Assembly (NCBI GenBank): GCA_963842925.1
Contig: CAWJIL010000003.1
Span: forward strand, 313,542 to 377,541
Direction: 5' to 3'
DNA from: an uncultured delta proteobacterium
GTDB lineage: Bacteria; Desulfobacterota; Desulfobacteria; Desulfobacterales; B30-G6
DNA length: 64,000 nt
Each line of letters opens with the position of its first letter. Positions within the stretch are counted from its first letter, which is position 1. The translations under genes and the position numbers were made by a program. The notes under the pieces were generated by a model. That model saw only the letters and a list, made by a program, of their open reading frames with translations. It ran no database searches and was not told where the DNA came from. Positions 1-64,000 of the stretch are shown piece by piece.

Positions 1-72
1 GACTACATCTGGAAAGAAATCATAGGGCAATAAAAAATAGACAAGAGCCAAAAGTGACAGCACGAGTTTCAT
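1..72 (-). CDS. DUF1232/YkvA-like small membrane protein, 5' fragment (continues beyond window start)
   Basis: ATG at 72 on the minus strand gives MKLVLSLLALVYFLLPYDFFPDVV. This is a hydrophobic helix followed by a Y..P.D..PD-type motif. Only 24 codons are visible. Confidence 0.3.
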   Translation of the reverse strand, partial: MKLVLSLLALVYFLLPYDFFPDVV

Positions 73-84
73 GAAATCTAAGCA

Positions 85-600
85 TTATACCAGCTTGTAA
101 ACGCCTCTGGCGACCCTTTCAATTTTTCCTTCTTTGCTCGCCCTGTGAAGAATGTTGCTGATCTGCTTATCGCTAAGACCAGACCCTTCTTTTAATTTGG
201 AAATTGAGACGCCCTTTTTATAGCGCTTCATGAAGGCGAGAACTTTATTGGTGGGTGTGGCTGACACGGCTGGTTTTCCAGCAGGTTTTTTGGCTGCTTT
301 TTTAACTGCTTTTTTTACTGTTTTCTTGACTGTTTTCTTGGTCTTTTCTTTTTTGGGAGCCGAGGCTTTTTTTGCAACTTTCTTCCTAATCGTTTTCTTT
401 GCTGGAGCGGCCTTTTTCTTTGCTGGAGCGACCTTTGCTTTTTTTGCTGTTTCCTTTCCGGCTGCTGCCTTGGGTTTTGTTTTTTTTGCAGCTGCTGTTT
501 TCATGAGCTTTTCTGCTTTTTTGGACAATTGATCAAGTTTCTTGGATAGAGCATTGATCTCTTTGTTAACAGCTTTTAGAACTTCAGCGAGTTTCTTCAT
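85..600 (-). CDS. Lys/Ala-rich histone H1-like nucleoid protein with C-terminal winged-helix-like domain
   Basis: 171 aa. Strong SD (AGGAGG) sits upstream of ATG 600. N-terminal coiled coil, long AKK/KKA low-complexity basic tract, and a globular C-terminus (VLAFMKRYKKGVSISKLKE...GKIERVARGVYKLV). Confidence 0.75.
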   Translation of the reverse strand: MKKLAEVLKAVNKEINALSKKLDQLSKKAEKLMKTAAAKKTKPKAAAGKETAKKAKVAPAKKKAAPAKKTIRKKVAKKASAPKKEKTKKTVKKTVKKAVKKAAKKPAGKPAVSATPTNKVLAFMKRYKKGVSISKLKEGSGLSDKQISNILHRASKEGKIERVARGVYKLV

Positions 601-904
601 GCCTGTTTACCTCCTGGTTAAGGGTGATAGAAGCATTAACTTTTGTGAAAACCGGTTTCGCCTTGACTACGTTGGAAATTAAAGAACTGTTCGACAATAT
701 AAAAAATAATGTTTGAGAGTTGAGCGACACAAAATGTCTAACCACCAAGCGAGCAATCGTCTGTGTTACGGTACGGAAGGAGATGTTTATCCGAGAAGTC
801 GGCCTCGGAAATGCATGAACGACTACCTAAGAACATTCTTACTACTGTTAACGTATAAGATAGTTCGATGCAAGAAAAAAAGTTGCAGGGGTACAAGCGT
901 CTCC

Positions 905-1300
905 TCATTCCCATCGATTGCCGCCCTTGTGCTTTAGATCGATGTATTCCACGGTTCCTTGCTTACCAATAAAAGAATTGAGCAACCAGCTGATAATGCT
1001 GATGAGAAATGCGCCCCACACCGATGCCCAAAAACCGTAAACATCAAAACCTGGTATGATGGCGGAAGCGAGCTTGAGCATAATGGCATTAATGACAAAT
1101 GTAAATAATCCCAGACTTAAGATATTGACAGGCAAGGTCAGTATTAGAGCGATAGGACGAAAGAAGGCATTGAAAATACCCAAAGCAGCGGCTGCAAAAA
1201 CAGCCGAGAAAACACCCGACACCCTGATACCGTCGATCATGTAGGATGCGACGATTATTGCCGCTGTCAATGTGAGCCATCTTATTGTCAATCCATTCAT
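905..1300 (-). CDS. DUF360 / phage holin family IV-like integral membrane protein
   Basis: 131 aa with 4 predicted TM helices. The sequence pattern (LTLTAAIIVASY...FRPIALILTLPVNILSLGLFTFVINA) is typical of the YvlD/DUF360 family. Confidence 0.8.
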   Translation of the reverse strand: MNGLTIRWLTLTAAIIVASYMIDGIRVSGVFSAVFAAAALGIFNAFFRPIALILTLPVNILSLGLFTFVINAIMLKLASAIIPGFDVYGFWASVWGAFLISIISWLLNSFIGKQGTVEYIDLKHKGGNRWE

Positions 1301-1364
1301 GGTAAATGTCCCCTTTAAATAGTTTCCGGCAAATCAAAGCTTTTCCCGTGTTCAAACAGGCGGT

Positions 1365-3224
1365 TCAAGATTCTATCTCTTTCAGTTTTTTATTAAAATA
1401 GGATTCGGCCTGTTCCTTATCCTCATAGAGTTTTTCCATTTCAGCGAAAAGAGACTCAATATTTGCCTGACCTTTATGAATCTTCCGAGATATCTCAGAT
1501 ATTTTTCCGCCGTCATTTGACTGTGAGGCATTTATCATGGCCTCATTGAGAATATGAACATTTTTTTCAAGGAGGTCGATGTCTTCCTCGACTTTCTTGA
1601 TTCGTTTGTCAAGTGGTTTAACTTTTTGACTTTTCTCAACTACAATCTCAGACCGCATCCGACGGATAGCTTTCTTGCTTAATTTGGCCGAAACCGGCAT
1701 TTCTTCCGGTATTCCTGTTATGCTCCCCTTTTCATCGACCTCATCGCTCCACCCCTCTTTATCGAGAAATTGTTGATAACTCCCTTCAAAGAGGTGTACC
1801 TCTTCGTTTTGAAATACCACAAGTCTATCTGCAAGGGCATGCAGGAACATTTCGTTGTGGGTTACAATAATCACCGTACCATCAAAGCTGTCCAGTGCTG
1901 CCAGCAGTGCATCGCATGAATCCATATCCAAATGGTTGGTGGGCTCATCCAAAAGTAGCAGATTAACAGGAACGGCCAGAATCTTTCCCAGAAGAACCCG
2001 GCTTTTTTCTCCGCCGGACAGGACACCGATTTTCTTGAGTGCGGCATCACCTTCGAACATCATGGCGCCGCAAATATCTCTGGCTCTCTGGCGATCGACA
2101 TCTTCATGGGCATAAGCAATCTCCTCTTCAACAGTTCGTGTTGCAATGAGAGATTGCACATTGGTTTGTTCAAAGAGCCCGATATCGATATTCGGATTGT
2201 AGACGATGCTCCCTGTGTCAGGCGTCAGAATCCCGGCCAGGATTTTCAGCAAGGTTGTTTTACCCTTGCCGTTTTTTCCGACAATACAGATGCGGTCGCC
2301 TGTATTTACGGAAAAACTCAAATCCTTTATCAAAGAGATTTTTGAGTCATATGAAAAAGACTGTTGTTCCGCGCGCAGTACATGCTTTCCCCGGAAAAGT
2401 TTACTGCGAAAAGAGAATTCCAGGGTTTTCAACTGATCGAGCTTATCCTTTTTCTCCATTTTATCGATGGTTTTTATTCTCGATTGAACCATATTTGCAA
2501 GCCGCGCCTTCGCTCTGAAACGCGATATGAATTGATTGATCTCCTTTTTACGACGCTCATCATTTTGACGTGTTTTCTCATAGACCTCTTCATCCTGTGC
2601 TATCTGGGTATAATACTTTTCTGTATTTCCGGAAATTTTTCGAATCTTTTTCCGATGAATTCCCAGAACATGGGTCACCACTTTGTCCATAAATCCCCGG
2701 TCATGGGTTATGAGCATTATTTCGTGGGGCCATTTAACAAGGTATTTCTCAATCCAGCGTATAGAAGTGATATCCAGGTAGTTTGTCGGTTCATCGAGCA
2801 ACAGGAGATCAGGCTCGGAAACAATGGCCTTGGCCAGATTGAGGCGCACCTGGAATCCACCGGAAAATTCCTCCGGGGGACGCTGCATGTCACGTTGAGA
2901 ATATCCCAACCCAGCCAGAATCTTCTCCACTTCCCAATGGTTATGCTTTCTGTCGTCGGGCAGTCCTTTCATCCCCTCTTCCAGAACCGTTCGCTCCGTA
3001 AAGCCCAACAACTGTCGCACAATTCCGATTCGATAATTTCTTGGAATTGTTATGACACCTTCATCGCAAGATTCTTCCCCCATGATCATCCGGAAAAGAG
3101 TGGTTTTTCCATGACCGTTTCTACCCACCAGGCCAACCCGTTCTCTGGAGCCTATTTTAAAATTGACACCATCAAAAAGTTTTTGCCCTGAAAAACTTTT
3201 TTGCAGATTTTCTATTCGAATCAT
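1365..3224 (-). CDS. ABC-F family ATPase (tandem ABC domains, no TM; Uup/YheS-like)
   Basis: Two Walker A motifs (GRNGHGKTT, GKNGKGKTT), two ABC signatures (FSGGFQVRL, LSGGEKSRV) and a C-terminal coiled coil. I moved the start to ATG 3224 (MIRIENLQKSF), because the 26 upstream codons of the ORF lie inside repeat R2. Confidence 0.93.
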   Translation of the reverse strand: MIRIENLQKSFSGQKLFDGVNFKIGSRERVGLVGRNGHGKTTLFRMIMGEESCDEGVITIPRNYRIGIVRQLLGFTERTVLEEGMKGLPDDRKHNHWEVEKILAGLGYSQRDMQRPPEEFSGGFQVRLNLAKAIVSEPDLLLLDEPTNYLDITSIRWIEKYLVKWPHEIMLITHDRGFMDKVVTHVLGIHRKKIRKISGNTEKYYTQIAQDEEVYEKTRQNDERRKKEINQFISRFRAKARLANMVQSRIKTIDKMEKKDKLDQLKTLEFSFRSKLFRGKHVLRAEQQSFSYDSKISLIKDLSFSVNTGDRICIVGKNGKGKTTLLKILAGILTPDTGSIVYNPNIDIGLFEQTNVQSLIATRTVEEEIAYAHEDVDRQRARDICGAMMFEGDAALKKIGVLSGGEKSRVLLGKILAVPVNLLLLDEPTNHLDMDSCDALLAALDSFDGTVIIVTHNEMFLHALADRLVVFQNEEVHLFEGSYQQFLDKEGWSDEVDEKGSITGIPEEMPVSAKLSKKAIRRMRSEIVVEKSQKVKPLDKRIKKVEEDIDLLEKNVHILNEAMINASQSNDGGKISEISRKIHKGQANIESLFAEMEKLYEDKEQAESYFNKKLKEIES

Positions 3225-3304
3225 AAAATCACTTCGCGCTTTTATCTGACGCGGCAAAGCCGCTTTAAGCTGAGCCTCCACCCGCGGAGCGGGTGTGCTC
3301 AACT

Positions 3305-3388
3305 AGCCCCCTCGAAGGGGGCTGGAATATCCAATGTCGAATATCGATACCATGAATTTCGAAGTGATGCTTCCCAGCTTAAAGAACA
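3305..3388 (+). repeat. Repeat family R2 (GC hairpin + AT-rich inverted arms)
   Basis: AGCCCCCTCGAAGGGGGCTGGAATATCCAATGTCGAATATCGATACCATGAATTTCGAAGTGATGCTTCCCAGCTTAAAGAA. The second copy at 42223-42306 differs at only about 6 of 84 positions. Confidence 0.85.
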
Positions 3389-3705
3389 TAGGAAGATAGA
3401 GCGCAGCGATACAACACTTCAATATTCTACATTCCTTGTTCGACATTCGATATTTTCCTTTATAATTTTCACCGGATCGGTTGAACTTTTCCGGGTCCTA
3501 CACCAGCGGTGGAGGTTTTAGCTCAGAATAATTATCGATTGAAAATTAGTACATGCATCCACTCAGGTCAATCAGGAATATAAAAACAGGTATGAAAGTG
3601 GAATTCCCGGCTTAAAAAGGACAGAGTAGCTTTCGATTTTACAAAAGTTTAACATTTGCGTATGATGGGAAATGTTTGGGCAAACAATTTTCAGGGGTAT
3701 TGAAC

Positions 3706-4659
3706 ATGAACCGTACAAAATGGCTGATCCATCCTGTTTTCATACTGGTCATCTCGATTTTGGCACTTGTCACATCGCTTTTTCTCTATATCTACTGGTA
3801 TATTGAAATCAGCAGTGGTCTCAAGTCGATTGTCAAGCGTTTCAACCTCGAGACGGGACAATTTTTCACATCCCAGACATGGTTTGTTATCATGGTTCTC
3901 ACGGTACTCGTCGGTGTCATCATCATGGGAATTTTTATTATATTTGTTTATAATCTGAAAACGCTGCGGCTGTACCGGCTGCAACACAACTTTATCAACA
4001 ACTTTACCCATGAGCTGAAAACACCGGTTACATCCCTTAAGTTGTATCTTGAGACATTTCAAAAACATGAACTCTCACGGATAAATCAGCTAAAATATAT
4101 CCAATATATGCTCAGTGATGTAGGGCGTCTTTCCGAAGATATCACCCGCATCCTGAACCTGGCTCAGATCGAGAGCAAACGCCACGCAGGTGAATATGTT
4201 TTCAAAAACCTGCCGGAAACCATCGAGGATTTCTATCGGAAAAACTCACATCTATTCAGGGATTGTGATATTCAAGTCCATCTTCCCAAAGGTGAACCCT
4301 ATTTCTATCTGATTATCCCCCCGATGTTTGAAATGCTTTTAATGAATCTGGTTACCAACGCCATCAAGTACAACAATGCCGCTGTTCCGCGAATCGATAT
4401 TACGTTTGAAAAACAGAAAAAGAAATTCATCATTCGATTCAAGGATAACGGTATCGGTATCGACAAGTCGGAATTAAAGAAAATATTCAAAAAGTTCTAT
4501 CAAGTAGGGAGCGCAGATGATATGTCGGCAAAGGGGAGTGGTCTGGGTCTCTACCTCGCAGATCACATAGCAAAAATCCATAAAGGGAAAATTACTGCGG
4601 AAAGTGCCGGCTCTGACAAAGGTTCCATTTTTAACTTGATTCTGCCCTTGAGGAATTGA
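3706..4659 (+). CDS. Two-component sensor histidine kinase
   Basis: Two N-terminal TM helices. H-box FTHELKTPVTSL. HATPase boxes NLVTNAIKYN, DNGIGI, GSGLGLYL. ATG 3706 preferred over the TTG at 3676. Confidence 0.9.
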   Translation: MNRTKWLIHPVFILVISILALVTSLFLYIYWYIEISSGLKSIVKRFNLETGQFFTSQTWFVIMVLTVLVGVIIMGIFIIFVYNLKTLRLYRLQHNFINNFTHELKTPVTSLKLYLETFQKHELSRINQLKYIQYMLSDVGRLSEDITRILNLAQIESKRHAGEYVFKNLPETIEDFYRKNSHLFRDCDIQVHLPKGEPYFYLIIPPMFEMLLMNLVTNAIKYNNAAVPRIDITFEKQKKKFIIRFKDNGIGIDKSELKKIFKKFYQVGSADDMSAKGSGLGLYLADHIAKIHKGKITAESAGSDKGSIFNLILPLRN

Positions 4660-4664
4660 CCAAC

Positions 4665-5417
4665 ATGAAACCGATTGAAAAAAAACGTGTTCTCGTTATT
4701 GAAGATGATCACCACATTGCCGAAGGCCTTAATCTGAACCTGTCATTGCAAGGTTACGACGTCGGTATCGCCCCGAATGGCGTGACCGGTCTTCAAATGT
4801 GGCAGGAGTGGCGACCGGATCTGATCGTCCTTGACATCATGCTCCCCGGAATTGACGGCCTCTCCATTCTGCGAAATATCCGACTGGAAGACGAAAAAAT
4901 CCCAATTTTGATTTTATCGGCAAAGGTAGAGACCGATTACAAGGTCAAGGGTCTCGCCTACGGTGTTGACGACTACCTCACCAAGCCCTTCAGTCTGGAA
5001 GAGTTTCTACTGCGTGTGGATCGTCTCCTTAAAAGAGCTTCCTGGAGCAATCCAAGCAAGGCTATTGCAAACGCTCTTTCTGAAAACGAAACCCGTGTTT
5101 TTTCTTTTGGCGGCAATCAGATCGATTTTGAAACCATGACGGCATCCTGCAAAACCGGAAAGGTTCATTTAACGGAGCAGGAAGCCAAACTATTAAAATT
5201 GTTTCTGATGAACCCGGGGAAACCCCTCTCACGCGACAAGCTGCTCCAGATCGGATGGGGGTATACCAAGGGAACGACCACGCGAACCGTGGACAATTTT
5301 ATTGTCCGATTCCGAAAATATTTTGAAGACAACCCTAAAAAGCCGTCTTACTTTATCAGTATCAGATCGGTTGGCTATGTTTTCTACAATGATCATAAAT
5401 CCAATAAAGGAAAGTAA
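4665..5417 (+). CDS. OmpR/PhoB-family response regulator
   Basis: REC domain (VLVIEDD, DLIVLDIMLPGIDG, LTKPF) plus a winged-helix DNA-binding domain (TRTVDNFIVRFRKYF). It overlaps the end of the kinase gene. Confidence 0.92.
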   Translation: MKPIEKKRVLVIEDDHHIAEGLNLNLSLQGYDVGIAPNGVTGLQMWQEWRPDLIVLDIMLPGIDGLSILRNIRLEDEKIPILILSAKVETDYKVKGLAYGVDDYLTKPFSLEEFLLRVDRLLKRASWSNPSKAIANALSENETRVFSFGGNQIDFETMTASCKTGKVHLTEQEAKLLKLFLMNPGKPLSRDKLLQIGWGYTKGTTTRTVDNFIVRFRKYFEDNPKKPSYFISIRSVGYVFYNDHKSNKGK

Positions 5418-5504
5418 AGAATCCTAGCCCAAAGAACCAGGTTTTTAATAATGGAATAAATACCCGGTCCAAAAGACCCGATTTTAATAACAAGAGGCCC
5501 AACC

Positions 5505-6308
5505 ATGCTTGAATCTAACTCCCATAAAACCATGATGTTCGAAAACAATACTTTCCGGACAAAAGACCAGGAGTTGATCCTTGAAGAACCCCTGTCATTG
5601 CGCATCGATGGCAATCCATACGCAGTTGTCATGCGAACACCTGGTGATGAGATTTTTCATGCGGCAGGGTTTTTTCTGTCCGAAGGGTTGGTCAATCATA
5701 AAGATAATTTCACCACGATTGGATACTGCACCGAAGAAGGCGTCAATGTGGTAACCGCCACACTCCAGCCAGAGCGAAAAAAAATCGTAAAAGATCTTCT
5801 GGAAAGACGCGGTTTTGTCAGTCAGACCAGCTGTGGCATCTGCGGCAAGGAGTTGATAAAGGACATTTATCAGATTGTAAAGCCAGTAGCCACAAACCTG
5901 GGTATGTCCATAAAGGACGCTGGATCGTGCTTTGGAAAACTTGTGGATACGCAGTCCTTGTACAAGACAACCCGGGGGGCCCATGCGGCAATGGTCCTGG
6001 ATAACCGTTTGAAGCCCATGGCATTTGCAGAGGACGTGGGACGGCACAACGCACTCGACAAAGCCATCGGCAAGGTTTTTATGGAGACACGGCTACACGA
6101 ATCCAGTCTGGTGGTGATGTCCTCACGCATCAGCTACGAACTTGTTCAAAAAGCGGCCAGAGCAGGACTCGAGATGATCATCGCCCTCTCCCGCCCCACG
6201 GCACTTGCCGTTGACCTGGCGTCACGGCTGAACATGACGCTGGCATGTATCGACAAAAGCGATGCCGTGATGGTTTTCTGCGGCAGTGAACGTTTTGAAC
6301 GGCGATAA
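5505..6308 (+). CDS. fdhD: Formate dehydrogenase accessory sulfurtransferase FdhD
   Basis: 267 aa. Family-typical SCGICG loop, HAA/GRHNALDK motifs, and correct length. Confidence 0.9.
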   Translation: MLESNSHKTMMFENNTFRTKDQELILEEPLSLRIDGNPYAVVMRTPGDEIFHAAGFFLSEGLVNHKDNFTTIGYCTEEGVNVVTATLQPERKKIVKDLLERRGFVSQTSCGICGKELIKDIYQIVKPVATNLGMSIKDAGSCFGKLVDTQSLYKTTRGAHAAMVLDNRLKPMAFAEDVGRHNALDKAIGKVFMETRLHESSLVVMSSRISYELVQKAARAGLEMIIALSRPTALAVDLASRLNMTLACIDKSDAVMVFCGSERFERR

Positions 6309-6358
6309 AGAGCGCTGACTCCCTAGGTTCTGCCTTGCGGCAGCGCTTCGCATGCTAC
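6309..6358 (-). repeat. R1 repeat copy, inverted orientation, directly after fdhD stop
   Basis: The reverse complement reads GTAGCATGCGAAGCGCTGCCGCAAGGCAGAACCTAGGGAGTCAGCGCTCT. Confidence 0.75.
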
Positions 6359-6509
6359 GGGTCAGTGAGCAAATCAAATAGATAATACCCTTGACACAGG
6401 CTACCACTTTGTTACATACTTACATAAATTATTTTACGATGTTATTTGACCGTGTTCCTCAACAGGCACAAGTCTGAACAGTCTTATTCATAAAAATGGT
6501 GATAACGCT

Positions 6510-6899
6510 ATGGACAGTGTTGAATTCTCTTTGTTTCGGAAAAAGCTGCAAAAAACGCAAAAAGAACTTGCCCAGTTGCTGGGAACATCCCTTAAAGCCA
6601 TTCACAGCTACGAGCAGGCCTGGAGAACAATCCCTCCCCATGTTGAAAGACAGCTGTTTTATCTGATATTAAAAAAAAGAGGTCTGCTGGACCGTCAAAA
6701 GAACTGCTGGACCGTCAAAAAATGCCCCCCTGAAAGACGCAAAGCCTGCCCTGCCTGGGAGTTTCAATCAGGCGACATGTGTTGGTTCACCTGTGGTACC
6801 CTTTGTGCCAACACGGTCCAGGAAAACTGGGCTAATAAAATGCTTCTTTGCCGGTCCTGTGAAGTTCTTGCACCCATTCTTGATGCCGTAAAAACCTGA
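6510..6899 (+). CDS. XRE-type HTH regulator fused to Cys-rich domain with two CW motifs
   Basis: N-terminal HTH (LQKTQKELAQLLGTSLKAIHSYEQ). The C-terminal 65 aa contain 8 Cys (CWTVKKCPPERRKACPAW...CWFTCGTLC...CRSC). Confidence 0.75.
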   Translation: MDSVEFSLFRKKLQKTQKELAQLLGTSLKAIHSYEQAWRTIPPHVERQLFYLILKKRGLLDRQKNCWTVKKCPPERRKACPAWEFQSGDMCWFTCGTLCANTVQENWANKMLLCRSCEVLAPILDAVKT

Positions 6900-6917
6900 G
6901 TTGAAAACAATCCCGAC

Positions 6918-7355
6918 ATGAAAATCGTATCCATCGCCATCAGCAAGAAAAAAGGAACCCGCAAAACACCGGTTTCCTCCGTCCGATTGGTAGAAGAGCA
7001 CGGCATCGAAGGGGATGCGCACGCCGGCCCCTGGCACCGCCAAGTAAGCCTTCTGGCCACAGAAGATATTCAGGGTATGCAGGCAAAAGGGCTGGATGTG
7101 AACTTCGGAGATTTTGCCGAAAACATCGCCACCAGTGGCATTGATTTGCCTGGTTTGCCCATCGGAAGTCGTCTTCGGATAGGGGCTAGCGTATTGCTTG
7201 AAATCACACAGATCGGCAAGGAATGCCACAACAAGTGTGCCATTTACTACCAGGCAGGTGACTGCATCATGCCCAAAAGAGGTATTTTCGCCAGGGTGAT
7301 CACGGGTGGGGAAATATCCTGCAACGATGATATTCAGATTATGGATCATTCCTAA
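6918..7355 (+). CDS. MOSC domain protein (Moco sulfurase C-terminal domain family)
   Basis: 145 aa. Beta-barrel MOSC pattern (GIEGDAHAG...RQVSLL...GDFAENI...G..L.IG...LEITQIGKECH). Confidence 0.85.
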   Translation: MKIVSIAISKKKGTRKTPVSSVRLVEEHGIEGDAHAGPWHRQVSLLATEDIQGMQAKGLDVNFGDFAENIATSGIDLPGLPIGSRLRIGASVLLEITQIGKECHNKCAIYYQAGDCIMPKRGIFARVITGGEISCNDDIQIMDHS

Positions 7356-7410
7356 TCGCGTTGATCCAAATATAGGAATTCTGTCAAATATAGATTTACT
7401 CGCTAAGCCC

Positions 7411-7473
7411 GCAGCATGTGAAGCACTGCCGCACGGCAGAACCTACGGGGAGTGCGCTCGCTGTTTCGGTTCA
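7411..7473 (+). repeat. Dispersed intergenic repeat family R1 (core GCAGCATGCGAAGCACTGCCGCACGGCAGAACCTACGGGGAATGCGCTCGCTGTTTCGGTTCA)
   Basis: Near-identical copies occur at 42325-42393, 49630-49692, 53831-53893 and 61051-61113 (+), and at 6309-6358 and 53229-53262 (-, the latter partial). A truncated copy lies at 34625-34662. Confidence 0.85.
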
Positions 7474-7489
7474 GAGTTTGGAAAAATAG

Positions 7490-8512
7490 ATGCTGATAGA
7501 TAATTTTTTGAGCCATGGGCAAAAATTTCTAGGCTGTCAATATCCCATCATGTGCGGCGCCATGACCTGGATCAGCGATTTCAGGCTTGTGGGAGATATT
7601 GGGAATGCTGGTGGTTTTGGATTTTTAGCCGGTGGCAATACGCCCGTGGACAGCCTTGAAAAAGAGATTGTGGCTGTCCGGGAGTATTCGGACAAAGCGT
7701 TTGGGATCAACCTCATAACAGTTTCACCGATTTACAAAGACCAGTTAAAAATGGTCTGCGACATGAAATGCGACATCATCATGTTTGCAGGCTCGATACC
7801 AAGGGAGACAGAAATCCGGCAGGCCCAGGACTCCGGTGCTAAAATAATCTGCTTTGCCCCCACGGCACCTCTGGCCATGCGGCTCATAAAAATGGGTACG
7901 GATTCATTGATGCTGGAGGGATCTGAAGCCGGTGGCCACATCGGTCCTGTGGCGCTCTCCGTATTGTTGCAGGAGGTTCTCTTTAAAATCGATACCGTCC
8001 CGATTTTTGTTGCCGGGGGTATTGCAACGGGCCGCATGATGGCCCACCTGCTCATGATGGGAGCTGCCGGCATCCAAATGGGTACCCGCTTTGTCATGTC
8101 TGAGGAGTGTAAGGCGCACCCGGATTTCAAGGAAACATTCAGAAAAGCCAAAGCCAAAGATGCCGTGGCAACCCCTCAGTTTGACAGTCGCCTGCCTGTC
8201 ATCCCCGTGAGAGCTTTGAAAAACAAAGGGACCACCCAATTCGGAAAACTTCAGCTCGAGGTCATGCAGCAACTGAACAGCGGTGCCATCGACCCGCAGC
8301 AGGCTCAGTTCGAAGTTGAAAACTTCTGGGCCGGTGCGCTCCGGGAGGCGGCGATAGAAGGAAAGGTTCGTTCAGGATCGTTAATGGCCGGCCAATCGGT
8401 GGGTCTGGCGGACAAGATCATGCCCATCAGGGACATTATTGCCGAACTTGTCCAGGATGCGGAAACCGAGCTCCAAAGGTTGCATGAGATGTTCAACACT
8501 TCATGCAGATGA
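7490..8512 (+). CDS. NAD(P)H-dependent flavin oxidoreductase, nitronate monooxygenase/FabK-like
   Basis: 340 aa TIM-barrel NMO family (YPIMCGAMTWISD, GFGFLAGG, EAGGHIG, VAGGIATG). Confidence 0.88.
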   Translation: MLIDNFLSHGQKFLGCQYPIMCGAMTWISDFRLVGDIGNAGGFGFLAGGNTPVDSLEKEIVAVREYSDKAFGINLITVSPIYKDQLKMVCDMKCDIIMFAGSIPRETEIRQAQDSGAKIICFAPTAPLAMRLIKMGTDSLMLEGSEAGGHIGPVALSVLLQEVLFKIDTVPIFVAGGIATGRMMAHLLMMGAAGIQMGTRFVMSEECKAHPDFKETFRKAKAKDAVATPQFDSRLPVIPVRALKNKGTTQFGKLQLEVMQQLNSGAIDPQQAQFEVENFWAGALREAAIEGKVRSGSLMAGQSVGLADKIMPIRDIIAELVQDAETELQRLHEMFNTSCR

Positions 8513-8829
8513 CGCAACCGTAACTTATCCCTCCCCCATCCAGTCCATGCTCTTCCTCTCCGACAATATCTTGCACAAGCCCTTTGTATGGCCCTGCCAT
8601 GGTTGTTCGAGCTCTCGGCTATCTTGGCTTGGGCTGCGTGGGGCTGAAACTGAAATGCTGATAGCGTTTGACAAGGTTGTTCAATTTTCCCTGGCTCGCG
8701 TATATTCCTCATAGGTCATGCTATTCACTCTGTCTATACACGCCAGTCTCTCATCCGGGTCCTCCATTTTATAACAGTCTTGGCGCTGTCCCTCTTTGAA
8801 GCCTTCATACCATGCCTTGCATGAATTGA

Positions 8830-10014
8830 TTACTTTTTTAGTGAAAATGGCATGAGTCGTTCGAGCCGCCGGCATACATCCTGGATGGTACGGTCATTTT
8901 TTGCAAAACAGAATCTGACCTGGTCATGCCCCATGGCCGGGGAATGATAAAAGGCAGTACCCGGAACGGTCGCAATGCCCGTGATGTCCAGTAGTTTCAA
9001 GCTGAAACTGTCAACACCTGCTTCTTTGTGTCCATCCATCAAAGCACCTGTTTGAGCCATGATATAATAAGCCCCTTTGGGTGCTTCAATATGGAAACCG
9101 ACGGCTTTCAATACCGTGCAAACCCGGTTTCGTGCTTTTTCGTATCGCTTCTGCAGTGTCGTGTAGTATTCTCCGGGCATATTGAGTGCACAGACACCCG
9201 CTTTTTGGAACGGTGTGGGTGCTCCGACGGTCAGAAAGTCATGCACCTTGCGAATACGGCTGGTGATATCAGCGTTGGCAATCGCCCACCCCACGCGCCA
9301 TCCTGTAACGGAATAGGTCTTGGACAGGGAGTTGATGGTCACGGTCCTCTGGGCCATACCCTCCAGAGCCGCCATGGAGATATGCGTCTCCTGGTCATAC
9401 AAGATGTGTTCGTAAATCTCATCCGTGATGGCCATGACATCCCACTGGATACAGAGATGGCCAATCTCCTTCAGCTCCTTACGGGAAAAGACCTTCCCCG
9501 TGGGGTTATTGGGGGTGTTGATAATAATGGCTTTGGTGTTTCTGTTGAAGGCGGCCGCCAGCTCTTTTGAATCATAAGACCAGTCCGGGGCTCTCAGTGT
9601 TACATAGCGTGGTTTGGCACCCGAGAGAATAGCGTCCGGTCCATAATTCTCATAAAAGGGTTCAAATATAATGATTTCATCCCCCGGGTTCACCAGGGCC
9701 TTGAGCGTGGCGATCATGGCCTCGGTGGCACCACAGGTAACGGTCACCTCGGTGTGGGGATCACATTCGATCCGGTTATACTGGAGGGCTTTTTGGGCGA
9801 TCGCCTCTCTCAGATCTGCCTCGCCAAAAGTAACGGCATACTGATTCCAACCCTGCTGGATAGCATCAATGGCCGCTTGCCGGATGATCTGCGGTGGGTC
9901 AAAATCCGGAAACCCCTGGGCAAGGTTGATCCCCCCTCTGGCACTGCTGATACGTGTCATCTCTCTGATGACAGACTCGGTAAATTTGGTGGTAATTTCG
10001 GATAGCTGCTTCAT
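8830..10014 (-). CDS. PLP-dependent aminotransferase, class I/II
   Basis: NLAQGFPDF, NPTGKVF, and SLSKTYSVTGWRVGW (PLP lysine). Start set at MKQLSEIT (10014). The ORF extends to 10080, so the start is uncertain. Confidence 0.9.
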   Translation of the reverse strand: MKQLSEITTKFTESVIREMTRISSARGGINLAQGFPDFDPPQIIRQAAIDAIQQGWNQYAVTFGEADLREAIAQKALQYNRIECDPHTEVTVTCGATEAMIATLKALVNPGDEIIIFEPFYENYGPDAILSGAKPRYVTLRAPDWSYDSKELAAAFNRNTKAIIINTPNNPTGKVFSRKELKEIGHLCIQWDVMAITDEIYEHILYDQETHISMAALEGMAQRTVTINSLSKTYSVTGWRVGWAIANADITSRIRKVHDFLTVGAPTPFQKAGVCALNMPGEYYTTLQKRYEKARNRVCTVLKAVGFHIEAPKGAYYIMAQTGALMDGHKEAGVDSFSLKLLDITGIATVPGTAFYHSPAMGHDQVRFCFAKNDRTIQDVCRRLERLMPFSLKK

Positions 10015-10220
10015 GGTATTCTGATATGTCACTTTCTTTTCTGGGAAATTATTAGATTTGTTTATATCAATTGCATACAATTCCTGGTAAAAAACAACCC
10101 TTATTTATTATTGACTTAAAGTTACAGCATGACGTAATGCTCAGTGCTCAATGCTATGGGGAAACACCGATGATCAACACTGCCAAGATTGATTAGAAAT
10201 TTAAACAAAGGAGACCCGCC

Positions 10221-11669
10221 ATGACCATGATGACCGCAGAGCAATATGAAGATAGTCTTAGAAAATTGAATCTTGTGGTCTATAGCTTTGGTAAACAGCT
10301 GAAGAATGTGGTGGACAATCCCATGATCCGGCCATCCATGCAGGCGGTTGCCAAAACCTACGAGATGGCCCACCGCCCAGAGCACGCAGATATCATGACC
10401 GCCACCTCCCACATTACCGGCAAAAAAATAAACCGCTTCACCCACATCCACCAGAGTGTCGATGATCTGGTCAAAAAGAGCAAAATGGGCAGATTGCTGG
10501 GGCGTGAAACCGGGTGTTGCTTCCAGCGCTGCGTGGGAATGGATGCCCTGAACGCCCTTTCCATCGTAACATACAATATGGATCAGAAAAACGGGAGCAA
10601 TTATCACCAGCGTTTCTTGACCTACCTGGAATATGTTCAGGAAAAGGATCTCACCTGCGACGGTGCCATGACCGACCCTAAAGGCGACCGGAGTCTGCCA
10701 CCGCACAAACAGACTGATCCGGACCTTTATCTGCACGTGGTAGAAGAAAGCGATGATGGCATCGTGGTCAGGGGGGCCAAAGCCCACCAGACAGGGGCTG
10801 TTAATTCCCACGAAATCATTGTCATGCCCACCATGGCCATGCGTAAGGAAGACCAGGACTATGCCGTCTCTTTTGCACTGCCGGCCGACGCCCAAGGCAT
10901 CCTGTACATCATGGGACGTCAGTCCTGTGACACCCGCAAGCTGGAACAAGGCAAGCTGGATCAAGGCAATATTCTATTTGGCGGGCATGAAGCCCTGGTG
11001 GTTTTCGACGATGTTTTCGTTCCCTGGGACCGGGTGTTCATGTTTAAGGACTATGAATTTGCCGGAGAACTGGTTGAAAAGTTCGCTGCCTACCATCGGC
11101 AGAGCTATGCCTGCAAGGTCGGTGTGGGAGATGTCCTGATCGGTGCTTCCCAGACCGCTGCAGAATACAACAATATCGCCAAAGCGTCTCACATCAAAGA
11201 CAAGATCATTGAAATGAACCACCTGAACGAAACCCTTTATTGTGGATGCATTGCCTGTGCCTCTGAAGGCAGCCAGGAACCCAGCGGTACCTATTCCGTC
11301 AACACGCTGCTGGCTAATATCCACAAACAGAATGTAACACGCTTTCCCTATGAAATCTCACGCATGGCCCAGGACGTTGCCGGCGGACTGATGGTGACCA
11401 TGCCGTCCGAGATGGATTTAACGGCACCGGAAACCGGCAAGTGGATCGGAAAATATTTTGCGGCCAATTGTGATGTCCCGACCCTGAACCGCATGCGTAT
11501 ATTGCGATTGATCGAAAATTTGACCCTTGGAACGGCCGCCGTGGGTTACCTGACCGAATCCATGCATGGTGCCGGATCCCCCCAGGCCCAAAGAATCATG
11601 ATATCACGTCTCGTCGATATGATGGAAAAGACAAAAGCGGCCAGGAAATTATGTGGTATCGAGGACTAA
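10221..11669 (+). CDS. abfD: 4-hydroxybutyryl-CoA dehydratase / vinylacetyl-CoA isomerase family protein
   Basis: 482 aa. AAGGAG SD 8 nt upstream. Family-typical Cys cluster CCFQRC and 4-HPA-hydroxylase-like fold signatures. Confidence 0.88.
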   Translation: MTMMTAEQYEDSLRKLNLVVYSFGKQLKNVVDNPMIRPSMQAVAKTYEMAHRPEHADIMTATSHITGKKINRFTHIHQSVDDLVKKSKMGRLLGRETGCCFQRCVGMDALNALSIVTYNMDQKNGSNYHQRFLTYLEYVQEKDLTCDGAMTDPKGDRSLPPHKQTDPDLYLHVVEESDDGIVVRGAKAHQTGAVNSHEIIVMPTMAMRKEDQDYAVSFALPADAQGILYIMGRQSCDTRKLEQGKLDQGNILFGGHEALVVFDDVFVPWDRVFMFKDYEFAGELVEKFAAYHRQSYACKVGVGDVLIGASQTAAEYNNIAKASHIKDKIIEMNHLNETLYCGCIACASEGSQEPSGTYSVNTLLANIHKQNVTRFPYEISRMAQDVAGGLMVTMPSEMDLTAPETGKWIGKYFAANCDVPTLNRMRILRLIENLTLGTAAVGYLTESMHGAGSPQAQRIMISRLVDMMEKTKAARKLCGIED

Positions 11670-11684
11670 TCTGATTTAGAAGCC

Positions 11685-11814
11685 ATCTCAAAAAAAGGGT
11701 TTTGGTTCAAGTTCAAGGCGGGCCCGAGCTTCAACCCGCAGGTATACTGAAGTATTCCGAGGAGTTGAATCAAGGGACCAACACAGAAATTGGGCCAAAA
11801 AACTTTTTTGAGAT
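11685..11814. repeat. ~130-bp element flanked by inverted repeats between convergent genes
   Basis: ATCTCAAAAAAAGGGTTTTGG ... GGGCCAAAAAACTTTTTTGAGAT. Confidence 0.6.
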
Positions 11815-11819
11815 AGCTA

Positions 11820-12440
11820 TTAGGGTTTTCTACGCAAGATACCAAGGGTCTTGATCATGGGTTCTTCATGGAACCGGCCTGAGGAAAGCGCGGCCCGATA
11901 TATATCATAAGGTGCCTGGCCGCCTTCTTCCGGGTTGGGAAAGATGTCATGAAACACCAGGTAACCGCCCGGCATGATGTGATGCACCCATGAGTCGTAG
12001 TCGAGACGAACGGTTTCCGCTGCATGACCGCCGTCGATAAAAACCATGGCAAGTCGGGTTTCCCAGTGTCTGGCCGCCACATGGGATCGGCAGACCAGGG
12101 GCACCACCGTGTCCAAGAGGTCAGCCTGCCGCAGGGTCTCTCTGAATGTCGTGAAAGTGTCTACCTGGAAGGTTTTAAAATCAAACAGGTCCGGATCGAA
12201 GTATTCTTCGCCGGGCTGCTGCTCTTCCGAACCCGTGTGGTGGTCGATGGTGAACAGGGTGCTGTTGGTTTCCCTGCAGGCAGCGCCGATGCAGAGGGTG
12301 GATTTGCCACAGTAGCTACCGATTTCCAGACAGGGGCCGAGTTTGCCGGCTTTCCCGGCAATGACATATAACGCCTCCCCTTCGACGGTATCCAGGAAGC
12401 CCTTGACCTGTCTCATTAATTCGCGCTGTGCCTCAATCAA
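11820..12440 (-). CDS. Class I SAM-dependent methyltransferase (Methyltransf_24-like)
   Basis: LEIGSYCGKSTLCIG SAM-binding loop and VFIDGGH motif. Overlaps the ftsK stop by 8 nt. Confidence 0.8.
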   Translation of the reverse strand: MIEAQRELMRQVKGFLDTVEGEALYVIAGKAGKLGPCLEIGSYCGKSTLCIGAACRETNSTLFTIDHHTGSEEQQPGEEYFDPDLFDFKTFQVDTFTTFRETLRQADLLDTVVPLVCRSHVAARHWETRLAMVFIDGGHAAETVRLDYDSWVHHIMPGGYLVFHDIFPNPEEGGQAPYDIYRAALSSGRFHEEPMIKTLGILRRKP

Positions 12441-14580
12441 GGTCCTCGTACCCTCTCACCAGCACCTCGCGTGCCTTGGCTCCGTCCGAAGGACCCACCA
12501 GGCCCTCCTGTTCCATGGTTTCGATAATCCGGGCAGCCCGGTTGTAGCCGATCCTGAGATGCCGCTGGACCATGGAGATCGATGCCTGACGCGTTCTGGT
12601 AATCAGTGCAACGGCTTCGTCGTATTTTTCATCGTATTCCACGTCACCGTTTTCAACAGCATCCTCCACCGGAGCCTGGATCACATCTTCCAGGTACTCG
12701 GGGGGTCGCTGTGACTTCAGAAACTCTGTAATCCTGGTGACTTCAGTTTCGGAAATGTAGGCACCGTGGATTCGTTGGAGTTTGGCAGCACCCGGTGGTA
12801 GAAACAGCATGTCCCCGTTACCCAGAAGACTCTCGGCGCCATTCATGTCGATAATCGTTCGCGAATCCGTCTTGGAAGAAACCTGGAACGTGAGCCGTGT
12901 GGGAAAATTGGCCTTGATAATGCCGGTCAGAACATCCACGGATGGTCGCTGTGTCGCGATGATCAGGTGAATACCGGCCGCCCGGGCCATCTGAGCAAGA
13001 CGGGTCAGGGCAACCTCCACGTCCCGGGATGCCACCATCATGAGATCCGCCAACTCGTCGATGATAATGACGATGTAGGGTAGTCTTTCTGGTACCTTGC
13101 CATCCTTGTCCGGTCCCTGTTTGGCCATTTTCTGGTTGTACTGATCCACATTCCGGGTTTTGTGCTCGGACAAAACTTCGTAGCGTCGCTCCATTTCCTT
13201 AACTGCCCAGAAAAGGGCATTGGTGGCTTTCTTGGCACTGGTCACCACCGGTGTAATCAGGTGCGGAATACCGTCGTACATGGAGAGCTCGATGCGTTTG
13301 GGGTCTACCATTATCAATTTAAGGTCATCCGGTGACGACTTGTAGAGAAAACCGCTGATCATGGTGTTCAGCGCAACACTCTTACCCGCTCCGGTGGCTC
13401 CGGCTATCAGCAGATGGGGCATCTGGTTCATCTTGGTTACAACGGGATTGCCCACAATGTCTTTGCCCAGACACAGCGTCAGGGGTGATTTGGATTTTTC
13501 AAACACATCGGCGACAACGATCTCCTTGAAGCGAACCGTCTCCCGCTCCGCGTTGGGAATCTCGATCCCGATAACAGCTTTTCCGGGGATCGGAGCAACA
13601 ATCCGGATGCTTGTCGCCCGCAGCGTCAATGCCAGGTCGTCTGACAAGTTGACGATCTTGTTTATTTTAACACCCGGGGCGGGCGCGTATTCGAAGGTCG
13701 TGATGACCGGGCCCGGGGTAACCGTTACCACGCTCCCATGCACACCGAAATCTTCCAGTTTCTTGGTGAGCAGTTTGGACTGCATTCTGAGATTTTCATT
13801 GTCCGCCGAAATCGGTTCCGTGTCCGGATCATCCAAGAAATTGATGGAAGGCAGCTGAAAGCTCTTGTCTCCCCGCATGAATTCAAATACTTCCTGTTTT
13901 GGCGCCGCCACCTTCTTGATGGGCTTGGGCATGGGTGCCTTGATGGTGACTTCAGGTATTTTTTGTTTTTTCTTCTCCTTGACAACCCGTGTCCGTTTTT
14001 TTGCCTTTTCTCTGCGTTCCTTCCACTTGATCAGCAGGGTTTTCATTCTTTCGGAAACCCCTTCCCATTTCCGGTAAACAAACTGGGCAAAGCGAATGAG
14101 CGAGAAGCCGGTTGTCAGAATAAACCCGATCAACCACAATAGGAACAGAATGATGATGCCGCCGGTGGGGTTGGTGTATTTGACCAGAAACGATTTCAGA
14201 GGAATTCCGATAACCCCGCCGCTGGAAAAGCGACCCCCGAAAATTGCCACAGAATCATTGTGCAAAGCCAGCAGGCTTCCGGTGGTGATGATGAGAAGCA
14301 ATCCACCCAGTGTCTTGTAGACAGCAGTTCTGTCAGGCTGCTTGCCGAAAAAATGGATACTCATGAGCAGCAGCAGCACCGGAAGCCAGAATGAGCCGAT
14401 ACCAAACAGACCGATAAGAATCCCTGCGGTATGGGCCCCGAATACCCCGAACAGGTTCTGGATATCACCAGCGGCCCGGGCATTGTTGATGGAGGGGTCG
14501 TTCGGGCTATAGCTCAAGAGACTGATCAGCGTAAAAATAACCAGAAAAAACAACACAATACCAATGATTTCTTTGCGCAT
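12433..14580 (-). CDS. ftsK: DNA translocase FtsK
   Basis: N-terminal TM helices, basic linker, motor with Walker A GATGAGKS and IIDELADL, and a gamma winged helix (MVQRHLRIGYNRAARIIE). Start at MRKEIIG (14580). Confidence 0.93.
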   Translation of the reverse strand: MRKEIIGIVLFFLVIFTLISLLSYSPNDPSINNARAAGDIQNLFGVFGAHTAGILIGLFGIGSFWLPVLLLLMSIHFFGKQPDRTAVYKTLGGLLLIITTGSLLALHNDSVAIFGGRFSSGGVIGIPLKSFLVKYTNPTGGIIILFLLWLIGFILTTGFSLIRFAQFVYRKWEGVSERMKTLLIKWKERREKAKKRTRVVKEKKKQKIPEVTIKAPMPKPIKKVAAPKQEVFEFMRGDKSFQLPSINFLDDPDTEPISADNENLRMQSKLLTKKLEDFGVHGSVVTVTPGPVITTFEYAPAPGVKINKIVNLSDDLALTLRATSIRIVAPIPGKAVIGIEIPNAERETVRFKEIVVADVFEKSKSPLTLCLGKDIVGNPVVTKMNQMPHLLIAGATGAGKSVALNTMISGFLYKSSPDDLKLIMVDPKRIELSMYDGIPHLITPVVTSAKKATNALFWAVKEMERRYEVLSEHKTRNVDQYNQKMAKQGPDKDGKVPERLPYIVIIIDELADLMMVASRDVEVALTRLAQMARAAGIHLIIATQRPSVDVLTGIIKANFPTRLTFQVSSKTDSRTIIDMNGAESLLGNGDMLFLPPGAAKLQRIHGAYISETEVTRITEFLKSQRPPEYLEDVIQAPVEDAVENGDVEYDEKYDEAVALITRTRQASISMVQRHLRIGYNRAARIIETMEQEGLVGPSDGAKAREVLVRGYEDLD

Positions 14581-14740
14581 AGTTCTCAACCCAAAATAAA
14601 ATCGTTGCACGATTCTATCAGACGCGACTTTGTCGCTCCAGCGGATATAAGGTTCATCCGCCCAAAACAAAATTCCACCATCAAAGAGCCATTATCCGTT
14701 CGTATTGAGTCGCTATCAGCCGGTTGATGGCTGACAGCCA

Positions 14741-16393
14741 TTAAACTTCCGTAAAAAAGGGCAATATGACGGGACGACGCCCGATAGTATAAAAAAAATA
14801 CTGACGCAATGACCTTCGAACTTCATGCCGGATCTTATCGATCCTGTTTGTCAGTTCCGGCCCATGCTCTTCTACGATTTCCAGGACCACACATTCAGCA
14901 TCGCGCAGGAGATGCCCTGTCTCTGTTTCAAAAACAAACCCGCGTGATACAATTTCTGGTCCATACACAATAATGCCCGTTTCCTCGTCAAAAGCCATGT
15001 TCACCACTACCAGCCCTTCCTTGGAAAGGGAATGCCTTTCCTTGAGAACACTGCGGCCCACATCCCCGATCCCCTTGCCATCCACAAGCACTTTTCCCGT
15101 GGGAATGCTCTCACTGACGGTAACACCATACTTTGCAAACTCGATAACATTGCCGTTCTGTGCCACCAGCACACGTTTCTTGGGTATACCGACCTGTTGC
15201 GCCAGGCGGCTGTGCAAGGTCAGGTGTCTAAATTCACCGTGAATGGGAATAAAGTATCGGGGTTTGACCAGGTTGATCATGAGCTTCAGCTCTTCCTGAA
15301 ATGCATGACCCGATACGTGAATGGCGGATATTTTTTCATAGATGACATCCGCGCCCCGGCGATAGAGATTGTTGATAATATTGGTAATGGCTTTTTCGTT
15401 GCCTGGAATGAATTTCGATGACAGCAGAATCGTATCTTCCGGCTCGATTCTGATCTGTTTATGCGTACCGGCAGCCATTCTGGCCAGTGCCGACATGGGT
15501 TCACCCTGGCTTCCAGTCATGATCATAACGATTTCGTTGTCCGGAAGCTCACCAATGGCACCGACCTCGATCTCCATGTCGGTGGGAACGTTCAAAAATC
15601 CCAATTCCTTGGCGATGCGAACACTCAACTCGATGCTCCTGCCATTAAAAACCACTTTACGGCCCAGCGCAACCGCAATATTCACCACCTTCTGAATACG
15701 CGTAATATTCGATGCGAACAACGCCACAATGATGCGTCCGGAACAATTGTCTGCCAGACGTGAAAGAGACTCCCCGATCTGTTTTGCCGAGATCGTATAC
15801 CCGTCTTTTTCCACGTTGGTAGAATCCGAGAGCAACGCCAGAACACCGGTTTCACCCCACTGGGCAAAGCGGCCCACATCCGTTTTCATGTCATCCAAGG
15901 CCGTGTGGTCGATCTTGAAATCACCGGTATGGATTATGATTCCCACGGGTGTTTTGACGGCCAAACCCACACCATCCACAACGCTGTGGCAAACCCTGAT
16001 GAACTCAAGTTCAAAAGGACCGATCCTAAGCGTGTCCCGGGGCGAAATCTCGTAGAGATCCGTTGTGGCAAGAATGTCATGCTCCTCCAGCTTGTTACGG
16101 ACGATCCCGAGGGTAAATGCGGTGGCATAGACAGGGACCTGGATCTCCTTGAGCAGGAACGGGAGTGCCCCAATGTGATCTTCATGGGCATGGGTCAAGA
16201 CGATGGCATGCACTTTGGTCTTGTTGGTACGGATATAATCCATGTCCGGAATCACATAATCCACACCCAGCATGTAGTCTTCCGGAAACATCAAACCACT
16301 ATCGACGATGAAAATGACATCGTCATATTCGTATACCATCATGTTCAGGCCGATTTCGCCCAAACCTCCCAGGGGTATGATTTTCAATGACAT
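14741..16393 (-). CDS. rnj: Ribonuclease J
   Basis: 550 aa. Metallo-beta-lactamase HAHEDHIG, beta-CASP region, and C-terminal domain. Confidence 0.93.
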   Translation of the reverse strand: MSLKIIPLGGLGEIGLNMMVYEYDDVIFIVDSGLMFPEDYMLGVDYVIPDMDYIRTNKTKVHAIVLTHAHEDHIGALPFLLKEIQVPVYATAFTLGIVRNKLEEHDILATTDLYEISPRDTLRIGPFELEFIRVCHSVVDGVGLAVKTPVGIIIHTGDFKIDHTALDDMKTDVGRFAQWGETGVLALLSDSTNVEKDGYTISAKQIGESLSRLADNCSGRIIVALFASNITRIQKVVNIAVALGRKVVFNGRSIELSVRIAKELGFLNVPTDMEIEVGAIGELPDNEIVMIMTGSQGEPMSALARMAAGTHKQIRIEPEDTILLSSKFIPGNEKAITNIINNLYRRGADVIYEKISAIHVSGHAFQEELKLMINLVKPRYFIPIHGEFRHLTLHSRLAQQVGIPKKRVLVAQNGNVIEFAKYGVTVSESIPTGKVLVDGKGIGDVGRSVLKERHSLSKEGLVVVNMAFDEETGIIVYGPEIVSRGFVFETETGHLLRDAECVVLEIVEEHGPELTNRIDKIRHEVRRSLRQYFFYTIGRRPVILPFFTEV

Positions 16394-16396
16394 GTG

Positions 16397-17122
16397 CTAT
16401 TCGTGAACGTTCTCTTCAAATGCGTTGCAGATAGTGTTCCTCACGGCATTTATGAGGTCATCCTTTGTTTCGCGCGTGTAACCGGACGTGGGTATGGGTG
16501 CCAGGATATCCATACGGACCGATTGCGTCCGAATACGCAGCCTGTCTTTGGGCATGATAGACCACGTATTGAAAATAACGATGGGTACGATGGGAACCCC
16601 CGCATCTACAGACAAAACAAAACCACCCTTTTTAAACGGCAGAATCCTTCCATCCCAACTCCGTGTTCCCTCAGGGAAAATCAGCACCGATACCCCATTC
16701 CGGATTTTAGCCGCGGCTTCAGCCAGGCTCTGGAACGCTGATTTGCGGTTAGACCTGTCGATGCTGATATAACCGCAGCCACGCATGCCACGACCAAATA
16801 TCGGTATTTTGAACAACTCGGCCTTGGCCAGCCACCTGAACTGGATGGGAAGGCAACCCAAAAGGACCGGTATATCAAAATTGCTCTGATGATTGGGCAT
16901 CAAAATACAGGAACCGTCAACGTCCAGGTTTTCAAGACCGTTGATATGAACATGAATGCCACTCACAAACAGAATGGACCGTGCCCATGCCCTGGCTACC
17001 AAATGGGGTGCATTACCATTCCTGCTGAAAAGAGCGACAATGATAACGACGGTGGCCATAACAATCGTCGCCAAAACAACATAGACAAGAATAAAGATTG
17101 TTTGAAAGAATTGACGTGTCAT
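16397..17122 (-). CDS. plsC: 1-acyl-sn-glycerol-3-phosphate acyltransferase
   Basis: HX4D motif (NHQSNFD), FPEGTRS, and an N-terminal TM. Start at MTRQFF (17122), just after the stop of the upstream ORF. Confidence 0.9.
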   Translation of the reverse strand: MTRQFFQTIFILVYVVLATIVMATVVIIVALFSRNGNAPHLVARAWARSILFVSGIHVHINGLENLDVDGSCILMPNHQSNFDIPVLLGCLPIQFRWLAKAELFKIPIFGRGMRGCGYISIDRSNRKSAFQSLAEAAAKIRNGVSVLIFPEGTRSWDGRILPFKKGGFVLSVDAGVPIVPIVIFNTWSIMPKDRLRIRTQSVRMDILAPIPTSGYTRETKDDLINAVRNTICNAFEENVHE

Positions 17123-17126
17123 ATAT

Positions 17127-17522
17127 TTATATGATGATCTCCAGTTCTTTAAACATCCCGTCGACGCACCTGATAATCCAGTTACGCTGTTCTTCATCAG
17201 CATAGCCCATGCAGTCGCAGCGCACATGTTGTTTGGTCCGGATCAGCAGTTCACAGCATAACCTGCCGGGTTCAAGATCCAGGGCAATATAGAATGGTTG
17301 GCAGGATTGGTGGGATGCCTGGAGCGATGTCAATTGCGCCTCATCCACAGGAATCCAGTAAATTCCTCCCAATTCTGATTTTCCATACGCTTTCTCGAGA
17401 AAGGCCTTGATTTGTTTATAATCTTCAGCTCTTATCTCATCGATAACATACTGTTTCATGATGGTGAAAGCTACCACAGTTTTGCCTTGATCGCAATATA
17501 TATGTTTAAAACGAACAGTCAT
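17127..17522 (-). CDS. Hypothetical protein (131 aa)
   Basis: ORF abuts plsC on the same strand. I recognised no family, and there is no clear SD. Confidence 0.5.
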   Translation of the reverse strand: MTVRFKHIYCDQGKTVVAFTIMKQYVIDEIRAEDYKQIKAFLEKAYGKSELGGIYWIPVDEAQLTSLQASHQSCQPFYIALDLEPGRLCCELLIRTKQHVRCDCMGYADEEQRNWIIRCVDGMFKELEIII

Positions 17523-17583
17523 AACAACCGGTGGGGGTTGGACCGGGAAAATACTGTTGAAGTTTTTACCATTTTGTCATAGA

Positions 17584-20235
17584 ATGACGCCGATGAAAAA
17601 CAGAAGCAGAAAACGATTCCTGGATCACATGGCCCTAATCGGTTTCGGTGTGGCTATTTTCTACTGGTTTATCGAAGCCTTTGTATTTGCCATGCTTCCC
17701 AATGATATCAGCTTTTCCCAGCGTCTCATCGGGCCCCATTTCAATGATCTGCTCACCCGATTCCTGGTCCTGGCCTTTTTCGCTATTTTTGGATCCCACG
17801 CGCAGTTCACCATCAACCAGCGAAAAACTGCCGAAGCCGCCATGCGTGAAAGCGAAGAAAAATACAGAACCATTATCGAAAGCATCGAGGATGGCTACTA
17901 CGAATTTGATACGGAAGGGATTTTGACATTCTGCAACAGTTCCCTGACCAAGATCCTCGAACAATCACAGCACGTCATGATCGGCAAGGATATCCATTCC
18001 ATCCTGACACAAGACAATGGCCAGATGCTGATGCAGACCTTCGAGGCTATTTCACACGGCGAGACTGCCCAGTCAAATGAACTGAACTGGTCTTTCAAAA
18101 AAATGGACGGTTCCAAAGGTTATTTTGAAACCACCCTCTCCCTGATCAAGGACCCCGATGGCAAGACAAAGGGATTCCGGGGCTTTCTGCGAGATATCAC
18201 CCGACGAAAACTGGCCGAAGCCATGTACCAGGAAAAGCTGGCCGCCGAGGCTGCCAACAGATCCAAGAGCGAGTTTTTGGCAAACATGAGCCACGAGATC
18301 CGGACCCCCTTGAATTCGATTATCGGGCTCATCGAACTTTCCCTGGACTCGGACCTGACACCCGAACAGCGAGATGACCTGAATGTTGTCATCTCTGCCG
18401 CCTATGCTCTTTTGTCACTCATCAATGATATTCTCGATTTTTCAAAAATTGAAGCAGGCAAACTCGAACTCGAGGACATTCCTTTCAAGCTCAAGGAATT
18501 TTTAGGAGAATCCCTCAGGATTGTCGCAGCCAAGGCCCATGAAAAAAATCTGGAACTGGCCTACCGTGTCGATCCGGATGTGCCGGAAACGATCGTCGGA
18601 GATCCGTCGAGAGTCCGTCAGATTGTTCTCAACCTCATAGGCAATGCTGTCAAATTTACGGACAAAGGCGAAATTGTCCTAGTGGTTGGCCCCGAAACCA
18701 GCGGGCAGGACCCATATCATCTGATTTTTTCCGTGAGGGATACCGGTATCGGAATACCCCCAAAAAAACAGGAATCGATTTTCGGTGCTTTTGCCCAGGC
18801 AGATGGAAGCACCACCCGCAAGTATGGCGGCACAGGACTGGGACTGGCGGTATCCAAACAACTGGTGACATTGATGGACGGTCGCATCTGGATTGAAAGC
18901 CCCGTGTCGTCTGAACAGATCACCTCCGGGGGGGATGCCGTGGGGCCTGGAAGCGCTTTTCATTTCACAGCCCACTTCAAACAGCCTGTGATGGGCAGCG
19001 ACGTCGCGAGCCACAAACCGAATATCGATACCAGCGATATAAAGGGGCTTGTTGTCGATGACAACCTGAGCAATCTCGAGATCATCATGGAAATGATGGA
19101 GAGCTGGCACATGTCTCCCACCGGCACCACAAGCCCTGGAGAAGCCAAGGAGATTCTCTCTGAAGCCCAGGCATCTGGAAACCCCTTTGGGCTGGTATTG
19201 ATCGACTCCGACATGCCGGAAGCGGATGGTTTTTCTTTTGCTGAATGGATCAGGGACCAAAAAAGCCTGGATTGTAAAACAATCCTGATGACCACCTCCC
19301 AGCGGGACCGGCGGCAGGTGGACATGCAAGCGTTGAACATCTCTTCGTCCATCACCAAACCGGTGCGGCCCTCGGACTTGCTGGATGCCATCATCCGTGT
19401 CGTGACGCAGCAGGAAACCAGTCAGGAAAAAGAAGCCCTCACATTAAAATCGGCCCAAGACCAGCAGATGCAACCGCTCAAGATTCTCGTGGCAGAGGAT
19501 ACACCCTTTAACCAGAAGTTCATTGCGCGTTTACTTGGCAGATGGGGCCACACGGCCATAATTGTGGGAGATGGCCGCAAGGCCGTTACAGCCATTTCCG
19601 AGGATCGCTATGACCTCATTCTCATGGATGTTCAAATGCCGGAAATGGATGGGTTTGAAGCAACCGCTCGAATACGGGAACTCGAAAAACAAAAAGGGGT
19701 GCATACCCCTATCATCGCCATGACAGCGCATGCCATGAAAGGCGATCGTGAACGGTGCCTCGAAGCGGGAATGGATGACTACGTTCCCAAGCCCATTTCT
19801 TCCGAAGCTCTCTTGAATGCCATCAGAATGCTCGTACCAGAACAGCCAGGACCCAAAAAGGAGAAAACACCCGTGATAGAGAATGTTGAGCCGGTATTCG
19901 ATAAAGATGCTCTTTTGAAAGCGTTTGACAATGACTGGGATTTTCTGAAAGAGGTCATCGACATGTTTATCGCGGATTATCCACAAATGCTAATAAATAT
20001 TGAGGATGCCATCCAGACCAAGGATGCCCCTGCCCTCCAGCGTACGGCACATGCCCTGAAGGGCATGCTGGGCAACTTTCAGGTTGAAACAGCAACTAAA
20101 AAAGCATACGCTCTTGAAAAGATGGGTGCCGAGGAAAATCTTGAACAGGCCGCAGACATCTACACACAACTTTCCATTGAACTTGACAATCTTGAAAGAA
20201 TATTTTTGGATTTGTCCAGGGAGACGATGAATTGA
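17584..20235 (+). CDS. Hybrid sensor histidine kinase (TM-PAS-HisKA-HATPase-REC-REC-HPt)
   Basis: H-box [11 protein letters not shown]. HATPase GTGLGLAVS. Two receiver domains ([22 protein letters not shown]). C-terminal HPt (AHALKG). ATG 17584 preferred over TTG 17557. Confidence 0.92.
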
Positions 20236-21263
20236 AGATACTGATCGCTGAAGACGATGGGGTTACCCGGCGCAGGTTGCAGCATTTCCTCGAAAAGTGG
20301 AACCACCAAGTCATCACCTCGGAAAACGGACTGGATGCCCTGGAGCATTTTCTTTCCAAAGATATCGACATCGTAATCACAGACTGGATGATGCCGGAAA
20401 TGGATGGCCTGGAACTGGTGGGCCATATCCGCAGCCGGGGAAGGGAAAAGCCTTATGTCTACACCATCCTCCTGACGTCAAGAGGAGACAAAGAGGATGT
20501 GGTCAAAGGATTATCCGAAGTCGGTGTGGATGATTATGTCATTAAGCCGTTTGAACCCGATGAACTGCGCGCCCGTCTCACTGTCGGGGAAAGAACCGTC
20601 GGGCTGGAGAGAACGCTCAGGGAGTACGGAGAAGGACTTGAAAAAATCGTCCAGAAACAGACCCGCCTGATCCGCCAGACACAGGAAGAAACCATTATCC
20701 GGCTCTTGACCGCTCTTGAATCGAGGGATGAAGAAACCGGCGGGCATGTCAGAAGAATCGGTCTCTACAGTGCCCACCTGGCCGAGGCTGCCGGTTGGAC
20801 CAAGCAACAGGTGGATGATATCCGTCTGGCCTCACCCATGCATGACATTGGTAAAATCGGCGTTCCAGACGCCATTCTGCAAAAAGAGGGGCCTCTCACC
20901 ACAGAAGAGTTTGAGGTGATCAAGTCACACACGACCATCGGTGGCCAGATATTGGGAGACTCTGAATTTCCCATGCTGCAATTGGCCCATGATATCGCGC
21001 TCTTTCACCATGAGAAATGGGAAGGAAAGGGTTACCCTGAAAACCGGTCAGCTGAAGAAATTCCCGAGGCAGCACGGATCGTTGCCCTGGTAGATGTTTA
21101 CGATGCCCTCAGCCAGGACAGGGTTTATCGCAAGGCCGAAGCAGAAGACGAGGTCCTCAGGAAAATGGATGAAGCCCGGGGAAGTCACTTCGATCCTTAT
21201 TTCTATGATCTTTTTATAAAATCCCTGCCGGCCTTCCGACAAATCGCCCGCGAAAACCCATAA
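20232..21263 (+). CDS. Response regulator with HD-GYP c-di-GMP phosphodiesterase domain
   Basis: REC (ITDWMMPEMDG, IKPF) plus HD-GYP (HDIGKIGVPD, HHEKWEGKGYP). The TTG start overlaps the kinase stop (TTGA). Confidence 0.9.
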   Translation: MKILIAEDDGVTRRRLQHFLEKWNHQVITSENGLDALEHFLSKDIDIVITDWMMPEMDGLELVGHIRSRGREKPYVYTILLTSRGDKEDVVKGLSEVGVDDYVIKPFEPDELRARLTVGERTVGLERTLREYGEGLEKIVQKQTRLIRQTQEETIIRLLTALESRDEETGGHVRRIGLYSAHLAEAAGWTKQQVDDIRLASPMHDIGKIGVPDAILQKEGPLTTEEFEVIKSHTTIGGQILGDSEFPMLQLAHDIALFHHEKWEGKGYPENRSAEEIPEAARIVALVDVYDALSQDRVYRKAEAEDEVLRKMDEARGSHFDPYFYDLFIKSLPAFRQIARENP

Positions 21264-21302
21264 AAGTAGGCAGTCAGTTTATCACCAACGATAAGAGTGA
21301 GG

Positions 21303-21431
21303 AAATCCGAATATCGAATGCTCAAATAACAAAAACAGTCCACGGGATTTTACCTTGTACTATTTGTTTCGATCATTTGCACTTGTGTCATTGGGTATTA
21401 TTTAGAATTTCGAATTTCGTGCTTCGGATTT
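21303..21431 (+). repeat. MITE-like element R3 with terminal inverted repeats AAATCCGAA..CGAAAT / ATTTCG..TTCGGATTT
   Basis: Left end AAATCCGAATATCGAATGCTCAAAT. Right end GAATTTCGAATTTCGTGCTTCGGATTT. The same ends occur at 34560-34762. Confidence 0.7.
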
Positions 21432-21444
21432 AAATGATTTTATC

Positions 21445-22674
21445 ATGCCTGAAAAAAGAACATATTTCATCGTTGATGACGATCGGGTCTTTATTAAGTT
21501 TCTCACCAGGTATCTGGCTTCGGACTTATTGACCATCGCATCCAGCACCTCCAGTTCCGGTGCCCTCCAGGAAATCAAACGCCTGAAACCGGATTGCCTT
21601 ATCCTCGACATCATGATGCCTGATATCGACGGTCTTGAACTGTGCATGCAGGTGAGAGCCGAACCCGCCCTGGACAACACCAAAATTGTCGTTGTCTCTG
21701 GCAAAACGTATGAAATTGATCGAAAAAGGGCCTTTGACATGGGCGCCGATGGTTATATTGTCAAACCGGTGGCTCCCGATAAAATTGCGGGACAGATCCA
21801 GCGCATCGTGGAAGATCGCGTGGAAATGACCTTCTGGGGTGTCAGAGGTACCTTGCCAGTTCCCGGACGGGATACCATTCGATACGGTGGCAATACGAGC
21901 TGTATAAGTCTTGAGTTTCCAAAAGGAAGCCTCTTTGTCTTCGATGCCGGGACAGGCATCAAATCCCTGTCGGATCACCTCGAAACCCAGAACCGTTCTC
22001 AGATCCATGCCAAGATATTTATCTCTCATCCCCATTGGGACCACATCAATGCCCTGCCCTTTTTCACCCCTTTGTACAAGCAGGGCAATGAATTCGAGAT
22101 TATGGGACCGGCCCATGGAGATATCTCCATCCGGGAACTGATTTCCGGACAGATGGATGGTGTTTATTTCCCTATTGAAATCAAGGAATTCGGAGCTACC
22201 GTATCCTTTCAGAACCTGAAGGAAGGACTTGTTTCCATCGACGGCATCAAGGTCCAGACAATTCTGCTCAATCACCCGGGACATTGCCTGGGGTACCGGG
22301 TCGACTACAAGGACCGCTCCATCTGCTACATCACCGACAATGAATTGTTTCCCAAATCCAGCCGCTTTTACAACAGCGCCTACATCAAAAAATTGACGGC
22401 CTTCATCCGCAATACAGATGCATTGATCGCCGATTGCACCTATAGCGAGGATGAGTACGCTCAAAAAATCCGCTGGGGGCATTCATCCGTCACGGAAGTG
22501 GTCCATCTGGCACATCGTGCCAGGGTGGGTACCCTCTACATGTTCCACCATGACCCTGGGCAGACAGATGCCGCCATCGACACAAAAAGCGACCAGGCCC
22601 AGGCTCTGCTGAACGAATTGAATTCCTCCACCGTCTGTATCACCCCCATGGAAAAACAGCAATTTATGGTATAA
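21445..22674 (+). CDS. Response regulator receiver fused to metallo-beta-lactamase-fold hydrolase
   Basis: REC (FIVDDD, ILDIMMPDIDG, VKP) followed by an MBL fold (ISHPHWDHINALPFF, later HHD). Confidence 0.85.
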   Translation: MPEKRTYFIVDDDRVFIKFLTRYLASDLLTIASSTSSSGALQEIKRLKPDCLILDIMMPDIDGLELCMQVRAEPALDNTKIVVVSGKTYEIDRKRAFDMGADGYIVKPVAPDKIAGQIQRIVEDRVEMTFWGVRGTLPVPGRDTIRYGGNTSCISLEFPKGSLFVFDAGTGIKSLSDHLETQNRSQIHAKIFISHPHWDHINALPFFTPLYKQGNEFEIMGPAHGDISIRELISGQMDGVYFPIEIKEFGATVSFQNLKEGLVSIDGIKVQTILLNHPGHCLGYRVDYKDRSICYITDNELFPKSSRFYNSAYIKKLTAFIRNTDALIADCTYSEDEYAQKIRWGHSSVTEVVHLAHRARVGTLYMFHHDPGQTDAAIDTKSDQAQALLNELNSSTVCITPMEKQQFMV

Positions 22675-22840
22675 GCGTTTTAGGTATTTGGATTGGATTA
22701 AGGTATAGCGATAGGGGCAGCTGTGCTCAACTGCGGACCTGGGGTCCGGAGGGATCGCCGATAGCAAATAGGATAGATGATATTCGATTTCCCCTGGCCC
22801 GTGGTAAGCCTCGGCCAGGGGAAAATCAGAATATGAAATA

Positions 22841-22901
22841 TTTAGCCCGAAAAATTCACAAACCTGATCGGTTCTGGCGCAAGGCATTTCAGCCTGAAGC
22901 C
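22841..22901 (+). repeat. Repeat family R5
   Basis: TTTAGCCCGAAAAATTCACAAACCTGATCGGTTCTGGCGCAAGGCATTTCAGCCTGAAGCC. A related copy in reverse orientation lies at 52019-52079. Confidence 0.7.
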
Positions 22902-23001
22902 ATAGTTATCTGTTGCAAAGGCTGAATAACACAGTGCCAGGGCCGATCAGGGAAGCCCGAAGGTTGAAACTTGACGAGTCAAGTTTAATGAAATTTTCGG
23001 A

Positions 23002-23190
23002 TTAGGTTTCTTCAACGGTAATTGCGTCTTCTTCACACACTTCCACGCAACTCTCACAACCCAAACATTCTTCTGCATTCACGGGTGATGATTTTTCATC
23101 GACCATTTCAAAAACTTCGGTAGGACAGACATCGACACATTCTTCACAGCCCACACATTTACCTTCATCAACAGTAGGTACAAAAGCCAT
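23002..23190 (-). CDS. 2x[4Fe-4S] ferredoxin
   Basis: 62 aa with CVGCEECVDVCP and CLGCESCVEVC cluster motifs. Confidence 0.85.
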   Translation of the reverse strand: MAFVPTVDEGKCVGCEECVDVCPTEVFEMVDEKSSPVNAEECLGCESCVEVCEEDAITVEET

Positions 23191-23328
23191 TTTTCATAAC
23201 TCCTTTCATAATGTTCGGTCATGGTGCCGGGCACCATTTTTTAATCACGGAAATGCCATTATACCAATTCATTTTTCGAGTCAAGACTTCTTCTGCCAAT
23301 TCACGGAAATATCTTCACACCCGATAAA

Positions 23329-24315
23329 TTAAGGTTCAATACAGGCGATCAGGGTATTCACCTCCCCAGGGGCGTCCCTGTTACCAGGGGCATTTCCCTC
23401 AACAAACCGTGCCAATAGAGATTGCGGGGCAATATCCGGCAGCAGGTAGAGTTTCATGGAAAGGGGGTCCGTGGTTTCTGCAGGATAGATATCCAGCAAC
23501 CCGGAATCGCGGAGAAGAGACACGGGCATATGCACCAGTTTTTTGCAATAATCCATCAGGTCCTGTGGTTTATCTTTCTCCGTTGTCGTATCCATTTGGA
23601 CAGCCGGGACCGTCGCCACCAAGGTCAACGTTTCAATATCCGCTACATGCTCCTGTATCAAGGTCAGCACCGAAGCAGCGGTTGTCACCAGGGGTCCTTG
23701 TACGCGGCCATGGGAAAGCATGACCCGGGACCAGGCCTTCAGACGATCTAAAATCATATACTGAAACGGATCCTCATGCTCCCCTGATTGAAGAGGTATG
23801 GTGGTCCTGTCCAAAGAACGTTCATCACCCCTGAGTTCCCGGTACAGGTTTCTTTCCATGACGTCCTGCTGCTGCATTTGATGGAAGAGCCACTGGTTAT
23901 GAGCATCAAATTCCTGGGCCATCTGAAGAAAGATGCGCGCCCGGAGAAGGCTTTCCTGCGGCGTCGCATCAGGGGAAACCGGCCGTCCGGCTGCCCGGAT
24001 GTCCTGAGTTATCTGCGAAACCGATGACGACTCAAAAAACGGAACCCTGTCCTGGTAAGCCTTTAAAAAGGCGGCTGCGCCATTGCCATGGCTCCGGGCC
24101 CAACTTTCAGTTTCGGCCAGAATCTTATCCAAAGTTCGGGAAGTATCCAGGTCCGGCATCTGTACATCCAAAAAACCCTGGGCAGCCCATTGTGCCATGG
24201 GTTCCGGAATGTGTTTCACAGAGGACTGCAGAACAGTGAGGCCGCTGAAAAAACAGCGGATTGCATTGATGGTCGGTTCCATCACATAGGTATATGGAAA
24301 AAACAAAGGTTTCAT
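23329..24315 (-). CDS. Hypothetical protein (328 aa), translationally coupled to the CysK/CysRS-like fusion
   Basis: The ATG overlaps the upstream stop (ATGA, 24312-24315). I recognised no family. Confidence 0.6.
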   Translation of the reverse strand: MKPLFFPYTYVMEPTINAIRCFFSGLTVLQSSVKHIPEPMAQWAAQGFLDVQMPDLDTSRTLDKILAETESWARSHGNGAAAFLKAYQDRVPFFESSSVSQITQDIRAAGRPVSPDATPQESLLRARIFLQMAQEFDAHNQWLFHQMQQQDVMERNLYRELRGDERSLDRTTIPLQSGEHEDPFQYMILDRLKAWSRVMLSHGRVQGPLVTTAASVLTLIQEHVADIETLTLVATVPAVQMDTTTEKDKPQDLMDYCKKLVHMPVSLLRDSGLLDIYPAETTDPLSMKLYLLPDIAPQSLLARFVEGNAPGNRDAPGEVNTLIACIEP

Positions 24316-26594
24316 GAGATCTTTTCCCGGTCCCTGACCACAACACCCCGCAAGACAAGTTCTTTCCGTATTTGATCGGCAAGATCCCAGTTTCGCTGTT
24401 GTCTGGCCTGGTCACGTTTTTCTATAAGACGCCGGACGTCGGCATCCAAGATCTGTGTTTCAAATTCGAACAGGTTAAGAACCGTATCGATCTTTTTGAA
24501 GACGTCGATGATCTTGCCGGCATCCGACAGGTTAAGGGCCTCTTCCGCTATCAGCCGGTTGATCTTTTTGATCATCCTGAAAATGGATGCCAGTGCGGCT
24601 GAAATATTGAGATCGTCATCCATGGCATCTACAAAGCCGTGCCGAATGTCGTACAAAAGTTGATCCAGGTCCGGATAGAAAGGTCCATCGCGCAATTCAT
24701 GAAGTCTGGCAATACAGGAGTCCATTCTCTGGAGCGAATTTCCAGCGTTGACAAGTTTGGTCCGGGCAAATTGAACCGGTCTACGGTAATGACTCGAAAT
24801 CAGCCAGTACCGAATTTCCCTGCCCTTGAATCCCATGTCCATGAGATGCTGGATGGTCAATCCCTCTCCCTTTTCATCCATTTTCTTTCCATCCACGAGT
24901 ACCCGGTCACAATGAATCCAGAAACGTGCCAGGGGTTTTCCTGTCAAGGCTCCGGCGATAGCAATTTCATTTTCGTGGTGAGGAAAGGTCAATTCACGAC
25001 TGGCGGTATGAATGTCATAGCTGTCCCCCAGGTACTTCATAGACATGGTCGCACATTGGAGATGCCAGGAAGGACGCACGTTTCCCCAGTCGGTTTTAAC
25101 GTAGATCCCCCTTTTGAGTTCGGATAATTTGGATCGTTTCAGAAGCGTAAAATCCCGGGGATTATCCTTTTCGTATTCATCAAGATCCACCGTGGCCCCT
25201 ATCCGAATCTTGTCGATATCGACCCCGGACAAACGACCGTACTCCTTGAAACGCGAAATATCGAAATAGATCGAGCGCAGTTTTTCATAGGCCACACCCT
25301 TTCTGACCAGTTTCTCGGAAATCGATACCATGTCACCGGTGTGGTCGCTGGCCCTGGGGTATTTTTCGGCAGGTTTGATACCCAGCTGTTTCAAGTCATT
25401 TTTAAATTCATGAATATGCCGGCGGGTAAAATCGGATAGCTCCATACCGGCTTTTTCCGACCCCTCGATGGTTTTGTCATCCAAGTCGGTGATATTCATA
25501 ATGTGCGTCACATCATAACCGCGATAGTCGAGGTACCGTCTGAGCAGATCGGAAAAAACAAACCGGCGGCACTCGGCAAGATGAATTCTGGCATGCGCCG
25601 TCAATCCGCAGGAATACATGGTAACCTTGCCCGGCACCAGTGGTTCGAAAAGTTCCTTTTTGCGGGTCATGGTGTTAAACAGCTTCAGTTCCACCTTGTC
25701 CCTGATGGTGAAAAGCGGTGTGCTCAGATAACGTTCACCACCGTCCGGCAATATGACCACCAGGGTTCCTTCGGTCATGTTGCCGGCTTCCTCCAGAGCG
25801 ACGGCCATGGCTGCACCACTGCTCATACCCACAAAAAGACCTTCTTCCAGTGCAAGGCGTCTTGCCATCTCAAAAGCAACTTCGTCTTCGATATTGATTT
25901 TTCTGTCCAGACGGTTTTTATCGAATATTTCGGGTCGATAGGCCTCTTTCATATTTTTCAGGCCTTGAATTTTATGACCCAGATAGGGTTCGACGCCAAT
26001 AATCTCGATGCCGGGGTCATATGCTTTCATCCTGCGTGAGATACCCATAGCCGTGCCACTGGTTCCCAGTGTAACGATCACCTTGTCCACGTGCCCGTCT
26101 GTTTGATCCCATATTTCAGGTGCAGTGCCATCGTAGTGGGCCTGCCAGTTGGCATCATTATTGAACTGGTCCGTCATAAAATAGACCTGTGGATTTTCAC
26201 GCACCAGACGATACGCTTCCTCGATGGCGCCATCGGTCCCCAAATGACCGGGTGTCAGCAAAATTTCCGCACCCCTTGCCTTGAGAATCTTCCGCCGCTC
26301 CCCGCTGACGGATTCCGACATGGCCAAAAGGAGCCGGTAGCCCTTGACCGAACAAACCAGTGCAAGGCCAATACCTGTATTCCCGCTGGTGGCTTCGATG
26401 ACGGTCTTCTCCCGTGTGAGTTCTCCGGAGGCTTCCCCGTTTTCAATCATTCTCAATGCGGGTCGATCCTTGATGGACCCGCCGGGATTGAAATATTCCA
26501 GCTTGGCCAGGATCTTGACCCTGGGATTGGAATTTAGGGACCGGATTTCCACCATGGGGGTGTTACCGATACTGTCTAAAATCGATCTCTTCAT
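24312..26594 (-). CDS. Fusion protein: cysteine synthase (CysK/CysM, PLP) + cysteinyl-tRNA synthetase-like domain with degenerate HIGH/KMSKS
   Basis: aa 1-300 match the CysK/CysM pattern (GGSIKDR with Lys42, SGNTGIG, GTSGT). aa 303-760 are collinear with CysRS (LFNTMTRKKELF, MYSCG, NITDLDDK, WHLQC, FPHHENEIA). However, HIGH is HLAE (25572-25583) and KMSKS is KMDEK (24870-24884). Confidence 0.9.
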   Translation of the reverse strand: MKRSILDSIGNTPMVEIRSLNSNPRVKILAKLEYFNPGGSIKDRPALRMIENGEASGELTREKTVIEATSGNTGIGLALVCSVKGYRLLLAMSESVSGERRKILKARGAEILLTPGHLGTDGAIEEAYRLVRENPQVYFMTDQFNNDANWQAHYDGTAPEIWDQTDGHVDKVIVTLGTSGTAMGISRRMKAYDPGIEIIGVEPYLGHKIQGLKNMKEAYRPEIFDKNRLDRKINIEDEVAFEMARRLALEEGLFVGMSSGAAMAVALEEAGNMTEGTLVVILPDGGERYLSTPLFTIRDKVELKLFNTMTRKKELFEPLVPGKVTMYSCGLTAHARIHLAECRRFVFSDLLRRYLDYRGYDVTHIMNITDLDDKTIEGSEKAGMELSDFTRRHIHEFKNDLKQLGIKPAEKYPRASDHTGDMVSISEKLVRKGVAYEKLRSIYFDISRFKEYGRLSGVDIDKIRIGATVDLDEYEKDNPRDFTLLKRSKLSELKRGIYVKTDWGNVRPSWHLQCATMSMKYLGDSYDIHTASRELTFPHHENEIAIAGALTGKPLARFWIHCDRVLVDGKKMDEKGEGLTIQHLMDMGFKGREIRYWLISSHYRRPVQFARTKLVNAGNSLQRMDSCIARLHELRDGPFYPDLDQLLYDIRHGFVDAMDDDLNISAALASIFRMIKKINRLIAEEALNLSDAGKIIDVFKKIDTVLNLFEFETQILDADVRRLIEKRDQARQQRNWDLADQIRKELVLRGVVVRDREKIS

Positions 26595-27241
26595 TATTTC
26601 TCTATGGGGTTGCGAATAATGCTGTCCAATACGGCCATGATCTCCTGCTTCACACCTTCCTGCGGTCCGGAAGCATCGATGATTTTGAAGCGCTTTGGTT
26701 CCAGCCTGGCCAGTGCGAGATAGCCCTCACGAACCCGCCCATGAAAGCTCAGGGCTTCCTCTTCAAAACGCGTTTCCGTTCCGGTTCTCTGCCCGTTTTC
26801 GATCTGCCGCCAGGCGCGTTCCAGCCCTGTTTCCGGAGGAAGGTCCAGCAGAAACGTCAGCTCGGGTTTATAGCCGGCAAAGGCGAGCCCGTGGAGTTGT
26901 GTTATCAGGTCGATATCCAAACCCCTGGCATACCCCTGATAGGCAATGGTTGCGTCATAATAGCGGTCGCAGAGAACAACCTTCCCAGAGGATAGACTCG
27001 GTTTGACTATTTCGTCCAGGTGCTGCGCCCGATCGGCCATGTAGAGAAGAAGTTCCGACAGGGGATTCAAGCCTTTATTTTTGGAATCCAGGAGGATGGA
27101 CCGTATCTGTCTGCCGATATTCGAACCGCCGGGTTCTCTCGTCACGACGACGCCATGACCTTTTTGGCGAAGATGGTCACAAACGCGTTGAATCTGGGTT
27201 GTCTTGCCGGAACCTTCGATGCCTTCAAATGAAATAAACAT
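26594..27241 (-). CDS. tmk: Thymidylate kinase
   Basis: P-loop FEGIEGSGKTTQ, DRY motif, and lid region. The ATG at 27241 overlaps the upstream stop by 1 nt. Confidence 0.92.
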   Translation of the reverse strand: MFISFEGIEGSGKTTQIQRVCDHLRQKGHGVVVTREPGGSNIGRQIRSILLDSKNKGLNPLSELLLYMADRAQHLDEIVKPSLSSGKVVLCDRYYDATIAYQGYARGLDIDLITQLHGLAFAGYKPELTFLLDLPPETGLERAWRQIENGQRTGTETRFEEEALSFHGRVREGYLALARLEPKRFKIIDASGPQEGVKQEIMAVLDSIIRNPIEK

Positions 27242-28194
27242 TATGATGCTGGTTTCCCTCGGTAAAAATGTCTTCCCAGGAGCCGGTGAAAGGATGTCCA
27301 TGTCTCTCCGGGGTCTTCTTTTCCCATAAATTCCCGGATGGCCTGTACCCGGGAGTCCATTTCGTCAATGCAGTTCAGCATCACCGCCTCTATGGTCTTG
27401 GGTGGCTCCGGTGACCCCAGTTCTCTGCTGCCATGGTGGCTGATCACCATGTGCTTCAACAACAGGGCCGGTTCTTCAGGAAAGGAGGCGATGGTGCGTA
27501 TTTTTTCCTCGATCATCTGTAGGCCGATAACAATATGATTCACCAGCCTGCCCTCATCGGAGTAGTCGATACCCATATCGTAGTTGAATTCACGGGTTTT
27601 GCCGATGTCGTGAAGTAGCGCGCCCGACACGAGAAGATCCCGGTCGATGCCATTGTAATGTCCGGCGATTTTGTCAGCCAGCACCGCCATGGAAAGGGTG
27701 TGTTCCAGAAGCCCCCCGATATAGGCATGGTGCATTTTCTTGGCTGCGGGCGCCTTTTTGAATTGGGCTGTGAATGAACCATCCTCCCAGAAAGCCCTGA
27801 AAAGCGCCTTTAAATACCAGGCATCCAGGGATTCCGACAGGGCCACAATCCGTTCAAACATCTTATGGACATCCCGTTCAGTTGAAAGCATAAAATCGGA
27901 AGGATCTGATTCCTCCAAGGGAACCATTGTCATCTCCTTGATCACGACCTGGAGATTGTTCCGGTACTGGCCCACATGACCCCTGACCTTTACCACCGCT
28001 CCCGTCTCCGCTTGAGAAGCAATCTTTTCAACATTGTCCCAGACCACCCCCTTGATGCTCCCGGTTCGGTCGGACAGAACCAGATTAAGGTAATTGTTGC
28101 CATCTTTTTTCTGGGCCATGGTTTTTTCAGTCAGGACATAACAATCTGACAGAACATCGCCGGCATTTATCTGGTTGATGAATTGCTTTTTCAT
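27241..28194 (-). CDS. OB-fold + HD-domain phosphohydrolase (YhaM-like 3'-5' exoribonuclease family)
   Basis: N-terminal OB fold, and an HD domain (GGLLEHT, LLHDIGK, ISHHG). ATG 28194 overlaps the surE TGA (ATGA). Confidence 0.85.
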   Translation of the reverse strand: MKKQFINQINAGDVLSDCYVLTEKTMAQKKDGNNYLNLVLSDRTGSIKGVVWDNVEKIASQAETGAVVKVRGHVGQYRNNLQVVIKEMTMVPLEESDPSDFMLSTERDVHKMFERIVALSESLDAWYLKALFRAFWEDGSFTAQFKKAPAAKKMHHAYIGGLLEHTLSMAVLADKIAGHYNGIDRDLLVSGALLHDIGKTREFNYDMGIDYSDEGRLVNHIVIGLQMIEEKIRTIASFPEEPALLLKHMVISHHGSRELGSPEPPKTIEAVMLNCIDEMDSRVQAIREFMGKEDPGETWTSFHRLLGRHFYRGKPAS

Positions 28195-28952
28195 CGGATG
28201 CCAATATTCCACAACTTAAGCATTTGAATTGATTGATAATCAGTCATATCACACATGATGGGGGTGATGGATATATAATCTTTCGCGATGACCGCCACAT
28301 CAGAGCCCGAATCCCCGCCGGACACCTGTGCCGCAACGCCATGCCAATAATAGGCTTGTTCTCTGGGGTCAAAACGCTTTTCCATTTTTTCACAAGGCAA
28401 CGCAAGGTTTTGATTGCTGATCCGGACACCCCGGATACGTTCCATGGAAAGATCGGGAATATTGACATTCAAGAACGTACCCTCAGGCAGTCCATGTGCC
28501 ATTACCTTTTTTGCCAGATTCTCGACGAATTGTGCGGCCTGGTCATAATAGCCCGGGGTTTTCCCCATGATGGAAACCGCTATGGCCGGGATACCGTAAA
28601 AGACAGCTTCCCGGGCTGCCGCCAATGTTCCGGAATAATTGATATGGACCCCGGTATTTGCACCCGGGTTGATGCCCGAGATCATCAAATCCGGCGGCTC
28701 CTCAAGAAGTTCTACGATGGCCAGCTTGATACAGTCCGCTGGTGTTCCACTCACCGCGTATGCCTTGTCGCCATTGTTCAGAGATATTTGGCGAGACCGG
28801 ATAGGCCTTTCAAGGGTGATGGCGTGACTGATGGCGCTGCACTCCTGGTCAGGTGCCACCACAACGGTAGAGCAGGTACCTGAAAGTCGCCGGTGGAGCG
28901 CCCCGAGACCCTCGGCATAGATCCCGTCATCATTCGACAATAAAAGTTTCAT
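28191..28952 (-). CDS. surE: 5'/3'-nucleotidase SurE
   Basis: MKLLLSNDDGIYAEGL, GINPGAN, YSGT motifs. ATG 28952 preferred over TTG 28982. Confidence 0.92.
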   Translation of the reverse strand: MKLLLSNDDGIYAEGLGALHRRLSGTCSTVVVAPDQECSAISHAITLERPIRSRQISLNNGDKAYAVSGTPADCIKLAIVELLEEPPDLMISGINPGANTGVHINYSGTLAAAREAVFYGIPAIAVSIMGKTPGYYDQAAQFVENLAKKVMAHGLPEGTFLNVNIPDLSMERIRGVRISNQNLALPCEKMEKRFDPREQAYYWHGVAAQVSGGDSGSDVAVIAKDYISITPIMCDMTDYQSIQMLKLWNIGIR

Positions 28953-29167
28953 CCGTCCCTGTTTGTCCGGAGAGTCGTCCAAAGTCCTGCATCATTGCTC
29001 CTGGATATTTTAGGGCAACACCCCCCGGGAATGAACCTTCATACATCAATTGCATTGATTTGAAAAGGGCTTGGTATCGATCTTATTCTTGATTTTTTCA
29101 ATACGTTGGCTTTATATTGACTAATTTTGACAGATGCAACAGGTTTGTTTCCCAGAAAAGAACGCTC

Positions 29168-31552
29168 ATGCAAAAGTCCATGCACCATCTCAAATATCGA
29201 ACAAGTCAACACAGATGGCGCAACGCATCTGCGCCCATCCCTTCTATTCTCGGTGTTATGAGCTGCAGTGCTTTCATACTCTTCTTCTTGTTGTTGTTTT
29301 ATGGTACCGGCTGGGGGCAAAACTCCGGCAGCATTCCAGAAGAGGCACCTTTTCCCTGGCATATAACCGCCGACGAACTCAGCTTCGATGAAACCCATCA
29401 GATTTATATTGCCACCGGAAATGTCGTCATCTCAAAGATGGACAAACAAATCACCGCTGACAGGGTCCATTTCGACCACAAAAAAATGGAAGCGCTGGCA
29501 ACAGGGCATGTGGTCATGTCCGTAGATCGGGATCTGATAAGGGCAGACAGTCTCCAAATCAATCTCGAAACGGAAAAAGGCGCCCTCCATAACGGATCTG
29601 TTTTCCTGCGTCAGGAAAACTTCCACATAAGCGGCAACAAGATCGTCAAAACAGGCAAAGACTCCTATCATGCGGACAAGGCCGGCCTGACCACCTGTGA
29701 TGGAGAAAATCCGGCCTGGAAAATAACCGGCAGAAACCTTAATGTCACCATCGAAGGCTACGGATATGCCAACCACGCTGTATTCTGGGTCAAGAATATC
29801 CCGGTATTCTACACGCCATTTATTGCGTTTCCGGTAAAATCAAAACGACAGACCGGTCTCTTGCCACCACAAATCGGCAGTTCATCCCGAAAGGGCTTTG
29901 AATACCATCAACCTCTTTTCTGGGCCATCAATGACAGTATGGATGCGACTTTATACGACCACTACATGAACCGGCGCGGCAACAAACTGGGTGCTGAATT
30001 TCGCTATATCGCCAGTCCCCTCACCAAAGGGTCACTGATGATGGATTACCTGAATGACGACAAGGTGGATAACGATGCGGATGGGAATCATGACTGGGGC
30101 TATGACGACAAGCCGGATGAGAATGTTCTGCGCACCAACAGGAATCGTTACTGGTTTCGCATGAAGCATGACCAGGCGCTGCCAAGGGGTTTTTCGGCTA
30201 TGACCGATCTGGACATTGTCAGCGACCAGGATTACCTCAAGGAATTTAAAAGTGGCTACACAGGTTACAATGACACAGAAGATTACTACAATGATGAATT
30301 CAACAGGGACATTGATGACTATAACGACCCCATCCGGCTCAACCGTTTGAACATCAACCGGAATTGGTCCGCTTTCAATCTCAATGCCGAATTCAGATGG
30401 TATGACGATGTCATCAGCAGGCAACAGGGAGACCCCGACACCACGGTACAGCGCCTGCCGTTCATCCAGCTCAACGCATCCAAACAACAGCTGGGGTCAT
30501 CCCTGTTCTACGGCTCTATGACAAATGAATATACGTATTTTTACCGTGAAAACACCGATACCCGGAATCGTGTCACCCGGGATCATCGCATTGATGTGCA
30601 TCCCAGGATCTACCTGCCCTTGAGTTGGCAGAACTATTTTATGCTGGAGCCCTCCATGGGATTTCGGGGAACCTATTGGTGGGTAATGGATCATGAGGGT
30701 CCGGATGACGATACGGACAACGACAAAACCAAGCACAGGGAACTCATGGACTATCAGCTCGATTTGTCCACGGAGATCTATAATATCCTGCACACAGACG
30801 GTGATGGGATCGACCGTTATAAACACGCCATCATCCCCAGAATTGTCTACACCTATATTCCGGAAGAAGACCAGTCGACCTATCCGGATTTTGATGCTAA
30901 AGACAGAATCGGGAAGCAGAACCGGGTGACCTATTCATTGACGAATTTGCTCACTTACCGGTCCAGGCTCAAGAAAAAAAAATCAGTGGCAGAAGAGATT
31001 AGCGACCCGGAATATCATTATCAGCGATTCCTGAGGCTCTATCTCGAACAGAGCTACAATTTGAGCACGGTTGATGAAGATGACCTTTCAGAGTGGGAAT
31101 ACTTAGAAACCCGCAAGTCTTTTTCGCCGCTGTTCGGACGCGTGGAGCTGACACCGGGGAAATATATCACCTTAGAGGCGGATGCCCAGTGGTCGACATA
31201 TGAGAACGCGTTTGTATCTCGTAATTTTTCGACGACCTTGCGGGACCGCCGAGGCGATCGGCTGTCTGTTGAACACCGGTACCGGCAGAAGATGGCCGAC
31301 ATCGATGAGGTGGGTCTGAAATCGGCCTATGCAAAGCTGTTGATCAGCATGACAGAGACCTTATCCCTTAACGCCGAGTATGAAAAAGATCTCAACAAAG
31401 ACAATCATCTCCTCACAAGCATCGGCGCCCTCTACAAGGCCCAGTGCTGGTCTTTCCAGCTGACATACACCCGAGAAGAGGGAGACGACAGATATGACTT
31501 CATGATCGGCTTCCGCGGTCTTGGGAATATTGAAAGTGAGTTATATAATTGA
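29168..31552 (+). CDS. lptD: LPS-assembly outer membrane protein LptD
   Basis: About 790 aa. N-terminal hydrophobic signal, OstA-like N-domain, and a large Asp/Tyr/Asn-rich beta-barrel region. The start is uncertain (29117 TTG, 29168, 29180 or 29258). Confidence 0.86.
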   Translation: MQKSMHHLKYRTSQHRWRNASAPIPSILGVMSCSAFILFFLLLFYGTGWGQNSGSIPEEAPFPWHITADELSFDETHQIYIATGNVVISKMDKQITADRVHFDHKKMEALATGHVVMSVDRDLIRADSLQINLETEKGALHNGSVFLRQENFHISGNKIVKTGKDSYHADKAGLTTCDGENPAWKITGRNLNVTIEGYGYANHAVFWVKNIPVFYTPFIAFPVKSKRQTGLLPPQIGSSSRKGFEYHQPLFWAINDSMDATLYDHYMNRRGNKLGAEFRYIASPLTKGSLMMDYLNDDKVDNDADGNHDWGYDDKPDENVLRTNRNRYWFRMKHDQALPRGFSAMTDLDIVSDQDYLKEFKSGYTGYNDTEDYYNDEFNRDIDDYNDPIRLNRLNINRNWSAFNLNAEFRWYDDVISRQQGDPDTTVQRLPFIQLNASKQQLGSSLFYGSMTNEYTYFYRENTDTRNRVTRDHRIDVHPRIYLPLSWQNYFMLEPSMGFRGTYWWVMDHEGPDDDTDNDKTKHRELMDYQLDLSTEIYNILHTDGDGIDRYKHAIIPRIVYTYIPEEDQSTYPDFDAKDRIGKQNRVTYSLTNLLTYRSRLKKKKSVAEEISDPEYHYQRFLRLYLEQSYNLSTVDEDDLSEWEYLETRKSFSPLFGRVELTPGKYITLEADAQWSTYENAFVSRNFSTTLRDRRGDRLSVEHRYRQKMADIDEVGLKSAYAKLLISMTETLSLNAEYEKDLNKDNHLLTSIGALYKAQCWSFQLTYTREEGDDRYDFMIGFRGLGNIESELYN

Positions 31553-31741
31553 AGGGTTCAAGGGTTCGAGAATTCGGGGGTCGATTGAAACAACTGACGC
31601 TCCCTTCGCATGGTTCAGTCGTCGGAAACCCAACACTTGAACCCTGGAATCCTCGACCCCTTGGATCCTTTCTCCCAACTTATTGCTTGAAGAACCATGG
31701 GTTTTAGGTATTATGGTTTCCAAAAAGAGAAGGTTATCAGT

Positions 31742-32269
31742 ATGAATCGCGACATATTAAAGCAAGAATGGTACGTTATCCACACCCGCAGCCGGTTCGA
31801 AAACGTGGTCAGTGACGGGCTGCTCAAAAAGTCGTACGACGTGTTCCTGCCCAAAGCACAGGTTCCCAGCAAACGTCGGGACAGAAAGTTGATGATTTGG
31901 GTTCCAGTGTTTCCAGGATACCTCTTTGTCAAAACAGATATGAGCGCCCACGAACATCTGGACATTCTCAAAACAGTCGGAACTGTCCGTCTCGTGGGAA
32001 CCAAAAGTGGGCCGGTATCGGTTCCAGATGATACCATTGATTCACTCAAAATCATCGTCAACAGCGACAATCCCATCATGACGGGCAACCGCCTGACCAG
32101 GGGGGACAGGGTTATGGTGGTCAGAGGTCCTTTCACCGGCGTCATCGGAACCTTTTCAAACTATCGGGGAAAAGGCCGGGTTACGATCAATGTGGAGGCC
32201 CTGGGACAGACCGCCGGCGTGGATGTCCAAGAAGACGACATCGAACCGCTGTCTAAAATATTGGCATAA
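31742..32269 (+). CDS. NusG-family transcription antiterminator paralog (NGN + KOW)
   Basis: WYVIHTRSRFE NGN start, FPGYLFV, and KOW GDRVMVVRGPFTG. Shorter than housekeeping NusG. ATG 31742 has an SD. Confidence 0.85.
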   Translation: MNRDILKQEWYVIHTRSRFENVVSDGLLKKSYDVFLPKAQVPSKRRDRKLMIWVPVFPGYLFVKTDMSAHEHLDILKTVGTVRLVGTKSGPVSVPDDTIDSLKIIVNSDNPIMTGNRLTRGDRVMVVRGPFTGVIGTFSNYRGKGRVTINVEALGQTAGVDVQEDDIEPLSKILA

Positions 32270-32350
32270 CTACTTGACTTTTTATCAATTCATCATTAAT
32301 ACTCTCTACAATATATCGTGATGATATGGGAATGTGGGAAGGAGGGTGGT

Positions 32351-32626
32351 ATGAACAAGCTAGAACTGATCTCCGCTTTGAAGAAAGAGGCAAATATATC
32401 CAAAGCTGAAGCTGCCAAAGTTGTTCAGCTGTTTTTTGATCATATGGCGGAAGCCCTGGCCCGTGGAGAACGGGTAGAGATTCGAGGCTTGTGCAGTTTT
32501 TACGTAAAAAACTACGCAAGCTATATGGGCAGAAATCCCAAGACCGGCGAAAAGGTGTTAATCAACCCCAAGAAGCTCCCTTTTTTCAAATCCGGTAAAG
32601 AGCTCAAAGAGCGGGTAGATTATTAG
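32351..32626 (+). CDS. ihfB: Integration host factor beta-like DNA-bending protein (HU/IHF family)
   Basis: GERVEIRG..F, GRNPKTGEKV, and FKSGKELKERV match the IHF-beta pattern. GGAGGG SD before ATG 32351. Confidence 0.87.
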   Translation: MNKLELISALKKEANISKAEAAKVVQLFFDHMAEALARGERVEIRGLCSFYVKNYASYMGRNPKTGEKVLINPKKLPFFKSGKELKERVDY

Positions 32627-32630
32627 ATTT

Positions 32631-33707
32631 GTGCCGGGATTCGAATCCATAGTCGATCAGGAAAAACCCGTCAGGCTTCTATCGAATATTCTTCAGAAAG
32701 GGAAAATCCCCCACGCGCTGCTCTTTACAGGCATTGAGGGCGTCGGGAAAAAAGAAGCTGCGAACATCTTTGCCATGGCCTGTAACTGCGTGGCAGCGAC
32801 CATCCCGAACCAGCCGTTTTCAGACCAGAGCAATGATCATGCAGGAAAAGACAGACCACCGTCACCATGTGGCGTATGCAAATCGTGCCGGAAAATCATC
32901 TCCGGAAACCACCCTGACCTTATCTCAATACAGCCGGAAAAGGCACATATCCGTATAGGGCAAATTCGTGACCTCTGCCATATGCTGGTCATGAAACCTT
33001 ATGAGGCAAAGTATCGGGTGGTGATCATATCCGATGCACACACCCTGAATCCGGAGGCCGGTAACGCCATGCTCAAAGTACTCGAGGAGCCACCGGACAA
33101 AACGGTCTTGGTTCTTACTGCTCATCATCTGCATGATCTTCTTCCCACGATCGCTTCGCGGTGTCAGCACATTCGATTCAACCCGATTTCACATGCCGCC
33201 CTCACGGAGGTTCTTGTGACCAAAGAAGGGTTATCTGCCCGGGAAGCAGACCTGCTGGCAACACTGGCAAAAGGCAGCCTCATGGGAGCGCTCTCGCTTG
33301 TGGCATCCGGATGGATTGAGCAGCGGGATTGGATCTTGCAGCTGATTGGAAAGGAGTCGTTCGGGCAATCACCAATGGATCGCGTGACAACCCTCCTGGC
33401 CTTCTCTGAAAAACTGGCTCAGGAAAAAGATCGCCTTGAAAATGCGTTGGAAATTCTTAAAATATGGTTCAGGGATTTGATGATCTATCCTCTGTCACCC
33501 GATAGGGTCGTCAACAAGGATTTATCCCACACCTTGAAACGGCTATCGGAAAAGACCACAACAGATAATCTTCTCTCGGCCTATGACGCCATTCAATTGG
33601 CCCAGAAAAAGATCAACGGCAATGCAAATCCAAGATTGACACTCGATGTCATGATGATGAAACTCACGGAGTTCGATCATGAAAAAAGTCGTAGGCATCC
33701 GATTTAA
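32631..33707 (+). CDS. holB: DNA polymerase III delta' subunit
   Basis: HALLFTGIEGVGKK, Zn module CGVCKSC, LEEPP, and the SRC motif (ASRCQ). GTG start. Confidence 0.87.
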   Translation: MPGFESIVDQEKPVRLLSNILQKGKIPHALLFTGIEGVGKKEAANIFAMACNCVAATIPNQPFSDQSNDHAGKDRPPSPCGVCKSCRKIISGNHPDLISIQPEKAHIRIGQIRDLCHMLVMKPYEAKYRVVIISDAHTLNPEAGNAMLKVLEEPPDKTVLVLTAHHLHDLLPTIASRCQHIRFNPISHAALTEVLVTKEGLSAREADLLATLAKGSLMGALSLVASGWIEQRDWILQLIGKESFGQSPMDRVTTLLAFSEKLAQEKDRLENALEILKIWFRDLMIYPLSPDRVVNKDLSHTLKRLSEKTTTDNLLSAYDAIQLAQKKINGNANPRLTLDVMMMKLTEFDHEKSRRHPI

Positions 33708-34473
33708 ATCGGCTGGTAAAATATATCATTTTGACTGTGGCGCCTTTGTCTTGAACGAAGGCGACGAAGTGATCGTAGAAACTGAAAAAGGGCTTGGCTT
33801 TGGTTTTGTCGCCATACCGCCGGTGCCGCAAAAATCGCCGGGGGCCAAGCGACCGCTGAAAAAGGTCTATCGGATAGCCAATGAAAAAGATCACCGACAG
33901 AGGAACACCAATCTGGGTCTGGAGCAACGTGCCTATGCTTTCTGCATGAATTGCATCAGACAAGACAGACTCAAAATGAACCTCTTCTCCGTTGAAAGCA
34001 CCTTCGATGCAAGCCGTCTCACGTTTTTTTTTACGGCGGACGGTCGCGTAGATTTTCGCAAACTGGTAAAACGCCTGGTCAAGGAGTTCCGGACCAGAAT
34101 TGAGATGCGCCAGGTTGGTATCAGAAATCAAGCAAAGATGTGCGGTGGCATCGGACGCTGTGGTCGTGAGATATGCTGTTCCGCATTTATCGAAAAATTT
34201 GAGCCTGTTTCCATCAAAATGGCCAAACAACAGGGTCTGTCATTGAATCCCACCAAGATTTCCGGCCAATGCGGTCGACTGATGTGCTGTCTGACCTACG
34301 AAAACAAGACCTATCAACAGTTGAAATCCAGTTTACCCAAGGTGGGCAAAATTATCCAGACCAGGGACAAAACCGGCAAAGTGATCCGACATAATGTCAT
34401 CGGCAGACGCATCGCCATCCGTCTGGAGGATGGATCGGAGATGGAAATAAGCGTCGACGATATAGAGAACTAA
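33679..34473 (+). CDS. PSP1 domain protein (YaaT/RicT-like)
   Basis: KSAGKIYHFD N-terminus and a Cys cluster (CGRCGREICCS...CGRLMCCL) typical of the PSP1 C-terminal domain. Overlaps the holB end. Confidence 0.88.
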   Translation: MKKVVGIRFKSAGKIYHFDCGAFVLNEGDEVIVETEKGLGFGFVAIPPVPQKSPGAKRPLKKVYRIANEKDHRQRNTNLGLEQRAYAFCMNCIRQDRLKMNLFSVESTFDASRLTFFFTADGRVDFRKLVKRLVKEFRTRIEMRQVGIRNQAKMCGGIGRCGREICCSAFIEKFEPVSIKMAKQQGLSLNPTKISGQCGRLMCCLTYENKTYQQLKSSLPKVGKIIQTRDKTGKVIRHNVIGRRIAIRLEDGSEMEISVDDIEN

Positions 34474-34559
34474 AAGGAGAAACCCAGGTCCAAAGGGCCG
34501 GCACTGATTCAATTCTATAAGAGATTAATATTATGCACATTCAGCGTGTGATAAATTCT

Positions 34560-34762
34560 AAATCCGAATATCGAAATACGAAACAAATCCAAATATCAAA
34601 TGCTCAAATGATTGAAGAACCTCGCAGCAAGCTGCGGTGAATGCGCTCGCTATTTCGGTTCAAAAATAGGGCTTGAACTAGTCTCTCCAAGGTCTTGTTT
34701 TGATCATTCGAATTTGGATCATTCGGTTTTGTTTAGGATTTCGAATTTCGTGCTTCGGATTT
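34560..34762 (+). repeat. MITE-like element R3, longer copy carrying a nested truncated R1 module
   Basis: Same termini as 21303-21431, shared internal ATGCTCAAAT and GATCATT(C/T)G blocks, and an R1 fragment at 34625-34662. Confidence 0.7.
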
Positions 34763-34852
34763 GAGTAAATATCGCCATCGGCAGAGCTTCAATTCTCTGA
34801 CCTGGCCCATAGCGCCAGAATTTTATTATTTGAAAAGTAAGCAGGAGTATCC

Positions 34853-36775
34853 ATGACCACCCCTTTTTATATCACAACACCCATCTATTACGTCAATGCA
34901 AGGCCGCATCTGGGGCATGCCTATACCACGATCATTGCCGATGTTGCCACACGCTTTAATACAATGCGGCAGGCTGAAACCTTTTTTCTGACCGGAACCG
35001 ATGAGCACGGAGACAAAATCCTTCAGGCCGCCGAAAAAGAAGGTCTCAACCCGAAACAATATGTCGACAAGATCAGCGCCCTGTTCAGGAATCTCTGGCC
35101 TGAACTCAATATCTGCAATAACCACTTTATTCGTACTACGGATCCTTCCCACATGGCCATTGTACAACAGGTTCTCAGCCAGATACATGCTTCCGGGGAC
35201 ATCTATTTTTCAGAATATAAAGGTCTCTATTGCTTCGGGTGCGAACGCTTTTACACGGAGCGCGAACTTGTTGACGGCAAGTGCCCGGATCATGAGGTGG
35301 AACCGAAGGTCATCAAGGAATCGAATTATTTTTTCAAAATGAGCCGCTATCAGGACTGGCTGATCGAGCACATCCAGCAGCATCCCGATTTTATCCGCCC
35401 GGAACGCTACCGCAACGAGGTCCTTGCTTTTCTCAAGGAACCCCTGGAAGATCTCTGTATCTCCAGACCAAAATCCAGAATTTCCTGGGGTATCACCCTC
35501 CCCTTTGACAAGGACTATGTCACCTATGTCTGGTTCGATGCCCTGCTCAATTACATATCCGGTCTCGGGTATCCGGACGGAAAGCTGTTCAAGACCTTCT
35601 GGCCCGCTGCCCAGCATATCGTCGCCAAAGACATCCTCAAGCCACACGGGATCTACTGGCCCATTATGCTGAAAGCGGCCGGCATTCCTATATATAAACA
35701 CCTGAATGTCCATGGCTATTGGAACATCGATCAGAGCAAAATGTCTAAAAGCCTCGGCAATGTGGTGGAACCACTACAACTGAAAAATGTTTACGGTCTG
35801 GACGCTTTCAGGTTTTTCCTCATGCGGGACATGGTCTTCGGGCTCGACTCGAGCTTTAACGAGGAAGCCCTTGTGCAACGCATCAATTCAGATCTTGCAA
35901 ACGATCTGGGAAACCTCTTCAGCCGCGTACTCTCCATGGTGCGAAAATATTTCAAGGGTGTCGTTCCTGAACCCGATGCCGGTCTGGTCGACACCGGCTG
36001 GATGGAACTTAAATCCGCTGCCATGGCTGCTGTCACTGAATTTGACGAACAAATGCAGGCTTTTGCATTTCATAAAGGCCTGCTGGCCATATGGGATCTC
36101 ATCAGCCGGATGAACAAGACCATCGACACCGCTGCCCCATGGAATCTGGCCAAGAACAGCAAGCAGCAGGCTGAGTTGAAGACCGTTATCTACAATCTTC
36201 TGGAAGGACTCAGAATTGTTTCCGGATTGATCTACCCGATCATGCCAGATACCGCTCAGAAAATGCAGCGGCAGCTGGGGCTGAATCCTGAATCACGGTT
36301 CTACGAAATAGAGAAACTCAAACACTGGGGTGAAACCCTTCCGGGAGCAGGCCTTCCGGTATTTAAACCCCTGTTTCCACGCATAGAAAAGATGCCGGAA
36401 GCCACAGCCCCTTCCGGGAATACGGCCGCCCCGTCATCGCAACCCGACATCAAACCCCTGATTACATTTGACGATTTCAACAAACTGGATCTACGGGTTG
36501 CCACCATCGTCCATGCCGAGACCATCCCCAAATCAAAAAAACTCCTCAAAATCGAAATCGATATGGGAGAAAGCAGGACAATTGTTTCCGGCATCTTGGA
36601 AAGCTATCGTCCAGAAGACATCGTCGGGATGCAGGTTGTTGTGGTGGCCAATCTTAAACCTGCTAAACTCATGGGCATCACCTCCCAGGGCATGCTGCTG
36701 GCAGCCGATGCTGAATCAGGGGACAGCCTGATTATCCTGGACCGAAACGCCCTTCCCGGGTCCTGTGTAAGCTAA
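34853..36775 (+). CDS. metG: Methionyl-tRNA synthetase with C-terminal tRNA-binding domain
   Basis: TTPIYYVNARPHLGHAYT (HIGH), KMSKSLGN, a Zn knuckle (CFGCERF...CPDH), and a C-terminal Trbp111-like domain. Confidence 0.95.
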   Translation: MTTPFYITTPIYYVNARPHLGHAYTTIIADVATRFNTMRQAETFFLTGTDEHGDKILQAAEKEGLNPKQYVDKISALFRNLWPELNICNNHFIRTTDPSHMAIVQQVLSQIHASGDIYFSEYKGLYCFGCERFYTERELVDGKCPDHEVEPKVIKESNYFFKMSRYQDWLIEHIQQHPDFIRPERYRNEVLAFLKEPLEDLCISRPKSRISWGITLPFDKDYVTYVWFDALLNYISGLGYPDGKLFKTFWPAAQHIVAKDILKPHGIYWPIMLKAAGIPIYKHLNVHGYWNIDQSKMSKSLGNVVEPLQLKNVYGLDAFRFFLMRDMVFGLDSSFNEEALVQRINSDLANDLGNLFSRVLSMVRKYFKGVVPEPDAGLVDTGWMELKSAAMAAVTEFDEQMQAFAFHKGLLAIWDLISRMNKTIDTAAPWNLAKNSKQQAELKTVIYNLLEGLRIVSGLIYPIMPDTAQKMQRQLGLNPESRFYEIEKLKHWGETLPGAGLPVFKPLFPRIEKMPEATAPSGNTAAPSSQPDIKPLITFDDFNKLDLRVATIVHAETIPKSKKLLKIEIDMGESRTIVSGILESYRPEDIVGMQVVVVANLKPAKLMGITSQGMLLAADAESGDSLIILDRNALPGSCVS

Positions 36776-36776
36776 C

Positions 36777-38129
36777 ATGGAAATACCAAGGAACCGCAGC
36801 CAAAACCCCTCCCTGCCCGGATGGCATTCTCACCAGAGTTTGTTTCAAAAGAACCGGGACCGTAAAACCCGGATCCGTAAAAGAATCCGACTGGCTATCA
36901 TAACGCTGGTCATCCTTTTTGGCATATACAGCCTGGTCCAGTGTTTTACCCGTCTAGCCGATAGCAGGGAAAACACTTCCGAATCAGCAGGCACGGCCCC
37001 GCTGGATAAAGAGATCCGGAAAAATGACAAACAGGTGGCCCAAAGACTTCTGCAGGGAATACCTTTGATCAATCTTAAGGATGCCACCTTCCAGGTAAGC
37101 CATCAGGACACAAGCCTGCGTTTTGACACCGGCATCGATCCTTCCCTGCAGGACTACATGCTGGGAAAACTGGATCGTAAGAATTCACGTCACATTGCGT
37201 TGGTTGCACTGGATCCTGCCGACGGTAAAATACTCATGATGGCCGGTTATGACAAAAGCGACCCTGACAGCAATACCTGTCTTGACAACACCTACCCTGC
37301 CGCCAGTATCTTTAAAATTATCACGGCTGCCGCTGCCGTCGAAAAAATTAATCTCGATTCAAACTCGAAACTCAAGTTCAACGGAAGCTCGCACACGCTC
37401 TATAAAACGCAGCTCAAAGAACGTAAAAACCGCTACACCAATTACACGACTTTCCAGGAAGCGTTTGCCAAATCCATCAATCCTATTTTTGGTAAAATAG
37501 GCGCCTTGAATCTCGAAAAAGACCAACTGTCAGCATATGCTGAGGCCTTTGGCTTCAATTCGGAAATTGCTTTCGAGCTGCCCCTCCAGGCGAGTCATTT
37601 CAGTGTCACCGACACCCCCTATCACCGGGCTGAAATAGCCAGTGGATTCAACAGGCAGACCACACTTTCGGCTGTTCATGCTGCATTGCTGCCAGCCGTC
37701 ATTGTCAATCAAGGCCAACAAGTGGAACCGACAATCGTCCAAAGGATCACTGATGGCTCCGGTCAACTTCTATACGAAAACCAGCCAGGTCCCATGAGAC
37801 AGGTCATAACACCCAGGGCTTCGCGGGTGGTCTACGACCTCATGGAGGCCACCGTCCGATACGGCACGGCTAAAAAAGCTTTCAAGGGTTTCCAAAAAGA
37901 TCCGGTTCTCTCAAAGTGCAATCTGGGCGGGAAAACCGGGTCTATCTATAACAAAAAACATGATTTGCGATTCGACTGGTTCGTGGGCTTCGCCGATCTG
38001 AAAAACGGTGACAAGAAAATGGCCATTGCCGTGGTGGTGGCCCATGAAGAATTTATCGGCATCCGGGCATCCGCTTACGCCCGCATGGCAATCAATAAAT
38101 ACTACACAGAATTTTTTAAAGCAGATTGA
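36777..38129 (+). CDS. Penicillin-binding protein (transpeptidase domain, membrane anchored)
   Basis: N-terminal TM, SxxK (ASIFK) and KTG (GGKTGS). Confidence 0.85.
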   Translation: MEIPRNRSQNPSLPGWHSHQSLFQKNRDRKTRIRKRIRLAIITLVILFGIYSLVQCFTRLADSRENTSESAGTAPLDKEIRKNDKQVAQRLLQGIPLINLKDATFQVSHQDTSLRFDTGIDPSLQDYMLGKLDRKNSRHIALVALDPADGKILMMAGYDKSDPDSNTCLDNTYPAASIFKIITAAAAVEKINLDSNSKLKFNGSSHTLYKTQLKERKNRYTNYTTFQEAFAKSINPIFGKIGALNLEKDQLSAYAEAFGFNSEIAFELPLQASHFSVTDTPYHRAEIASGFNRQTTLSAVHAALLPAVIVNQGQQVEPTIVQRITDGSGQLLYENQPGPMRQVITPRASRVVYDLMEATVRYGTAKKAFKGFQKDPVLSKCNLGGKTGSIYNKKHDLRFDWFVGFADLKNGDKKMAIAVVVAHEEFIGIRASAYARMAINKYYTEFFKAD

Positions 38130-38138
38130 TCCACTGCC

Positions 38139-41100
38139 ATGGAAGGCGTGACACCCGATACATCAGGTGGTGCACGGAAGTTCCCCACCAGGTCAGTTCC
38201 TGGAAAAGAGCTTGCAGATTCCTTGGTTGAAGATATAATATATCTTCCGGGTAGAAAAGCTGTCAAAGGTATCTTAAAAATTTGGCAATACACTCAAAGG
38301 ATGGCAGGCATGAAACATGATGTTCGCTCCCGAATGAAAAACAGACTGCGCCAATGGCAGCATGACCTCGGCGCCGTCCTGGGTCGACAAATTTATTTTG
38401 GCCGTGATCTCAGCGGGGTCCCTCGGGGCTCCCTCGTTATCTTTCCGTATCTCCCCAACAGACTGTCCTGCGGGCTGACGGGGATCGTTTCCGTTAAATC
38501 GAAACAGAATTTGGGCATCCAGATCGATATCCCTGGTCTGAAAGATCACGTCCGGTCACTCGGGCAGAAAACCATCGAGCAGTCTAGCTGGGAAGAACTC
38601 AGCGGGCAAGACCACTACCTGGGTGGAAAAGTATTTCTGACATCGCTCTATGGCCAGGTTCAGCAGTTCAAACAGACGGAAGCATTCCTGCATATCTTTA
38701 CCCACAGGGATGTCCTGGAAGAACTCCTGGAACTCGCAGAAAAGATCCAGGCCGTCATCGATTCAGAATCGGCTGTACTGTCTGAACAGGTGGGCCATCT
38801 TGCACCGGTTGAAGTGGAAACCATCACGGATTCTCTCGAGATTCTGAAAGATATCCACTGGTCTCTCAAAATCGAAATTGCCGGAAACGTTCAAAAAGTC
38901 GAAAGTCTTGCTTCCTACCCTGGGGGTATGACATCCCCATTTTTTATCAGGATATTTCGGGAAATCAATGCTGTCCTCAACAGTATCGACCGCCTGGAGG
39001 TTCGTGGAAGAGATTCGGCCGGCATCTCCGTTATGCTTCTGCTGGATGCAAAAGACTGGCGAGACCTGCGCAAAATGATCGATAACGACGGGCTGCTGGA
39101 TGCCTTTTCCAGCAGATCCTCACGCAAGGTCCTGTCCAACGGCAGCATACAAATAGACCCGGCCCGGGAATCTGACCAGAAAGATCTCGTCACCGTTGTC
39201 TTCACCTACAAGATTGCCGCTGAAATAGGCGGTCTTGGAGACAACGTTTCCTATTTGCGCCATCAGATTAAAACAGACCCCATCTTCCAACGGGCGGTAA
39301 CGTTTACACCTGTCAACTACACCATATCATCCCATACACGCTGGGCTTCCGTGGGCGCTATTACCGAATCGAACTGTCATCCCGTGGACAATATACCAGA
39401 AGGAAACAACCTTGCTGCCAGGGGAATTATCCATGCCTGCCTCAATGGTGACATCGACAATTATCTGGAAATCAAAAAAGATCTCTTAAAATCGGGTACC
39501 GTCATTCAGGATGACATCTCAACCGACACCAAGGTCATCCCCCTCCAGATCCAGAAATATCTCCAGGAAGGGGCCCCGGTGGCTGAAGCGTTTCGCCGGG
39601 CTTTGAATGACTTTAAGGGCTCGCATGCCATTTCCATGCATACCAACCTGGCCCCGGGCAAACTTTTTCTGGGCCAGCGGGGCAGTGGCCAGGCTATTTT
39701 TGTCGGCCTTTCGGAAGACCGCTATATACCGGCATCGGAAGTCTACGGCTTTGTAGAAGAGACCCCTGATTACCTGAAACTGGACGGGGAAAAAATAGTT
39801 AAGGGCGAGCACGGGGATGTGCAGGGGCAGATTTTCATCCTGGACCAGAATTCATCCGGAGGCGTCGATGGTATCGATGCCATGGCCTATGACGGCTCAC
39901 CGATTGAACTCGGGGACGCTCATGTCAAACGAACGGCCATCACGCCCAGAGATATCGATCGGCAGCACTTCCCCCACTACTTCTTGAAGGAAATTTCGGA
40001 ATCCCCCGTCTCCGTTGAAAAAACACTTCAGAACCGCTGGAAGGTAACCGGAAACGAACAATACACCACTGTACTGGACAGCACCGTGTTGAATGCGTCC
40101 ATCATCGAAGCCCTGCGTAGTGACCGGATACGAAGAATCTATTTTGTCGGCCAGGGCACGGCGGGTATCGCCGCCCAAGCCTGCGCCGACATCCTCAGTT
40201 ACTACCTGAATGATTCGAAGCTTTTTATTGACGCCCTGAAAGCATCGGAACTGAGCGGTTTTAAGATGAGCGAACACGACAGACCGGACAGTATGTCGGA
40301 CACGCTGGTAATCGCCATCAGCCAGTCGGGGACAACCACCGATACCAATCGTACAGTCGATATGGTCCGTGGGCGCGGTGCCAGAACACTGGCCATCGTC
40401 AACCGCCGGGATTCCGATATTACCTTCAAAGTCGAGGGGGTCATGTACACCAGCAGTGGCCGGGATATCGAAATGTCGGTAGCCTCTACAAAAGCTTTTT
40501 ACTCACAAATCGTGGCCGGTGCGGTTCTGGGTCTCCACATGGCTGCCGCAACAGGTCGCCGGGATATCACTTTCGTAACCGAAGAAATCAAGAAGCTGCT
40601 CGAGCTGCCGGCCCATATGAAAAAGGTCCTGGGCCAGGCAAAGCTCATCGAAGGCTCCGCCCGCAGACTTGCAGCCACAAAAACCTACTGGGCTGCCGTT
40701 GGAAGCGGACCCAACAAGGCTTCTGCCGACGAAATCAGGATCAAGCTGAGCGAACTCTGCTACAAGACCATCTCCTCGGACTATGTAGAGGACAAAAAAC
40801 ATATCGACCTCTCGTCAGAGCCCTTGATAATTGTGTGTGCGGCCGGTGCCAAAAGTTCGGTCATCGGTGACATCATCAAAGACACCGCCATTTTCAAGGC
40901 TCACAAGGCAACACCTGTGGTCATCGCCGATGAAGGGGAGACCCGATTCGATCCCTATGCGGAAGATATATTCCACGTCCCGGTTACCAGCGAACACCTG
41001 GCGCCTATTTTGAACACCCTCGTGGGTCATCTCTGGGGCTATTATGCCGCCCTGGCTATCAACGAAGGATCCAGATTTCTGCACACGTTTCGTGAAGAGA

Positions 41101-42062
41101 TCAGGGAAACCATCGAGCAGAAAGCAGCCCGGGGAATGGATGTCTACGAGGTCGTCCTGGAAAAATCATTCCGAGAGGCAATCGTAAAATTTTATAAGGA
41201 ATTTCGCGATAAAAAACAAAAACATCGCTTCCCTGTGTCCATAGCAATGGCCTCTGACCTGACACTCCTGTTGAAATACCTTTCCGGCAAACTTCCCATG
41301 CCTGATTTCGAACTCGACTTCGGAATTAAGGGTACGGCATTGAATATGATCAATACCTTTTTCACTATTATCAGCGATTCCATCAACACCATGTCCCGGC
41401 CCATCGATGCCATCAAGCACCAGGCAAAAACAGTAACCGTAGGAACCAGTCGCATCAGTGAAAAAATCAAGGGACTCCTGTTCGACTCTATGACCGAGCA
41501 CGGCATCCTCATCTCCCAGATCACCCCCAACAACGTAGTCGTTCTGAGAAATCTTCAGGAGGTTATTGCGGGTATTGGCGGTTCAATTCTTTACCGTATC
41601 AACAAGCTCGACCTGTTGAACGAACTCACCGACGAAACCACCATAGAAGTGCTGGAGAAAAAAGGCGTGTTAAAACAGATCCCCTCCCGTGTTGAAACCG
41701 ATACGACCCTCAAGGGCACCAAGCGTATTATTGTTCAAAGAAGAAACGTCTACATCGGGAAAGGGCGCAAAGATGGTCGGAGCATTCTTGTCATTCCCGC
41801 GATTTCGACATCTTCCGACAGACCCAACATCATTGAAAATCTCCTGCTCCTGAATATCTCCTTTCGTGAAAATGTGCCCCTGGCAATTATCATTAAGGCA
41901 CTTGGCGGAAAATATGAACACATAAAAAACATTGTCATGGAAAACAGTGTTCCCTGGTCGGACAGTTATCTGCAAGACTTGCAAATGGACGAGTTGTTCG
42001 GTAGATCCGCCGAAAAGAGCGGTGAAGCAATCCTGGCCACACTGGCGGACATAAAATCCTGA
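38139..42062 (+). CDS. Giant GlmS-like protein: class-II glutamine amidotransferase-like domain with insertion + two SIS domains + C-terminal extension
   Basis: CGLTGIVS (Cys111, 38469-38471) and RGRDSAGISV (aa 289-298). SIS motifs are GQGTAGIAAQ, ISQSGTTTDT and VGSGPNKASADE. A GlmS-like tail, HQAKTVTVG, sits near aa 1090, followed by about 210 more aa. The start is possibly ATG 38310 (AAAGGA SD). Confidence 0.85.
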   Translation: MEGVTPDTSGGARKFPTRSVPGKELADSLVEDIIYLPGRKAVKGILKIWQYTQRMAGMKHDVRSRMKNRLRQWQHDLGAVLGRQIYFGRDLSGVPRGSLVIFPYLPNRLSCGLTGIVSVKSKQNLGIQIDIPGLKDHVRSLGQKTIEQSSWEELSGQDHYLGGKVFLTSLYGQVQQFKQTEAFLHIFTHRDVLEELLELAEKIQAVIDSESAVLSEQVGHLAPVEVETITDSLEILKDIHWSLKIEIAGNVQKVESLASYPGGMTSPFFIRIFREINAVLNSIDRLEVRGRDSAGISVMLLLDAKDWRDLRKMIDNDGLLDAFSSRSSRKVLSNGSIQIDPARESDQKDLVTVVFTYKIAAEIGGLGDNVSYLRHQIKTDPIFQRAVTFTPVNYTISSHTRWASVGAITESNCHPVDNIPEGNNLAARGIIHACLNGDIDNYLEIKKDLLKSGTVIQDDISTDTKVIPLQIQKYLQEGAPVAEAFRRALNDFKGSHAISMHTNLAPGKLFLGQRGSGQAIFVGLSEDRYIPASEVYGFVEETPDYLKLDGEKIVKGEHGDVQGQIFILDQNSSGGVDGIDAMAYDGSPIELGDAHVKRTAITPRDIDRQHFPHYFLKEISESPVSVEKTLQNRWKVTGNEQYTTVLDSTVLNASIIEALRSDRIRRIYFVGQGTAGIAAQACADILSYYLNDSKLFIDALKASELSGFKMSEHDRPDSMSDTLVIAISQSGTTTDTNRTVDMVRGRGARTLAIVNRRDSDITFKVEGVMYTSSGRDIEMSVASTKAFYSQIVAGAVLGLHMAAATGRRDITFVTEEIKKLLELPAHMKKVLGQAKLIEGSARRLAATKTYWAAVGSGPNKASADEIRIKLSELCYKTISSDYVEDKKHIDLSSEPLIIVCAAGAKSSVIGDIIKDTAIFKAHKATPVVIADEGETRFDPYAEDIFHVPVTSEHLAPILNTLVGHLWGYYAALAINEGSRFLHTFREEIRETIEQKAARGMDVYEVVLEKSFREAIVKFYKEFRDKKQKHRFPVSIAMASDLTLLLKYLSGKLPMPDFELDFGIKGTALNMINTFFTIISDSINTMSRPIDAIKHQAKTVTVGTSRISEKIKGLLFDSMTEHGILISQITPNNVVVLRNLQEVIAGIGGSILYRINKLDLLNELTDETTIEVLEKKGVLKQIPSRVETDTTLKGTKRIIVQRRNVYIGKGRKDGRSILVIPAISTSSDRPNIIENLLLLNISFRENVPLAIIIKALGGKYEHIKNIVMENSVPWSDSYLQDLQMDELFGRSAEKSGEAILATLADIKS

Positions 42063-42092
42063 GTACAAAGGGGCAACAGGCAGAACATCAAT

Positions 42093-42136
42093 GGCAGCCG
42101 GATCTACCTTCAACGTGTAGGCCGGCTGCCTATTTA
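42093..42136 (+). terminator. Candidate rho-independent terminator after the GlmS-like gene
   Basis: GGCAGCCGG...CCGGCTGCC stem followed by TATTTATAT. The T-tract is weak. Confidence 0.5.
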
Positions 42137-42222
42137 TATAGAGATATCAATTGTTTCTACAGTCTTTTCCCCTCACTTACCACCTGGATTGATTCTTCAC
42201 CCCCAGGACAGATGGACTCAAG

Positions 42223-42306
42223 AAGCCCCCTTGAAGGGGGCTGGAATATCCAATATCGAACATCGATACCATGAATTTCGAAGTGATGGTTCCCAGCTTA
42301 TAGAAT
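42223..42306 (+). repeat. Repeat family R2, second copy (immediately followed by an R1 copy)
   Basis: See 3305-3388. Confidence 0.85.
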
Positions 42307-42324
42307 ATTTGATTGAAAAACCTC

Positions 42325-42393
42325 GCAACATGCAAAGCACTGCCACAAGCAACAAGCAGAAGTTAGGAGGAATACGCTCGCTGTTTCGGTGCA
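42325..42393 (+). repeat. R1 repeat copy (diverged)
   Basis: GCAACATGCAAAGCACTGCCACAAGCAACAAGCAGAAGTTAGGAGGAATACGCTCGCTGTTTCGGTGCA. Confidence 0.75.
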
Positions 42394-42439
42394 TCATATT
42401 TCAGCCTTGAGACGTGCCTAGTCAGCCCCGACACTGGGT

Positions 42440-42455
42440 ATGAATTTATATTCAT
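42440..42455. promoter_or_regulatory. Palindrome ATGAAT-N4-ATTCAT (candidate operator, distal copy)
   Basis: ATGAATTTATATTCAT. The same half-sites recur at 42622-42637. Confidence 0.45.
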
Positions 42456-42589
42456 CTAAATTTCGCCCCCACAATATCAACAGAATTGATATTGTAAATA
42501 TTCGTCAAGACAACTTATTACACCATAACATGTTGTATTTTATATCTTAATATAGATTTCCTTTTATTTCTAATATCGACGAATACCCC

Positions 42590-42637
42590 TTGACAGGGCC
42601 CTTGAATCTCTGCTAAGTAAAATGAATAATCATTCAT
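42590..42637 (+). promoter_or_regulatory. Candidate sigma70 promoter plus overlapping operator for the beta-oxidation operon
   Basis: TTGACA (42590-42595), an 18-nt spacer, then TAAGTA. This is immediately followed by AAAATGAAT-AATC-ATTCATTTT (42619-42640). Confidence 0.45.
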
Positions 42638-42747
42638 TTTACTCCGATGGATACGGGAATTTCGGCAGAACCAATCTGTTTGCATGCCTTTGGACCCGAT
42701 GCCCGCCATCGGAAGCCAGTACAGACCACCAAAACCAGGAGGAGATC

Positions 42748-45156
42748 ATGCAAAGAAAAATCAGAAAAGCCGTTGTTATCGGCTCAGGCGTCATGGGAGG
42801 GGGCATTGCTGCGCTGCTGGCAGGTGCCGGCATCAAAACCCTGTTGCTGGATATTGTTCCACCCGACCTGACTGACGATGAAAAAGAGAACCGGGAAGCC
42901 CGCAACAGAATTGCCAAGACAGGCCTCGACAACATTGCCACAGCCAGACCAGCCCTTCTGATGCAGACCAAAGATCTGGACCTTATCACCATCGGCAATC
43001 TTGAAGATGATTTTGACCGCATCGCCACATGTGACTGGATTATCGAAGTCGTCGTCGAAAATCTGGCCGTCAAACACCAGCTCTTCGAACGCATCGAAGG
43101 GATCCGGAAACCAGGAACCATCGTTTCCTCCAACACGTCCGGTATCCCTTTGAAATCCATGTCCGAAGGACGTTCCCAGGAATTCCAACAGCACTTTCTG
43201 GGAACCCATTTCTTCAACCCGGTACGCTATATGAAACTGCTCGAGATTATTCCAGGTGAGCAAACCCACCCGGACGTCCTTGACTTTATGGCTGACTTTG
43301 GTGAACGAATCCTCGGCAAAGGGATTGTATGGGCCAAAGACACACCCAATTTTGTTGGCAACCGGATCGGTATTCACGGCATGGTCAAGGCCATGAAATT
43401 GATGATGGAGGAAGGACTGAGCATTCCGGAAGTTGATGCGCTCTTCGGTCCGGTAATGGGGCGCCCCAAAACCGCTATGTTCAAAACCGCCGATCTGGTG
43501 GGTCTTGACATCCTGAGTCACGTGGCTGGGAATACCTATGAACTGGTAAAGGATGACGAGGACAGAGACAGTTTTCAGATTCCTGATTTTGCAACCCGCA
43601 TGCTCGAGAAGAACCTGCTGGGGAAAAAAACACAGAGTGGTTTTTATAAGACTGACTTGACGCCGGAATGGAAGAAGATCCGCAAGGTCATCGACCCGTC
43701 AACACTGGAATATGCTACTTATGAAACCCCTGATTTCCAATGTCTGGCAGAAGCCCGCAAAGCCAAGACCCTTTCCGGCAAAATCAATGCCGTCATGTAC
43801 GGCGATGATAAAGGGGCCCGCTTTGCCTGGAAGGCTGTTGCCGGCAATCTGATATACTCAGCCAACAGAATCCCTGAAATTTCCGACACCATTGTTGAAA
43901 TTGACAATGCCATGAAATGGGGTTTCAATTTCGAAATGGGCCCCTTTGAGACCTGGGATGCCATCGATCTTGTCAAATCAGTGGATAAAATGAAAAAGGA
44001 TGGATTTCTCATCCCTGAAAATATCAGCAAGATGCTGGCAGCCGGCCACACCTCTTTTTATAAAACAGAGCAAGGCCAGCGCCTTTTCTACGATTTTACT
44101 TCCGCCGCATACAAACCCGTTCAGGTGAGTGCCAATATCATTTCCCTGGCAGGATTAAAGGCAGATGGCAAGGCAGTACAATCCAATGATTATGCATCCC
44201 TCGTGGATCTGGACGATGGTGTCTTCTGTCTCGAATTTCACTCCAAGATGAATTCCTTGAATCAGGATATTATCCAGGCGCTCCATGCAGCCATCGACTT
44301 TGTCGACACCCACGGGGTCGGGCTTGTGATCGGTAACCAGGCCGGCGGCATGCCTGGGGCGTTTTCAGCCGGTGCCGATCTAGCCGCTGTAAGACAGGCG
44401 GTAACGGAAAACCGTTTCGAAGAAATCGAACAGATGATCAAAGACCTCCAATACGGTCTCATGAAGGCCCGCTATGCGCCCTTTCCCGTTGTTGCAGCGC
44501 CCTATGGTATGGCCCTGGGTGGCGGATGCGAGGTCTGCCTGGCTTCGGACCGGGTCGTGGCCCATACAGAACTTTACATGGGTCAGGTCGAATTCGGTGT
44601 CGGCCTCCTGCCCGCCGGGGGAGGATGTCTGGCCCTGTGGCGAAACTTTGTGGATTCAATTCCGGAAGCAGCCGCAGGAGATGTGGACCTGACACGCTTC
44701 TTTATACCGGCTTTTATGGCCATTGCCATGGCCAAAGTATCCATGTCCGCTGCCGAAGCAAGAGCCAATGGCTTTTTGAATCCCACAGACCGGATTATTT
44801 TCAACCGTGATTACCTGGTGGGAGAATCGAAAAAAGAGGTGTTGAGAATGCTGGATGCTGGATATGCACCCCCGGTCAAACGAAAAATAAAAGTCCTGGG
44901 GGAGGCCGCCCAGGGAATGGCCAGTACGCAAATAGCCGATATGCAGCGAGCCAAATACATCAGTGAATACGATGCCTTTGTTCTCAGACGGATCGCCTAT
45001 GTCATGAGCGGCGGCAGTGTCCGTGCCAACAGCACCATCGAGGAAGACGTCATTCTGACACTGGAAAGAGAGGCTTTCATCGATCTGCTGAAAGAAGAAA
45101 AGACTCTGGCCAGGATCGATCACATGCTCAAAACAGGTAAACCCCTCAGAAACTGA
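42748..45156 (+). CDS. Bifunctional 3-hydroxyacyl-CoA dehydrogenase / enoyl-CoA hydratase
   Basis: AGGAGG SD before ATG 42748. N-terminal Rossmann GSGVMGGGIA plus the 3HCDH C-domain. C-terminal crotonase fold (AGADL..., GGGCEV). Confidence 0.92.
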   Translation: MQRKIRKAVVIGSGVMGGGIAALLAGAGIKTLLLDIVPPDLTDDEKENREARNRIAKTGLDNIATARPALLMQTKDLDLITIGNLEDDFDRIATCDWIIEVVVENLAVKHQLFERIEGIRKPGTIVSSNTSGIPLKSMSEGRSQEFQQHFLGTHFFNPVRYMKLLEIIPGEQTHPDVLDFMADFGERILGKGIVWAKDTPNFVGNRIGIHGMVKAMKLMMEEGLSIPEVDALFGPVMGRPKTAMFKTADLVGLDILSHVAGNTYELVKDDEDRDSFQIPDFATRMLEKNLLGKKTQSGFYKTDLTPEWKKIRKVIDPSTLEYATYETPDFQCLAEARKAKTLSGKINAVMYGDDKGARFAWKAVAGNLIYSANRIPEISDTIVEIDNAMKWGFNFEMGPFETWDAIDLVKSVDKMKKDGFLIPENISKMLAAGHTSFYKTEQGQRLFYDFTSAAYKPVQVSANIISLAGLKADGKAVQSNDYASLVDLDDGVFCLEFHSKMNSLNQDIIQALHAAIDFVDTHGVGLVIGNQAGGMPGAFSAGADLAAVRQAVTENRFEEIEQMIKDLQYGLMKARYAPFPVVAAPYGMALGGGCEVCLASDRVVAHTELYMGQVEFGVGLLPAGGGCLALWRNFVDSIPEAAAGDVDLTRFFIPAFMAIAMAKVSMSAAEARANGFLNPTDRIIFNRDYLVGESKKEVLRMLDAGYAPPVKRKIKVLGEAAQGMASTQIADMQRAKYISEYDAFVLRRIAYVMSGGSVRANSTIEEDVILTLEREAFIDLLKEEKTLARIDHMLKTGKPLRN

Positions 45157-45235
45157 AGCCCTTTAAGGGTAATACCGGCGGTAAAACCGCCTCACATAAA
45201 ATCCTATGAACGATTTTATTCAAGGAGGATAAAAA

Positions 45236-46414
45236 ATGAAAGATTCCTATATAGTGACATCCGTGAGAACACCCGGGTGCAGACGGAACAAAGGCGCCTT
45301 CAAGGACACCAGACCCGATGACCTTCTCTCCTTTATCCTGGATGCCGCTGTCGACAAGACGGATAAGCTCGAAAAAAAGGATGTTGACGACATCATGATC
45401 GGGTGTTCTTTTCCGGAAGCGGAGCAGGGACTTAATATCGGACGCATTGCATCCCAGATGGCGGGTTTTCCCATTGAAGTGACCGGCGCCACAGTAAACC
45501 GCTTCTGTTCATCCGGGCTGGAAGCCATTGCCTTGGCCGCGCTGAAAGTACAGGCGGGATGGGCGGATGTGACCATTGGCGGGGGCGTCGAATCCATGAC
45601 CTATGTTCCCATGGGCGGATCCATACCCCGGCCACATCCAACCTATGCCCAAACACAGTCAGAACTCTATATATCCATGGGATTGACGGCCGAGAATGTG
45701 GCCAACCGCTACAATGTCACCCGGGAACAGCAGGACGAATTTGCCGCCCTGTCCCAGCAAAAGGCCGCCACAGCGCGGGCAAACAAGTGGTTTACGGAAA
45801 TCGTGCCTACCCCGGCTGCCCGCTTTGTCCAGGAAGAAAACGGCACCTTCCGCAAGGAAACCTTTATCCAGGATCATGATGACGGCATTCGGGATTCCAC
45901 AACGGCCGAGGGTCTTGCAAAATTGAGGCCGGCTTTTTCCGCTGACGGTTCTGTAACAGCCGGCAACTCATCCCAGATGACCGACGGGGCTGCTGCCACC
46001 ATCCTGGTAAGTGAAGAAAAAATCCAGGAACTGGGCCTGAAACCGTTGGCAAAATTCCTCTGCTACGCGACCGCAGGCTGCCACCCGGACGAAATGGGCG
46101 TCGGCCCCCTGGTGGCCATTCCCAAGTTGCTCAAACTGGCCGGAATGGAGATAAGCGATATCGGGATTTTTGAAATCAACGAGGCCTTCGCCTCCCAGGC
46201 CATCTACTGCACCCGGGAGCTTGGTCTCGACATGGACAAGGTGAATATTCATGGGGGGGCCATCGCCCTGGGTCACCCGCTGGGATGTACCGGTGCCAAG
46301 CTATGTGCGACCCTCTTGACCAACATGCGGAAAAAGGGTGTCCGTTACGGTGTGGAATCCATGTGTATCGGCGGGGGCATGGGTGCGGCTGCACTGTTCG
46401 AGTTATGCGAATAA
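45236..46414 (+). CDS. Acetyl-CoA C-acyltransferase (thiolase)
   Basis: NRFCSSGLEA (active Cys), NEAFA, GGAIALGHPLGCTGA, and CIGGGMG. Confidence 0.93.
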   Translation: MKDSYIVTSVRTPGCRRNKGAFKDTRPDDLLSFILDAAVDKTDKLEKKDVDDIMIGCSFPEAEQGLNIGRIASQMAGFPIEVTGATVNRFCSSGLEAIALAALKVQAGWADVTIGGGVESMTYVPMGGSIPRPHPTYAQTQSELYISMGLTAENVANRYNVTREQQDEFAALSQQKAATARANKWFTEIVPTPAARFVQEENGTFRKETFIQDHDDGIRDSTTAEGLAKLRPAFSADGSVTAGNSSQMTDGAAATILVSEEKIQELGLKPLAKFLCYATAGCHPDEMGVGPLVAIPKLLKLAGMEISDIGIFEINEAFASQAIYCTRELGLDMDKVNIHGGAIALGHPLGCTGAKLCATLLTNMRKKGVRYGVESMCIGGGMGAAALFELCE

Positions 46415-46419
46415 AATTT

Positions 46420-46570
46420 GACGGTCTCGTAAAAAGTCCAACTTCTGCGTTGTGCTGCATTTCGTAATCATTCAACGTACGATAAGTACGCCTCATGATT
46501 GCAAAACTTGCACGCCTTGAATTTGAACTTTATACAAAACCGTCTAACTTGGACTTTTTATGAGACGCGG
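46420..46570. repeat. ~150-bp element flanked by ~23-bp inverted repeats (long hairpin / MITE-like)
   Basis: GACGGTCTCGTAAAAAGTCCAACTT ... AACTTGGACTTTTTATGAGACGCGG. Nested internal pairings are AATCAT/ATGATT and CGTAC/GTACG. Confidence 0.65.
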
Positions 46571-46587
46571 CCTTGCCGCTTTTTTAC

Positions 46588-46620
46588 AAAAAAGGTTGCC
46601 TTATCGGCAACCTTTTTTCT
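46588..46620 (+). terminator. Rho-independent (potentially bidirectional) terminator
   Basis: AAAAAAGGTTGCC-TTAT-CGGCAACCTTTTTT. This is a perfect stem flanked by an A-run and a T-run. Confidence 0.7.
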
Positions 46621-46819
46621 TACTACATATATCATCGTTGTCATACGTTCATTTTGTTTCGCTCTTGACTGACGCTTCGGCGGGTGACGGCAAACAGCCG
46701 GTCGCCTGTTTGAAGCAAATTAGCGATCGTTTGGAAGACCAGAGGGTTGGATTGGATTTATGGCAATCAAGCGCTGTAACCAGCCAAACGTATCTTAATA
46801 GTTTGGCACTGGTATTCCT

Positions 46820-46898
46820 TACGAACGCTTATTTGCAAGTTCGAGCGGGTGTTTGACGTTATTTGCCGAAGCAGTTTCGGAACGCTGTTCTGGCAACC
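46820..46898 (+). repeat. Repeat family R4
   Basis: TACGAACGCTTATTTGCAAGTTCGAGCGGGTGTTTGACGTTATTTGCCGAAGCAGTTTCGGAACGCTGTTCTGGCAACC compared with 53731-53809, which reads TACGAACGCTTATCTGCACGTTTGAGCGCTTGTTTGACGTTATTTTTCGAAGCAGTTTCGAAAAGTTATTCTGACAACC. Confidence 0.8.
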
Positions 46899-46924
46899 TT
46901 TTTTGTTATAATTCGGCTTGAAAC

Positions 46925-47563
46925 TTATTTGGAGGGCAATTCATTAACAATCTTTATGTATACCGGCTCGTCAGGCCACTCGATTTCCAAAATGCCGGCC
47001 GGAACGATTTCCTGACCATTTAAGAAGACGGATTGGATCACGTCAGCCAGACTGCCGGCCCGCCCGGCAAAAAAGGCCTGAATCGTTTCTCCCTTTAACC
47101 AGATGCCCGCTTCCAGAAAAAAGGGTCCCAATTCCTTCAAGATCAGGTTGAAAAGCTTCACCGTTATCCAGCCGGTCTTTCCGGCGCTCATATCACTGTC
47201 GTCGGGGTGGGAAATACTGCCGCGCATCCACCGATACTTGCCCCCTTTTCTGAAAGTTGCCCCCACAAGACCCGGCATGGCAGCCGATAACGCCAGGATG
47301 GCCTTGTTTTTGATCACTGCCGTTGCAGGATCATCCACGGGCTTGCTGTTCAGAAAAAGTGTTTGAATCCGCTCGTCAAAATAAGATTTATCCAGACCGA
47401 TCCGATCACAAAGGAGCGTCTGCACCGATTCCCCGACCCGAATGTTGAGCATAAAGCCTGCATTCAACAAGCCCACGAAATTGTGAACATCAGTGGCCGT
47501 TACAGTCAAAACCAGACCGTGTTGTGATGTTTCTTTGGTTCCGTTTTCATGGTTTATGTGCAT
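46925..47563 (-). CDS. Hypothetical protein (212 aa) downstream of aor
   Basis: Same strand as AOR, 144 bp downstream. I recognised no family. Confidence 0.55.
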   Translation of the reverse strand: MHINHENGTKETSQHGLVLTVTATDVHNFVGLLNAGFMLNIRVGESVQTLLCDRIGLDKSYFDERIQTLFLNSKPVDDPATAVIKNKAILALSAAMPGLVGATFRKGGKYRWMRGSISHPDDSDMSAGKTGWITVKLFNLILKELGPFFLEAGIWLKGETIQAFFAGRAGSLADVIQSVFLNGQEIVPAGILEIEWPDEPVYIKIVNELPSK

Positions 47564-47706
47564 GGGAATGCCTTTTCTGGTGGTTGTCGTTAATATATTT
47601 TGTTTTGATTTTGGCTAACCCTTCAGCGTATGACAATCAACGTTAAAAGGGGAGACAATCTGCGTCTCCCCTTTTTGTATTTTCACACACGCTCCATCAG
47701 CGGGTA

Positions 47707-49449
47707 TTAGAAGTTGAACACACTGTCCAGTTCTTCATCCGTTACACCGAAAGTCACATTATGCGGTGCTAAGGGTTCCGTTTTAAAGAAAGCGGGCAGC
47801 CGGTCATCCTTGGATGTAAACCCGGCGGCAGCGTTGAATTCACGCTCTTGTGTCAGGATCGATTTGCCCAGATCCGAGACATCGTCCGCCGTACACGGCT
47901 GTCCAGTGAAGCCGCTGAGCAAATCCAGGAGCGCCTGAAACGTTTCCGCCTGGTCCAGAATGGCAAAAGCAATAAACAGGCACATGCCCGTTGCATCGAT
48001 GGCGGCCGTGGCGATCTGAAGATTCCGGGAAAGTTCCACCTGGCCCTCAGGCTTGGTGCCATCCACATTTCCACCCACACCCAGAACATTGGCCGTAACG
48101 GAATAACCGGCTGTGTGGTCGGCACCCATGGTGGTTGTGGCATAGGTGACGCCGATACCCTGAACAGCTCTGGGGTCATAAGCGGGCATGGCCTGCCGCT
48201 TGACCACCGGAACCCGCTCCACGCCGAAAACCTGACCGGTTACGGATGCCCCGTTACCCAGTATCCGCCCCAGAGGCGTGCCCTGACCGACTTCTTTGAG
48301 GAGATTGATGGCAGCTTCGGCATCACCAAATTTGGCAACGCCCCCTTCCATGGCAACACCGATGGTGGCACCCATTTCGATGGTGTCCAGCCCGAAGTCA
48401 TCATCCATGCGGTCCAGTTCGGCAATGGCGTCCAGATCATCGATACCGCAATTGCCACCATGGGCCCAGACGGTTTCATACTCGGGCTGCTTGGTCAGGA
48501 AGTTACCGTTTTTACCGTAAAACGTTCCTGAACAACGTATGACACAGCCCCTGTGACATCCATGTGTGGCAGATCCTTCGCCACCTCTGGCGTTTTCCAG
48601 TTCCGCCTGTGCCTCACCACTGATCTTGGATGCGCCTGCAAACTGGCCTGTGGAAAAATTGTTGGTGGGATATCCACCGGCTTCGTTGACGACATTGGTC
48701 AGAACGTTGGTGCCATAAGCCGGCAAGCCTTCCCCCGTAACCGGGTGTTTTTTCAAACCGGCAACAAAAGCCTTGTTGGCTTCCTTGAATTTGTCCGGGT
48801 CTGCGGGTTCACGTCTGACCGTGCCTTCATCATCCACAATAATCACCTTGAGACCCTTGGACCCCATGACCGCGCCCACACCGCCCCGACCGGCATGCCG
48901 GGTGGGACGCTGTTCCATGTCCGTAAAGGCGATGGAGGCAGCCGACATCTTCATCTCCCCGGCAGGTCCGATACTGATACAGGCCACCTTGTCACCATAT
49001 GCAGCCTTCATTTTTTCTACCAGATCATAATTGCCAAGCATTTTCAGGCTATTATCAGCCTCTATTTTTGCGCCATCCTTGTTGACAACCATTTTATACA
49101 GCGTATCGTCAGCGGGTCGTCCCTCTATGATAATGGCGGCACACCCGAGCCTTGCCAGCATTTGTGAAGGCTGACCACCCGAGTTGGCTTCCTTGATACC
49201 GCCTGTCAGCGGGCTTTTACATCCCACGGAAATTCGACCGGACATGGCTGCTGCAGAGCCACTGAGCATCCCGGGTGCAATCACGAGTTTGTTATCAACT
49301 CCCAGGGGATGGCACAATGGTGGCACTTCCTTTGCCACAACCGCCGACGTCATGGCCCTACCACCCAGCCCGGCGTAGTCGCCCAGTGGTTCAACGACGA
49401 TCTGGGGACCTCCGTCCGCTCCCATTTTCACTCTCAAGATTTTGTCCAT
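47707..49449 (-). CDS. aor: Tungsten-containing aldehyde:ferredoxin oxidoreductase
   Basis: 580 aa with AFOR N- and C-domains. [4Fe-4S] ligand region HGCHRGCVIRCSG. GGAGGG SD. Confidence 0.93.
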   Translation of the reverse strand: MDKILRVKMGADGGPQIVVEPLGDYAGLGGRAMTSAVVAKEVPPLCHPLGVDNKLVIAPGMLSGSAAAMSGRISVGCKSPLTGGIKEANSGGQPSQMLARLGCAAIIIEGRPADDTLYKMVVNKDGAKIEADNSLKMLGNYDLVEKMKAAYGDKVACISIGPAGEMKMSAASIAFTDMEQRPTRHAGRGGVGAVMGSKGLKVIIVDDEGTVRREPADPDKFKEANKAFVAGLKKHPVTGEGLPAYGTNVLTNVVNEAGGYPTNNFSTGQFAGASKISGEAQAELENARGGEGSATHGCHRGCVIRCSGTFYGKNGNFLTKQPEYETVWAHGGNCGIDDLDAIAELDRMDDDFGLDTIEMGATIGVAMEGGVAKFGDAEAAINLLKEVGQGTPLGRILGNGASVTGQVFGVERVPVVKRQAMPAYDPRAVQGIGVTYATTTMGADHTAGYSVTANVLGVGGNVDGTKPEGQVELSRNLQIATAAIDATGMCLFIAFAILDQAETFQALLDLLSGFTGQPCTADDVSDLGKSILTQEREFNAAAGFTSKDDRLPAFFKTEPLAPHNVTFGVTDEELDSVFNF

Positions 49450-49629
49450 CGGTTCCCTCCTTTTTGGTTATTTTCAAATAATAGCCGATTTACGAACAAT
49501 GGAAAAAAACATCTGTTTATTATCCTTTGTAATTATGAGTATTGCTTGGTAATGTCAAGGAAAACCAGGAATAACATCGCCATGCGATGCTATCTGGCGC
49601 GGCTTCGCCGCTAAATATCTAAGAAGCTC

Positions 49630-49692
49630 GCAGCATGCGAAGCACTGCCGCACAACAGAATCTAGGGGGAATGCGCTCGCTGTTTCGATTCA
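49630..49692 (+). repeat. R1 repeat copy
   Basis: GCAGCATGCGAAGCACTGCCGCACAACAGAATCTAGGGGGAATGCGCTCGCTGTTTCGATTCA. Confidence 0.85.
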
Positions 49693-49820
49693 TCCTCAAG
49701 TATCCCATGTGGGCCTTTGTGTGATAGGACACAAAGATACTTTAAAGCTGGATACTGCTTTCCGCCGATAGCTGATAGCCACCCTCGAACCCTTGTATCA
49801 CCCTCAGACCCATATACTCT

Positions 49821-51980
49821 CTATTTGGATACCCGCTCGGTCAGGTTTTTAAGATCCTTCTGAGCTATCTTCACAAGGCTTTTCAGATCGACTGTCACAT
49901 CTTCATCATAGGGGGTCACGGCAACCACAAAATTGATATCGAACGGAATTTCGTTTATGACCATCTCGTGGGACTTCAATAAATTTGAAATTCTCTCCAG
50001 GGCGATCCTGGCATTGTCGCCTGTGGTCATGGGTTGAATCACCACCACCATTTTGGCACCCAGCATTCCCACGAGATCGGTTTCCCTGACAATACTCGTC
50101 AGGGCACTCACAAAGACTGCAATGATGTCCTCCGGTGCGACGCTGCCCGGCTTTGCAACTTTTTTTGGGACCGCCTTCACCACTAAAAAAGAAAGAATCG
50201 AAAAGGGGGTATTGTAACGCTTGGATCGTAAAACCTCCTTTTCCAGCACAAAGAGCGTGCTCCCCCGGTTCAGACTGCCCGGTGGGGCGGCTTTTGATTT
50301 TTCTTTCTCACTTGGAACCGGTTTGGTCATAATCTCGTCATAGATTTCCTGAAACATGCTCTCATGGACACCTCGCTCCGCCAGTGTCTCCTTGACCTGC
50401 AGAACAATGGCCGCTAATTCATCGTCGTCCTTTGCATGGGTTTTAAGCAGCTTCAACATGTCCGCTTTGGTCGGCGGACGGCCATCTCCCGTACGCATTT
50501 TATTGAAAACCATGCTGGACTTGAGGTGGCGGATGCTCTCCTCCATCCGTTCGGTCAAGCGCTCCTCCATTTTTTTCAGAACATCGAGGTCGATATCCTT
50601 GTGCTTGAGTTTGTCCACGAGTTCCGTACGAATCCGTGAAAAAATACTGTCAGCACTGCCCCCTGCACCATCACCGGTCTCTTTCATGGCTTCCAATGTC
50701 AACTCGGTGCCGGCTCGTTCGACATAGTCCACCAACAGATCGGATAGAATACGATCGTCCTGACCACTTTTACGTATTTCGGCTGCAAGATAGATGAGTT
50801 CCGCAGTCCCCTGGGGATTCCTGACAATTTCCTGAATCAAGTCCTCCCCTTCCAGACCAATGGCTTCGGCGCTTTGTTCGAGAACACGTGTAAGCTCGTC
50901 GCTCTGAAGTTCCTCTTTCAATTCCTGAACGAATTGAAGATAATCCCTCATGGGCATCCCTGCATCCAGAAGGGCCCGTTTGAGTTTCGGTATGATCCGC
51001 TGCAGCTCCGCCGTATCCGTGGTTATCCGCAGAACAATCTGTGCCAGACGCTTGATGGATACCGCCCCCTGATTGTACTCCCCGGTAATCAGTTGGATCA
51101 AAACACTGTCCGCGACTTCGTCAATCTCACGATCGATAACCTGCTGGTCCAGATAAACCACGCCCTGGGCCTTTTGCGCCTCGATACCCTCAATCAGCCG
51201 ACGTTTCAGTTTAAAAATATCTTCTGCAAGCTCGGTGATGTCGACATCTGTCTTATTTTCTATCACCCCTTTGACATCTTCCTGAAAACGGTTCAGGCTT
51301 TGCACCAGAGCGGTTCCCGGCCGAACACTCCCGTCCTCAGCGTTCCTGGCCGCTGCCAGATCTTCTTCGATGAGCATCTGTGAAAACTCGGCCGGTCCCT
51401 GCATCAGATTTTGAACTGAAATATTTTTCTGAGCCTCTTCGGAAAGGATATCAACAGCCATGATCGCCAAAAGGTCTTCCGTGGCCAGAGCGCCCGACCC
51501 CTCCTCATCAAACTGGCCACTTTTCACCACCTGTTCATCGTTCTTAATCTTCTGGAAGACAAAATAGTTGATCAGAATTTTATCCAGATCCTTTTCCTGC
51601 ATGGCCTTTTTTATGGCGTCGGCATTGGGATATCGATTGAGATCGGTCAGGATTTCCAGGAACTGGGTCAAATCCGCCAGAGTCATGCCCGAATCGAAAG
51701 CCAGTGACTGAATGTCGGTTTTTTTGAAATGGGCTGTCAGGCGTTTGGTATTGATGCGGGAATCAAGGGTCCCGTCTTCGACAAACAACTGGTCCTGGTG
51801 AAGCGACAAGGCAATGGTAGGTAAAATTTTAAAGCCGTCCTGAAACGATTCGTATGCCCGTTCCAGCGCTCCGATAACCGACTTGTGATAGACATTGTAC
51901 ATGGAAATCTGGTTGAACACCAAATTGAAATTTCTGCCGATGGTATCCAAAAGCGCTTTTGGGAGAATTGCTTTGTCCAT
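49821..51980 (-). CDS. Large signalling-type protein with C-terminal degenerate GGDEF-like domain
   Basis: 719 aa. The last ~160 aa resemble a GGDEF fold (RYNTPFSILSFLV...RETDLVGMLGAKMVVVIQPMT), but the GG[DE]EF site reads GAKMV. GAAGGA SD. Confidence 0.72.
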   Translation of the reverse strand: MDKAILPKALLDTIGRNFNLVFNQISMYNVYHKSVIGALERAYESFQDGFKILPTIALSLHQDQLFVEDGTLDSRINTKRLTAHFKKTDIQSLAFDSGMTLADLTQFLEILTDLNRYPNADAIKKAMQEKDLDKILINYFVFQKIKNDEQVVKSGQFDEEGSGALATEDLLAIMAVDILSEEAQKNISVQNLMQGPAEFSQMLIEEDLAAARNAEDGSVRPGTALVQSLNRFQEDVKGVIENKTDVDITELAEDIFKLKRRLIEGIEAQKAQGVVYLDQQVIDREIDEVADSVLIQLITGEYNQGAVSIKRLAQIVLRITTDTAELQRIIPKLKRALLDAGMPMRDYLQFVQELKEELQSDELTRVLEQSAEAIGLEGEDLIQEIVRNPQGTAELIYLAAEIRKSGQDDRILSDLLVDYVERAGTELTLEAMKETGDGAGGSADSIFSRIRTELVDKLKHKDIDLDVLKKMEERLTERMEESIRHLKSSMVFNKMRTGDGRPPTKADMLKLLKTHAKDDDELAAIVLQVKETLAERGVHESMFQEIYDEIMTKPVPSEKEKSKAAPPGSLNRGSTLFVLEKEVLRSKRYNTPFSILSFLVVKAVPKKVAKPGSVAPEDIIAVFVSALTSIVRETDLVGMLGAKMVVVIQPMTTGDNARIALERISNLLKSHEMVINEIPFDINFVVAVTPYDEDVTVDLKSLVKIAQKDLKNLTERVSK

Positions 51981-52018
51981 CTTTCGATTCCTTCGCAGTA
52001 GATTACTAGGCTTCAGGC

Positions 52019-52079
52019 TGAAATGCCTTGTGCCATCGTTGATCAGACGCGTGAGATTTTCAGGCTAAGTCTTTCAGCC
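52019..52079 (-). repeat. Repeat family R5, inverted copy
   Basis: The reverse complement reads CTTAGCCTGAAAATCTCACGCGTCTGATCAACGATGGCACAAGGCATTTCAGCCTGAAGCC. Confidence 0.7.
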
Positions 52080-52092
52080 GGGCTGATACTGC

Positions 52093-52989
52093 TTAACCCT
52101 TCAGGTGGTTTTTACGGTACCACTTCATGGCCTGGATAAGTTCGGAACAGGTGGAAAAACGCTTCTCCGGATCATATGCCATGGCCTTGCCGATAATCCG
52201 GTCCAGACTTTCGTGCAGATGGGTATTGAGTTGGGACGGCTTTTTCTGAAAAATACCCTTGGGATCTTTCTGTTTGTGATCCAGGAGCGCCATCATCGTG
52301 GGATAGCGCGCGAACGGTAGTTTCTCCACGACCATTTGAAACAGCATCACTCCCACGGCATAAATATCCGCCCGCCCATCCACGTCTGCTGTGGCGATCT
52401 GTTCGGGTGCCATGTAGAGCGGGGTACCCAGAATAAGCTCCTTTCCCAGTTCATCCCCCTTCAGAAACCTGGCTGTTCCAAAATCTGAAATCAGTGGTCG
52501 CCGTGTATGTGCCTCTACCAGAATGTTGGGTGGTTTGATGTCGCGGTGGACAATCCCCTGTCCGTGTGCATAGCCAAGCGCCTCCAGAACATGGATAACC
52601 ACATTGAAGGTCGGTAGCAGCGGCAAAACCCTCCTGGATGGTATTACATTTTTCTTGGCCTTGGTGATATAAGCCAGCAGGTCTTTTCCCTGAACCAGTT
52701 GCATGCTCATGAAGAGAAACTCGTCGGTTTCCCCCACTTCATAGATTGGGATAATATTGGGGTGGGAAAGTATGGCCGCAGCTTCGGCTTCCTGTTGAAA
52801 CATCTCGGCAGCAGACTGGGTCATGAGTACCTTGGGTAAAATTTTTATGGCAATCTTGCGCTTCAGAGTACGCTGATATCCCTCAAACACCACAGCCATA
52901 CTTCCACGGCCAAGCTCTTTCAAAACCGTGGCAGTTCCGATGTCCATCCCGTAATACTTCTTCGCGTCAATCGATTTTATCGTCATCAT
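52093..52989 (-). CDS. Hanks-type serine/threonine protein kinase
   Basis: GRGSMAVV glycine loop, VAIK-type Lys (IAIKIL), HRDIKPPN, DFGTA, and GTPLYMAPE. Confidence 0.9.
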   Translation of the reverse strand: MMTIKSIDAKKYYGMDIGTATVLKELGRGSMAVVFEGYQRTLKRKIAIKILPKVLMTQSAAEMFQQEAEAAAILSHPNIIPIYEVGETDEFLFMSMQLVQGKDLLAYITKAKKNVIPSRRVLPLLPTFNVVIHVLEALGYAHGQGIVHRDIKPPNILVEAHTRRPLISDFGTARFLKGDELGKELILGTPLYMAPEQIATADVDGRADIYAVGVMLFQMVVEKLPFARYPTMMALLDHKQKDPKGIFQKKPSQLNTHLHESLDRIIGKAMAYDPEKRFSTCSELIQAMKWYRKNHLKG

Positions 52990-53730
52990 GTTGAAAAAAC
53001 TGATAGGCTGTTCGAAATTTGAGCGTTGAATAAGCGTTGAATGGTATTGTTTAACACAAAACTGTAAGCTATTTCAATTGCTTTTCCTTTAAGAGTCCGG
53101 CATGCTCTTAAAAAAAGTGTGGCGGCAAGTTTGTGCAACTGATAAAAAAACTGTTGAATCGGTGGGTAATCGAAGAGCCTCTCAGCAAGACTTCGGTGAG
53201 GACTGTCCATCCGCGGGGGAGGAATATTCTACCCTGCGGCAGTGCTTCGCACCGACCGTAGGTATTTTGTCTAATTCTGATTGGCTGGATAACTCCGACG
53301 AAAGCCACGGAAAACGTGCCCGCTGTTGCGGTTCACCGAAAGAGTAGCGTACTTATTGCGCTATCTGGATTCCGGATTGTCGGCGCTGCTGCGACGTTCC
53401 TCGCCCGTTCTCCGTTCCGGTATATGGAATGCATAGGAGAACTGTCGTCTATCAACTTTGGAGCGTCTATCACTATTATCCATGAGAGATGATTGCATCA
53501 TGACCCAAGTCATTACTGATAAACATTGCCCCTTGTCAACACCAAAATAGGATTCCCGTGCTTTCGTCGACATCAATCCGGAAGCATTATCTCATTTCCG
53601 CCCCGTACTTTCCTTGCAACACCTGTCGATATTGAAAAGCCCGTCAGCCGTGACAATCCAGGCTTCTTGCTTTTCTCCGGCAAGATTAGGGGAACACGCT
53701 TGCTGTTGCGGTTCAATGATAAAACTGCTA

Positions 53731-53809
53731 TACGAACGCTTATCTGCACGTTTGAGCGCTTGTTTGACGTTATTTTTCGAAGCAGTTTCGAAAAGTTATT
53801 CTGACAACC
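53731..53809 (+). repeat. Repeat family R4, second copy
   Basis: See 46820-46898. Confidence 0.8.
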
Positions 53810-53830
53810 ACCATAATTGAAGAGTACCCT

Positions 53831-53893
53831 GCAGCATGCGAATAACTGCCGCACAGCAAAACCTACAGGGAATGCGCTCCCTATTTCTGTTCA
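53831..53893 (+). repeat. R1 repeat copy
   Basis: GCAGCATGCGAATAACTGCCGCACAGCAAAACCTACAGGGAATGCGCTCCCTATTTCTGTTCA. Confidence 0.85.
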
Positions 53894-53923
53894 GAACTAT
53901 TTTCAGAATCAAAGGAGACCACC

Positions 53924-54259
53924 ATGAACGACAATGCTAGCACCCAGAAGGGCATCCCGTTCAACCTGGCAAAGCATGCCGATTACGCTGATGGATCTGT
54001 CGTCAGCAAGACCCTCATCAGGAAAGACACCGGAACCATCACTCTATTTGCTTTTGATGCCGGGCAGGGTCTTAGTGAGCACAAGGCGCCCTTTGACGCC
54101 GTGGTCACCATCCTGGATGGGCAGGCACAAATTACCATCGGTGGCAACACCACCCGTGTCAAGACCGGTGAAATGCTCATCATGCCGGCCAACATTACGC
54201 ACGCCCTGCATGCCGAAGAGCGATTTAAGATGCTCCTGGTCATGATTCGCGGTGAATAA
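53924..54259 (+). CDS. Cupin domain protein
   Basis: 111 aa. Cupin_2 pattern (G..L.EH.AP.D..V.ILDG...I.IGG......GE.L.MPAN..HAL). AAAGGAG SD. Confidence 0.8.
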   Translation: MNDNASTQKGIPFNLAKHADYADGSVVSKTLIRKDTGTITLFAFDAGQGLSEHKAPFDAVVTILDGQAQITIGGNTTRVKTGEMLIMPANITHALHAEERFKMLLVMIRGE

Positions 54260-54264
54260 TATGA

Positions 54265-55373
<1,109 letters not shown>

Positions 55374-55502
55374 ATTTTCCGAAATGATTATTTAGGTTGA
55401 TTCTCCAGATATGCCCATATAAGCTCATGCGTCGAATTACCGAAGCACCCGGTATTGGTTATTGTACATGCTGTTTCGTACCAATGCCGGAAAGGATTTC
55501 GC

Positions 55503-56684
55503 GTGAACCCCGAAGAAAAAAAAATCATGGGACTCGTAACCACATCCCACGGGCTGGTTCACCTGTATGAAGGTGTTCTGCCACCACTCCTGCCCCTGGT
55601 CATGGCCGAATTTGGTGCGGATTACTTTACCATGGGAATCATTGTTACGATATTCTCTTATGCTTTTGGACTCGGATCTCTGCCGGCCGGGATCCTGGCC
55701 GATAAAATCGGACCTCGGCGACTTATCAGCCTCTACCTGTTTGGTGCCGGCACAGCCGGTGTCCTTGTCCTGCCGGCTGGCTCCCTGGTGTTCTACGCCA
55801 TCGTCATGGGCCTGTTGGGAGCCTTCTGCAGCACCTTTCATCCTGCAGCTAACACCTTGATCTCTCTGGGTGTCCGGGAGAAGGGCACAGCCTTTGGCAT
55901 CAATGGTATCGCCGGCAGTGTCGGGGTGGCTGTGGTGCCGGTTTTATCGGCCTTGATCGGCACAAAACTGGGGTGGAGAACACCGCATGTTGTTTTCGGT
56001 CTTATGGGTGTCGGCCTGGCCTTCTTTTCCCTGACCCTGCCCAGACATCCGACCCGTCAGAAGAAGAGCGCACCTCAAGCATCTCTTCAGGCCGCTCCTG
56101 AAAGGCGGAATACCATTCTATCCCTCTGGTTTTTTTTCCTGTCGGCCACGGCCCTGGGCTTGTCCTACAAGGGTATCATGACTTTTTTGCCCACCTACAT
56201 GGGACAAAATATCCACTTGGGGTTTCTAAAAATGAACGTGGTGGCTATGGGCGGTGCGTTTGCAACTCTGGCCCTGGTATCCGGCGCTTTGGGGCAATAT
56301 GTGGCCGGTCGCCTTACCGATATTTATCCGGCAGAAAAAATATACCTTGTCACTGTCTGCATGGGCACCATTTTTGTCTTTTTCATGTCTTTTTCCAGAG
56401 GAGTGCTCCTGCTTCTGGCATCTATCGGCTATGCTTTTTTTTCATTTGCGACTCAGCCCGCTCAAAATTTTATTGTTTCAAAATACATGCCCCAGCATCG
56501 GCAGGGTCTTGGCTATGGAATGCTCTTTATCCTCTCCTTCGGGGTCGGATCAACCGCTGCTGCAGTTTCCGGCTATCTCGCTGATCTGTACGGCCTGCGG
56601 ATTGTCTTTGGCGCCATGGGTTTCTGCTTTCTGGTTTCCGCGGCTTTTGTCCTGGGGCTGGTATTATTAAGCTCTAAGCGATAA
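55503..56684 (+). CDS. MFS transporter
   Basis: About 12 TM helices and the MFS loop motif G.LADKIGPRR. GTG 55503 has an AAAGGA SD. The alternative start is ATG 55527. Confidence 0.85.
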   Translation: MNPEEKKIMGLVTTSHGLVHLYEGVLPPLLPLVMAEFGADYFTMGIIVTIFSYAFGLGSLPAGILADKIGPRRLISLYLFGAGTAGVLVLPAGSLVFYAIVMGLLGAFCSTFHPAANTLISLGVREKGTAFGINGIAGSVGVAVVPVLSALIGTKLGWRTPHVVFGLMGVGLAFFSLTLPRHPTRQKKSAPQASLQAAPERRNTILSLWFFFLSATALGLSYKGIMTFLPTYMGQNIHLGFLKMNVVAMGGAFATLALVSGALGQYVAGRLTDIYPAEKIYLVTVCMGTIFVFFMSFSRGVLLLLASIGYAFFSFATQPAQNFIVSKYMPQHRQGLGYGMLFILSFGVGSTAAAVSGYLADLYGLRIVFGAMGFCFLVSAAFVLGLVLLSSKR

Positions 56685-56717
56685 GCAATAAGCTTTAAGC
56701 CGCTTACAGCTTAAGGC

Positions 56718-57278
56718 TTACGGCTTAAGGCTTATCGCTGATGATTCTGCCAGTTCAAGGTTTTGAAATTCAAATCTTCCTGTCCTGCGCTCTCTGAAAT
56801 AATGCAGCAGGGTCTTTTGAATAACGGGGAAAGCGATATCGTCCCAGGGAATGTCATTCTCATGCACCAGCTCTACCTCGGAACTTTCACGGGTCGGTCC
56901 GTATTCAGGCACCAGGATCCGGGCCCGAAAAATGAGATACACCTGGTTCACAAACACCAGGTCAAAGAGTCGGTAGGGTGCGATGATTTCAACCTGTACC
57001 CGTGCCTCTTCGAATGTTTCCCGCATGGCGCCTTCCCGGACAGATTCACCGTTTTCTAGAAATCCGGCCGGCAAAGTCCATTTACCCCTGCGAGGTTCAA
57101 TGTCACGCCGGCAGAGAAGGATGCGGTCTTCATATTCGGGTATACATCCCACCACCATTTTAGGGTTCTGATAATGAATGCTTCCGCAGACAGTGCAAAC
57201 CTGTCTGGCCCGTTCGTCATTTGAAGGCGTCCGGGTCGAAACCATAGACCCACATTGTGTGCAGTAATGAATGTTCAT
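56718..57278 (-). CDS. NUDIX hydrolase with N-terminal zinc ribbon
   Basis: CTQCG...CTVCG zinc ribbon. Nudix box GFLENGESVREGAMRETFEEA. ATG 57278 preferred over TTG 57314. Confidence 0.88.
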   Translation of the reverse strand: MNIHYCTQCGSMVSTRTPSNDERARQVCTVCGSIHYQNPKMVVGCIPEYEDRILLCRRDIEPRRGKWTLPAGFLENGESVREGAMRETFEEARVQVEIIAPYRLFDLVFVNQVYLIFRARILVPEYGPTRESSEVELVHENDIPWDDIAFPVIQKTLLHYFRERRTGRFEFQNLELAESSAISLKP

Positions 57279-57744
57279 ATCAATACAATTTATACAGGAT
57301 TTTCCCGATGTCAATTCGAAGCATCCGGTTGTTTTATTGATTCCACCATCCTTTTGTGATACCGAATCGGAGCCTTGATTTGATTTGAACGTTTTTCAAG
57401 TTCGCCCTGGAAGGATTTTAGATTTTGGATATTTTAATCGACATCTTAACCCCAGCGTTGCAAAAGCCGGAGAGATTCAGAGCCAAGGCGTCTGAGGGTG
57501 AAGTCGTAGTTTTTTACTTCGAACCCTCAGCAACGCAGGATCTGAAATTCTCCGGCTTTCCCGTAGGGTACAACAACATGGCAAAATAGACACCATTCTT
57601 AAAATTCACCTGGGAGAAAATCCAGGACATGGCGCTATCGCTACGATATTGCATATAATAACAACTCATTATATATACTTTGCCATGTTGTTTATGCAAC
57701 AATGGGGTTAATATGCCCGGAGAAGGTTTAACCAAGGAGGACCG

Positions 57745-58029
57745 ATGTCCGGTTTTCATGAAATATTGCTGGTTGCCGCCATTCTTCTGGGCATTTTATT
57801 CCTACCACGCATGCTGCAAAAAAAGGGCGCACAGACATCGACCCGCCCGGCAATCGTCATCTCACGCAATCTGCGGATAGCCATTGCCGCTTCGGTGATT
57901 TACCCGATCGTGGCTGCGGCATTTTTACAGCCATGGCGTAAAGATATGATTCTTTTTCTATATGCCGGTGTGGGACCGGTGATACTGGGTTGGCTGTTTT
58001 ACTGGGTGTTTACCGGACGCAAGAAATAA
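57745..58029 (+). CDS. Small membrane protein (94 aa, 3 TM)
   Basis: Strong SD (AAGGAGG) 5 nt before the ATG, and three hydrophobic helices. Confidence 0.6.
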   Translation: MSGFHEILLVAAILLGILFLPRMLQKKGAQTSTRPAIVISRNLRIAIAASVIYPIVAAAFLQPWRKDMILFLYAGVGPVILGWLFYWVFTGRKK

Positions 58030-58264
58030 AGCGCGTATGCTGGGAAGCCAGGACGCTCGGAAGCTGGGATGCTGCTCTCTGCTTTAAGCCGTCAACCCCC
58101 CTCAAACCCTACAAACGTAGTTGCTTTGTTCATTGTGCTCTTTGGGTTTATTGTGTTGCCTAAGGTCGTCGGTATAGAGCCATCAACTTGTTTCCGTTTC
58201 ATCAACCCAATGAACCCAAGAAGCACAACAAACTCAATGAACCCTATTCCCCTTGAACCCTATT

Positions 58265-59059
58265 CTACTGCCCCACTAGTTCCGATAATATTTGTTTCCC
58301 TTTAGCACTCAATCCCAGTGTTTCCAGTTCCCGTGACAATTGATCGCGGGTCCCATTCCCGCCTGTATATCCATTCAAACGCGCCACAGCCGTGGATGAT
58401 ACGAAATCCCGGTGCTGCGGATAGATGCGCGAAAGCTCGTTTTTGAGTTGGGTATGTTGTTTCAGAATATATTTCTGATGATAATCCTCGGCCATGGTAA
58501 AGGAACGAAGCGGTAGTACTTGTGACCGAATGGTTTCGTCATCTTTCTGCTCTACAACAGTTTTGGAATCCATGGCCAGCTGACGCTGTTCATCGTTATG
58601 GTAAAAAATTGCATTCATGTATTGCCGGGACCAGTTCCGGCTGGTCGGTTGGTGGTTGTTCCAAAAAATCTCCAGCAATTGGGCATATGTAATGCGCCCT
58701 GGGTCAAAATCCACCTGTACTGTTTCCGTGTGATCACCCATTTTTCCGTAGCTGGGCCCTTCCATTTCGCCGCCGGCATATCCCACACGCGTGCGGATAA
58801 CACCCTCGATAATCCCGAACCGGGATTCGATGCCCCAGAATCACCCCATCCCGAAAGATGCGGTTTCAAAGTTGGGTGGCACGGCCTTATCCATTGGCGG
58901 CACACCTTTTTTAACGTTCATGGAAGATTCCTTTATTTTTGTTTCCTGACTGATTGCCGGTTCCATGGGTTGCGAGCAGGTCCATAAAAAAAATATCGAA
59001 CCCAGCAGAATACAAAACCATCCATTGCCTAAGCGGTCTTTTTTCTTCATTGCATTCAT
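58265..59059 (-). CDS. msrA: Peptide-methionine (S)-S-oxide reductase MsrA, selenocysteine-containing (in-frame TGA at 58841-58843), with N-terminal signal/anchor
   Basis: ORFs 58841..59059 and 58265..58786 are in the same frame. Read-through gives ...ETASFGMG-TGA-FWGIESRFG...VGYAGG...GDHTETVQVDFDP, i.e. the GCFWG active site with TGA in place of Cys (codon 73). A hairpin follows the TGA. GAAAGGAAAGG SD. Confidence 0.85.
58806..58830 (-). promoter_or_regulatory. Candidate bacterial SECIS hairpin for msrA UGA
   Basis: The mRNA reads UCG-AAUCCCG-GUU-CGGGAUU-(AU)-CGA. It starts 10 nt after the UGA and has G/U in the apical loop. Confidence 0.6.
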
Positions 59060-59151
59060 CCTTTCCTTTCAAAGTCGGAATATACTTGTTACAATGTTAT
59101 AGACTCACAATAAGCACTCTTTTGGATGGTTGTGTAAAGATTTGATAAAGA

Positions 59152-59613
59152 TTACTGCAGCACTTCCAGCACCTTTGCAGGATGATCCGCTGCCTTGACA
59201 ACTTTTGCCCAGTGTTTGCGGACCTTGCCGTCGGGACCAATCCAGACGGTCGAACGGATCACTCCCATAACCACCTTGCCATACATCTTTTTTTCCCCGA
59301 AAGCTCCGTATTTTTCCATCACCTTCTTATCCGGGTCACACAGCAGGGGAAAAGGAATGCCATGGTCGGCAATAAACTTTTGGTGAGATGCTTGGGTATC
59401 GGGCGAAACGCCCAGGATGACCGTACCCCGTTTTTGAAATTGACCATACAGGTCACGGAAGCCTGCGGCTTCCTTGGTTCACCCGGAGGTGTTGTCCTTG
59501 GGGTAAAAATAGAGTATCACATGCTTGCCTTTAAAATCCCTGAGTGAAACCTTTTTACCGTCTGCATCCGGCAACGTGAATGCCGGTGCTGCTTTGCCTT
59601 CTCGAATTGCCAT
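59152..59613 (-). CDS. bcp: Bcp/PrxQ-type peroxiredoxin, selenocysteine-containing (in-frame TGA at 59479-59481)
   Basis: ATG 59613 with AGGAGG 5 nt upstream. The 153 codons are collinear with Bcp. The sequence is [56 protein letters not shown]...GVSPD...FPLLCDPDKKV...RSTVWIGPDGKV. The TGA is at the peroxidatic Cys position (FYPKxxTPGC). Confidence 0.87.
59457..59473 (-). promoter_or_regulatory. Candidate SECIS hairpin for bcp UGA
   Basis: The mRNA reads GGAAGCC-GCA-GGCUUCC, a perfect 7-bp stem starting 6 nt after the UGA. A second small hairpin, UGACC-UGUAU-GGUCA, lies further 3'. Confidence 0.5.
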
Positions 59614-59895
59614 TGAATCCTCCTGTGTTTGTCAAATGTGAAAAAGAGACTTTTTTACTCATACGCCTATATGTCTATTTCGTCAAGAAAGTCCCCTGTA
59701 GAGGGGCATTATACAATAAAGTCATTGATCACCTGATGGAAAGATTTGTAAAAACATGTTATATAGAAAGTACTCCACATACTATAATGCATGATCGATT
59801 GTTGAACAATTTAGAGTTGAATAAATAAGCCTTGATAATCGAGACGCTGAAAAGGAATAACAGATCAATAAACTACTGTGGTAATAGGATACAAA

Positions 59896-60258
59896 ATGGT
59901 TGATCTTCGTAGTAAGAAAAAAATAGTCAAAAAAGAAAAAAGAAAAGACCCCAGGCTTGAATTGCATTGTAATGCAAGTGTTCTTGGCATTGACGGCATT
60001 CAGAAAATTACAGATATTAGTTTGGGCGGTATTTTTATAGAAACGCTTGTATTGAATAGTATAAAAGTCGGGCAAGTTATAACGATCAATATCAAGCTTC
60101 CGACTGAAAAAAACACCATAAGATTCAAAACCAAAGTGGTTTGCAAGACAAATCGAGGCATAGGGTGTCAATTCATGTCTTTAGATGATCAGAAAAAGGA
60201 AGCGATATGTCTATGCTTTGAAATGTTTAGAGACACACTCCCAGCAGGATGCAGGTAA
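59896..60258 (+). CDS. PilZ domain protein (c-di-GMP binding)
   Basis: RxxxR (RKDPR) followed by D.SxxG (DISLGG) at PilZ spacing. Lies in an AT-rich segment. The start is uncertain (GTG 59878 or ATG 59896). Confidence 0.7.
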   Translation: MVDLRSKKKIVKKEKRKDPRLELHCNASVLGIDGIQKITDISLGGIFIETLVLNSIKVGQVITINIKLPTEKNTIRFKTKVVCKTNRGIGCQFMSLDDQKKEAICLCFEMFRDTLPAGCR

Positions 60259-60446
60259 TATTGAATGAATGCAAATTTGGTGTTGGTTTATACGCTCGAG
60301 CGGGCATTGATATCTTTCTGTCGGAACAATTTGGGCTTAATATGGGAGTCCGGATTAACAAAACAACCATGCGCTTTGAGGATGAGGGGGGAGAAGTTGA
60401 CATCGAAGGCTTGCAGTACTATTTCGGTCTCGCATTTCGTTTTTAA
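60249..60446 (+). pseudogene. C-terminal remnant of an outer-membrane beta-barrel protein
   Basis: The 65-aa ORF ends in ...GLQYYFGLAFRF, a typical OMP C-terminal strand with terminal Phe. It has no signal peptide or N-terminal barrel. Confidence 0.35.
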
Positions 60447-60499
60447 TGTGCCTTCCGGGTCGCAAAGACCACCGACGACAGGAACAGGAAATTGAAAAG

Positions 60500-61033
60500 A
60501 TGCAATTTATTCGAAGTTTTGTACTTATTCTGTTGATTCTCTTGGCCTGGCATGGAGCGAGCTATGCCGGTTCTGAATTGTATGACTTAATAGATAACCA
60601 AACTTCATTTGAAGATGATGCCACCTACTTCCAGCATGGAACACCCCTATCCAATTTACAGTCATCATCATTCTCAGAGAGTAACAGCTCATTGGATATG
60701 GGCTTTCTTCACAAGTATTTAGGGTATGGTACGCTTCTTTTGGCTGGTGTGGCAGCGGCGACGGGATCCGACAGTTCAACGCACCATTATTCGGCTGTGG
60801 GATCAGCGACGCTTGGTGTAATGACCTTGGCAACCGGTTACTATGAGTATGGGGATATGTTCGAGATTGACGAAGGTTTTTCAAAATCAAACCTTCATAT
60901 CGCACTAAGCACACTTGGTGCCATTGGATTTGCCACGGAAGCCATTATCGCCAGCACCGATTCGGATCATGGTGGACTTGGCATAGGATCAGCCGCTGTA
61001 ATGGGCGCCGCTTTCATTGTCATTCTTTGGTAA
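60500..61033 (+). CDS. Hypothetical exported/membrane protein
   Basis: MQFIRSFVLILLILLAWHGASYA signal-like N-terminus, then 3-4 Gly/Ala-rich TM segments. Confidence 0.55.
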   Translation: MQFIRSFVLILLILLAWHGASYAGSELYDLIDNQTSFEDDATYFQHGTPLSNLQSSSFSESNSSLDMGFLHKYLGYGTLLLAGVAAATGSDSSTHHYSAVGSATLGVMTLATGYYEYGDMFEIDEGFSKSNLHIALSTLGAIGFATEAIIASTDSDHGGLGIGSAAVMGAAFIVILW

Positions 61034-61050
61034 TAATGTCTCAACACCCT

Positions 61051-61113
61051 GCAGCATGCGAAACACTGCCGCACGGCAGAACCTGCAGGGAATGCACGCG
61101 CTATTTCCGTTCA
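61051..61113 (+). repeat. R1 repeat copy (overlaps last codons of TPR gene on opposite strand)
   Basis: GCAGCATGCGAAACACTGCCGCACGGCAGAACCTGCAGGGAATGCACGCGCTATTTCCGTTCA. Confidence 0.85.
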
Positions 61114-63077
61114 ATGCGGGCGTGGTTTTGGCAGGACACGTCGGCACCGAGGAGGCACCCAACGCGGTAATCCACCATTGCCTCTTCTAATTTCCCCATG
61201 TGCTCGAGGGCAGAACCCCGGTTGTTGTAAGCTAAGCCGAAAGATGGGTTCAGGCGGATAGCCTCGTTGCTGTCGGTCAGGGCCTCTTCGAATCTTGAGG
61301 TCTGAATGAAGGCGGCGGCTCGGATGGTAAAGGCCCGGTAACTAACAGGCTCTTTCTTTATGGCAAGAGATGTCAGGCGTACCACTGTATTCCAATCCTT
61401 GCTCCGGTATTTGTCCCCACTCTGGCGGAGGAGTAGATCGACCCCGGGTTCTTTCTTTTGGGAAGCGTTCTTTACTGCTAAATAATTCCTGCATCCGATT
61501 TCAAAACCAAGTTCGCAGGCTTTCAGGTAATCTTTTTCAGCTCGGTTTAGGTCTCCTTTTTTCTCGTAAACCAAGCCCCGGTTGTTAAACGCCATGGCAT
61601 TCCCGGGGCTTAACCTCAGAGCTTCATTGCAGTCTTCCAAGGCGTTTTCGAATGCGCTGATTTCTGCATAAGCCCAGGAGCGATTGATGTATGGATTCAC
61701 GGCTTCAGGGTCATAATAAATAGCCAGGGTTGCAGCCTGAATCGCCTGTTTCCACTCGCCGTTGACAACCTTTTCATAACACACTTGCAACCACTTGCCT
61801 GCGCTTGCCGAATCCAAGGAAAAACATACGCGTTCGGCGGTTGCTGCCCGGAGATCGTCGCAAGCCCCAAATTCACATGCTTTTTTCAGGTCTTCGCAGG
61901 CTTTGTCGGGCAGACCGGCCGCCATCCATGCCTGGCCTCTTTTTGCGTATGCTTCCCCGTCTTCAGGGTTCAGAGCCATGATCTTACCAAAATCTGCGGC
62001 AGCTTCAGTATATTTTCCAGAGGCATGCCGGGTGGCGCCACGTTCCAGATACCCGGCTGGGTTGTTCGGATCTATGCTGATGACCCGGGTGAAGTCTCTG
62101 GCAGCCCAATTGTACTGATTCATTTCCCGGTATGCCCTGCCCCGCTTAAGGAGTGCTTGCTCGTACTGCTGATCGAGGGCAATCGCTTTATTATAGGATT
62201 TAATCGCATCTTCTATTTCTCCGGCGTCATATAGGACGTCGCCTTTAAATTCGTAGGAAAAAATAAGATACGGATTCAGGACAGCAGCCCTGTCGAAATC
62301 TGCGGACGCCGATATCCGATCCTTCAGGTGGCTGAACTCCCTTCCCCGGTGCAGATAGAGCCACTCATAGTGATCATCCATGGCAATGGCCCGATTCAGT
62401 CTCTTGATGCTCTCACCCGGATCCAGAACTTTTTCTTTCAACGCTGCAGCGATGATCGTGTCGCTCAAGGAAATGGCCGACAGTTTGTTAACCAAGCGCC
62501 AGCGCTTACCTGCCAGCAGCTCTCTTTCAGGAATCAGGTTTTTTTGCTTTTTCCCTTGCTGAACAACCCGATACTTCTCTTGTAAATCATCCAGACCGTC
62601 CAGTACTGCTCTCACGCGTTTGCGGTTTGACAGGGCATTGTCAAAGAGAAACGGATTCTCGATGAAGTCGCTCAGGTCCTTTTCGAGTGTGTCCATATTG
62701 ATTCTGCCTATGAGCTTGAGGGAAACAATATGTCCTTTGGCTGTCTTTTTCATGGTCAAAAAGTTGGTTTCAAAGGTCATCACGCCAGAAGCCAAAGCAT
62801 TTGAGAGATTCTCGACGGGTAGTGAGTTTTTAAAGATCTTGGATTTCTGGATAGTCGGTCCGGCAGCATTGAAGATTGCCTGCCGGGTTCTGGTCTGGGC
62901 AATGACGCGGGCCTGATCTTCGGTTTCCAGCTGTGTGAAGATATAATTATAACTAGCGGTAAAAGCGAAGGTTTCGGCCATAGCGGACTGGACCAGGAGG
63001 CATACAAAGCACGAGGCAGTAAGCATGCCTGATACCAAAGCGAAGATTTTAATATGATAGCCGATATATTTCCCCAT
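61101..63077 (-). CDS. TPR-repeat protein with N-terminal signal/anchor
   Basis: 658 aa with multiple TPR units (A..DF..A..L.P....AY..RG). Recurring Cys pairs (ACEFGACDDL, ACELGFEIGC, GCLLGADVSC). Confidence 0.85.
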   Translation of the reverse strand: MGKYIGYHIKIFALVSGMLTASCFVCLLVQSAMAETFAFTASYNYIFTQLETEDQARVIAQTRTRQAIFNAAGPTIQKSKIFKNSLPVENLSNALASGVMTFETNFLTMKKTAKGHIVSLKLIGRINMDTLEKDLSDFIENPFLFDNALSNRKRVRAVLDGLDDLQEKYRVVQQGKKQKNLIPERELLAGKRWRLVNKLSAISLSDTIIAAALKEKVLDPGESIKRLNRAIAMDDHYEWLYLHRGREFSHLKDRISASADFDRAAVLNPYLIFSYEFKGDVLYDAGEIEDAIKSYNKAIALDQQYEQALLKRGRAYREMNQYNWAARDFTRVISIDPNNPAGYLERGATRHASGKYTEAAADFGKIMALNPEDGEAYAKRGQAWMAAGLPDKACEDLKKACEFGACDDLRAATAERVCFSLDSASAGKWLQVCYEKVVNGEWKQAIQAATLAIYYDPEAVNPYINRSWAYAEISAFENALEDCNEALRLSPGNAMAFNNRGLVYEKKGDLNRAEKDYLKACELGFEIGCRNYLAVKNASQKKEPGVDLLLRQSGDKYRSKDWNTVVRLTSLAIKKEPVSYRAFTIRAAAFIQTSRFEEALTDSNEAIRLNPSFGLAYNNRGSALEHMGKLEEAMVDYRVGCLLGADVSCQNHARIERK

Positions 63078-63363
63078 ATTAAATTCTCCAAATCATATTC
63101 TTAATAAAATCGTAGCACGATTTTATGATACGCGACGCTGTCGCTCCGGTGCGAAAGGCTAAAATCCGCATCCCTGCTGCAAGCGACAGGGTATTTCGGG
63201 ATTTTTTCCGAAATACTTTGAATTGCGGCACCGCACTTTCGCAAAAAAAGGATCATTATCTTCAATGGCCTCTTCAATTTTCTATTTGATTCTTTTGCCT
63301 TTTCCAACTATAAAATCGACCGATTGAATAAGGGGGCATTATGCAAATTTCTTCAGGGGCCGG

Positions 63364-64000
63364 ATGATGCAGGATATTCTTTTTCTCCTTTTACTGATAG
63401 TTGTTGGAGTAATTTCCGGGTTTCTGAACGTTATGGCCGGCGGCGGATCGGCCATTTCCTTGCCTCTTTTGATTTTTCTCGGTCTGGACAGCCCCCTGGC
63501 AAACGGCACCAACCGTCTGGCCATTTTCATCCAGACCATTGCCAGCATCCTATCCTTCAAACAAGAAAAACTGTTTGAATTTAAAACCAGCCTGAAGTTT
63601 GCCGCTTTCGCGCTTCCCGGCGCCATAGCAGGCGCTATTCTCGCGGTAAAACTTGACAGCATTCTTTTCCAGCGGGTCTTGGCGTTCTTTATTTTGGGTA
63701 TTTTATTAACCGTCATTATCCCAAGATCAAAAAAAACGACCACCACTCAAATTGCCAAGCCGGCTCATCGTTGGTTGATTTACCCAAGCATGATGGCTAT
63801 CGGGTTCATCGGAGGATTTCACCAGGTCGGCATCGGTTTTCTAATGATTGGTGCCTTGAGCCATATACTGAAAATGGATTTGGTGCACATCAACATGCAC
63901 AAGGCCTCCGTTTTTTTCATCTATACGATCCCTGCTATAATAATATTTGCTTGGACCGATAATATCAACTGGAAATACGGCATCGCACTTGCCGTTGGAA
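63364..64000 (+). CDS. TauE/SafE (DUF81) family anion exporter, 5' partial (runs off window end)
   Basis: Not in the ORF track because no stop is reached. Translation gives MMQDILFLLLLIVVGVISGFLNVMAGGGSAISLPLLIFLGL...ANGTNRLAIF..., the classic TauE/SafE N-terminus. Confidence 0.8.
   Translation, partial: MMQDILFLLLLIVVGVISGFLNVMAGGGSAISLPLLIFLGLDSPLANGTNRLAIFIQTIASILSFKQEKLFEFKTSLKFAAFALPGAIAGAILAVKLDSILFQRVLAFFILGILLTVIIPRSKKTTTTQIAKPAHRWLIYPSMMAIGFIGGFHQVGIGFLMIGALSHILKMDLVHINMHKASVFFIYTIPAIIIFAWTDNINWKYGIALAVG

Follow-up and report, generated by a model that had tools for sequence, protein, structure and literature searches.

What does a protein that resembles cysteinyl-tRNA synthetase (CysRS) do when it is joined to a cysteine synthase and its ATP-binding motifs have degenerated? 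The question is raised by one gene in a 64-kb stretch of bacterial DNA (the window), in which a single uninterrupted ORF of 760 aa encodes a CysK/CysM-type half and, directly after it without an intervening linker domain, a full-length CysRS-like module (Table 1). An earlier note on this DNA had recognized the fusion. The domains follow in the expected order, with Pfam PALP at aa 6-284 (1e-67) and tRNA-synt_1e at 316-617 (8e-81), and with DALR_2 (654-709) and CysS_C (716-758) in the C-terminal part. Against the NCBIfam models, the protein passes cysKM (TIGR01136) with 348.3 bits versus a cutoff of 344.15 and, over the full length of the model, passes cysS (TIGR00435) marginally, with 373 bits versus 340. 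The possibility that an assembly error or frameshift had joined two genes can be set aside, as the same architecture recurs in more than 120 protein clusters (70-96% identity) and, across Desulfobacterota, in no fewer than 595 loci of reference genomes, isolates and complete chromosomes included. The fusion is a widespread protein of sulfate-reducing bacteria, and a literature search returned no paper on a CysK-CysRS fusion protein.

Table 1. Positions of the fusion gene, its functional elements and its neighbors in the window.
Feature	Coordinates	Strand	Basis or remark
surE, first in the overlapping string	28191..28982	(-)	Pfam SurE 9.5e-60; syntenic
OB-fold + HD-domain protein	27241..28212	(-)	Pfam tRNA_anti-codon + HD; syntenic
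tmk, thymidylate kinase, directly upstream, overlaps fusion	26594..27301	(-)	Pfam Thymidylate_kin 1e-55
Fusion gene, CysK/CysM-type cysteine synthase + CysRS-like module, 760 aa + stop	24312..26594	(-)	ORF + Pfam/NCBIfam
Cysteine synthase half, aa 1-300	25695..26594	(-)	catalytically intact by sequence
CysRS-like Rossmann + CP core, aa 303-617	24744..25688	(-)	Zn/cysteine pocket kept, ATP site lost
HIGH-equivalent, H-L-A-E, aa 338-341	25572..25583	(-)	alignment to 1li5
Ribose-site motif, H-T-A-S-R-E for CysRS 'HGGGSD', aa 529-534	24993..25010	(-)	
KMSKS-equivalent, K-M-D-E-K, aa 571-575	24870..24884	(-)	alignment to 1li5
Stem-contact/DALR + anticodon-binding domain, aa 618-760	24315..24743	(-)	Pfam DALR_2 + CysS_C
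Anticodon-reading R727, R731, W736, D740, R743, D755	24330..24416	(-)	= E. coli R423, R427, W432, D436, R439, D451
Orphan partner ORF, 328 aa, start overlapping fusion stop codon	23329..24315	(-)	
62-aa 2x[4Fe-4S] ferredoxin, third gene of conserved trio	23002..23190	(-)	

The N-terminal half is the complete PLP enzyme that the earlier note had described, with K42 and the SGNTG loop in place and a TIGR01136 score above the cutoff. The PLP lysine K42, the Asn (TSGNT) loop, the Gly/Thr phosphate loop and the Ser contacting the PLP ring nitrogen are all present, and 28 homologs show no variation at K42, T69-S70-G71-N72-T73, Q143, G177/T178/G180/T181 and S258/S259. More broadly, each of the 65 loci examined has conserved both SxKDR and SGNTG. 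The half falls short of the more specific equivalog models (cysK, 309 versus a cutoff of 351; cysM, 332 versus 394); it is predicted to be an active O-acetylserine or O-phosphoserine sulfhydrylase, the models leaving the choice between the two subtypes unfixed.

Residue-level alignment of the C-terminal half to E. coli CysRS (1li5/1u0b) confirmed exactly the positions at which the earlier note had placed HLAE and KMDEK. G39 has become Ala, and the ribose-binding 'HGGGSDL' reads 'HTASREL' (aa 529-535). The earlier note had not mentioned this change in the ribose motif. None of the three signatures of CysRS, HIGH (H-x-G-H/N), GGGxD and KMSKS with its catalytic second lysine, is present. We compared the conservation of individual residues between 125 canonical CysRSs and 52 fusions (40 from clade A and 12 from clade B). 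Position 40 is His in 64 and Asn in 61 of the canonical enzymes and never Glu; the fourth position of HIGH is not strictly His, since HIGN takes its place in about half of bona fide CysRSs. Neither His nor Asn stands there in the fusions, which have E, Q, L, D or K instead. H40, G226, G227, D229, M267, K269, S270 and N273, each at least 94% conserved in the canonical set, are replaced in the fusions: G226, invariant in 125/125, is Ser or Ala, and K269 and S270, equally invariant, are absent from all 52. In clade A, the ribose motif carries Glu for D229 and Arg for S228 (37/40). K73 and K266 are kept in the fusion; K76, already variable in canonical CysRS, is replaced by Glu in the window protein and by D, N, E or Q across clade A.

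The replacements follow no common pattern across the family. Unrelated sequences such as HLGE, DMGE, DLSL, NPGQ and RIAD occupy the HIGH position in different fusion lineages, and KKVDE, KNMGN, SLGEE or deletions occupy that of KMSKS, while the CysK motifs remain invariant. Some fusions have fully canonical motifs, as in P0130 (HIGN and KMSKS), and the cysS score ranges from 517 bits in that protein down to 300, below the cutoff, whereas TIGR01136 scores stay at 348-373 bits. A neighbor-joining tree sets the host-type canonical CysRSs apart as a clade of their own and unites all fusions in one lineage, in which the motifs erode progressively. Close relatives of the window protein (at least 70% identity) share the altered motifs H-x-[GA]-E and K-[VM]-D-E, a conservation that could point to new chemistry and not merely to loss; the acidic residues at the former ATP site are not conserved beyond the window's sub-clade. 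An AlphaFold (AF2) model gives the core a pLDDT mostly above 90, with low values in the KMSKS-equivalent loop.

The remainder of the module looks like a CysRS. It follows the canonical domain order of TIGR00435 and 1LI5/1U0B (Rossmann/CP, stem-contact, DALR, C-terminal anticodon-binding) and shares with canonical CysRS the Zn ligands, the cysteine pocket and the G34-reading residues; it differs in having lost HIGH, GGGxD and KMSKS, in being fused to CysK and in belonging to a lineage apart from the host's HIGH/KMSKS CysRS. That the Zn/cysteine-binding ligands are kept, as the earlier note had read from the motifs, is upheld by the alignment: C329, C514, H539 and E543 correspond to E. coli C28, C209, H234 and E238. 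These four, together with W205 and T68, are all found in the window protein and are retained at 85-100% in clade A, and C28, G29, T68, W205, H206, C209 and H234 are retained at 90% or more in fusions. Some family members have lost Zn ligands (FTTG and WHLQG in L037; WHIQS in L031 and L034). R423, R427, W432, D436, R439 and D451 are kept in 39-40 of 40 clade A and 11-12 of 12 clade B fusions, and the first five, which read G34 (PMC12684709 and PMC13449415, citing structure 1U0B), are conserved more strictly in fusions than in real CysRSs. Because these residues are kept, tRNA-Cys is very probably still a ligand, and the module is predicted to bind both tRNA-Cys and cysteine; the 'non-tRNA product' of the earlier note is not supported.

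Purifying selection on the CysRS-like core is very strong, with a dN/dS of 0.031 compared with 0.058 for the CysK half and 0.099 for tmk; the value is 0.13 for the stem-contact/DALR and anticodon domain and 0.35 for the partner ORF.

Canonical CysRSs exist alongside the fusions. L060 carries a textbook CysRS (HVGH, HGGGKDL, KMSKS; ispD-ispF-cysS context) and a fusion on one contig, GCA_040755415.1 has both within one assembly, and two more pairs occur on neighboring GenBank accessions. A second, canonical cysS, on which the earlier note had made its reading depend, accompanies sister-clade fusions in this way; in the window's own sub-clade no such pair was found, the window genome being covered over 64 kb. 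With ATP-site residues lost family-wide and unconserved between lineages, and with a separate CysRS in sister-clade genomes, the note's doubt about canonical aminoacyl-adenylate chemistry is supported. The database label "cysteine--tRNA ligase" is probably a misnomer.

Start and stop codons overlap along the string surE, HD-OB, tmk, fusion and 328-aa ORF, which form the tight operon that had been noted before, and the synteny with tmk is conserved in Desulfobacterales-type loci. An orphan partner ORF of about 330 aa adjoins the fusion in nearly all of these loci (in L051 it is adjacent on the upstream side), so that the co-occurrence of the two genes raised in the earlier note extends well beyond the window. 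The partner ORF matched nothing in Pfam, NCBIfam or the PDB sequences, is called 'hypothetical protein' wherever the source names it, and yielded an AF2 model (pLDDT 76, pTM 0.75) for which Foldseek found no match in the PDB. Next to it comes a ferredoxin, with 61-95% identity across 29 clade-A loci, and the L001 orthologue is annotated with Pfam Fer4 families. No tRNA genes, SepRS or SepCysS were found within the 64-kb window, and no glycosyltransferase or thiol-pathway genes near the fusion.

The explanation that we prefer, tentatively, is an active cysteine synthase tethered to a non-aminoacylating pseudo-CysRS that couples CysK to cysteine and tRNA-Cys status. Because the ATP site is lost, yet the grip on cysteine and tRNA-Cys is seemingly kept, the CysRS-like module is probably a sensor or docking module and not a cysteine--tRNA ligase. 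Such a module would no longer activate cysteine with ATP and would therefore charge no tRNA, a task that would be left to a separate canonical CysRS. Judging from the retained residues, its zinc pocket would hold cysteine or a cysteinyl moiety and its C-terminal domain would still read the GCA anticodon of tRNA-Cys; we propose that the module is kept under strong selection because these two functions persist. Ligand binding may modulate CysK and so couple its cysteine production to the cell's cysteine and tRNA-Cys status, and the orphan partner and ferredoxin may take part. Bacteria that produce sulfide are not known to run short of it, so control of the cysteine supply would be expected at or after cysteine synthase. 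Several points weigh on the other side: retained cysteine and tRNA residues under strong selection are also expected of an active synthetase, the altered motifs shared by close relatives could reflect new chemistry, the canonical cysS was seen in sister clades and not in the window's own sub-clade, the AF2 model defines no interface between the two halves, the score above the cysS equivalog cutoff counts against a pseudo-CysRS, and this explanation leaves the roles of the partner ORF and ferredoxin unexplained.

Known systems offer partial parallels. HisZ, the regulatory subunit of the HisG ATP-phosphoribosyltransferase, is a non-adenylating aminoacyl-tRNA synthetase (aaRS) paralog that controls the pathway leading to its cognate amino acid and responds to this end product as a sensor (PMC9437257). 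The fusion resembles it as an aaRS paralog that has lost its adenylation residues and is coupled to the cognate biosynthetic enzyme, but HisZ is a class II protein acting as a separate subunit on the first pathway step, whereas the fusion is class I, covalently joined to cysteine synthase and placed at the last step. HisZ is not known to have an anticodon-binding domain; the fusion keeps the anticodon-reading residues. In eukaryotic GCN2, a HisRS-like pseudo-synthetase domain is fused to an effector kinase, and its binding of tRNA, with many uncharged tRNAs accepted, signals amino-acid supply. In the fusion, a metabolic enzyme is the effector instead, and what the module retains are residues specific to the tRNA-Cys anticodon. 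CysRS* of Desulfobacterales, an extra CysRS paralog from the same bacterial order, lacks the anticodon-binding domain, has selC*/selB* as its gene neighbors and presumably charges a special tRNA (Mukai et al. 2017, PMC5389517); we rejected this identity for the fusion, which has the anticodon-binding domain and tmk/surE/HD-OB neighbors, with no tRNA gene in the window.

Among the alternatives, it is unlikely, if less so than the others, that tRNA-Cys serves as a substrate handle, with Sep-, Ser- or Cys-tRNA-Cys docked for the PLP domain or for a remodelled pocket, either as in SepCysS or in the manner of cyclodipeptide synthases (CDPSs). An enzyme that uses pre-activated aminoacyl-tRNA would be expected to lose ATP binding and to retain tRNA recognition and the amino-acid pocket, and CDPSs, aaRS-like class-I Rossmann enzymes that engage aminoacyl-tRNA but have no ATP motifs, provide a precedent (PMC2922099). 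The very strong constraint on the core and the adjacent ferredoxin and orphan protein fit as well, and clade-conserved E40 and D268/E270 with the new Arg at position 228 could mark a new catalytic center. However, the invariant SGNTG loop of CysK, which binds the carboxylate, argues for a free, not an ester-linked, amino-acid substrate, the acidic residues are not conserved outside that sub-clade of the window, and the AF2 model does not fix how the two active sites lie relative to each other. SepRS and SepCysS are absent within the window, and a survey of cysteine-encoding systems lists Deltaproteobacteria with only degenerate SepRS-like genes (PMC8762117). CDPSs themselves differ from the fusion in their TyrRS/TrpRS-like ancestry and in having neither an anticodon-binding domain nor a fused biosynthetic enzyme.

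More doubtful still is a working bifunctional enzyme, in which CysK would make cysteine and the fused CysRS, perhaps the cell's sole or a second one, would use a non-canonical ATP site to charge tRNA-Cys. It would account for the score above the TIGR00435 cutoff, for the strict conservation of the cysteine pocket and anticodon-reading residues at a dN/dS of 0.03 and for the canonical motifs of P0130, and the second cysS was seen in sister clades, not in the window's 64 kb. This reading has to contend with the absence of the otherwise invariant K269, S270 and G226 from every fusion compared, with HIGH and KMSKS positions that differ between lineages, the KMSKS loop being deleted in some, and with the loss of Zn ligands in some members; a textbook CysRS accompanies even the near-canonical sister fusions.

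A mere structural appendage, such as an oligomerization or solubility scaffold with no ligand-dependent role, is improbable. The undefined arrangement of the two halves in the AF2 model (no defined interface, a low-confidence junction at aa 286-299 and a pTM of 0.60) would suit a scaffold, and does not indicate channelling of cysteine through a fixed tunnel. A pure scaffold would not be expected to show a dN/dS of 0.03, or to retain its Zn ligands and the six residues in contact with the anticodon (about 97-100%) while the ATP site drifts.

The KIIK and KMSKS lysines of CysRS were reportedly proposed by Akaike et al. in 2017 to act in persulfide synthesis and PLP binding. A cysteine ligase that needs no tRNA and yields a low-molecular-weight thiol, or else a cysteine persulfide synthase, with the fused CysK as the supplier in either case, is very improbable, and the loss of the ATP site already largely refutes it: the intact cysteine pocket, a fusion suggestive of cysteine hand-over and the precedent of MshC, a CysRS paralog with its cysteine pocket repurposed as a ligase (PMC9437257), are outweighed by a pattern opposite to that of MshC, which is ATP-dependent and reportedly works without tRNA (PMC2922099) whereas the fusion has lost the ATP site and kept a full anticodon-binding domain with conserved G34-reading residues, by an MshC score (TIGR03447) of 178.9 bits versus a cutoff of 485.1, by the lack of glycosyltransferase and thiol-pathway genes nearby and, for the persulfide synthase, by K76 not being Lys in clade A and K269 being lost in 52/52 fusions, so that neither of these two suggestions of the earlier note is supported.

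The tethered pseudo-CysRS could take a more specific form, which we regard as possible but somewhat unlikely: a protein-level counterpart of the T-box riboswitch, in which the cognate tRNA directly gates cysteine synthase activity. The module would read the anticodon, while its zinc pocket would tell cysteinyl from uncharged 3' ends or would sense free cysteine, and the tethered cysteine synthase would be switched accordingly, possibly with the orphan partner and ferredoxin. If this T-box-like reading is true, the fusion would be the first metabolic enzyme of bacteria with demonstrated allosteric control by the charging state of a tRNA.

The fusion combines an N-terminal cysteine synthase and a C-terminal CysRS-like module in one reading frame (see the table). 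PDB sequence searches matched the N-terminal half to O-acetylserine sulfhydrylases and the C-terminal half to CysRS. Against NCBIfam models, the protein scores just above the cutoffs of the cysKM subfamily (348 versus 344 bits) and the cysS equivalog (373 versus 340 bits), and far below that of MshC (179 versus 485 bits). Residue-level alignment to E. coli CysRS bore out the positions that an earlier note had given for the altered HIGH and KMSKS motifs. As the note had also described, the catalytic residues of CysK and the zinc ligands, all four of them, are present. The alignment also revealed a change overlooked in that note: the ribose-binding 'HGGGSDL' reads 'HTASREL' in the fusion. At the level of sequence, an intact cysteine synthase is joined to a CysRS homolog from which every ATP-site signature is gone, in keeping with the doubt about adenylation voiced earlier. 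A tblastn search with both fusion halves as queries found no second CysRS or CysK within the 64-kb window.

Features of the window, with dN/dS computed for the window versus one 93%-identical relative
Feature	Position	Strand	dN/dS	Remark
Fusion ORF	24312..26594	-		single continuous 760-aa reading frame
PALP, PLP-dependent domain	aa 6-284 of fusion			Pfam 1e-67
Class-I CysRS catalytic domain	aa 316-617 of fusion			Pfam 8e-81
DALR_2	aa 654-709 of fusion			Pfam
CysRS C-terminal anticodon-binding domain	aa 716-758 of fusion			Pfam
CysK half			0.058	
CysRS-like Rossmann/CP core			0.031	
C-terminal domains			0.131	
HIGH equivalent	25572-25583			H-L-A-E
KMSKS equivalent	24870-24884			K-M-D-E-K
tmk			0.099	
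Orphan ORF, ~330 aa	23329-24315	-	0.350	partner ORF also in reference loci L001-L047, L051, L059, L062, L065
2x[4Fe-4S] ferredoxin, 62 aa	23002-23190	-		after orphan ORF
Promoter-like site	23299-23271			ahead of ferredoxin
Signalling cluster	17557-22674	+		adjoins operon
1307-aa ORF	38139-42062	+		GATase_6 and SIS domains
719-aa ORF	49821-51980	-		no Pfam match
Eukaryotic-type Ser/Thr protein kinase gene	52093-52989	-		adjoins 719-aa ORF

The identical four-domain architecture is found in more than 120 database clusters at 70-96% identity, each of about 760 aa; those that are named come from Desulfobacterales or Deltaproteobacteria MAGs and are called 'cysteine--tRNA ligase'. With each prokaryotic species represented by a single genome, a scan yielded at least 595 fusion loci. 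Because the ORF is continuous and the architecture recurs in at least 595 reference loci, complete chromosomes included, an assembly or frameshift artefact is ruled out. The best 80 of these loci, from which the taxonomic spread was taken, include Desulfobacterales (Desulfosarcina, Desulfonema, Desulfatibacillum, Desulforapulum autotrophicum and the isolates Desulfoluna butyratoxydans, D. spongiiphila and Desulfocicer vacuolatum), Desulfobulbales (Desulfopila sp. IMCC35008 with a complete genome, Desulfocapsa, Desulfofustis and Desulfobulbus), Desulfatiglandales and Desulfarculaceae. Genomes with the fusion include Desulfopila sp. IMCC35008 (NZ_CP050700.1), OY771548.1, CP070768.1, Desulfoluna butyratoxydans MSL71, D. 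spongiiphila AA1, Desulfocicer vacuolatum DSM 3385 and Desulforapulum autotrophicum HRM2. At one reference locus (L038, 10980-11340), an apparent 1172-aa frame suggesting a CysK-CysRS-partner 'triple fusion' was rejected, since the two frames are linked through a masked stretch of Ns; the fusion ends in a stop codon and the partner starts with an ATG of its own.

Annotation switches inside this one orthologous family according to the cysS HMM cutoff. Window-type fusions (373 bits, cutoff passed) are named 'cysteine--tRNA ligase' by NCBI and JGI, and more eroded ones (L037 type, 321 bits, below the cutoff; MEW6259638.1) 'cysteine synthase'. The former name is probably wrong, and it can hide an absent CysRS, or double-count CysRS, in genome-completeness assessments and metabolic reconstructions.

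Across 65 Desulfobacterota loci, the CysK motifs SxKDR and SGNTG are invariant. In the same loci, the HIGH position reads HLGE, HPGE, DMGE, TLGE, DLSL, NPGQ or RIAD from lineage to lineage, and the KMSKS position reads KKVDE, KNMGN, SLGEE or TDFRD or is deleted. Among close family members, by contrast, even the altered motifs are conserved, as H-[LVM]-[GA]-E-C-R, K-[VM]-D-E-x and T-[SA]-[SG]-R-E. We compared 125 canonical CysRSs with 40 fusions of clade A (Desulfobacterales-type) and 12 of clade B (Desulfobulbales/Desulfatiglandales-type), using E. coli numbering. The residues lost in the fusions are Y33, H40, G226, G227, D229 (clade A), M267, K269, S270 and N273, which are ATP and ribose contacts. 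Position 40 is His or Asn in all 125 canonical enzymes and never in fusions; G226, likewise present in 125/125, is lost in the fusions, and K269 and S270 occur in 125/125 canonical enzymes versus 0/52 fusions.

The Zn/cysteine pocket (C28, G29, T68, W205, H206, C209 and H234) is kept in at least 90% of fusions, and E238 is retained in 85% of clade A but in just 33% of clade B. The anticodon-binding residues R423, R427, W432, D436, R439 and D451 are kept in 39-40 of the 40 clade-A and 11-12 of the 12 clade-B fusions, more strictly than in canonical CysRS, where position 432 is W, F or Y and position 427 R or K. Arg427, Asp436 and Trp432 recognize G34 in the E. coli CysRS-tRNA-Cys structure 1U0B, and a water network runs via Asp436 and Arg423 (PMC12684709, PMC13449415). 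Some fusions have lost zinc ligands too, yet retain CysK. In L037 (JBFMBE010000051.1, 2770-5058), whose cluster contains a UniRef entry assigned to Desulfatirhabdium butyrativorans, YSCG has become FTTG and WHLQC has become WHLQG; in L031 and L034, C209 is replaced by Ser.

The dN/dS values, together with this residue retention, argue that the CysRS-like module is functional rather than decaying; the orphan ORF evolves at roughly ten times the rate of the fusion (0.35 versus 0.03). As judged from these comparisons, the cysteine/Zn pocket and the residues reading the tRNA-Cys anticodon are kept under strong selection, which would favour binding of cysteine and tRNA-Cys and not of ATP.

In sister clades, the fusion is a paralog alongside a canonical CysRS. 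Contig JBFMBU010000107.1 (L060) carries a fusion at 3128-5470 and, 6.5 kb away at 11863-13341, a textbook CysRS with the motifs HVGH, HGGGKDL and KMSKS in an ispD-ispF-cysS arrangement; the GenBank accessions of the two proteins differ by nine. Assembly GCA_040755415.1 has the fusion on JBFMAZ010000117.1 and a canonical CysRS on JBFMAZ010000058.1, and in two further pairs the accessions lie 85 and 140 apart, so that each pair belongs to one genome submission. The coexisting fusions are the least eroded (HLGN/KMSRS and HLGM/KMSQA); coexistence therefore predates further erosion of the ATP site. For the window's own HLGE/KVDE sub-clade, pairing canonical-CysRS matches against fusion-bearing contigs found no genome with both genes: the multi-source proteins P0015 and P0342 have no sample in common, and the assemblies of P0278, P0335 and P0359 are absent from the list of fusion-bearing assemblies. 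We would nevertheless expect a canonical cysS in this sub-clade.

A crude neighbour-joining tree places the host-type HIGH/KMSKS CysRSs of Desulfobacterota in a separate clade and all fusions in a single lineage, derived from HIGN-type CysRSs through a 'HIG[L/T]...KMSRS' grade, with motif erosion progressing in the direction of the window's clade. Scores against the cysS HMM drop in step (517, 451, 382, 373, 321 and 300 bits), whereas the CysK score stays steady at 348-373 bits. Basal to the fusion lineage, the tree has standalone CysRS relatives of ~460-510 aa (P0126, P0128, P0131, P0133 and P0138) with partly eroded motifs (HIGL/KMSRS, HIGT/KMARS, HIGS/KITAE and HIGL/KLSSD); these may represent another group of unfused CysRS-like paralogs or else a functional but unusual subtype of CysRS. 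Two CysK-CysRS fusions, P0130 (768 aa; HIGN, HTGGIDL and KMSKS; 517 bits on the cysS model) and P0122 (783 aa), have canonical or near-canonical ATP motifs; by their sequences, they may be genuinely bifunctional cysteine synthase/CysRS proteins and represent the ancestral state of the family.

As read earlier, the fusion gene overlaps tmk upstream and the 328-aa orphan ORF downstream, with surE and an OB/HD gene farther upstream. Desulfobacterales-type loci keep the order surE, OB/HD, tmk, fusion, orphan ORF, ferredoxin, and the conserved neighbours of this string are lptD, a NusG-family gene, HU, holB, PSP1 and metG. From this housekeeping setting, the fusion is probably the main cysteine synthase of its hosts. 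An HMM of the orphan ORF placed it immediately next to the fusion, on the downstream side, in nearly all Desulfobacterales-type loci with sufficient flank (on the upstream side in L051) and did not find it near clade-B fusions. The ORF is highly divergent (mean identity 25%; invariant P7, D137, R191, W195 and T211), has no Pfam, NCBIfam or PDB sequence or profile match, and is a 'hypothetical protein' wherever named. Its AlphaFold (AF2) model is reasonable (pLDDT 76, pTM 0.75), and a Foldseek search of the PDB with it returned no relative (best E = 2). The ferredoxin comes after the orphan ORF in 29 loci of the Desulfobacterales type (61-95% identity), so that fusion, orphan ORF and ferredoxin form a conserved trio.

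Promoter and terminator scans performed no better than on shuffled sequence; a promoter-like site lies ahead of the ferredoxin gene and hints at separate transcription of this gene as well. Rfam gave no T-box, riboswitch or other structured RNA in the whole window, and neither the 20 further window ORFs annotated nor the neighbourhoods of related loci include SepRS, SepCysS or cysE. In L060, from a clade without the orphan partner, a different 224-aa ORF (5428-6102, plus strand) overlaps the 3' end of the fusion gene. The signalling cluster adjoining the operon is conserved in the closest relatives (L001-L003) and encodes an Hpt-containing hybrid histidine kinase and two response regulators, one carrying an HD-GYP-type HD domain and the other fused to a metallo-beta-lactamase fold. 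Elsewhere in the window, the 1307-aa ORF far exceeds GlmS-type length, its only recognized domains being GATase_6 (about aa 397-533) and SIS (665-797), with large N- and C-terminal regions lacking a domain match; a 719-aa ORF adjoins a protein kinase gene (table).

We infer that the CysRS-like module does not aminoacylate and that it binds tRNA-Cys and cysteine or the cysteinyl end. Alternatively, the module might take acylated tRNA-Cys as its substrate, much as SepCysS or cyclodipeptide synthases do; acidic substitutions specific to the clade and a new arginine at the old ATP site may hint at this, as may the orphan partner and the nearby ferredoxin. Residual or non-canonical aminoacylation by the fusion is a further alternative, to be set against the lost ATP and ribose contacts. 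An MshC-like ligase, as the earlier note had considered, conflicts with the ATP-site loss and the retained anticodon-binding domain. Its other proposal, a persulfide synthase, is at odds with the state of K76, which is not Lys in clade A, and of K269, lost in all fusions. The AF2 model, built with 72 aligned sequences, does not indicate a fixed inter-domain substrate tunnel. Its mean pLDDT is 84.6, with both halves confident and the CysRS-like core mostly above 90; the low-confidence stretches are aa 286-299 (the junction), 465-473 (a CP insertion) and 574-576 (the loop equivalent to KMSKS), and pTM is 0.60. In the model, the halves look tethered rather than rigidly packed.

The predicted binding of cysteine and tRNA-Cys would serve to couple cysteine synthesis to demand. 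HisZ and the HisRS-like domain of GCN2 follow this logic. Such a role would also fit the ecology of sulfide-producing bacteria, in which sulfide presumably cannot be the control point of cysteine synthesis. HisZ is a documented precedent for the logic, and the same 2022 review of aaRS paralogs lists CysRS* and MshC as the only CysRS paralogs (PMC9437257). A 2022 survey of prokaryotic cysteine-encoding systems makes no mention of cysteine synthase or CysK (PMC8762117), and the paper on the extra Desulfobacterales CysRS* (Mukai et al. 2017) is silent on the fusion (PMC5389517). No published description was found in the full-text literature, a provisional result as most subscription journals lie outside it.

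We class the fusion as a repurposed pseudo-aaRS paralog tied to the biosynthesis of its cognate amino acid. If this is true, it would be the third CysRS paralog, after MshC and CysRS*, the first in which the ATP site is lost while the pockets for the amino acid and the tRNA anticodon are kept, and the first joined to an enzyme that produces its cognate amino acid. The protein should express easily, and cultured hosts exist in Desulfoluna, Desulfocicer, Desulfopila and Desulforapulum. Hundreds of Desulfobacterota species carry the fusion, major marine sulfate reducers included, and it raises the question of what restrains cysteine synthesis in sulfide-producing bacteria, where sulfide is never limiting.

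Follow-up and report, generated by a model that had tools for sequence, protein, structure and literature searches.

A selenocysteine-type msrA gene with a predicted export signal and a candidate internal start in an uncultured delta proteobacterium

The window, a stretch of 64,000 nucleotides from contig CAWJIL010000003.1 of an uncultured delta proteobacterium of the Desulfobacterales, contains two minus-strand ORFs, 58841..59059 (72 amino acids, ATG start) and 58265..58786 (173 amino acids, GTG start), which the initial annotation had taken for one MsrA gene split by the ORF caller. Both ORFs lie in the same frame and are separated only by a TGA. Translated as one frame, 58265-59059 shows a lone internal stop, the TGA of codon 73 at 58841-58843, and the read-through product around it is ...NFETASFGMG-stop-FWGIESRFGIIEGV... 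The features of the locus are listed below.

59060..59070, minus strand: purine-rich Shine-Dalgarno region, GAAAGGAAAGG, preceding both upstream ATGs (anti-SD duplex -5.6 kcal/mol)
58265..59059, minus strand: complete long-form msrA gene of 264 codons, Sec73 among them, with the stop codon TAG at 58265-58267
59048-59050, minus strand: second ATG, Met4, a start kept in relatives; the N termini of L001, L002, and L081 align from Met4
58976..59059, minus strand: predicted signal-peptide coding part, codons 1-28, with the n-region KKKDR, the h-region WFCILLGSIFFLW, and the lipobox-like LWT/C
58976-58987, minus strand: lipobox-like LWTC in the translation, codons 25-28, ending in Cys28
58929..58933, minus strand: internal Shine-Dalgarno-like AAGGA, 7 nt 5' of Met47
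58919..58921, minus strand: internal in-frame ATG, Met47, a candidate second start, from which a signal-less isoform of 218 residues would carry Sec as residue 27
58841..58843, minus strand: UGA at codon 73, predicted to encode the catalytic selenocysteine of GUFWG
58806..58830, minus strand: predicted SECIS hairpin UCGAAUCCCG-GUU-CGGGAU(UA)UCGA, beginning 10 nt past the UGA, with 20 nt from the UGA to the apical loop
58445..58861, minus strand: PMSR catalytic domain, residues 67-205 (PF01625 and PDB alignment)
58268..58444, minus strand: C-terminal helical domain, residues about 206-264, aligning with CoMsrA (4LWJ, 4U66, 7C13) up to chain residue 194
59152..59613, minus strand: Bcp/PrxQ-type peroxiredoxin gene whose peroxidatic Cys codon is an in-frame TGA (59479-59481), PKDNTSG-U-T
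59457-59473, minus strand: hairpin GGAAGCC-GCA-GGCUUCC following the bcp TGA

Alignment to the MsrA family, proposed in the initial annotation as a check, places the read-through protein above both curated cut-offs: the Pfam family PMSR (PF01625) matches with 8.7e-42 and 143.4 bits (cut-off of 23.7), and TIGR00401 (msrA) matches with 125.8 bits (cut-off of 108.1). The motifs taken to define MsrA, the catalytic G-C/U-F-W-G and the substrate-site motifs GDHxE and DYHQKY, are found as GMG-U-FWG, GDHTET, and EDYHQKY and are invariant in the homologue alignment (A1). The best PDB matches are the structures of CoMsrA from Clostridium oremlandii (E value of 6e-52, query residues 65-251), with the helical domain included, as the alignment runs through CoMsrA residues 145-194. 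The model of this domain, PF20939 (MsrA_helical), scores the window protein by itself at 20.9 bits (E value of 3.2e-4), slightly below its cut-off of 23.7, and the homologue P0032 at 27.1 bits, above it. An AlphaFold model of the homologue P0095 (pLDDT of 49.7) was too poor for use. No Cys residue follows Sec73 in the window protein, and the same holds for 43 of 64 relatives. By alignment, the window protein is a 1-Cys (here 1-Sec) MsrA type with a C-terminal helical domain, resembling CoMsrA. Since the nearest structure is that of the C. oremlandii selenoprotein MsrA with the Pfam domain MsrA_helical, the Sec-MsrA family is already known. The basic finding is chiefly a correction of annotation, and Sec-MsrA itself is textbook matter in the selenoprotein field.

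The catalytic codon is TGA in 61 of 63 related loci, which come from Desulfobacterota, Nitrospirota, Chloroflexota, Planctomycetota, and Bacillota, and TGT in the other two. The placement of the UGA at the catalytic position of the MsrA motif is thus borne out, and this conservation, far beyond chance, confirms at the level of comparative sequence analysis that the split msrA is a genuine Sec-MsrA gene. Nearly all database homologues are truncated after the TGA by gene callers or carry a W at that position through translation with code 4. TGA serves as an ordinary stop in 13 of the 44 ORFs of the window, which indicates that the genetic code is standard. A family scan of the 40 larger ORFs and an ARAGORN search found no selA, selB, selD, or tRNA-Sec in the 64-kb window, so that the Sec machinery of the host can only be inferred.

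The hairpin 3' of the UGA, described earlier as a SECIS element with G/U in the apical loop, was compared with the consensus of bacterial SECIS elements (PMC13188914, Fig. 2). This consensus has a loop of 3-9 nt on an upper stem of 4-16 bp, a G among the first two loop nucleotides, mostly with G or U after it, a distance of 16-37 nt from the UGA to the apical loop, and a minimum free energy of ≤-7.5 kcal/mol. With its 3-nt loop GUU, an upper stem of 6-7 bp above a lower stem of 3-4 bp, and a folding energy of -10.0 kcal/mol, the hairpin agrees with all four criteria. Taken alone, the energy of the hairpin is unremarkable (z-score of -1.3 for the 25-mer; +1.1 for a segment of 71 nt), and its significance derives from comparative data. 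All 60 sequences share the loop positions G24, T25, and T26, and the stem pairs 18-32, 19-31, and 23-27 covary across the 60 genomes with a score of 0.258, compared to 0.095 in shuffles. None of 500 shuffles reaches this score, and slid positions give 0.02-0.09. Both homologues with the Cys codon TGT lack the hairpin. Pattern, covariation, and the comparison with Cys orthologs, the checks that the initial annotation had suggested, all favor the element, and the hairpin probably acts as a bacterial SECIS with predicted recruitment of SelB. The residue following the conserved Phe-Gly varies jointly with the Glu/Asp-Ser/Ala codons pairing with it; the locus thereby illustrates a SECIS within a coding region constraining the protein sequence. 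A different helix proposed by RNAalifold from the 60-sequence alignment, pairing the UGA with invariant codons, was rejected, as it shows zero covariation, unlike the hairpin described here. An Rfam scan of 57500-60200 returned a single chance miRNA match and no bacterial SECIS family.

The neighboring bcp gene is separate from msrA and not part of it, and the adjacency of the two is not conserved among the relatives. Its motif conforms to PxxxTxxU, and just 12 nt separate its hairpin from the UGA, less than the consensus spacing of 16-37 nt. As a second gene with TGA at a catalytic Cys position, bcp gives indirect support for Sec decoding by the host genome; a scan of the window for further TGA-interrupted genes revealed nothing convincing besides these two. 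A comparison of 63 loci revealed no conserved neighboring reductase (Trx-like, CcdA/DsbD). Neither clustering of the neighborhoods nor a Pfam census, which covered 117 flanking ORFs, showed a conserved partner, the commonest families being sulfite-oxidase-like Mo enzymes (5), MsrB (3), and MsrA (2). A promoter and terminator scan gave sites no more numerous than in shuffled sequence.

The N-terminal segment MNAMKKKDRLGNGWFCILLGSIFFLWTCSQP had been described as a signal peptide or membrane anchor. It is composed of a basic stretch, a hydrophobic core of 13 residues, and the lipobox-like LWTC, with a best 12-residue Kyte-Doolittle mean of 2.43, and shows the basic n-region and the hydrophobic h-region of 7-22 residues typical of lipoprotein signals. 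The charges flanking the core fit an N-in/C-out orientation. A strongly hydrophobic N-terminal segment after basic residues, of the lipoprotein, SPase-I, or twin-arginine type, occurs in 53 of 63 relatives, which supports the initial description. Lipobox-like motifs are present in about half of the relatives and RR motifs in five, including L025, L026, L038, and L079; the N terminus of the window protein contains no RR and hence no twin-arginine motif S/T-R-R-x-F-L-K. The codons of this region differ from those of the relatives mostly in third positions. By simple hydrophobicity and motif rules together with this conservation, the window protein is predicted to be exported. The objection that an extracytoplasmic Sec enzyme would be unusual, given co-translational Sec insertion in the cytoplasm, does not hold. 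All exported proteins are made by cytoplasmic translation, and there are both known and predicted examples of exported selenoproteins, so export of a Sec enzyme is not paradoxical. A literature search found no exported or periplasmic Sec-MsrA, and the N-terminal export signal of Sec-MsrA appears to be undescribed, though an earlier remark in papers outside that search is still possible.

The likely joint explanation of these observations is an exported, probably tethered 1-Sec MsrA whose UGA73 is decoded via the SECIS. The hairpin 20 nt 3' of the UGA, with its loop GUU, would recruit SelB with Sec-tRNASec. The long product, unlike CoMsrA, would then be exported by a Sec-pathway signal peptide ending in LWT/C and would be tethered by a lipidated Cys28 or by an uncleaved anchor in the N-in/C-out orientation. 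In the Desulfobacterales-like host it would reside in the periplasm or on the outward-facing side of the cytoplasmic membrane, with the catalytic domain carried on a linker of about 35 residues. Sec73 is expected to attack Met-S-sulfoxide in envelope proteins, forming a selenenic acid that an external reductant would regenerate. Such a reductant is required because the mature protein contains no Cys at all. The sequence data establish the gene structure, the family, the Sec codon, the conserved and covarying SECIS, and the conserved signal; Sec insertion itself, export, lipidation, substrate, and reductant are inferred. An exported single-Sec, Cys-less enzyme thus raises the question of the extracytoplasmic reductant of a selenenic acid or selenenylsulfide in strict anaerobes.

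The signal supports the exported enzyme of the initial annotation, but a conserved internal start indicates that the gene may not encode an exported enzyme alone, and much or even all of its product may lack the signal. An internal start was defined as an in-frame ATG after the signal with a Shine-Dalgarno sequence 5-10 nt before it, kept in homologues; the window gene has such a site, located past the signal and ahead of the catalytic domain, and most of the relatives share it. It suggests a second, cytoplasmic isoform. It is quite possible, at somewhat less than even chances, that the gene serves two compartments, producing the exported long form and a signal-less cytoplasmic Sec-MsrA from Met47, which extends the exported 1-Sec MsrA reading rather than excluding it. 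An in-frame ATG lies 18-40 codons ahead of the Sec codon in 52 of the 64 loci. The anti-SD duplexes at these internal ATGs have a median of -7.9 kcal/mol, and 54% of them reach ≤-7, compared to 3.6% of the in-frame ATGs within the domain and 8.9% of the remaining codons in the linker (Mann-Whitney p of about 1e-14). In strength, the internal sites match the upstream starts (median of -8.7 versus -6.25), and of 52 loci, 43 show weaker local mRNA structure at the internal site (Wilcoxon p = 2e-6). The internal Shine-Dalgarno sequence is encoded by many different amino-acid pairs, the position of the Met varies relative to the PPID motif, and the signal-less homologues L036, L051, and L066 begin at a Met equivalent to Met47. 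Internal starts of E. coli, described below, offer a precedent. Against a second start stand the moderate strength of the window's own internal site (AAGGA, -5.6), the phylogenetic non-independence of the 64 loci, and the purine-rich linkers, which favor SD-like strings and open structure, and the site is predicted from sequence alone.

The mode of attachment is a further point of divergence. An unlikely but reasonable alternative is an exported non-lipoprotein, with an uncleaved signal-anchor or a signal peptidase I cut, in which LWTC is not a functional lipobox. The canonical lipobox follows the pattern [LVI][ASTVI][GAS]C, from which LWTC departs with Trp at -2 and Thr at -1, and in the relatives L008, L010, and L017 the Cys is missing or the site is plainly SPase-I-like. 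The closest relatives, however, keep a Cys at the end of the h-region, as LWTC in L081, LWAC in L001, and VWAC in L002, and the canonical LMGC, IVGC, LGAC, or LLAC is found in L003-L007. An h-region of ~13 residues is also short for a membrane anchor.

A purely cytoplasmic enzyme, made solely from Met47 (or Met32/Met56) onward while the hydrophobic stretch ahead of it stays untranslated, is improbable. It would agree with the strong conserved internal ribosome-binding site and ATG and with the characterized CoMsrA, which is cytoplasmic and recycled by glutaredoxin (PMC4333827). The stop-free in-frame extension with an ATG, basic residues, and a hydrophobic core nevertheless recurs across phyla, in 53 of 63 loci, and frequently includes a lipobox or RR motif; such a signal-like extension cannot stem from untranslated DNA. 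The upstream region also shows a third-position substitution bias and its own Shine-Dalgarno sequence. A broken gene, a sequencing error, or an alternative code reading UGA as Trp or Gly, with two real ORFs or a Sec-less enzyme, finds some support in gene callers splitting or truncating msrA and in database entries with W but is effectively refuted by the conserved TGA with a covarying SECIS directly 3' of it, by the ordinary TGA stops of the window, and by the loss of activity that Trp or Gly as the catalytic nucleophile would entail. Translation from the GTG at 58786 was likewise rejected, as the product would lack the active site.

With the exported 1-Sec MsrA as the preferred reading, the wider family can tentatively be viewed as a clade of two-in-one genes in anaerobes, each giving an exported, often lipid-anchored, Cys-less form and a cytoplasmic copy, though this generalization is rather less probable than not. 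The clade of 1-Sec MsrA genes is spread over at least six phyla among GTDB species representatives. Mammalian MsrA is targeted by alternative initiation, and the two-in-one arrangement, if true, would be a parallel, conserved bacterial case of dual targeting by this means. The conserved internal ribosome-binding site is a testable, phylogenetically broad candidate for bacterial dual localization.

CoMsrA from Clostridium (Alkaliphilus) oremlandii OhILAs (PDB 4LWJ, 4LWK-M, 4U66, and 7C13; PF01625 and PF20939) is the closest characterized system (PMC4333827, PMC4479559). It shares with the window protein the GUFWG motif with Sec, the lack of a resolving Cys, and the PMSR domain followed by an unusual C-terminal helical domain. 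CoMsrA comprises 209 residues with Sec16 and no signal peptide, whereas the window protein is longer by about 57 residues at the N terminus, where the predicted export signal, a linker, and the conserved motif PPxD lie, and its gene has the additional internal Shine-Dalgarno sequence and ATG. Given the export signals of most close relatives, the characterized, cytoplasmic enzyme of C. oremlandii may be atypical of its family. Selenoproteome surveys list Sec-MsrA with the motif 'GUFWG/H' in Syntrophobacter fumaroxidans and the Olavius delta-1 symbiont (PMC1794560, PMC1976440, PMC13188914); the window gene belongs to the same selenoprotein family of Deltaproteobacteria/Desulfobacterota. These surveys give the family as a list entry, and in the texts searched, PMC9312934 among them, there is no mention of a signal peptide, lipoprotein, periplasm, or second start for Sec-MsrA. 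The neighboring bcp gene corresponds to the known Bcp/PrxQ-type peroxiredoxin selenoprotein (Prx, TxxU motif) through PKDNTSG-U-T.

Extracytoplasmic Msr systems of the Cys type include PilB/MsrAB of Neisseria and MsrAB2 of Streptococcus pneumoniae with CcdA-Etrx. MsrPQ and PilB are mentioned as extracytoplasmic methionine sulfoxide repair systems in PMC6316033. All of them share with the proposed enzyme an exported or anchored repair of methionine sulfoxide outside the cytoplasm. PilB/MsrAB, MsrAB2, and MsrPQ use Cys or molybdenum with a fused or neighboring thioredoxin-like donor or MsrQ; the window protein, in contrast, features a Sec nucleophile in a Cys-less mature protein and no linked donor gene.

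Exported selenoproteins are represented by the periplasmic formate dehydrogenase FdnG and the periplasmic [NiFeSe] hydrogenase. An MtrB/PioB outer-membrane protein and a cytochrome c are further predicted examples (PMC9312934, table). In FdnG and the [NiFeSe] hydrogenase, and by prediction in the MtrB/PioB protein and the cytochrome c, Sec is inserted at the ribosome and export follows, as proposed for the window protein. The exported selenium metalloenzymes leave by the Tat route after cofactor loading, compared to the Sec-type, lipoprotein-like signal of the window protein. The 5'-proximal internal starts of E. coli speA, bamA, ivy, and yghG, with predicted cytoplasmic isoforms (bioRxiv 10.1101/520783), resemble the window gene in having an in-frame Shine-Dalgarno sequence and ATG just past the signal sequence. 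The E. coli sites are experimentally mapped and mostly poorly conserved, whereas the site of the window gene is predicted from its sequence and conserved over several phyla.

The selenocysteine-containing (Sec) MsrA of the window is real, and the interpretation given in the initial annotation is essentially right. All parts of the initial description are found at the coordinates it gave. The ORF list divides the gene in two; translation places both parts, as had been claimed, in one frame of 264 codons (58265-59059) whose sole internal stop is codon 73.

58841..59059, minus strand: first ORF of the split msrA, 72 aa
58265..58786, minus strand: second ORF of the split msrA, 173 aa
58841-58843, minus strand: TGA in the window sequence, internal stop of msrA at codon 73
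58830..58806, minus strand: hairpin UCGAAUCCCG-GUU-CGGGAU(UA)UCGA, starting 10 nt past the UGA, -10.0 kcal/mol

Read-through around codon 73 gives ...PPNFETASFGMG*FWGIESRFGIIEGVIRTRVGYAGG...GDHTETVQVDFDP.... With Cys at this codon, the alignment to the MsrA family suggested as a check yields Pfam PMSR at 8.7e-42 (residues 67-205) and 125.8 bits for TIGR00401 (msrA), above the cut-off of 108.1. Eighty genomic loci of relatives were taken from GTDB species representatives, and the motif could be located in 63. The proposed UGA at the catalytic Cys of the GCFWG motif is borne out by these homologues: 61 carry TGA and two carry TGT (L037 and L073). Carriers belong to the Desulfobacterota, including the isolates Desulfosarcina alkanivorans and D. 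widdelii, and to the Nitrospirota, Chloroflexota, Planctomycetota, Syntrophomonadaceae, and others; the nearest species representative is a Desulfobacterales MAG (L001, 77% identity). TGA is the terminal stop of 13 of the 44 long ORFs in the window and interrupts none of them; a standard genetic code therefore applies. This and the conservation of TGA in 61/63 loci rule out a pseudogene, a sequencing error, or a reassigned codon.

Searching 5.8 billion proteins for homologues gave 4559. Among the best 120, almost all have 158-195 residues and cover just 60-71% of the query; these short entries are gene calls starting 3' of the TGA. The near-full-length homologues P0005, P0082, and P0095 show GLG-W-FWG at the catalytic motif, where the Trp is a translated TGA, the contigs evidently having been run with a TGA=Trp code. 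The Sec-MsrA family is systematically misannotated in public databases, full-length entries carrying Trp and most others being cut after the TGA.

The hairpin 3' of the UGA is present as first described. The bacterial model of the Sec insertion element (SECIS) has an apical loop of 3-9 nt with G within the first two positions and usually G or U next, a stem of 4-16 bp, a UGA-to-loop distance of 16-37 nt, and an MFE of <= -7.5 kcal/mol (PMC13188914). The window hairpin agrees on all four counts, with loop GUU, an upper stem of 6-7 bp plus a lower stem, a spacing of 20 nt, and -10.0 kcal/mol. Its single-sequence z-scores are unremarkable, so comparative data decide the case. When 60 distinct TGA-bearing sequences are aligned without gaps, 81.7% of the cells in helix columns 17-23/27-33 are paired, compared to 70.8% in shuffles, and the covariation score is 0.258, compared to 0.095 (0/500 shuffles reach the observed value in either case). 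Sliding the 3' partners lowers the score to 0.02-0.09; the residual signal at slide +1 arises because some sequences pair in the +1 register, with a loop of 6 nt.

Base pairs at three helix positions of the alignment (number of sequences)
Pair 18-32: A-U 21, C-G 16, U-A 7, U-G 3, G-C 1, G-U 1, unpaired 11
Pair 19-31: U-A 35, G-C 12, G-U 2, U-G 2, unpaired 9
Pair 23-27: G-C 37, A-U 7, unpaired 16

The covariation spans codons. The codon that follows Phe-Gly pairs, through its first two bases, with the Glu/Asp wobble base and the first Ser/Ala base, so its residue changes together with the Glu/Asp-Ser/Ala codons and may be Ile, Met, Ser, Leu, Gln, Ala, or Val. The suggested comparison with Cys-containing orthologs points the same way, both (L037 and L073) having lost the hairpin. 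An alternative helix from RNAalifold was set aside, as it shows zero compensatory changes. No Rfam family matches the hairpin.

The upstream neighbor of msrA is a second gene split by TGA.

59152..59613, minus strand: Bcp/PrxQ peroxiredoxin gene (AhpC-TSA, 3.3e-43), split into two ORFs
59479-59481, minus strand: in-frame TGA of bcp at the peroxidatic Cys, PKDNTSG-U-T
59457-59473, minus strand: hairpin, 7 bp, loop GCA, 5 nt past the TGA, z = -2.3 (60-nt stretch)

PKDNTSG-U-T is the known PxxxTxxU motif of the Prx selenoprotein family. The UGA-to-loop spacing of 12 nt lies below the 16-37 nt of the consensus SECIS model. Among 82 sequences, the catalytic codon is TGA in 5, namely, the window and four metagenomic relatives (the three closest, with 88, 78, and 75% identity, and one distant), and Cys in 77. 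The TGA-bearing bcp next to msrA supports a Sec-decoding host; this adjacency is not conserved in L081, a locus with an 84% identical MsrA. No selA, selB, or selD was found among the 40 larger ORFs scanned in the 64-kb window, and no tRNA-Sec gene by ARAGORN.

The N-terminus of the window MsrA reads MNAM-KKKDR-LGNG-WFCILLGSIFFLW-TC-SQP..., in which a basic n-region is followed by a hydrophobic core of 13 residues, a lipobox-like stretch with its Cys, and a polar linker. Behind the linker, a conserved (I)PPxD...P...ETA(S/T)F segment runs into GUFWG.

About 58889-58900, minus strand: PPMD motif, window residues 54-57, part of the (I)PPxD...P that is nearly universal in related loci

The signal- or anchor-like segment noted from the sequence has equivalents in 53 of 63 loci by a simple census (12 consecutive residues with a mean Kyte-Doolittle value of >= 1.8, and a start codon and basic residues ahead of them). 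Roughly half of the loci have lipobox-like ends (LMGC, IVGC, LGAC, LLAC, LLGC, LVGC, and others), further ones resemble SPase-I substrates (e.g., ...AVNA/Q in L017, cleaved at the slash), and five contain twin-arginine motifs, such as NRRSFMKLL in L025 and L026. The hydrophobic segment is absent in about six loci: L036 (Desulforamulus aeronauticus), L051, L053, L066, L074, and L006, which appears to be damaged. (I)PPxD...P stands 12-16 residues ahead of the ETA(S/T)F strand, also in the signal-less L036 and L051. At -1 and -2, the window LWTC does not fit a canonical lipobox; LWTC recurs in L081, and LWAC/VWAC occurs in L001/L002. Over the first 75 codons, third positions differ most between the window and its relatives (11, 10, and 24 differences by codon position with L081), which argues that the segment is translated and under selection. 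The net charge of +3 before the hydrophobic core and slightly negative behind it predicts an N-in/C-out orientation, and the long product is probably exported and lipid anchored. The initial annotation considered an extracytoplasmic Sec enzyme unusual because Sec is inserted cotranslationally in the cytoplasm. This objection is unfounded, since exported selenoproteins exist, such as periplasmic formate dehydrogenase and [NiFeSe] hydrogenase. Predicted exported selenoproteins also include the outer-membrane MtrB/PioB and a cytochrome c (PMC9312934). The literature searched, whose coverage of this family is incomplete, makes no mention of a signal peptide for Sec-MsrA; judged by its N-terminus, the window gene falls into a large, putatively exported subgroup that is apparently undescribed.

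The linker contains a second potential start.

58919-58921, minus strand: in-frame ATG of Met47, in the linker
58929-58933, minus strand: AAGGA, Shine-Dalgarno (SD)-like, 7 nt before the Met47 ATG

The linker is otherwise variable, yet nearly every homologue has a Met there, and 52 of 64 loci have an in-frame ATG 18-40 codons ahead of the Sec codon. Anti-SD duplexes of <= -7 kcal/mol precede 54% of linker ATGs (median, -7.9 kcal/mol), compared to 3.6% of in-frame ATGs inside the catalytic domain and 8.9% of other linker codons (Mann-Whitney p about 1e-14 against each class, with loci that are not independent and linkers that are purine rich). In signal-bearing loci, the internal sites match the upstream starts in strength (medians of -8.7 versus -6.25); the internal SD of the window itself is of moderate strength only. 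Diverse residue pairs (KE, EE, EG, TEA, KKG, and others) encode the SD, and the Met-to-PPxD distance ranges from 3 to 20 residues, suggesting that the nucleotide signal, and not a structural Met, is what selection maintains. In 43/52 loci, the 40 nt at the internal ATG have weaker structure than the gene shows elsewhere (p = 2e-6, loci not independent); in the window, the values are -2.1 versus -6.7 kcal/mol. Signal-less homologues start at the equivalent Met. The conserved SD and ATG may be the fossil of an ancestral start, or the SD may be an SD-like pause site. The most economical reading is a candidate second initiation site that would yield a cytoplasmic isoform. A second start with a cytoplasmic isoform has been proposed from retapamulin profiling for speA, bamA, ivy, and yghG of Escherichia coli (bioRxiv 10.1101/520783).

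Flanking-ORF clustering and a Pfam census of 117 neighbors revealed neither a conserved partner of msrA nor a thioredoxin-like, CcdA, or DsbD gene. Positions 144-263 of NCBIfam NF041383 ("VPGUxxT family thioredoxin-like (seleno)protein, type 2") align with the MsrA domain (E 3.4e-11), indicating that fusions of Trx-like selenoproteins with MsrA-like domains exist; these could bear on the missing reductant of the exported form. In two loci (L010:1835-2908 and L019:1780-2883), the gene directly upstream of Sec-MsrA encodes MsrA fused to MsrB, of the Cys type and equipped with a separate signal peptide; a response regulator and a histidine kinase precede it, and the same two-component system occurs in L052 and L053. 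Fusion and two-component system may form an envelope oxidative-stress regulon. A sulfite-oxidase-family molybdoenzyme (Oxidored_molyb plus Mo-co_dimer) is found near Sec-MsrA in the Desulfosarcina-like clade (L001, L002, L005, L007, L008, L009, and L030). It shares its superfamily with MsrP, the methionine sulfoxide reductase of the periplasm. Its gene lies 0.5-2 kb past the msrA stop on the opposite strand, except in L030, where it is upstream and not on the opposite strand; none is near the window msrA. Three further features of the window are as follows.

57745..58029, plus strand: 94-aa two-helix membrane protein without family match, convergent with and downstream of Sec-MsrA, conserved in the closest relatives (L001, L002, and L081)
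58204..58244: imperfect 9-nt tandem array just 3' of the msrA stop, consensus AACCCAATG, 4.6 copies (gene strand GGGTTCATT), with a duplicated GAATAGGGTTCA immediately past the stop codon
24312..26594, minus strand: 760-aa ORF, an uncommon fusion of a PLP-dependent, cysteine-synthase-like PALP domain (residues 6-284) with a full cysteinyl-tRNA synthetase (tRNA-synt_1e, DALR_2, and CysS_C)

The enzyme family itself is already known and structurally characterized, given the structures of CoMsrA, the selenoprotein MsrA of Clostridium oremlandii, and listings of deltaproteobacterial Sec-MsrA since 2006-2007 (PMC1794560, PMC1976440); a 2026 review gives the motif as GUFWG/H. The best solved structures for the window MsrA are those of CoMsrA (4LWJ, 4LWK-M, 4U66, and 7C13; E 6e-52), with query residues 65-251 aligned to chain residues 8-194. 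CoMsrA is a 1-Cys type MsrA with Sec16 and otherwise free of Cys, its Sec form is 20-fold more active than the Cys mutant, it is reduced by glutaredoxin and not by thioredoxin, and its C-terminal helical domain is essential for the active site (PMC4333827; PMC4479559). This domain corresponds to Pfam PF20939 ([quoted passage not shown]), which scores 20.9 bits, slightly below the cut-off, at the C-terminus of the window MsrA and 27.1 bits in the homologue P0032. No Cys follows Sec73 in the window MsrA, as in 43/64 relatives. A subclade of Nitrospirota, Dehalococcoidia, and others (L023, L024, L029, L030, L033, L043, L044, L068, L071, and L072) carries a short extra C-terminal tail, absent from the window clade, with a conserved x-Cys-Pro-x, often directly before a TGA; the tail is probably flexible and its Cys a resolving one, which would make these two-residue (Sec plus Cys) enzymes. 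CoMsrA has 15 residues ahead of Sec, compared to 72 in the window MsrA, and the (I)PPxD...P of the relatives lies beyond the N-terminus of the crystallized C. oremlandii enzyme. Besides the N-terminal segment that sets it apart from CoMsrA, the window gene carries a conserved internal start signal.

Follow-up and report, generated by a model that had tools for sequence, protein, structure and literature searches.

Within the 64,000-nucleotide stretch of DNA analyzed here (the window), we found two adjacent minus-strand genes, one for a Bcp/PrxQ-type peroxiredoxin and one for an MsrA, with an in-frame TGA in each (Table 1). An earlier note on this DNA had described the first as a 153-codon frame that runs from an ATG at 59613, preceded by AGGAGG and a 5-nt spacer, to a TAA at 59152-59154, with a TGA at codon 45 as its one interruption; re-reading of the sequence reproduced this frame in full. 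The note had also reported no minus-strand ORF at the locus, which does not hold: the mechanical ORF list contains 59479..59613 (44 aa) and 59152..59322 (56 aa), the latter beginning at an internal GTG. In translation, the active site of the peroxiredoxin reads P38-KDN-T42-SG-U45, then TKE, where U marks the TGA codon. Translation and alignment to Cys-form homologs both place this codon at the peroxidatic Cys, as had been proposed. The residue at +5 from U45 is Ala50, so the protein has no CxxxxC.

Table 1. Features of the peroxiredoxin and MsrA genes, in positions of the window
Feature	Position	Strand	Description and evidence
Predicted Sec-containing Bcp/PrxQ-type peroxiredoxin CDS	59152..59613	-	153 codons, U45, stop TAA; translation and Pfam, NCBIfam, and PDB matches
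In-frame TGA, codon 45, putative Sec codon at the peroxidatic position	59479..59481	-	Motif P38-x3-T42-x2-U45
Shine-Dalgarno AGGAGG, 5 nt ahead of the ATG	59619..59624	-	Direct sequence reading
Codon TGT for Cys92, within PLLCDP; candidate resolving Cys at a non-canonical position	59338..59340	-	Present in 30/33 TGA forms
Hairpin H1, GGAAGCC-GCA-GGCUUCC	59457..59473	-	-10.0 kcal/mol, z -2.9 alone; loop starts 12 nt past the UGA
Hairpin H2, UGACC-UGUAU-GGUCA	59441..59455	-	-6.7 kcal/mol alone; loop starts 28 nt past the UGA, G at loop position 2
Predicted Sec-containing MsrA CDS	58265..59059	-	264 codons; signal/lipobox-like N-terminus; translation, Pfam PMSR 8.7e-42
In-frame TGA, putative Sec codon of MsrA in FGMG-U-FWG	58841..58843	-	Conserved in L082, L165, and L153
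MsrA SECIS-like hairpin, CGA-AUCCCG-GUU-CGGGAU-(UA)-UCG	58807..58829	-	-9.2 kcal/mol

Several other features of the window stood out. A 760-aa ORF at 24312..26594 (minus strand) encodes an unusual fusion, in which a complete cysteinyl-tRNA synthetase follows an N-terminal domain of the PLP-dependent, cysteine-synthase-like PALP type. A 1307-aa protein encoded at 38139..42062 (plus strand) has weak GATase and SIS (GlmS-like) matches in its middle, with about 400 N-terminal and about 500 C-terminal residues lying outside the domain matches. Two regions, 52990..54575 (about 1.6 kb) and 57315..58264 (about 0.95 kb, directly downstream of the MsrA gene), contain no convincing ORF on either strand and have no Rfam match. 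TPR and NUDIX proteins are encoded nearby.

To assign the peroxiredoxin to a family, we performed profile and homology searches with codon 45 read as Cys. The protein matched Pfam AhpC-TSA (PF00578) over residues 6-133, corresponding to profile positions 2-123/124 (E value 3.3e-43; 147 bits against a cut-off of 26). The top two NCBIfam models were PrxQ (159 bits) and Bcp PRK09437 (134 bits), and the AhpC, Tpx, and PrxU models scored at most 58 bits; the AhpC-TSA match covers essentially the whole profile, and the best models agree with the family that the earlier note had named. The scores fell below the NCBIfam equivalog cut-offs, at 159 against 260 for NF053650, a Deinococcus-specific equivalog, and at 133.9 against 140 for NF006960, an E. 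coli-type model for which the protein is a near miss. By these profiles, the protein is a member of the Bcp subfamily but no strict equivalog of NF053650 or NF006960. All 12 sequence matches in the PDB were to Bcp-type structures, including 5ENU (1e-35) and the X. campestris BCP series with 3GKK (1e-31), and the protein is collinear over its full length with Cys-type Bcp/PrxQ proteins (Xanthomonas campestris BCP, or XcBCP, 3GKK/5IIZ; 5ENU; E values 1e-31 to 1e-36). R120, in GVIRST, aligns with the Arg of GIERST in XcBCP, and P38, T42, and R120 do not vary among the aligned relatives. The Pro/Thr/Arg catalytic set is common to the Cys-type enzymes and the window protein. The same fold is expected for the window protein, which differs from the Cys-type enzymes in having a putative Sec in place of the peroxidatic Cys.

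Across the 36 Pfam-supported genes of the window (16,395 codons), we found only two in-frame TGAs, and both are catalytic-Cys positions of adjacent redox enzymes, Bcp and MsrA. Because there are only two and both fall exactly at such sites, chance is excluded as the origin of the TGA in the peroxiredoxin. A screen for further TGA-split genes across the window returned only non-coding or overlapping frames.

It is conceivable that TGA is read here as a standard amino acid, through a reassigned code (4/25) or near-cognate read-through as Trp or Cys, since database relatives including P0001-P0007 are deposited with W at position 45. Moreover, selA, selB, selD, and tRNA-Sec (the last searched for with ARAGORN) were found neither in the 64-kb window nor on 45 related loci. 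However, TGA is the stop codon of 10 of the 36 Pfam-supported genes, and 141 TGG codons in these genes encode Trp as normal. Both in-frame TGAs occupy Cys/Sec-type catalytic sites, with a stable hairpin after each, and, by established Prx chemistry, Trp at the peroxidatic position of a peroxiredoxin would abolish catalysis. The deposited W residues, which come from short contigs, most likely arose from gene callers switching to code 4. Taken together, we consider decoding as a standard amino acid very unlikely.

To determine how widely the TGA is conserved, we compared the 120 best matches to the peroxiredoxin from a database of 5.8 billion proteins. The closest homologs, at about 72-94% protein identity, were full length and had W as residue 45; over all 120, this residue was W in about 33-34 and Cys in 86. 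In all four W homologs for which we checked the DNA (L081-L084), codon 45 was TGA. We also scanned metagenomes with the pattern YPKD[ND]TxG-TGA-xKEA and found at least 120 stretches carrying TGA-bearing Bcp genes. At least 113 metagenomic instances keep at least 95 in-frame codons past the TGA, and among the matches listed, almost all loci that do not run off a contig have 106-119 codons from the TGA to the stop. The earlier note had suggested comparing TGA with TGC in orthologs, and in these results many of them carry TGA at this codon. Finally, we calculated dN/dS between the window and six relatives. Over the 105 codons past the TGA, dN/dS was 0.07-0.15, similar to the upstream part, and the TGA was kept even between sequences with saturated synonymous sites. 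A lack of conservation 3' of the TGA, which the note had named as the mark of a true truncation, is the opposite of what these values indicate.

These comparisons also bear on whether the gene is a pseudogene or carries a recent nonsense mutation or sequencing error (a TGC/TGT artefact). Gene callers produced no full-length protein at the locus, and codon 45 was TGC/TGT in 80 of the 80 best GTDB species-representative relatives; this search used a Cys query, which disfavours TGA genes in the ranking, and we treat its all-Cys outcome as a ranking bias. Against an artefact or decay, the same TGA is present in many independent assemblies across the identity range given above, the frame runs on to a proper stop in essentially every listed locus that is complete, selection past the TGA is purifying, and the neighboring MsrA has a second TGA at its own catalytic Cys. 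Given the conservation of the TGA, the dN/dS values, and the use of TGA as a stop, we regard sequencing error, pseudogenization, and code reassignment as effectively refuted, with a broken or misread gene an extremely improbable explanation. We give just as little credence to termination at the TGA with two separate products, an N-terminal peptide of 44 aa and a C-terminal fragment with its own start, as the two separate mechanical ORFs might suggest, because the first in-frame start past the TGA is the GTG at codon 98, which would leave codons 46-97 untranslated, while the 105 codons past the TGA are under strong purifying selection as a whole and a split Prx fold would have no catalytic residue. 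From these sequence comparisons we conclude that the TGA of the peroxiredoxin gene is real and selected.

Next, we characterized the neighboring MsrA gene. It starts 92 nt downstream of the peroxiredoxin gene in the same orientation, and the gap between them contains no terminator-like site; the start of the MsrA may instead be the ATG at 59050. The canonical GCFWG motif reads G-TGA-FWG in the window. The published bSECIS consensus (PMC13188914) specifies a loop of 3-9 nt, a stem of 4-16 bp, a G in the first two loop positions, a spacing of 16-37 nt, and an MFE of -7.5 or lower. The hairpin past the MsrA UGA, the GUU loop of which begins 20 nt past that codon, agrees with this consensus in every respect, and its stem carries a compensatory AU-to-CG change in the divergent copy L153 and a G-U wobble in L165. 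Among the 120 closest MsrA homologs (P0245-P0364), 116 end just past the TGA, 4 read GWFWG, and none reads GCFWG. The same predicted Sec-MsrA gene also follows the Sec-Bcp gene in L082 and L165. Since the MsrA gene independently has a TGA at its catalytic Cys together with a consensus-type SECIS hairpin, we infer that the organism decodes Sec.

The N-terminus of the MsrA (58970..59059, minus strand) is signal-peptide/lipobox-like, with FFLWTC in the window, FFLWAC in L082, and LFLMGC in P0249; P0326 and P0339 have similar N-termini. A Cys beyond the GYxGG motif was present in only 2 of 117 close homologs. These N-termini and the near-absence of further Cys suggest an exported 1-Sec MsrA. The peroxiredoxin gene is probably co-transcribed with this downstream, probably exported, MsrA.

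The remaining content of the window fits an anaerobic Gram-negative bacterium, as it encodes an aldehyde:ferredoxin oxidoreductase, FdhD, and LptD. The FdhD/NarQ-family formate dehydrogenase accessory protein is encoded at 5505..6308 (plus strand), and its presence implies that the genome also encodes a formate dehydrogenase at another site. Named relatives of the window's MetRS, at ~70% identity, are Desulfobacterales MAGs; the class traditionally containing Desulfobacterales is the Deltaproteobacteria. Among bacterial selenoproteins, FdhA is the most widespread (PMC13188914), and Deltaproteobacteria dominate the selenoprotein-rich organisms (PMC1794560).

We then assessed the RNA structure past the UGA of the peroxiredoxin. 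The hairpin that the earlier note had described, H1, is present with the sequence and position given there, beginning after 5 unpaired nucleotides past the UGA. Folded together with H2, it reaches -18.4 kcal/mol (z -4.45). The signal extends to some relatives: in sub-group A1 of the window-like Sec-Bcps (clade A), the 54 nt past the TGA have a mean z of -3.3 (7 distinct sequences) versus -0.35 in 80 Cys-form controls. Compared with the bSECIS consensus, H1 fails on spacing (12 nt versus 16-37), and the G of its loop varies, with CAA in L081. H2 agrees in loop, G, and spacing and falls short in energy (-6.7 versus the required -7.5 or lower). As a SECIS element, H1 is further weakened by its distribution: of the 28 distinct clade sequences, 21 have lesions in pair 13-21, and H1 is intact only in the 7 of sub-group A1, to which H2 is likewise specific. 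Both H1 and H2 are broken in A2, the larger sister sub-group with 21 sequences, by a GGA Gly codon that is fixed there and by Glu in place of Gln, and another stem, GGGAUUC/GAAUUCC, is predicted around the same UGUAU region. Pair counting over the 28 clade sequences, where coding constraint is strong, found no compensatory changes for H1, H2, or the A2 stem. Rfam searches matched neither a SECIS nor any other RNA family, whether across the whole window at the gathering threshold or at the locus at a permissive threshold. By folding, a structured RNA element is present past the UGA of the peroxiredoxin, and either H1 or H2 is a candidate for the helix read by SelB. The sister groups thus show two mutually exclusive structural solutions in the SECIS region. 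The Sec-Bcps of a second, larger group (clade B) have, among the metagenomic matches listed, a clearer consensus-type hairpin, GCGUGCGG-GUU-CCGCGACGC.

The two clades also differ in their Cys residues. Among the matches listed, clade A has no +5 Cys and has Cys92 (at least 32 instances), while clade B has U-x4-C and S, A, or V at position 92 (at least 64 instances); at least two clades of Sec-Bcps thus have their resolving-Cys candidates arranged in opposite ways. Of the metagenomic Sec-Bcps listed, 2 have both Cys and 15 have neither, and the anticorrelation of Cys92 with the +5 Cys (Fisher p = 2e-14) is confounded by phylogeny. Clade B loci include L085, L094, L097-L100, and about 60 more, and L121 has two Sec-Bcp genes 1.6 kb apart (at positions 2766 and 4343). 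Clade A has a mean identity of 77% to its nearest Cys forms versus 62% to the Sec forms of clade B. As clade A is closer to Cys forms than to clade B, Sec forms are interleaved with Cys forms, which agrees with the work of Zhang et al. 2006 (PMC1794560), who inferred five Cys-to-Sec events for Prx.

The known resolving-Cys positions of Cys-type Bcp/PrxQ are vacant in the window protein: the alpha2 position (+5) is Ala50, and Ile81 aligns with the alpha3 Cys of XcBCP, which we take to be the resolving Cys of that enzyme. By the known Bcp classification, these two residues make the protein 1-Cys-type, here 1-Sec. The nearest Cys forms, P0008 (78-79% identity) and P0011, also have no +5 Cys, so the switch from Cys to Sec probably occurred in a 1-Cys-type background. 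The 1-Sec mechanism that the earlier note had put forward therefore agrees with the absence of Cys at both positions; Cys92, however, is conserved in 30 of the 33 TGA forms of the clade and could act as a resolving residue. Cys92 aligns with a Ser in the FPLVSD beta-strand of XcBCP, and we know of no description of this as a resolving position. We do not claim Cys92 as the resolving residue, because the anticorrelation is confounded by phylogeny and because Cys92 also occurs in 34 of the 86 Cys forms among the 120 closest homologs.

We are highly confident that the locus encodes a functional Sec-containing peroxiredoxin of the Bcp/PrxQ type, with the UGA at codon 45 recoded as Sec, on the basis of its family, the conservation of the TGA, the purifying selection 3' of it, the use of TGA as a normal stop, and the neighboring Sec gene. 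Recoding would depend on the bacterial SelB/tRNA-Sec system, with mRNA structure in the ~40 nt just past the UGA (H1 and H2 in tandem) as the guiding signal. The selenolate of U45, activated by Thr42 and Arg120, would then attack H2O2 or an organic hydroperoxide to form a selenenic acid. Because the canonical resolving-Cys positions are empty, a reductant of the thioredoxin or glutaredoxin type would most likely reduce this selenenic acid directly, a plausible 1-Sec mechanism from the residues present; a U45-C92 selenenylsulfide is the less likely, minority alternative. With the MsrA, the peroxiredoxin may constitute a two-gene selenium-dependent unit for oxidative stress and repair in a Desulfobacterales-like anaerobe.

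COG1225 is the COG for Bcp-type proteins. A Sec-Prx family was listed under COG1225 in the Sargasso Sea study (43 genes in that set), and both Sec-peroxiredoxin (PF00578, TxxU) and Sec-MsrA (GUFWG/H) are among the experimentally verified prokaryotic selenoproteins (PMC13188914). The predicted Sec-Bcp of the window belongs to this known selenoprotein family, catalogued since 2001-2005. It shares the Pfam domain with family members such as WP_011365628.1, as well as Sec for the peroxidatic Cys in P-x3-T-x2-U; this likeness is one of domain, motif, and host group. Cys homologs of the family are widespread, with repeated Cys-to-Sec switches, and its Sec members are known from anaerobic Deltaproteobacteria, including Syntrophobacter fumaroxidans, Syntrophus, and Anaeromyxobacter. 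In the survey by Zhang et al. 2006 (PMC1794560), many Deltaproteobacteria have Sec-Prx, and S. fumaroxidans has Sec-MsrA as well. We see no essential difference between the window protein and this family, apart from its place in a sub-clade with Cys92 and no +5 Cys and the position of its gene directly upstream of a Sec-MsrA. Prx genes have been described in operonic clusters with SelW-like genes, and Prx-like genes with AhpD-like genes (PMC13188914); a Prx-MsrA cluster is not mentioned in that review.

Two other selenoprotein groups have a related fold. PrxU (NF040737), a biochemically characterized thioredoxin-dependent peroxidase of Eubacterium acidaminophilum, is also a Sec-containing AhpC/TSA-family protein but belongs to another Prx subfamily: the NF040737 model, with a cut-off of 270 bits, gives the window protein 58, and its 233 positions exceed the length of that protein by 80 residues. 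The Prx-like thiol:disulfide oxidoreductase selenoproteins likewise have an AhpC/TSA-related fold containing Sec, but they are thioredoxin-like with UxxC, whereas the window protein reads TSGU-TKE, with no Cys at +3. The neighboring MsrA resembles known Sec-containing MsrA in its FGMG-U-FWG motif, PMSR domain, and consensus-type SECIS hairpin, and it is set apart by its signal/lipobox-like N-terminus and by a clade with essentially no other Cys in the catalytic domain.

A bolder reading, which we consider possible but rather doubtful, is that clade A is a mechanistically distinct 1-Sec Bcp, with Cys92 or no resolving residue, a non-consensus tandem-hairpin SECIS, and an operon shared with an exported Sec-MsrA lipoprotein. 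Such an enzyme would have originated from a Bcp without either canonical resolving-Cys position, and sister lineages would have swapped the tandem-hairpin SECIS for a different stem. If true, anaerobic Desulfobacterales would have a module dedicated to selenium-based defence against peroxide and Met sulfoxide, with one component at work outside the cytoplasm.

A Sec-Bcp in a Desulfobacterales genome, the reading that we prefer, is no surprise to a specialist, and the main value of these results lies in annotation, as both Bcp and MsrA are systematically mis-called in public databases. In public calls, the predicted Sec-Bcps appear with W at the active site (P0001-P0007, P0009, P0010, P0012, and others) or as fragments, and the nearest relatives of the predicted Sec-MsrA (116 of 120) appear as proteins of 158-195 aa without the catalytic motif. 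The interest that is left lies in the 1-Sec/Cys92 sub-clade, in the two SECIS-region structures, and in the pairing with an apparently exported Sec-MsrA free of a resolving Cys. With this locus, the selenoprotein inventory of a Desulfobacterales-type anaerobe would grow by two, and the apparent export of the Sec-MsrA draws attention to the reductant that a selenoenzyme would need in the periplasm.
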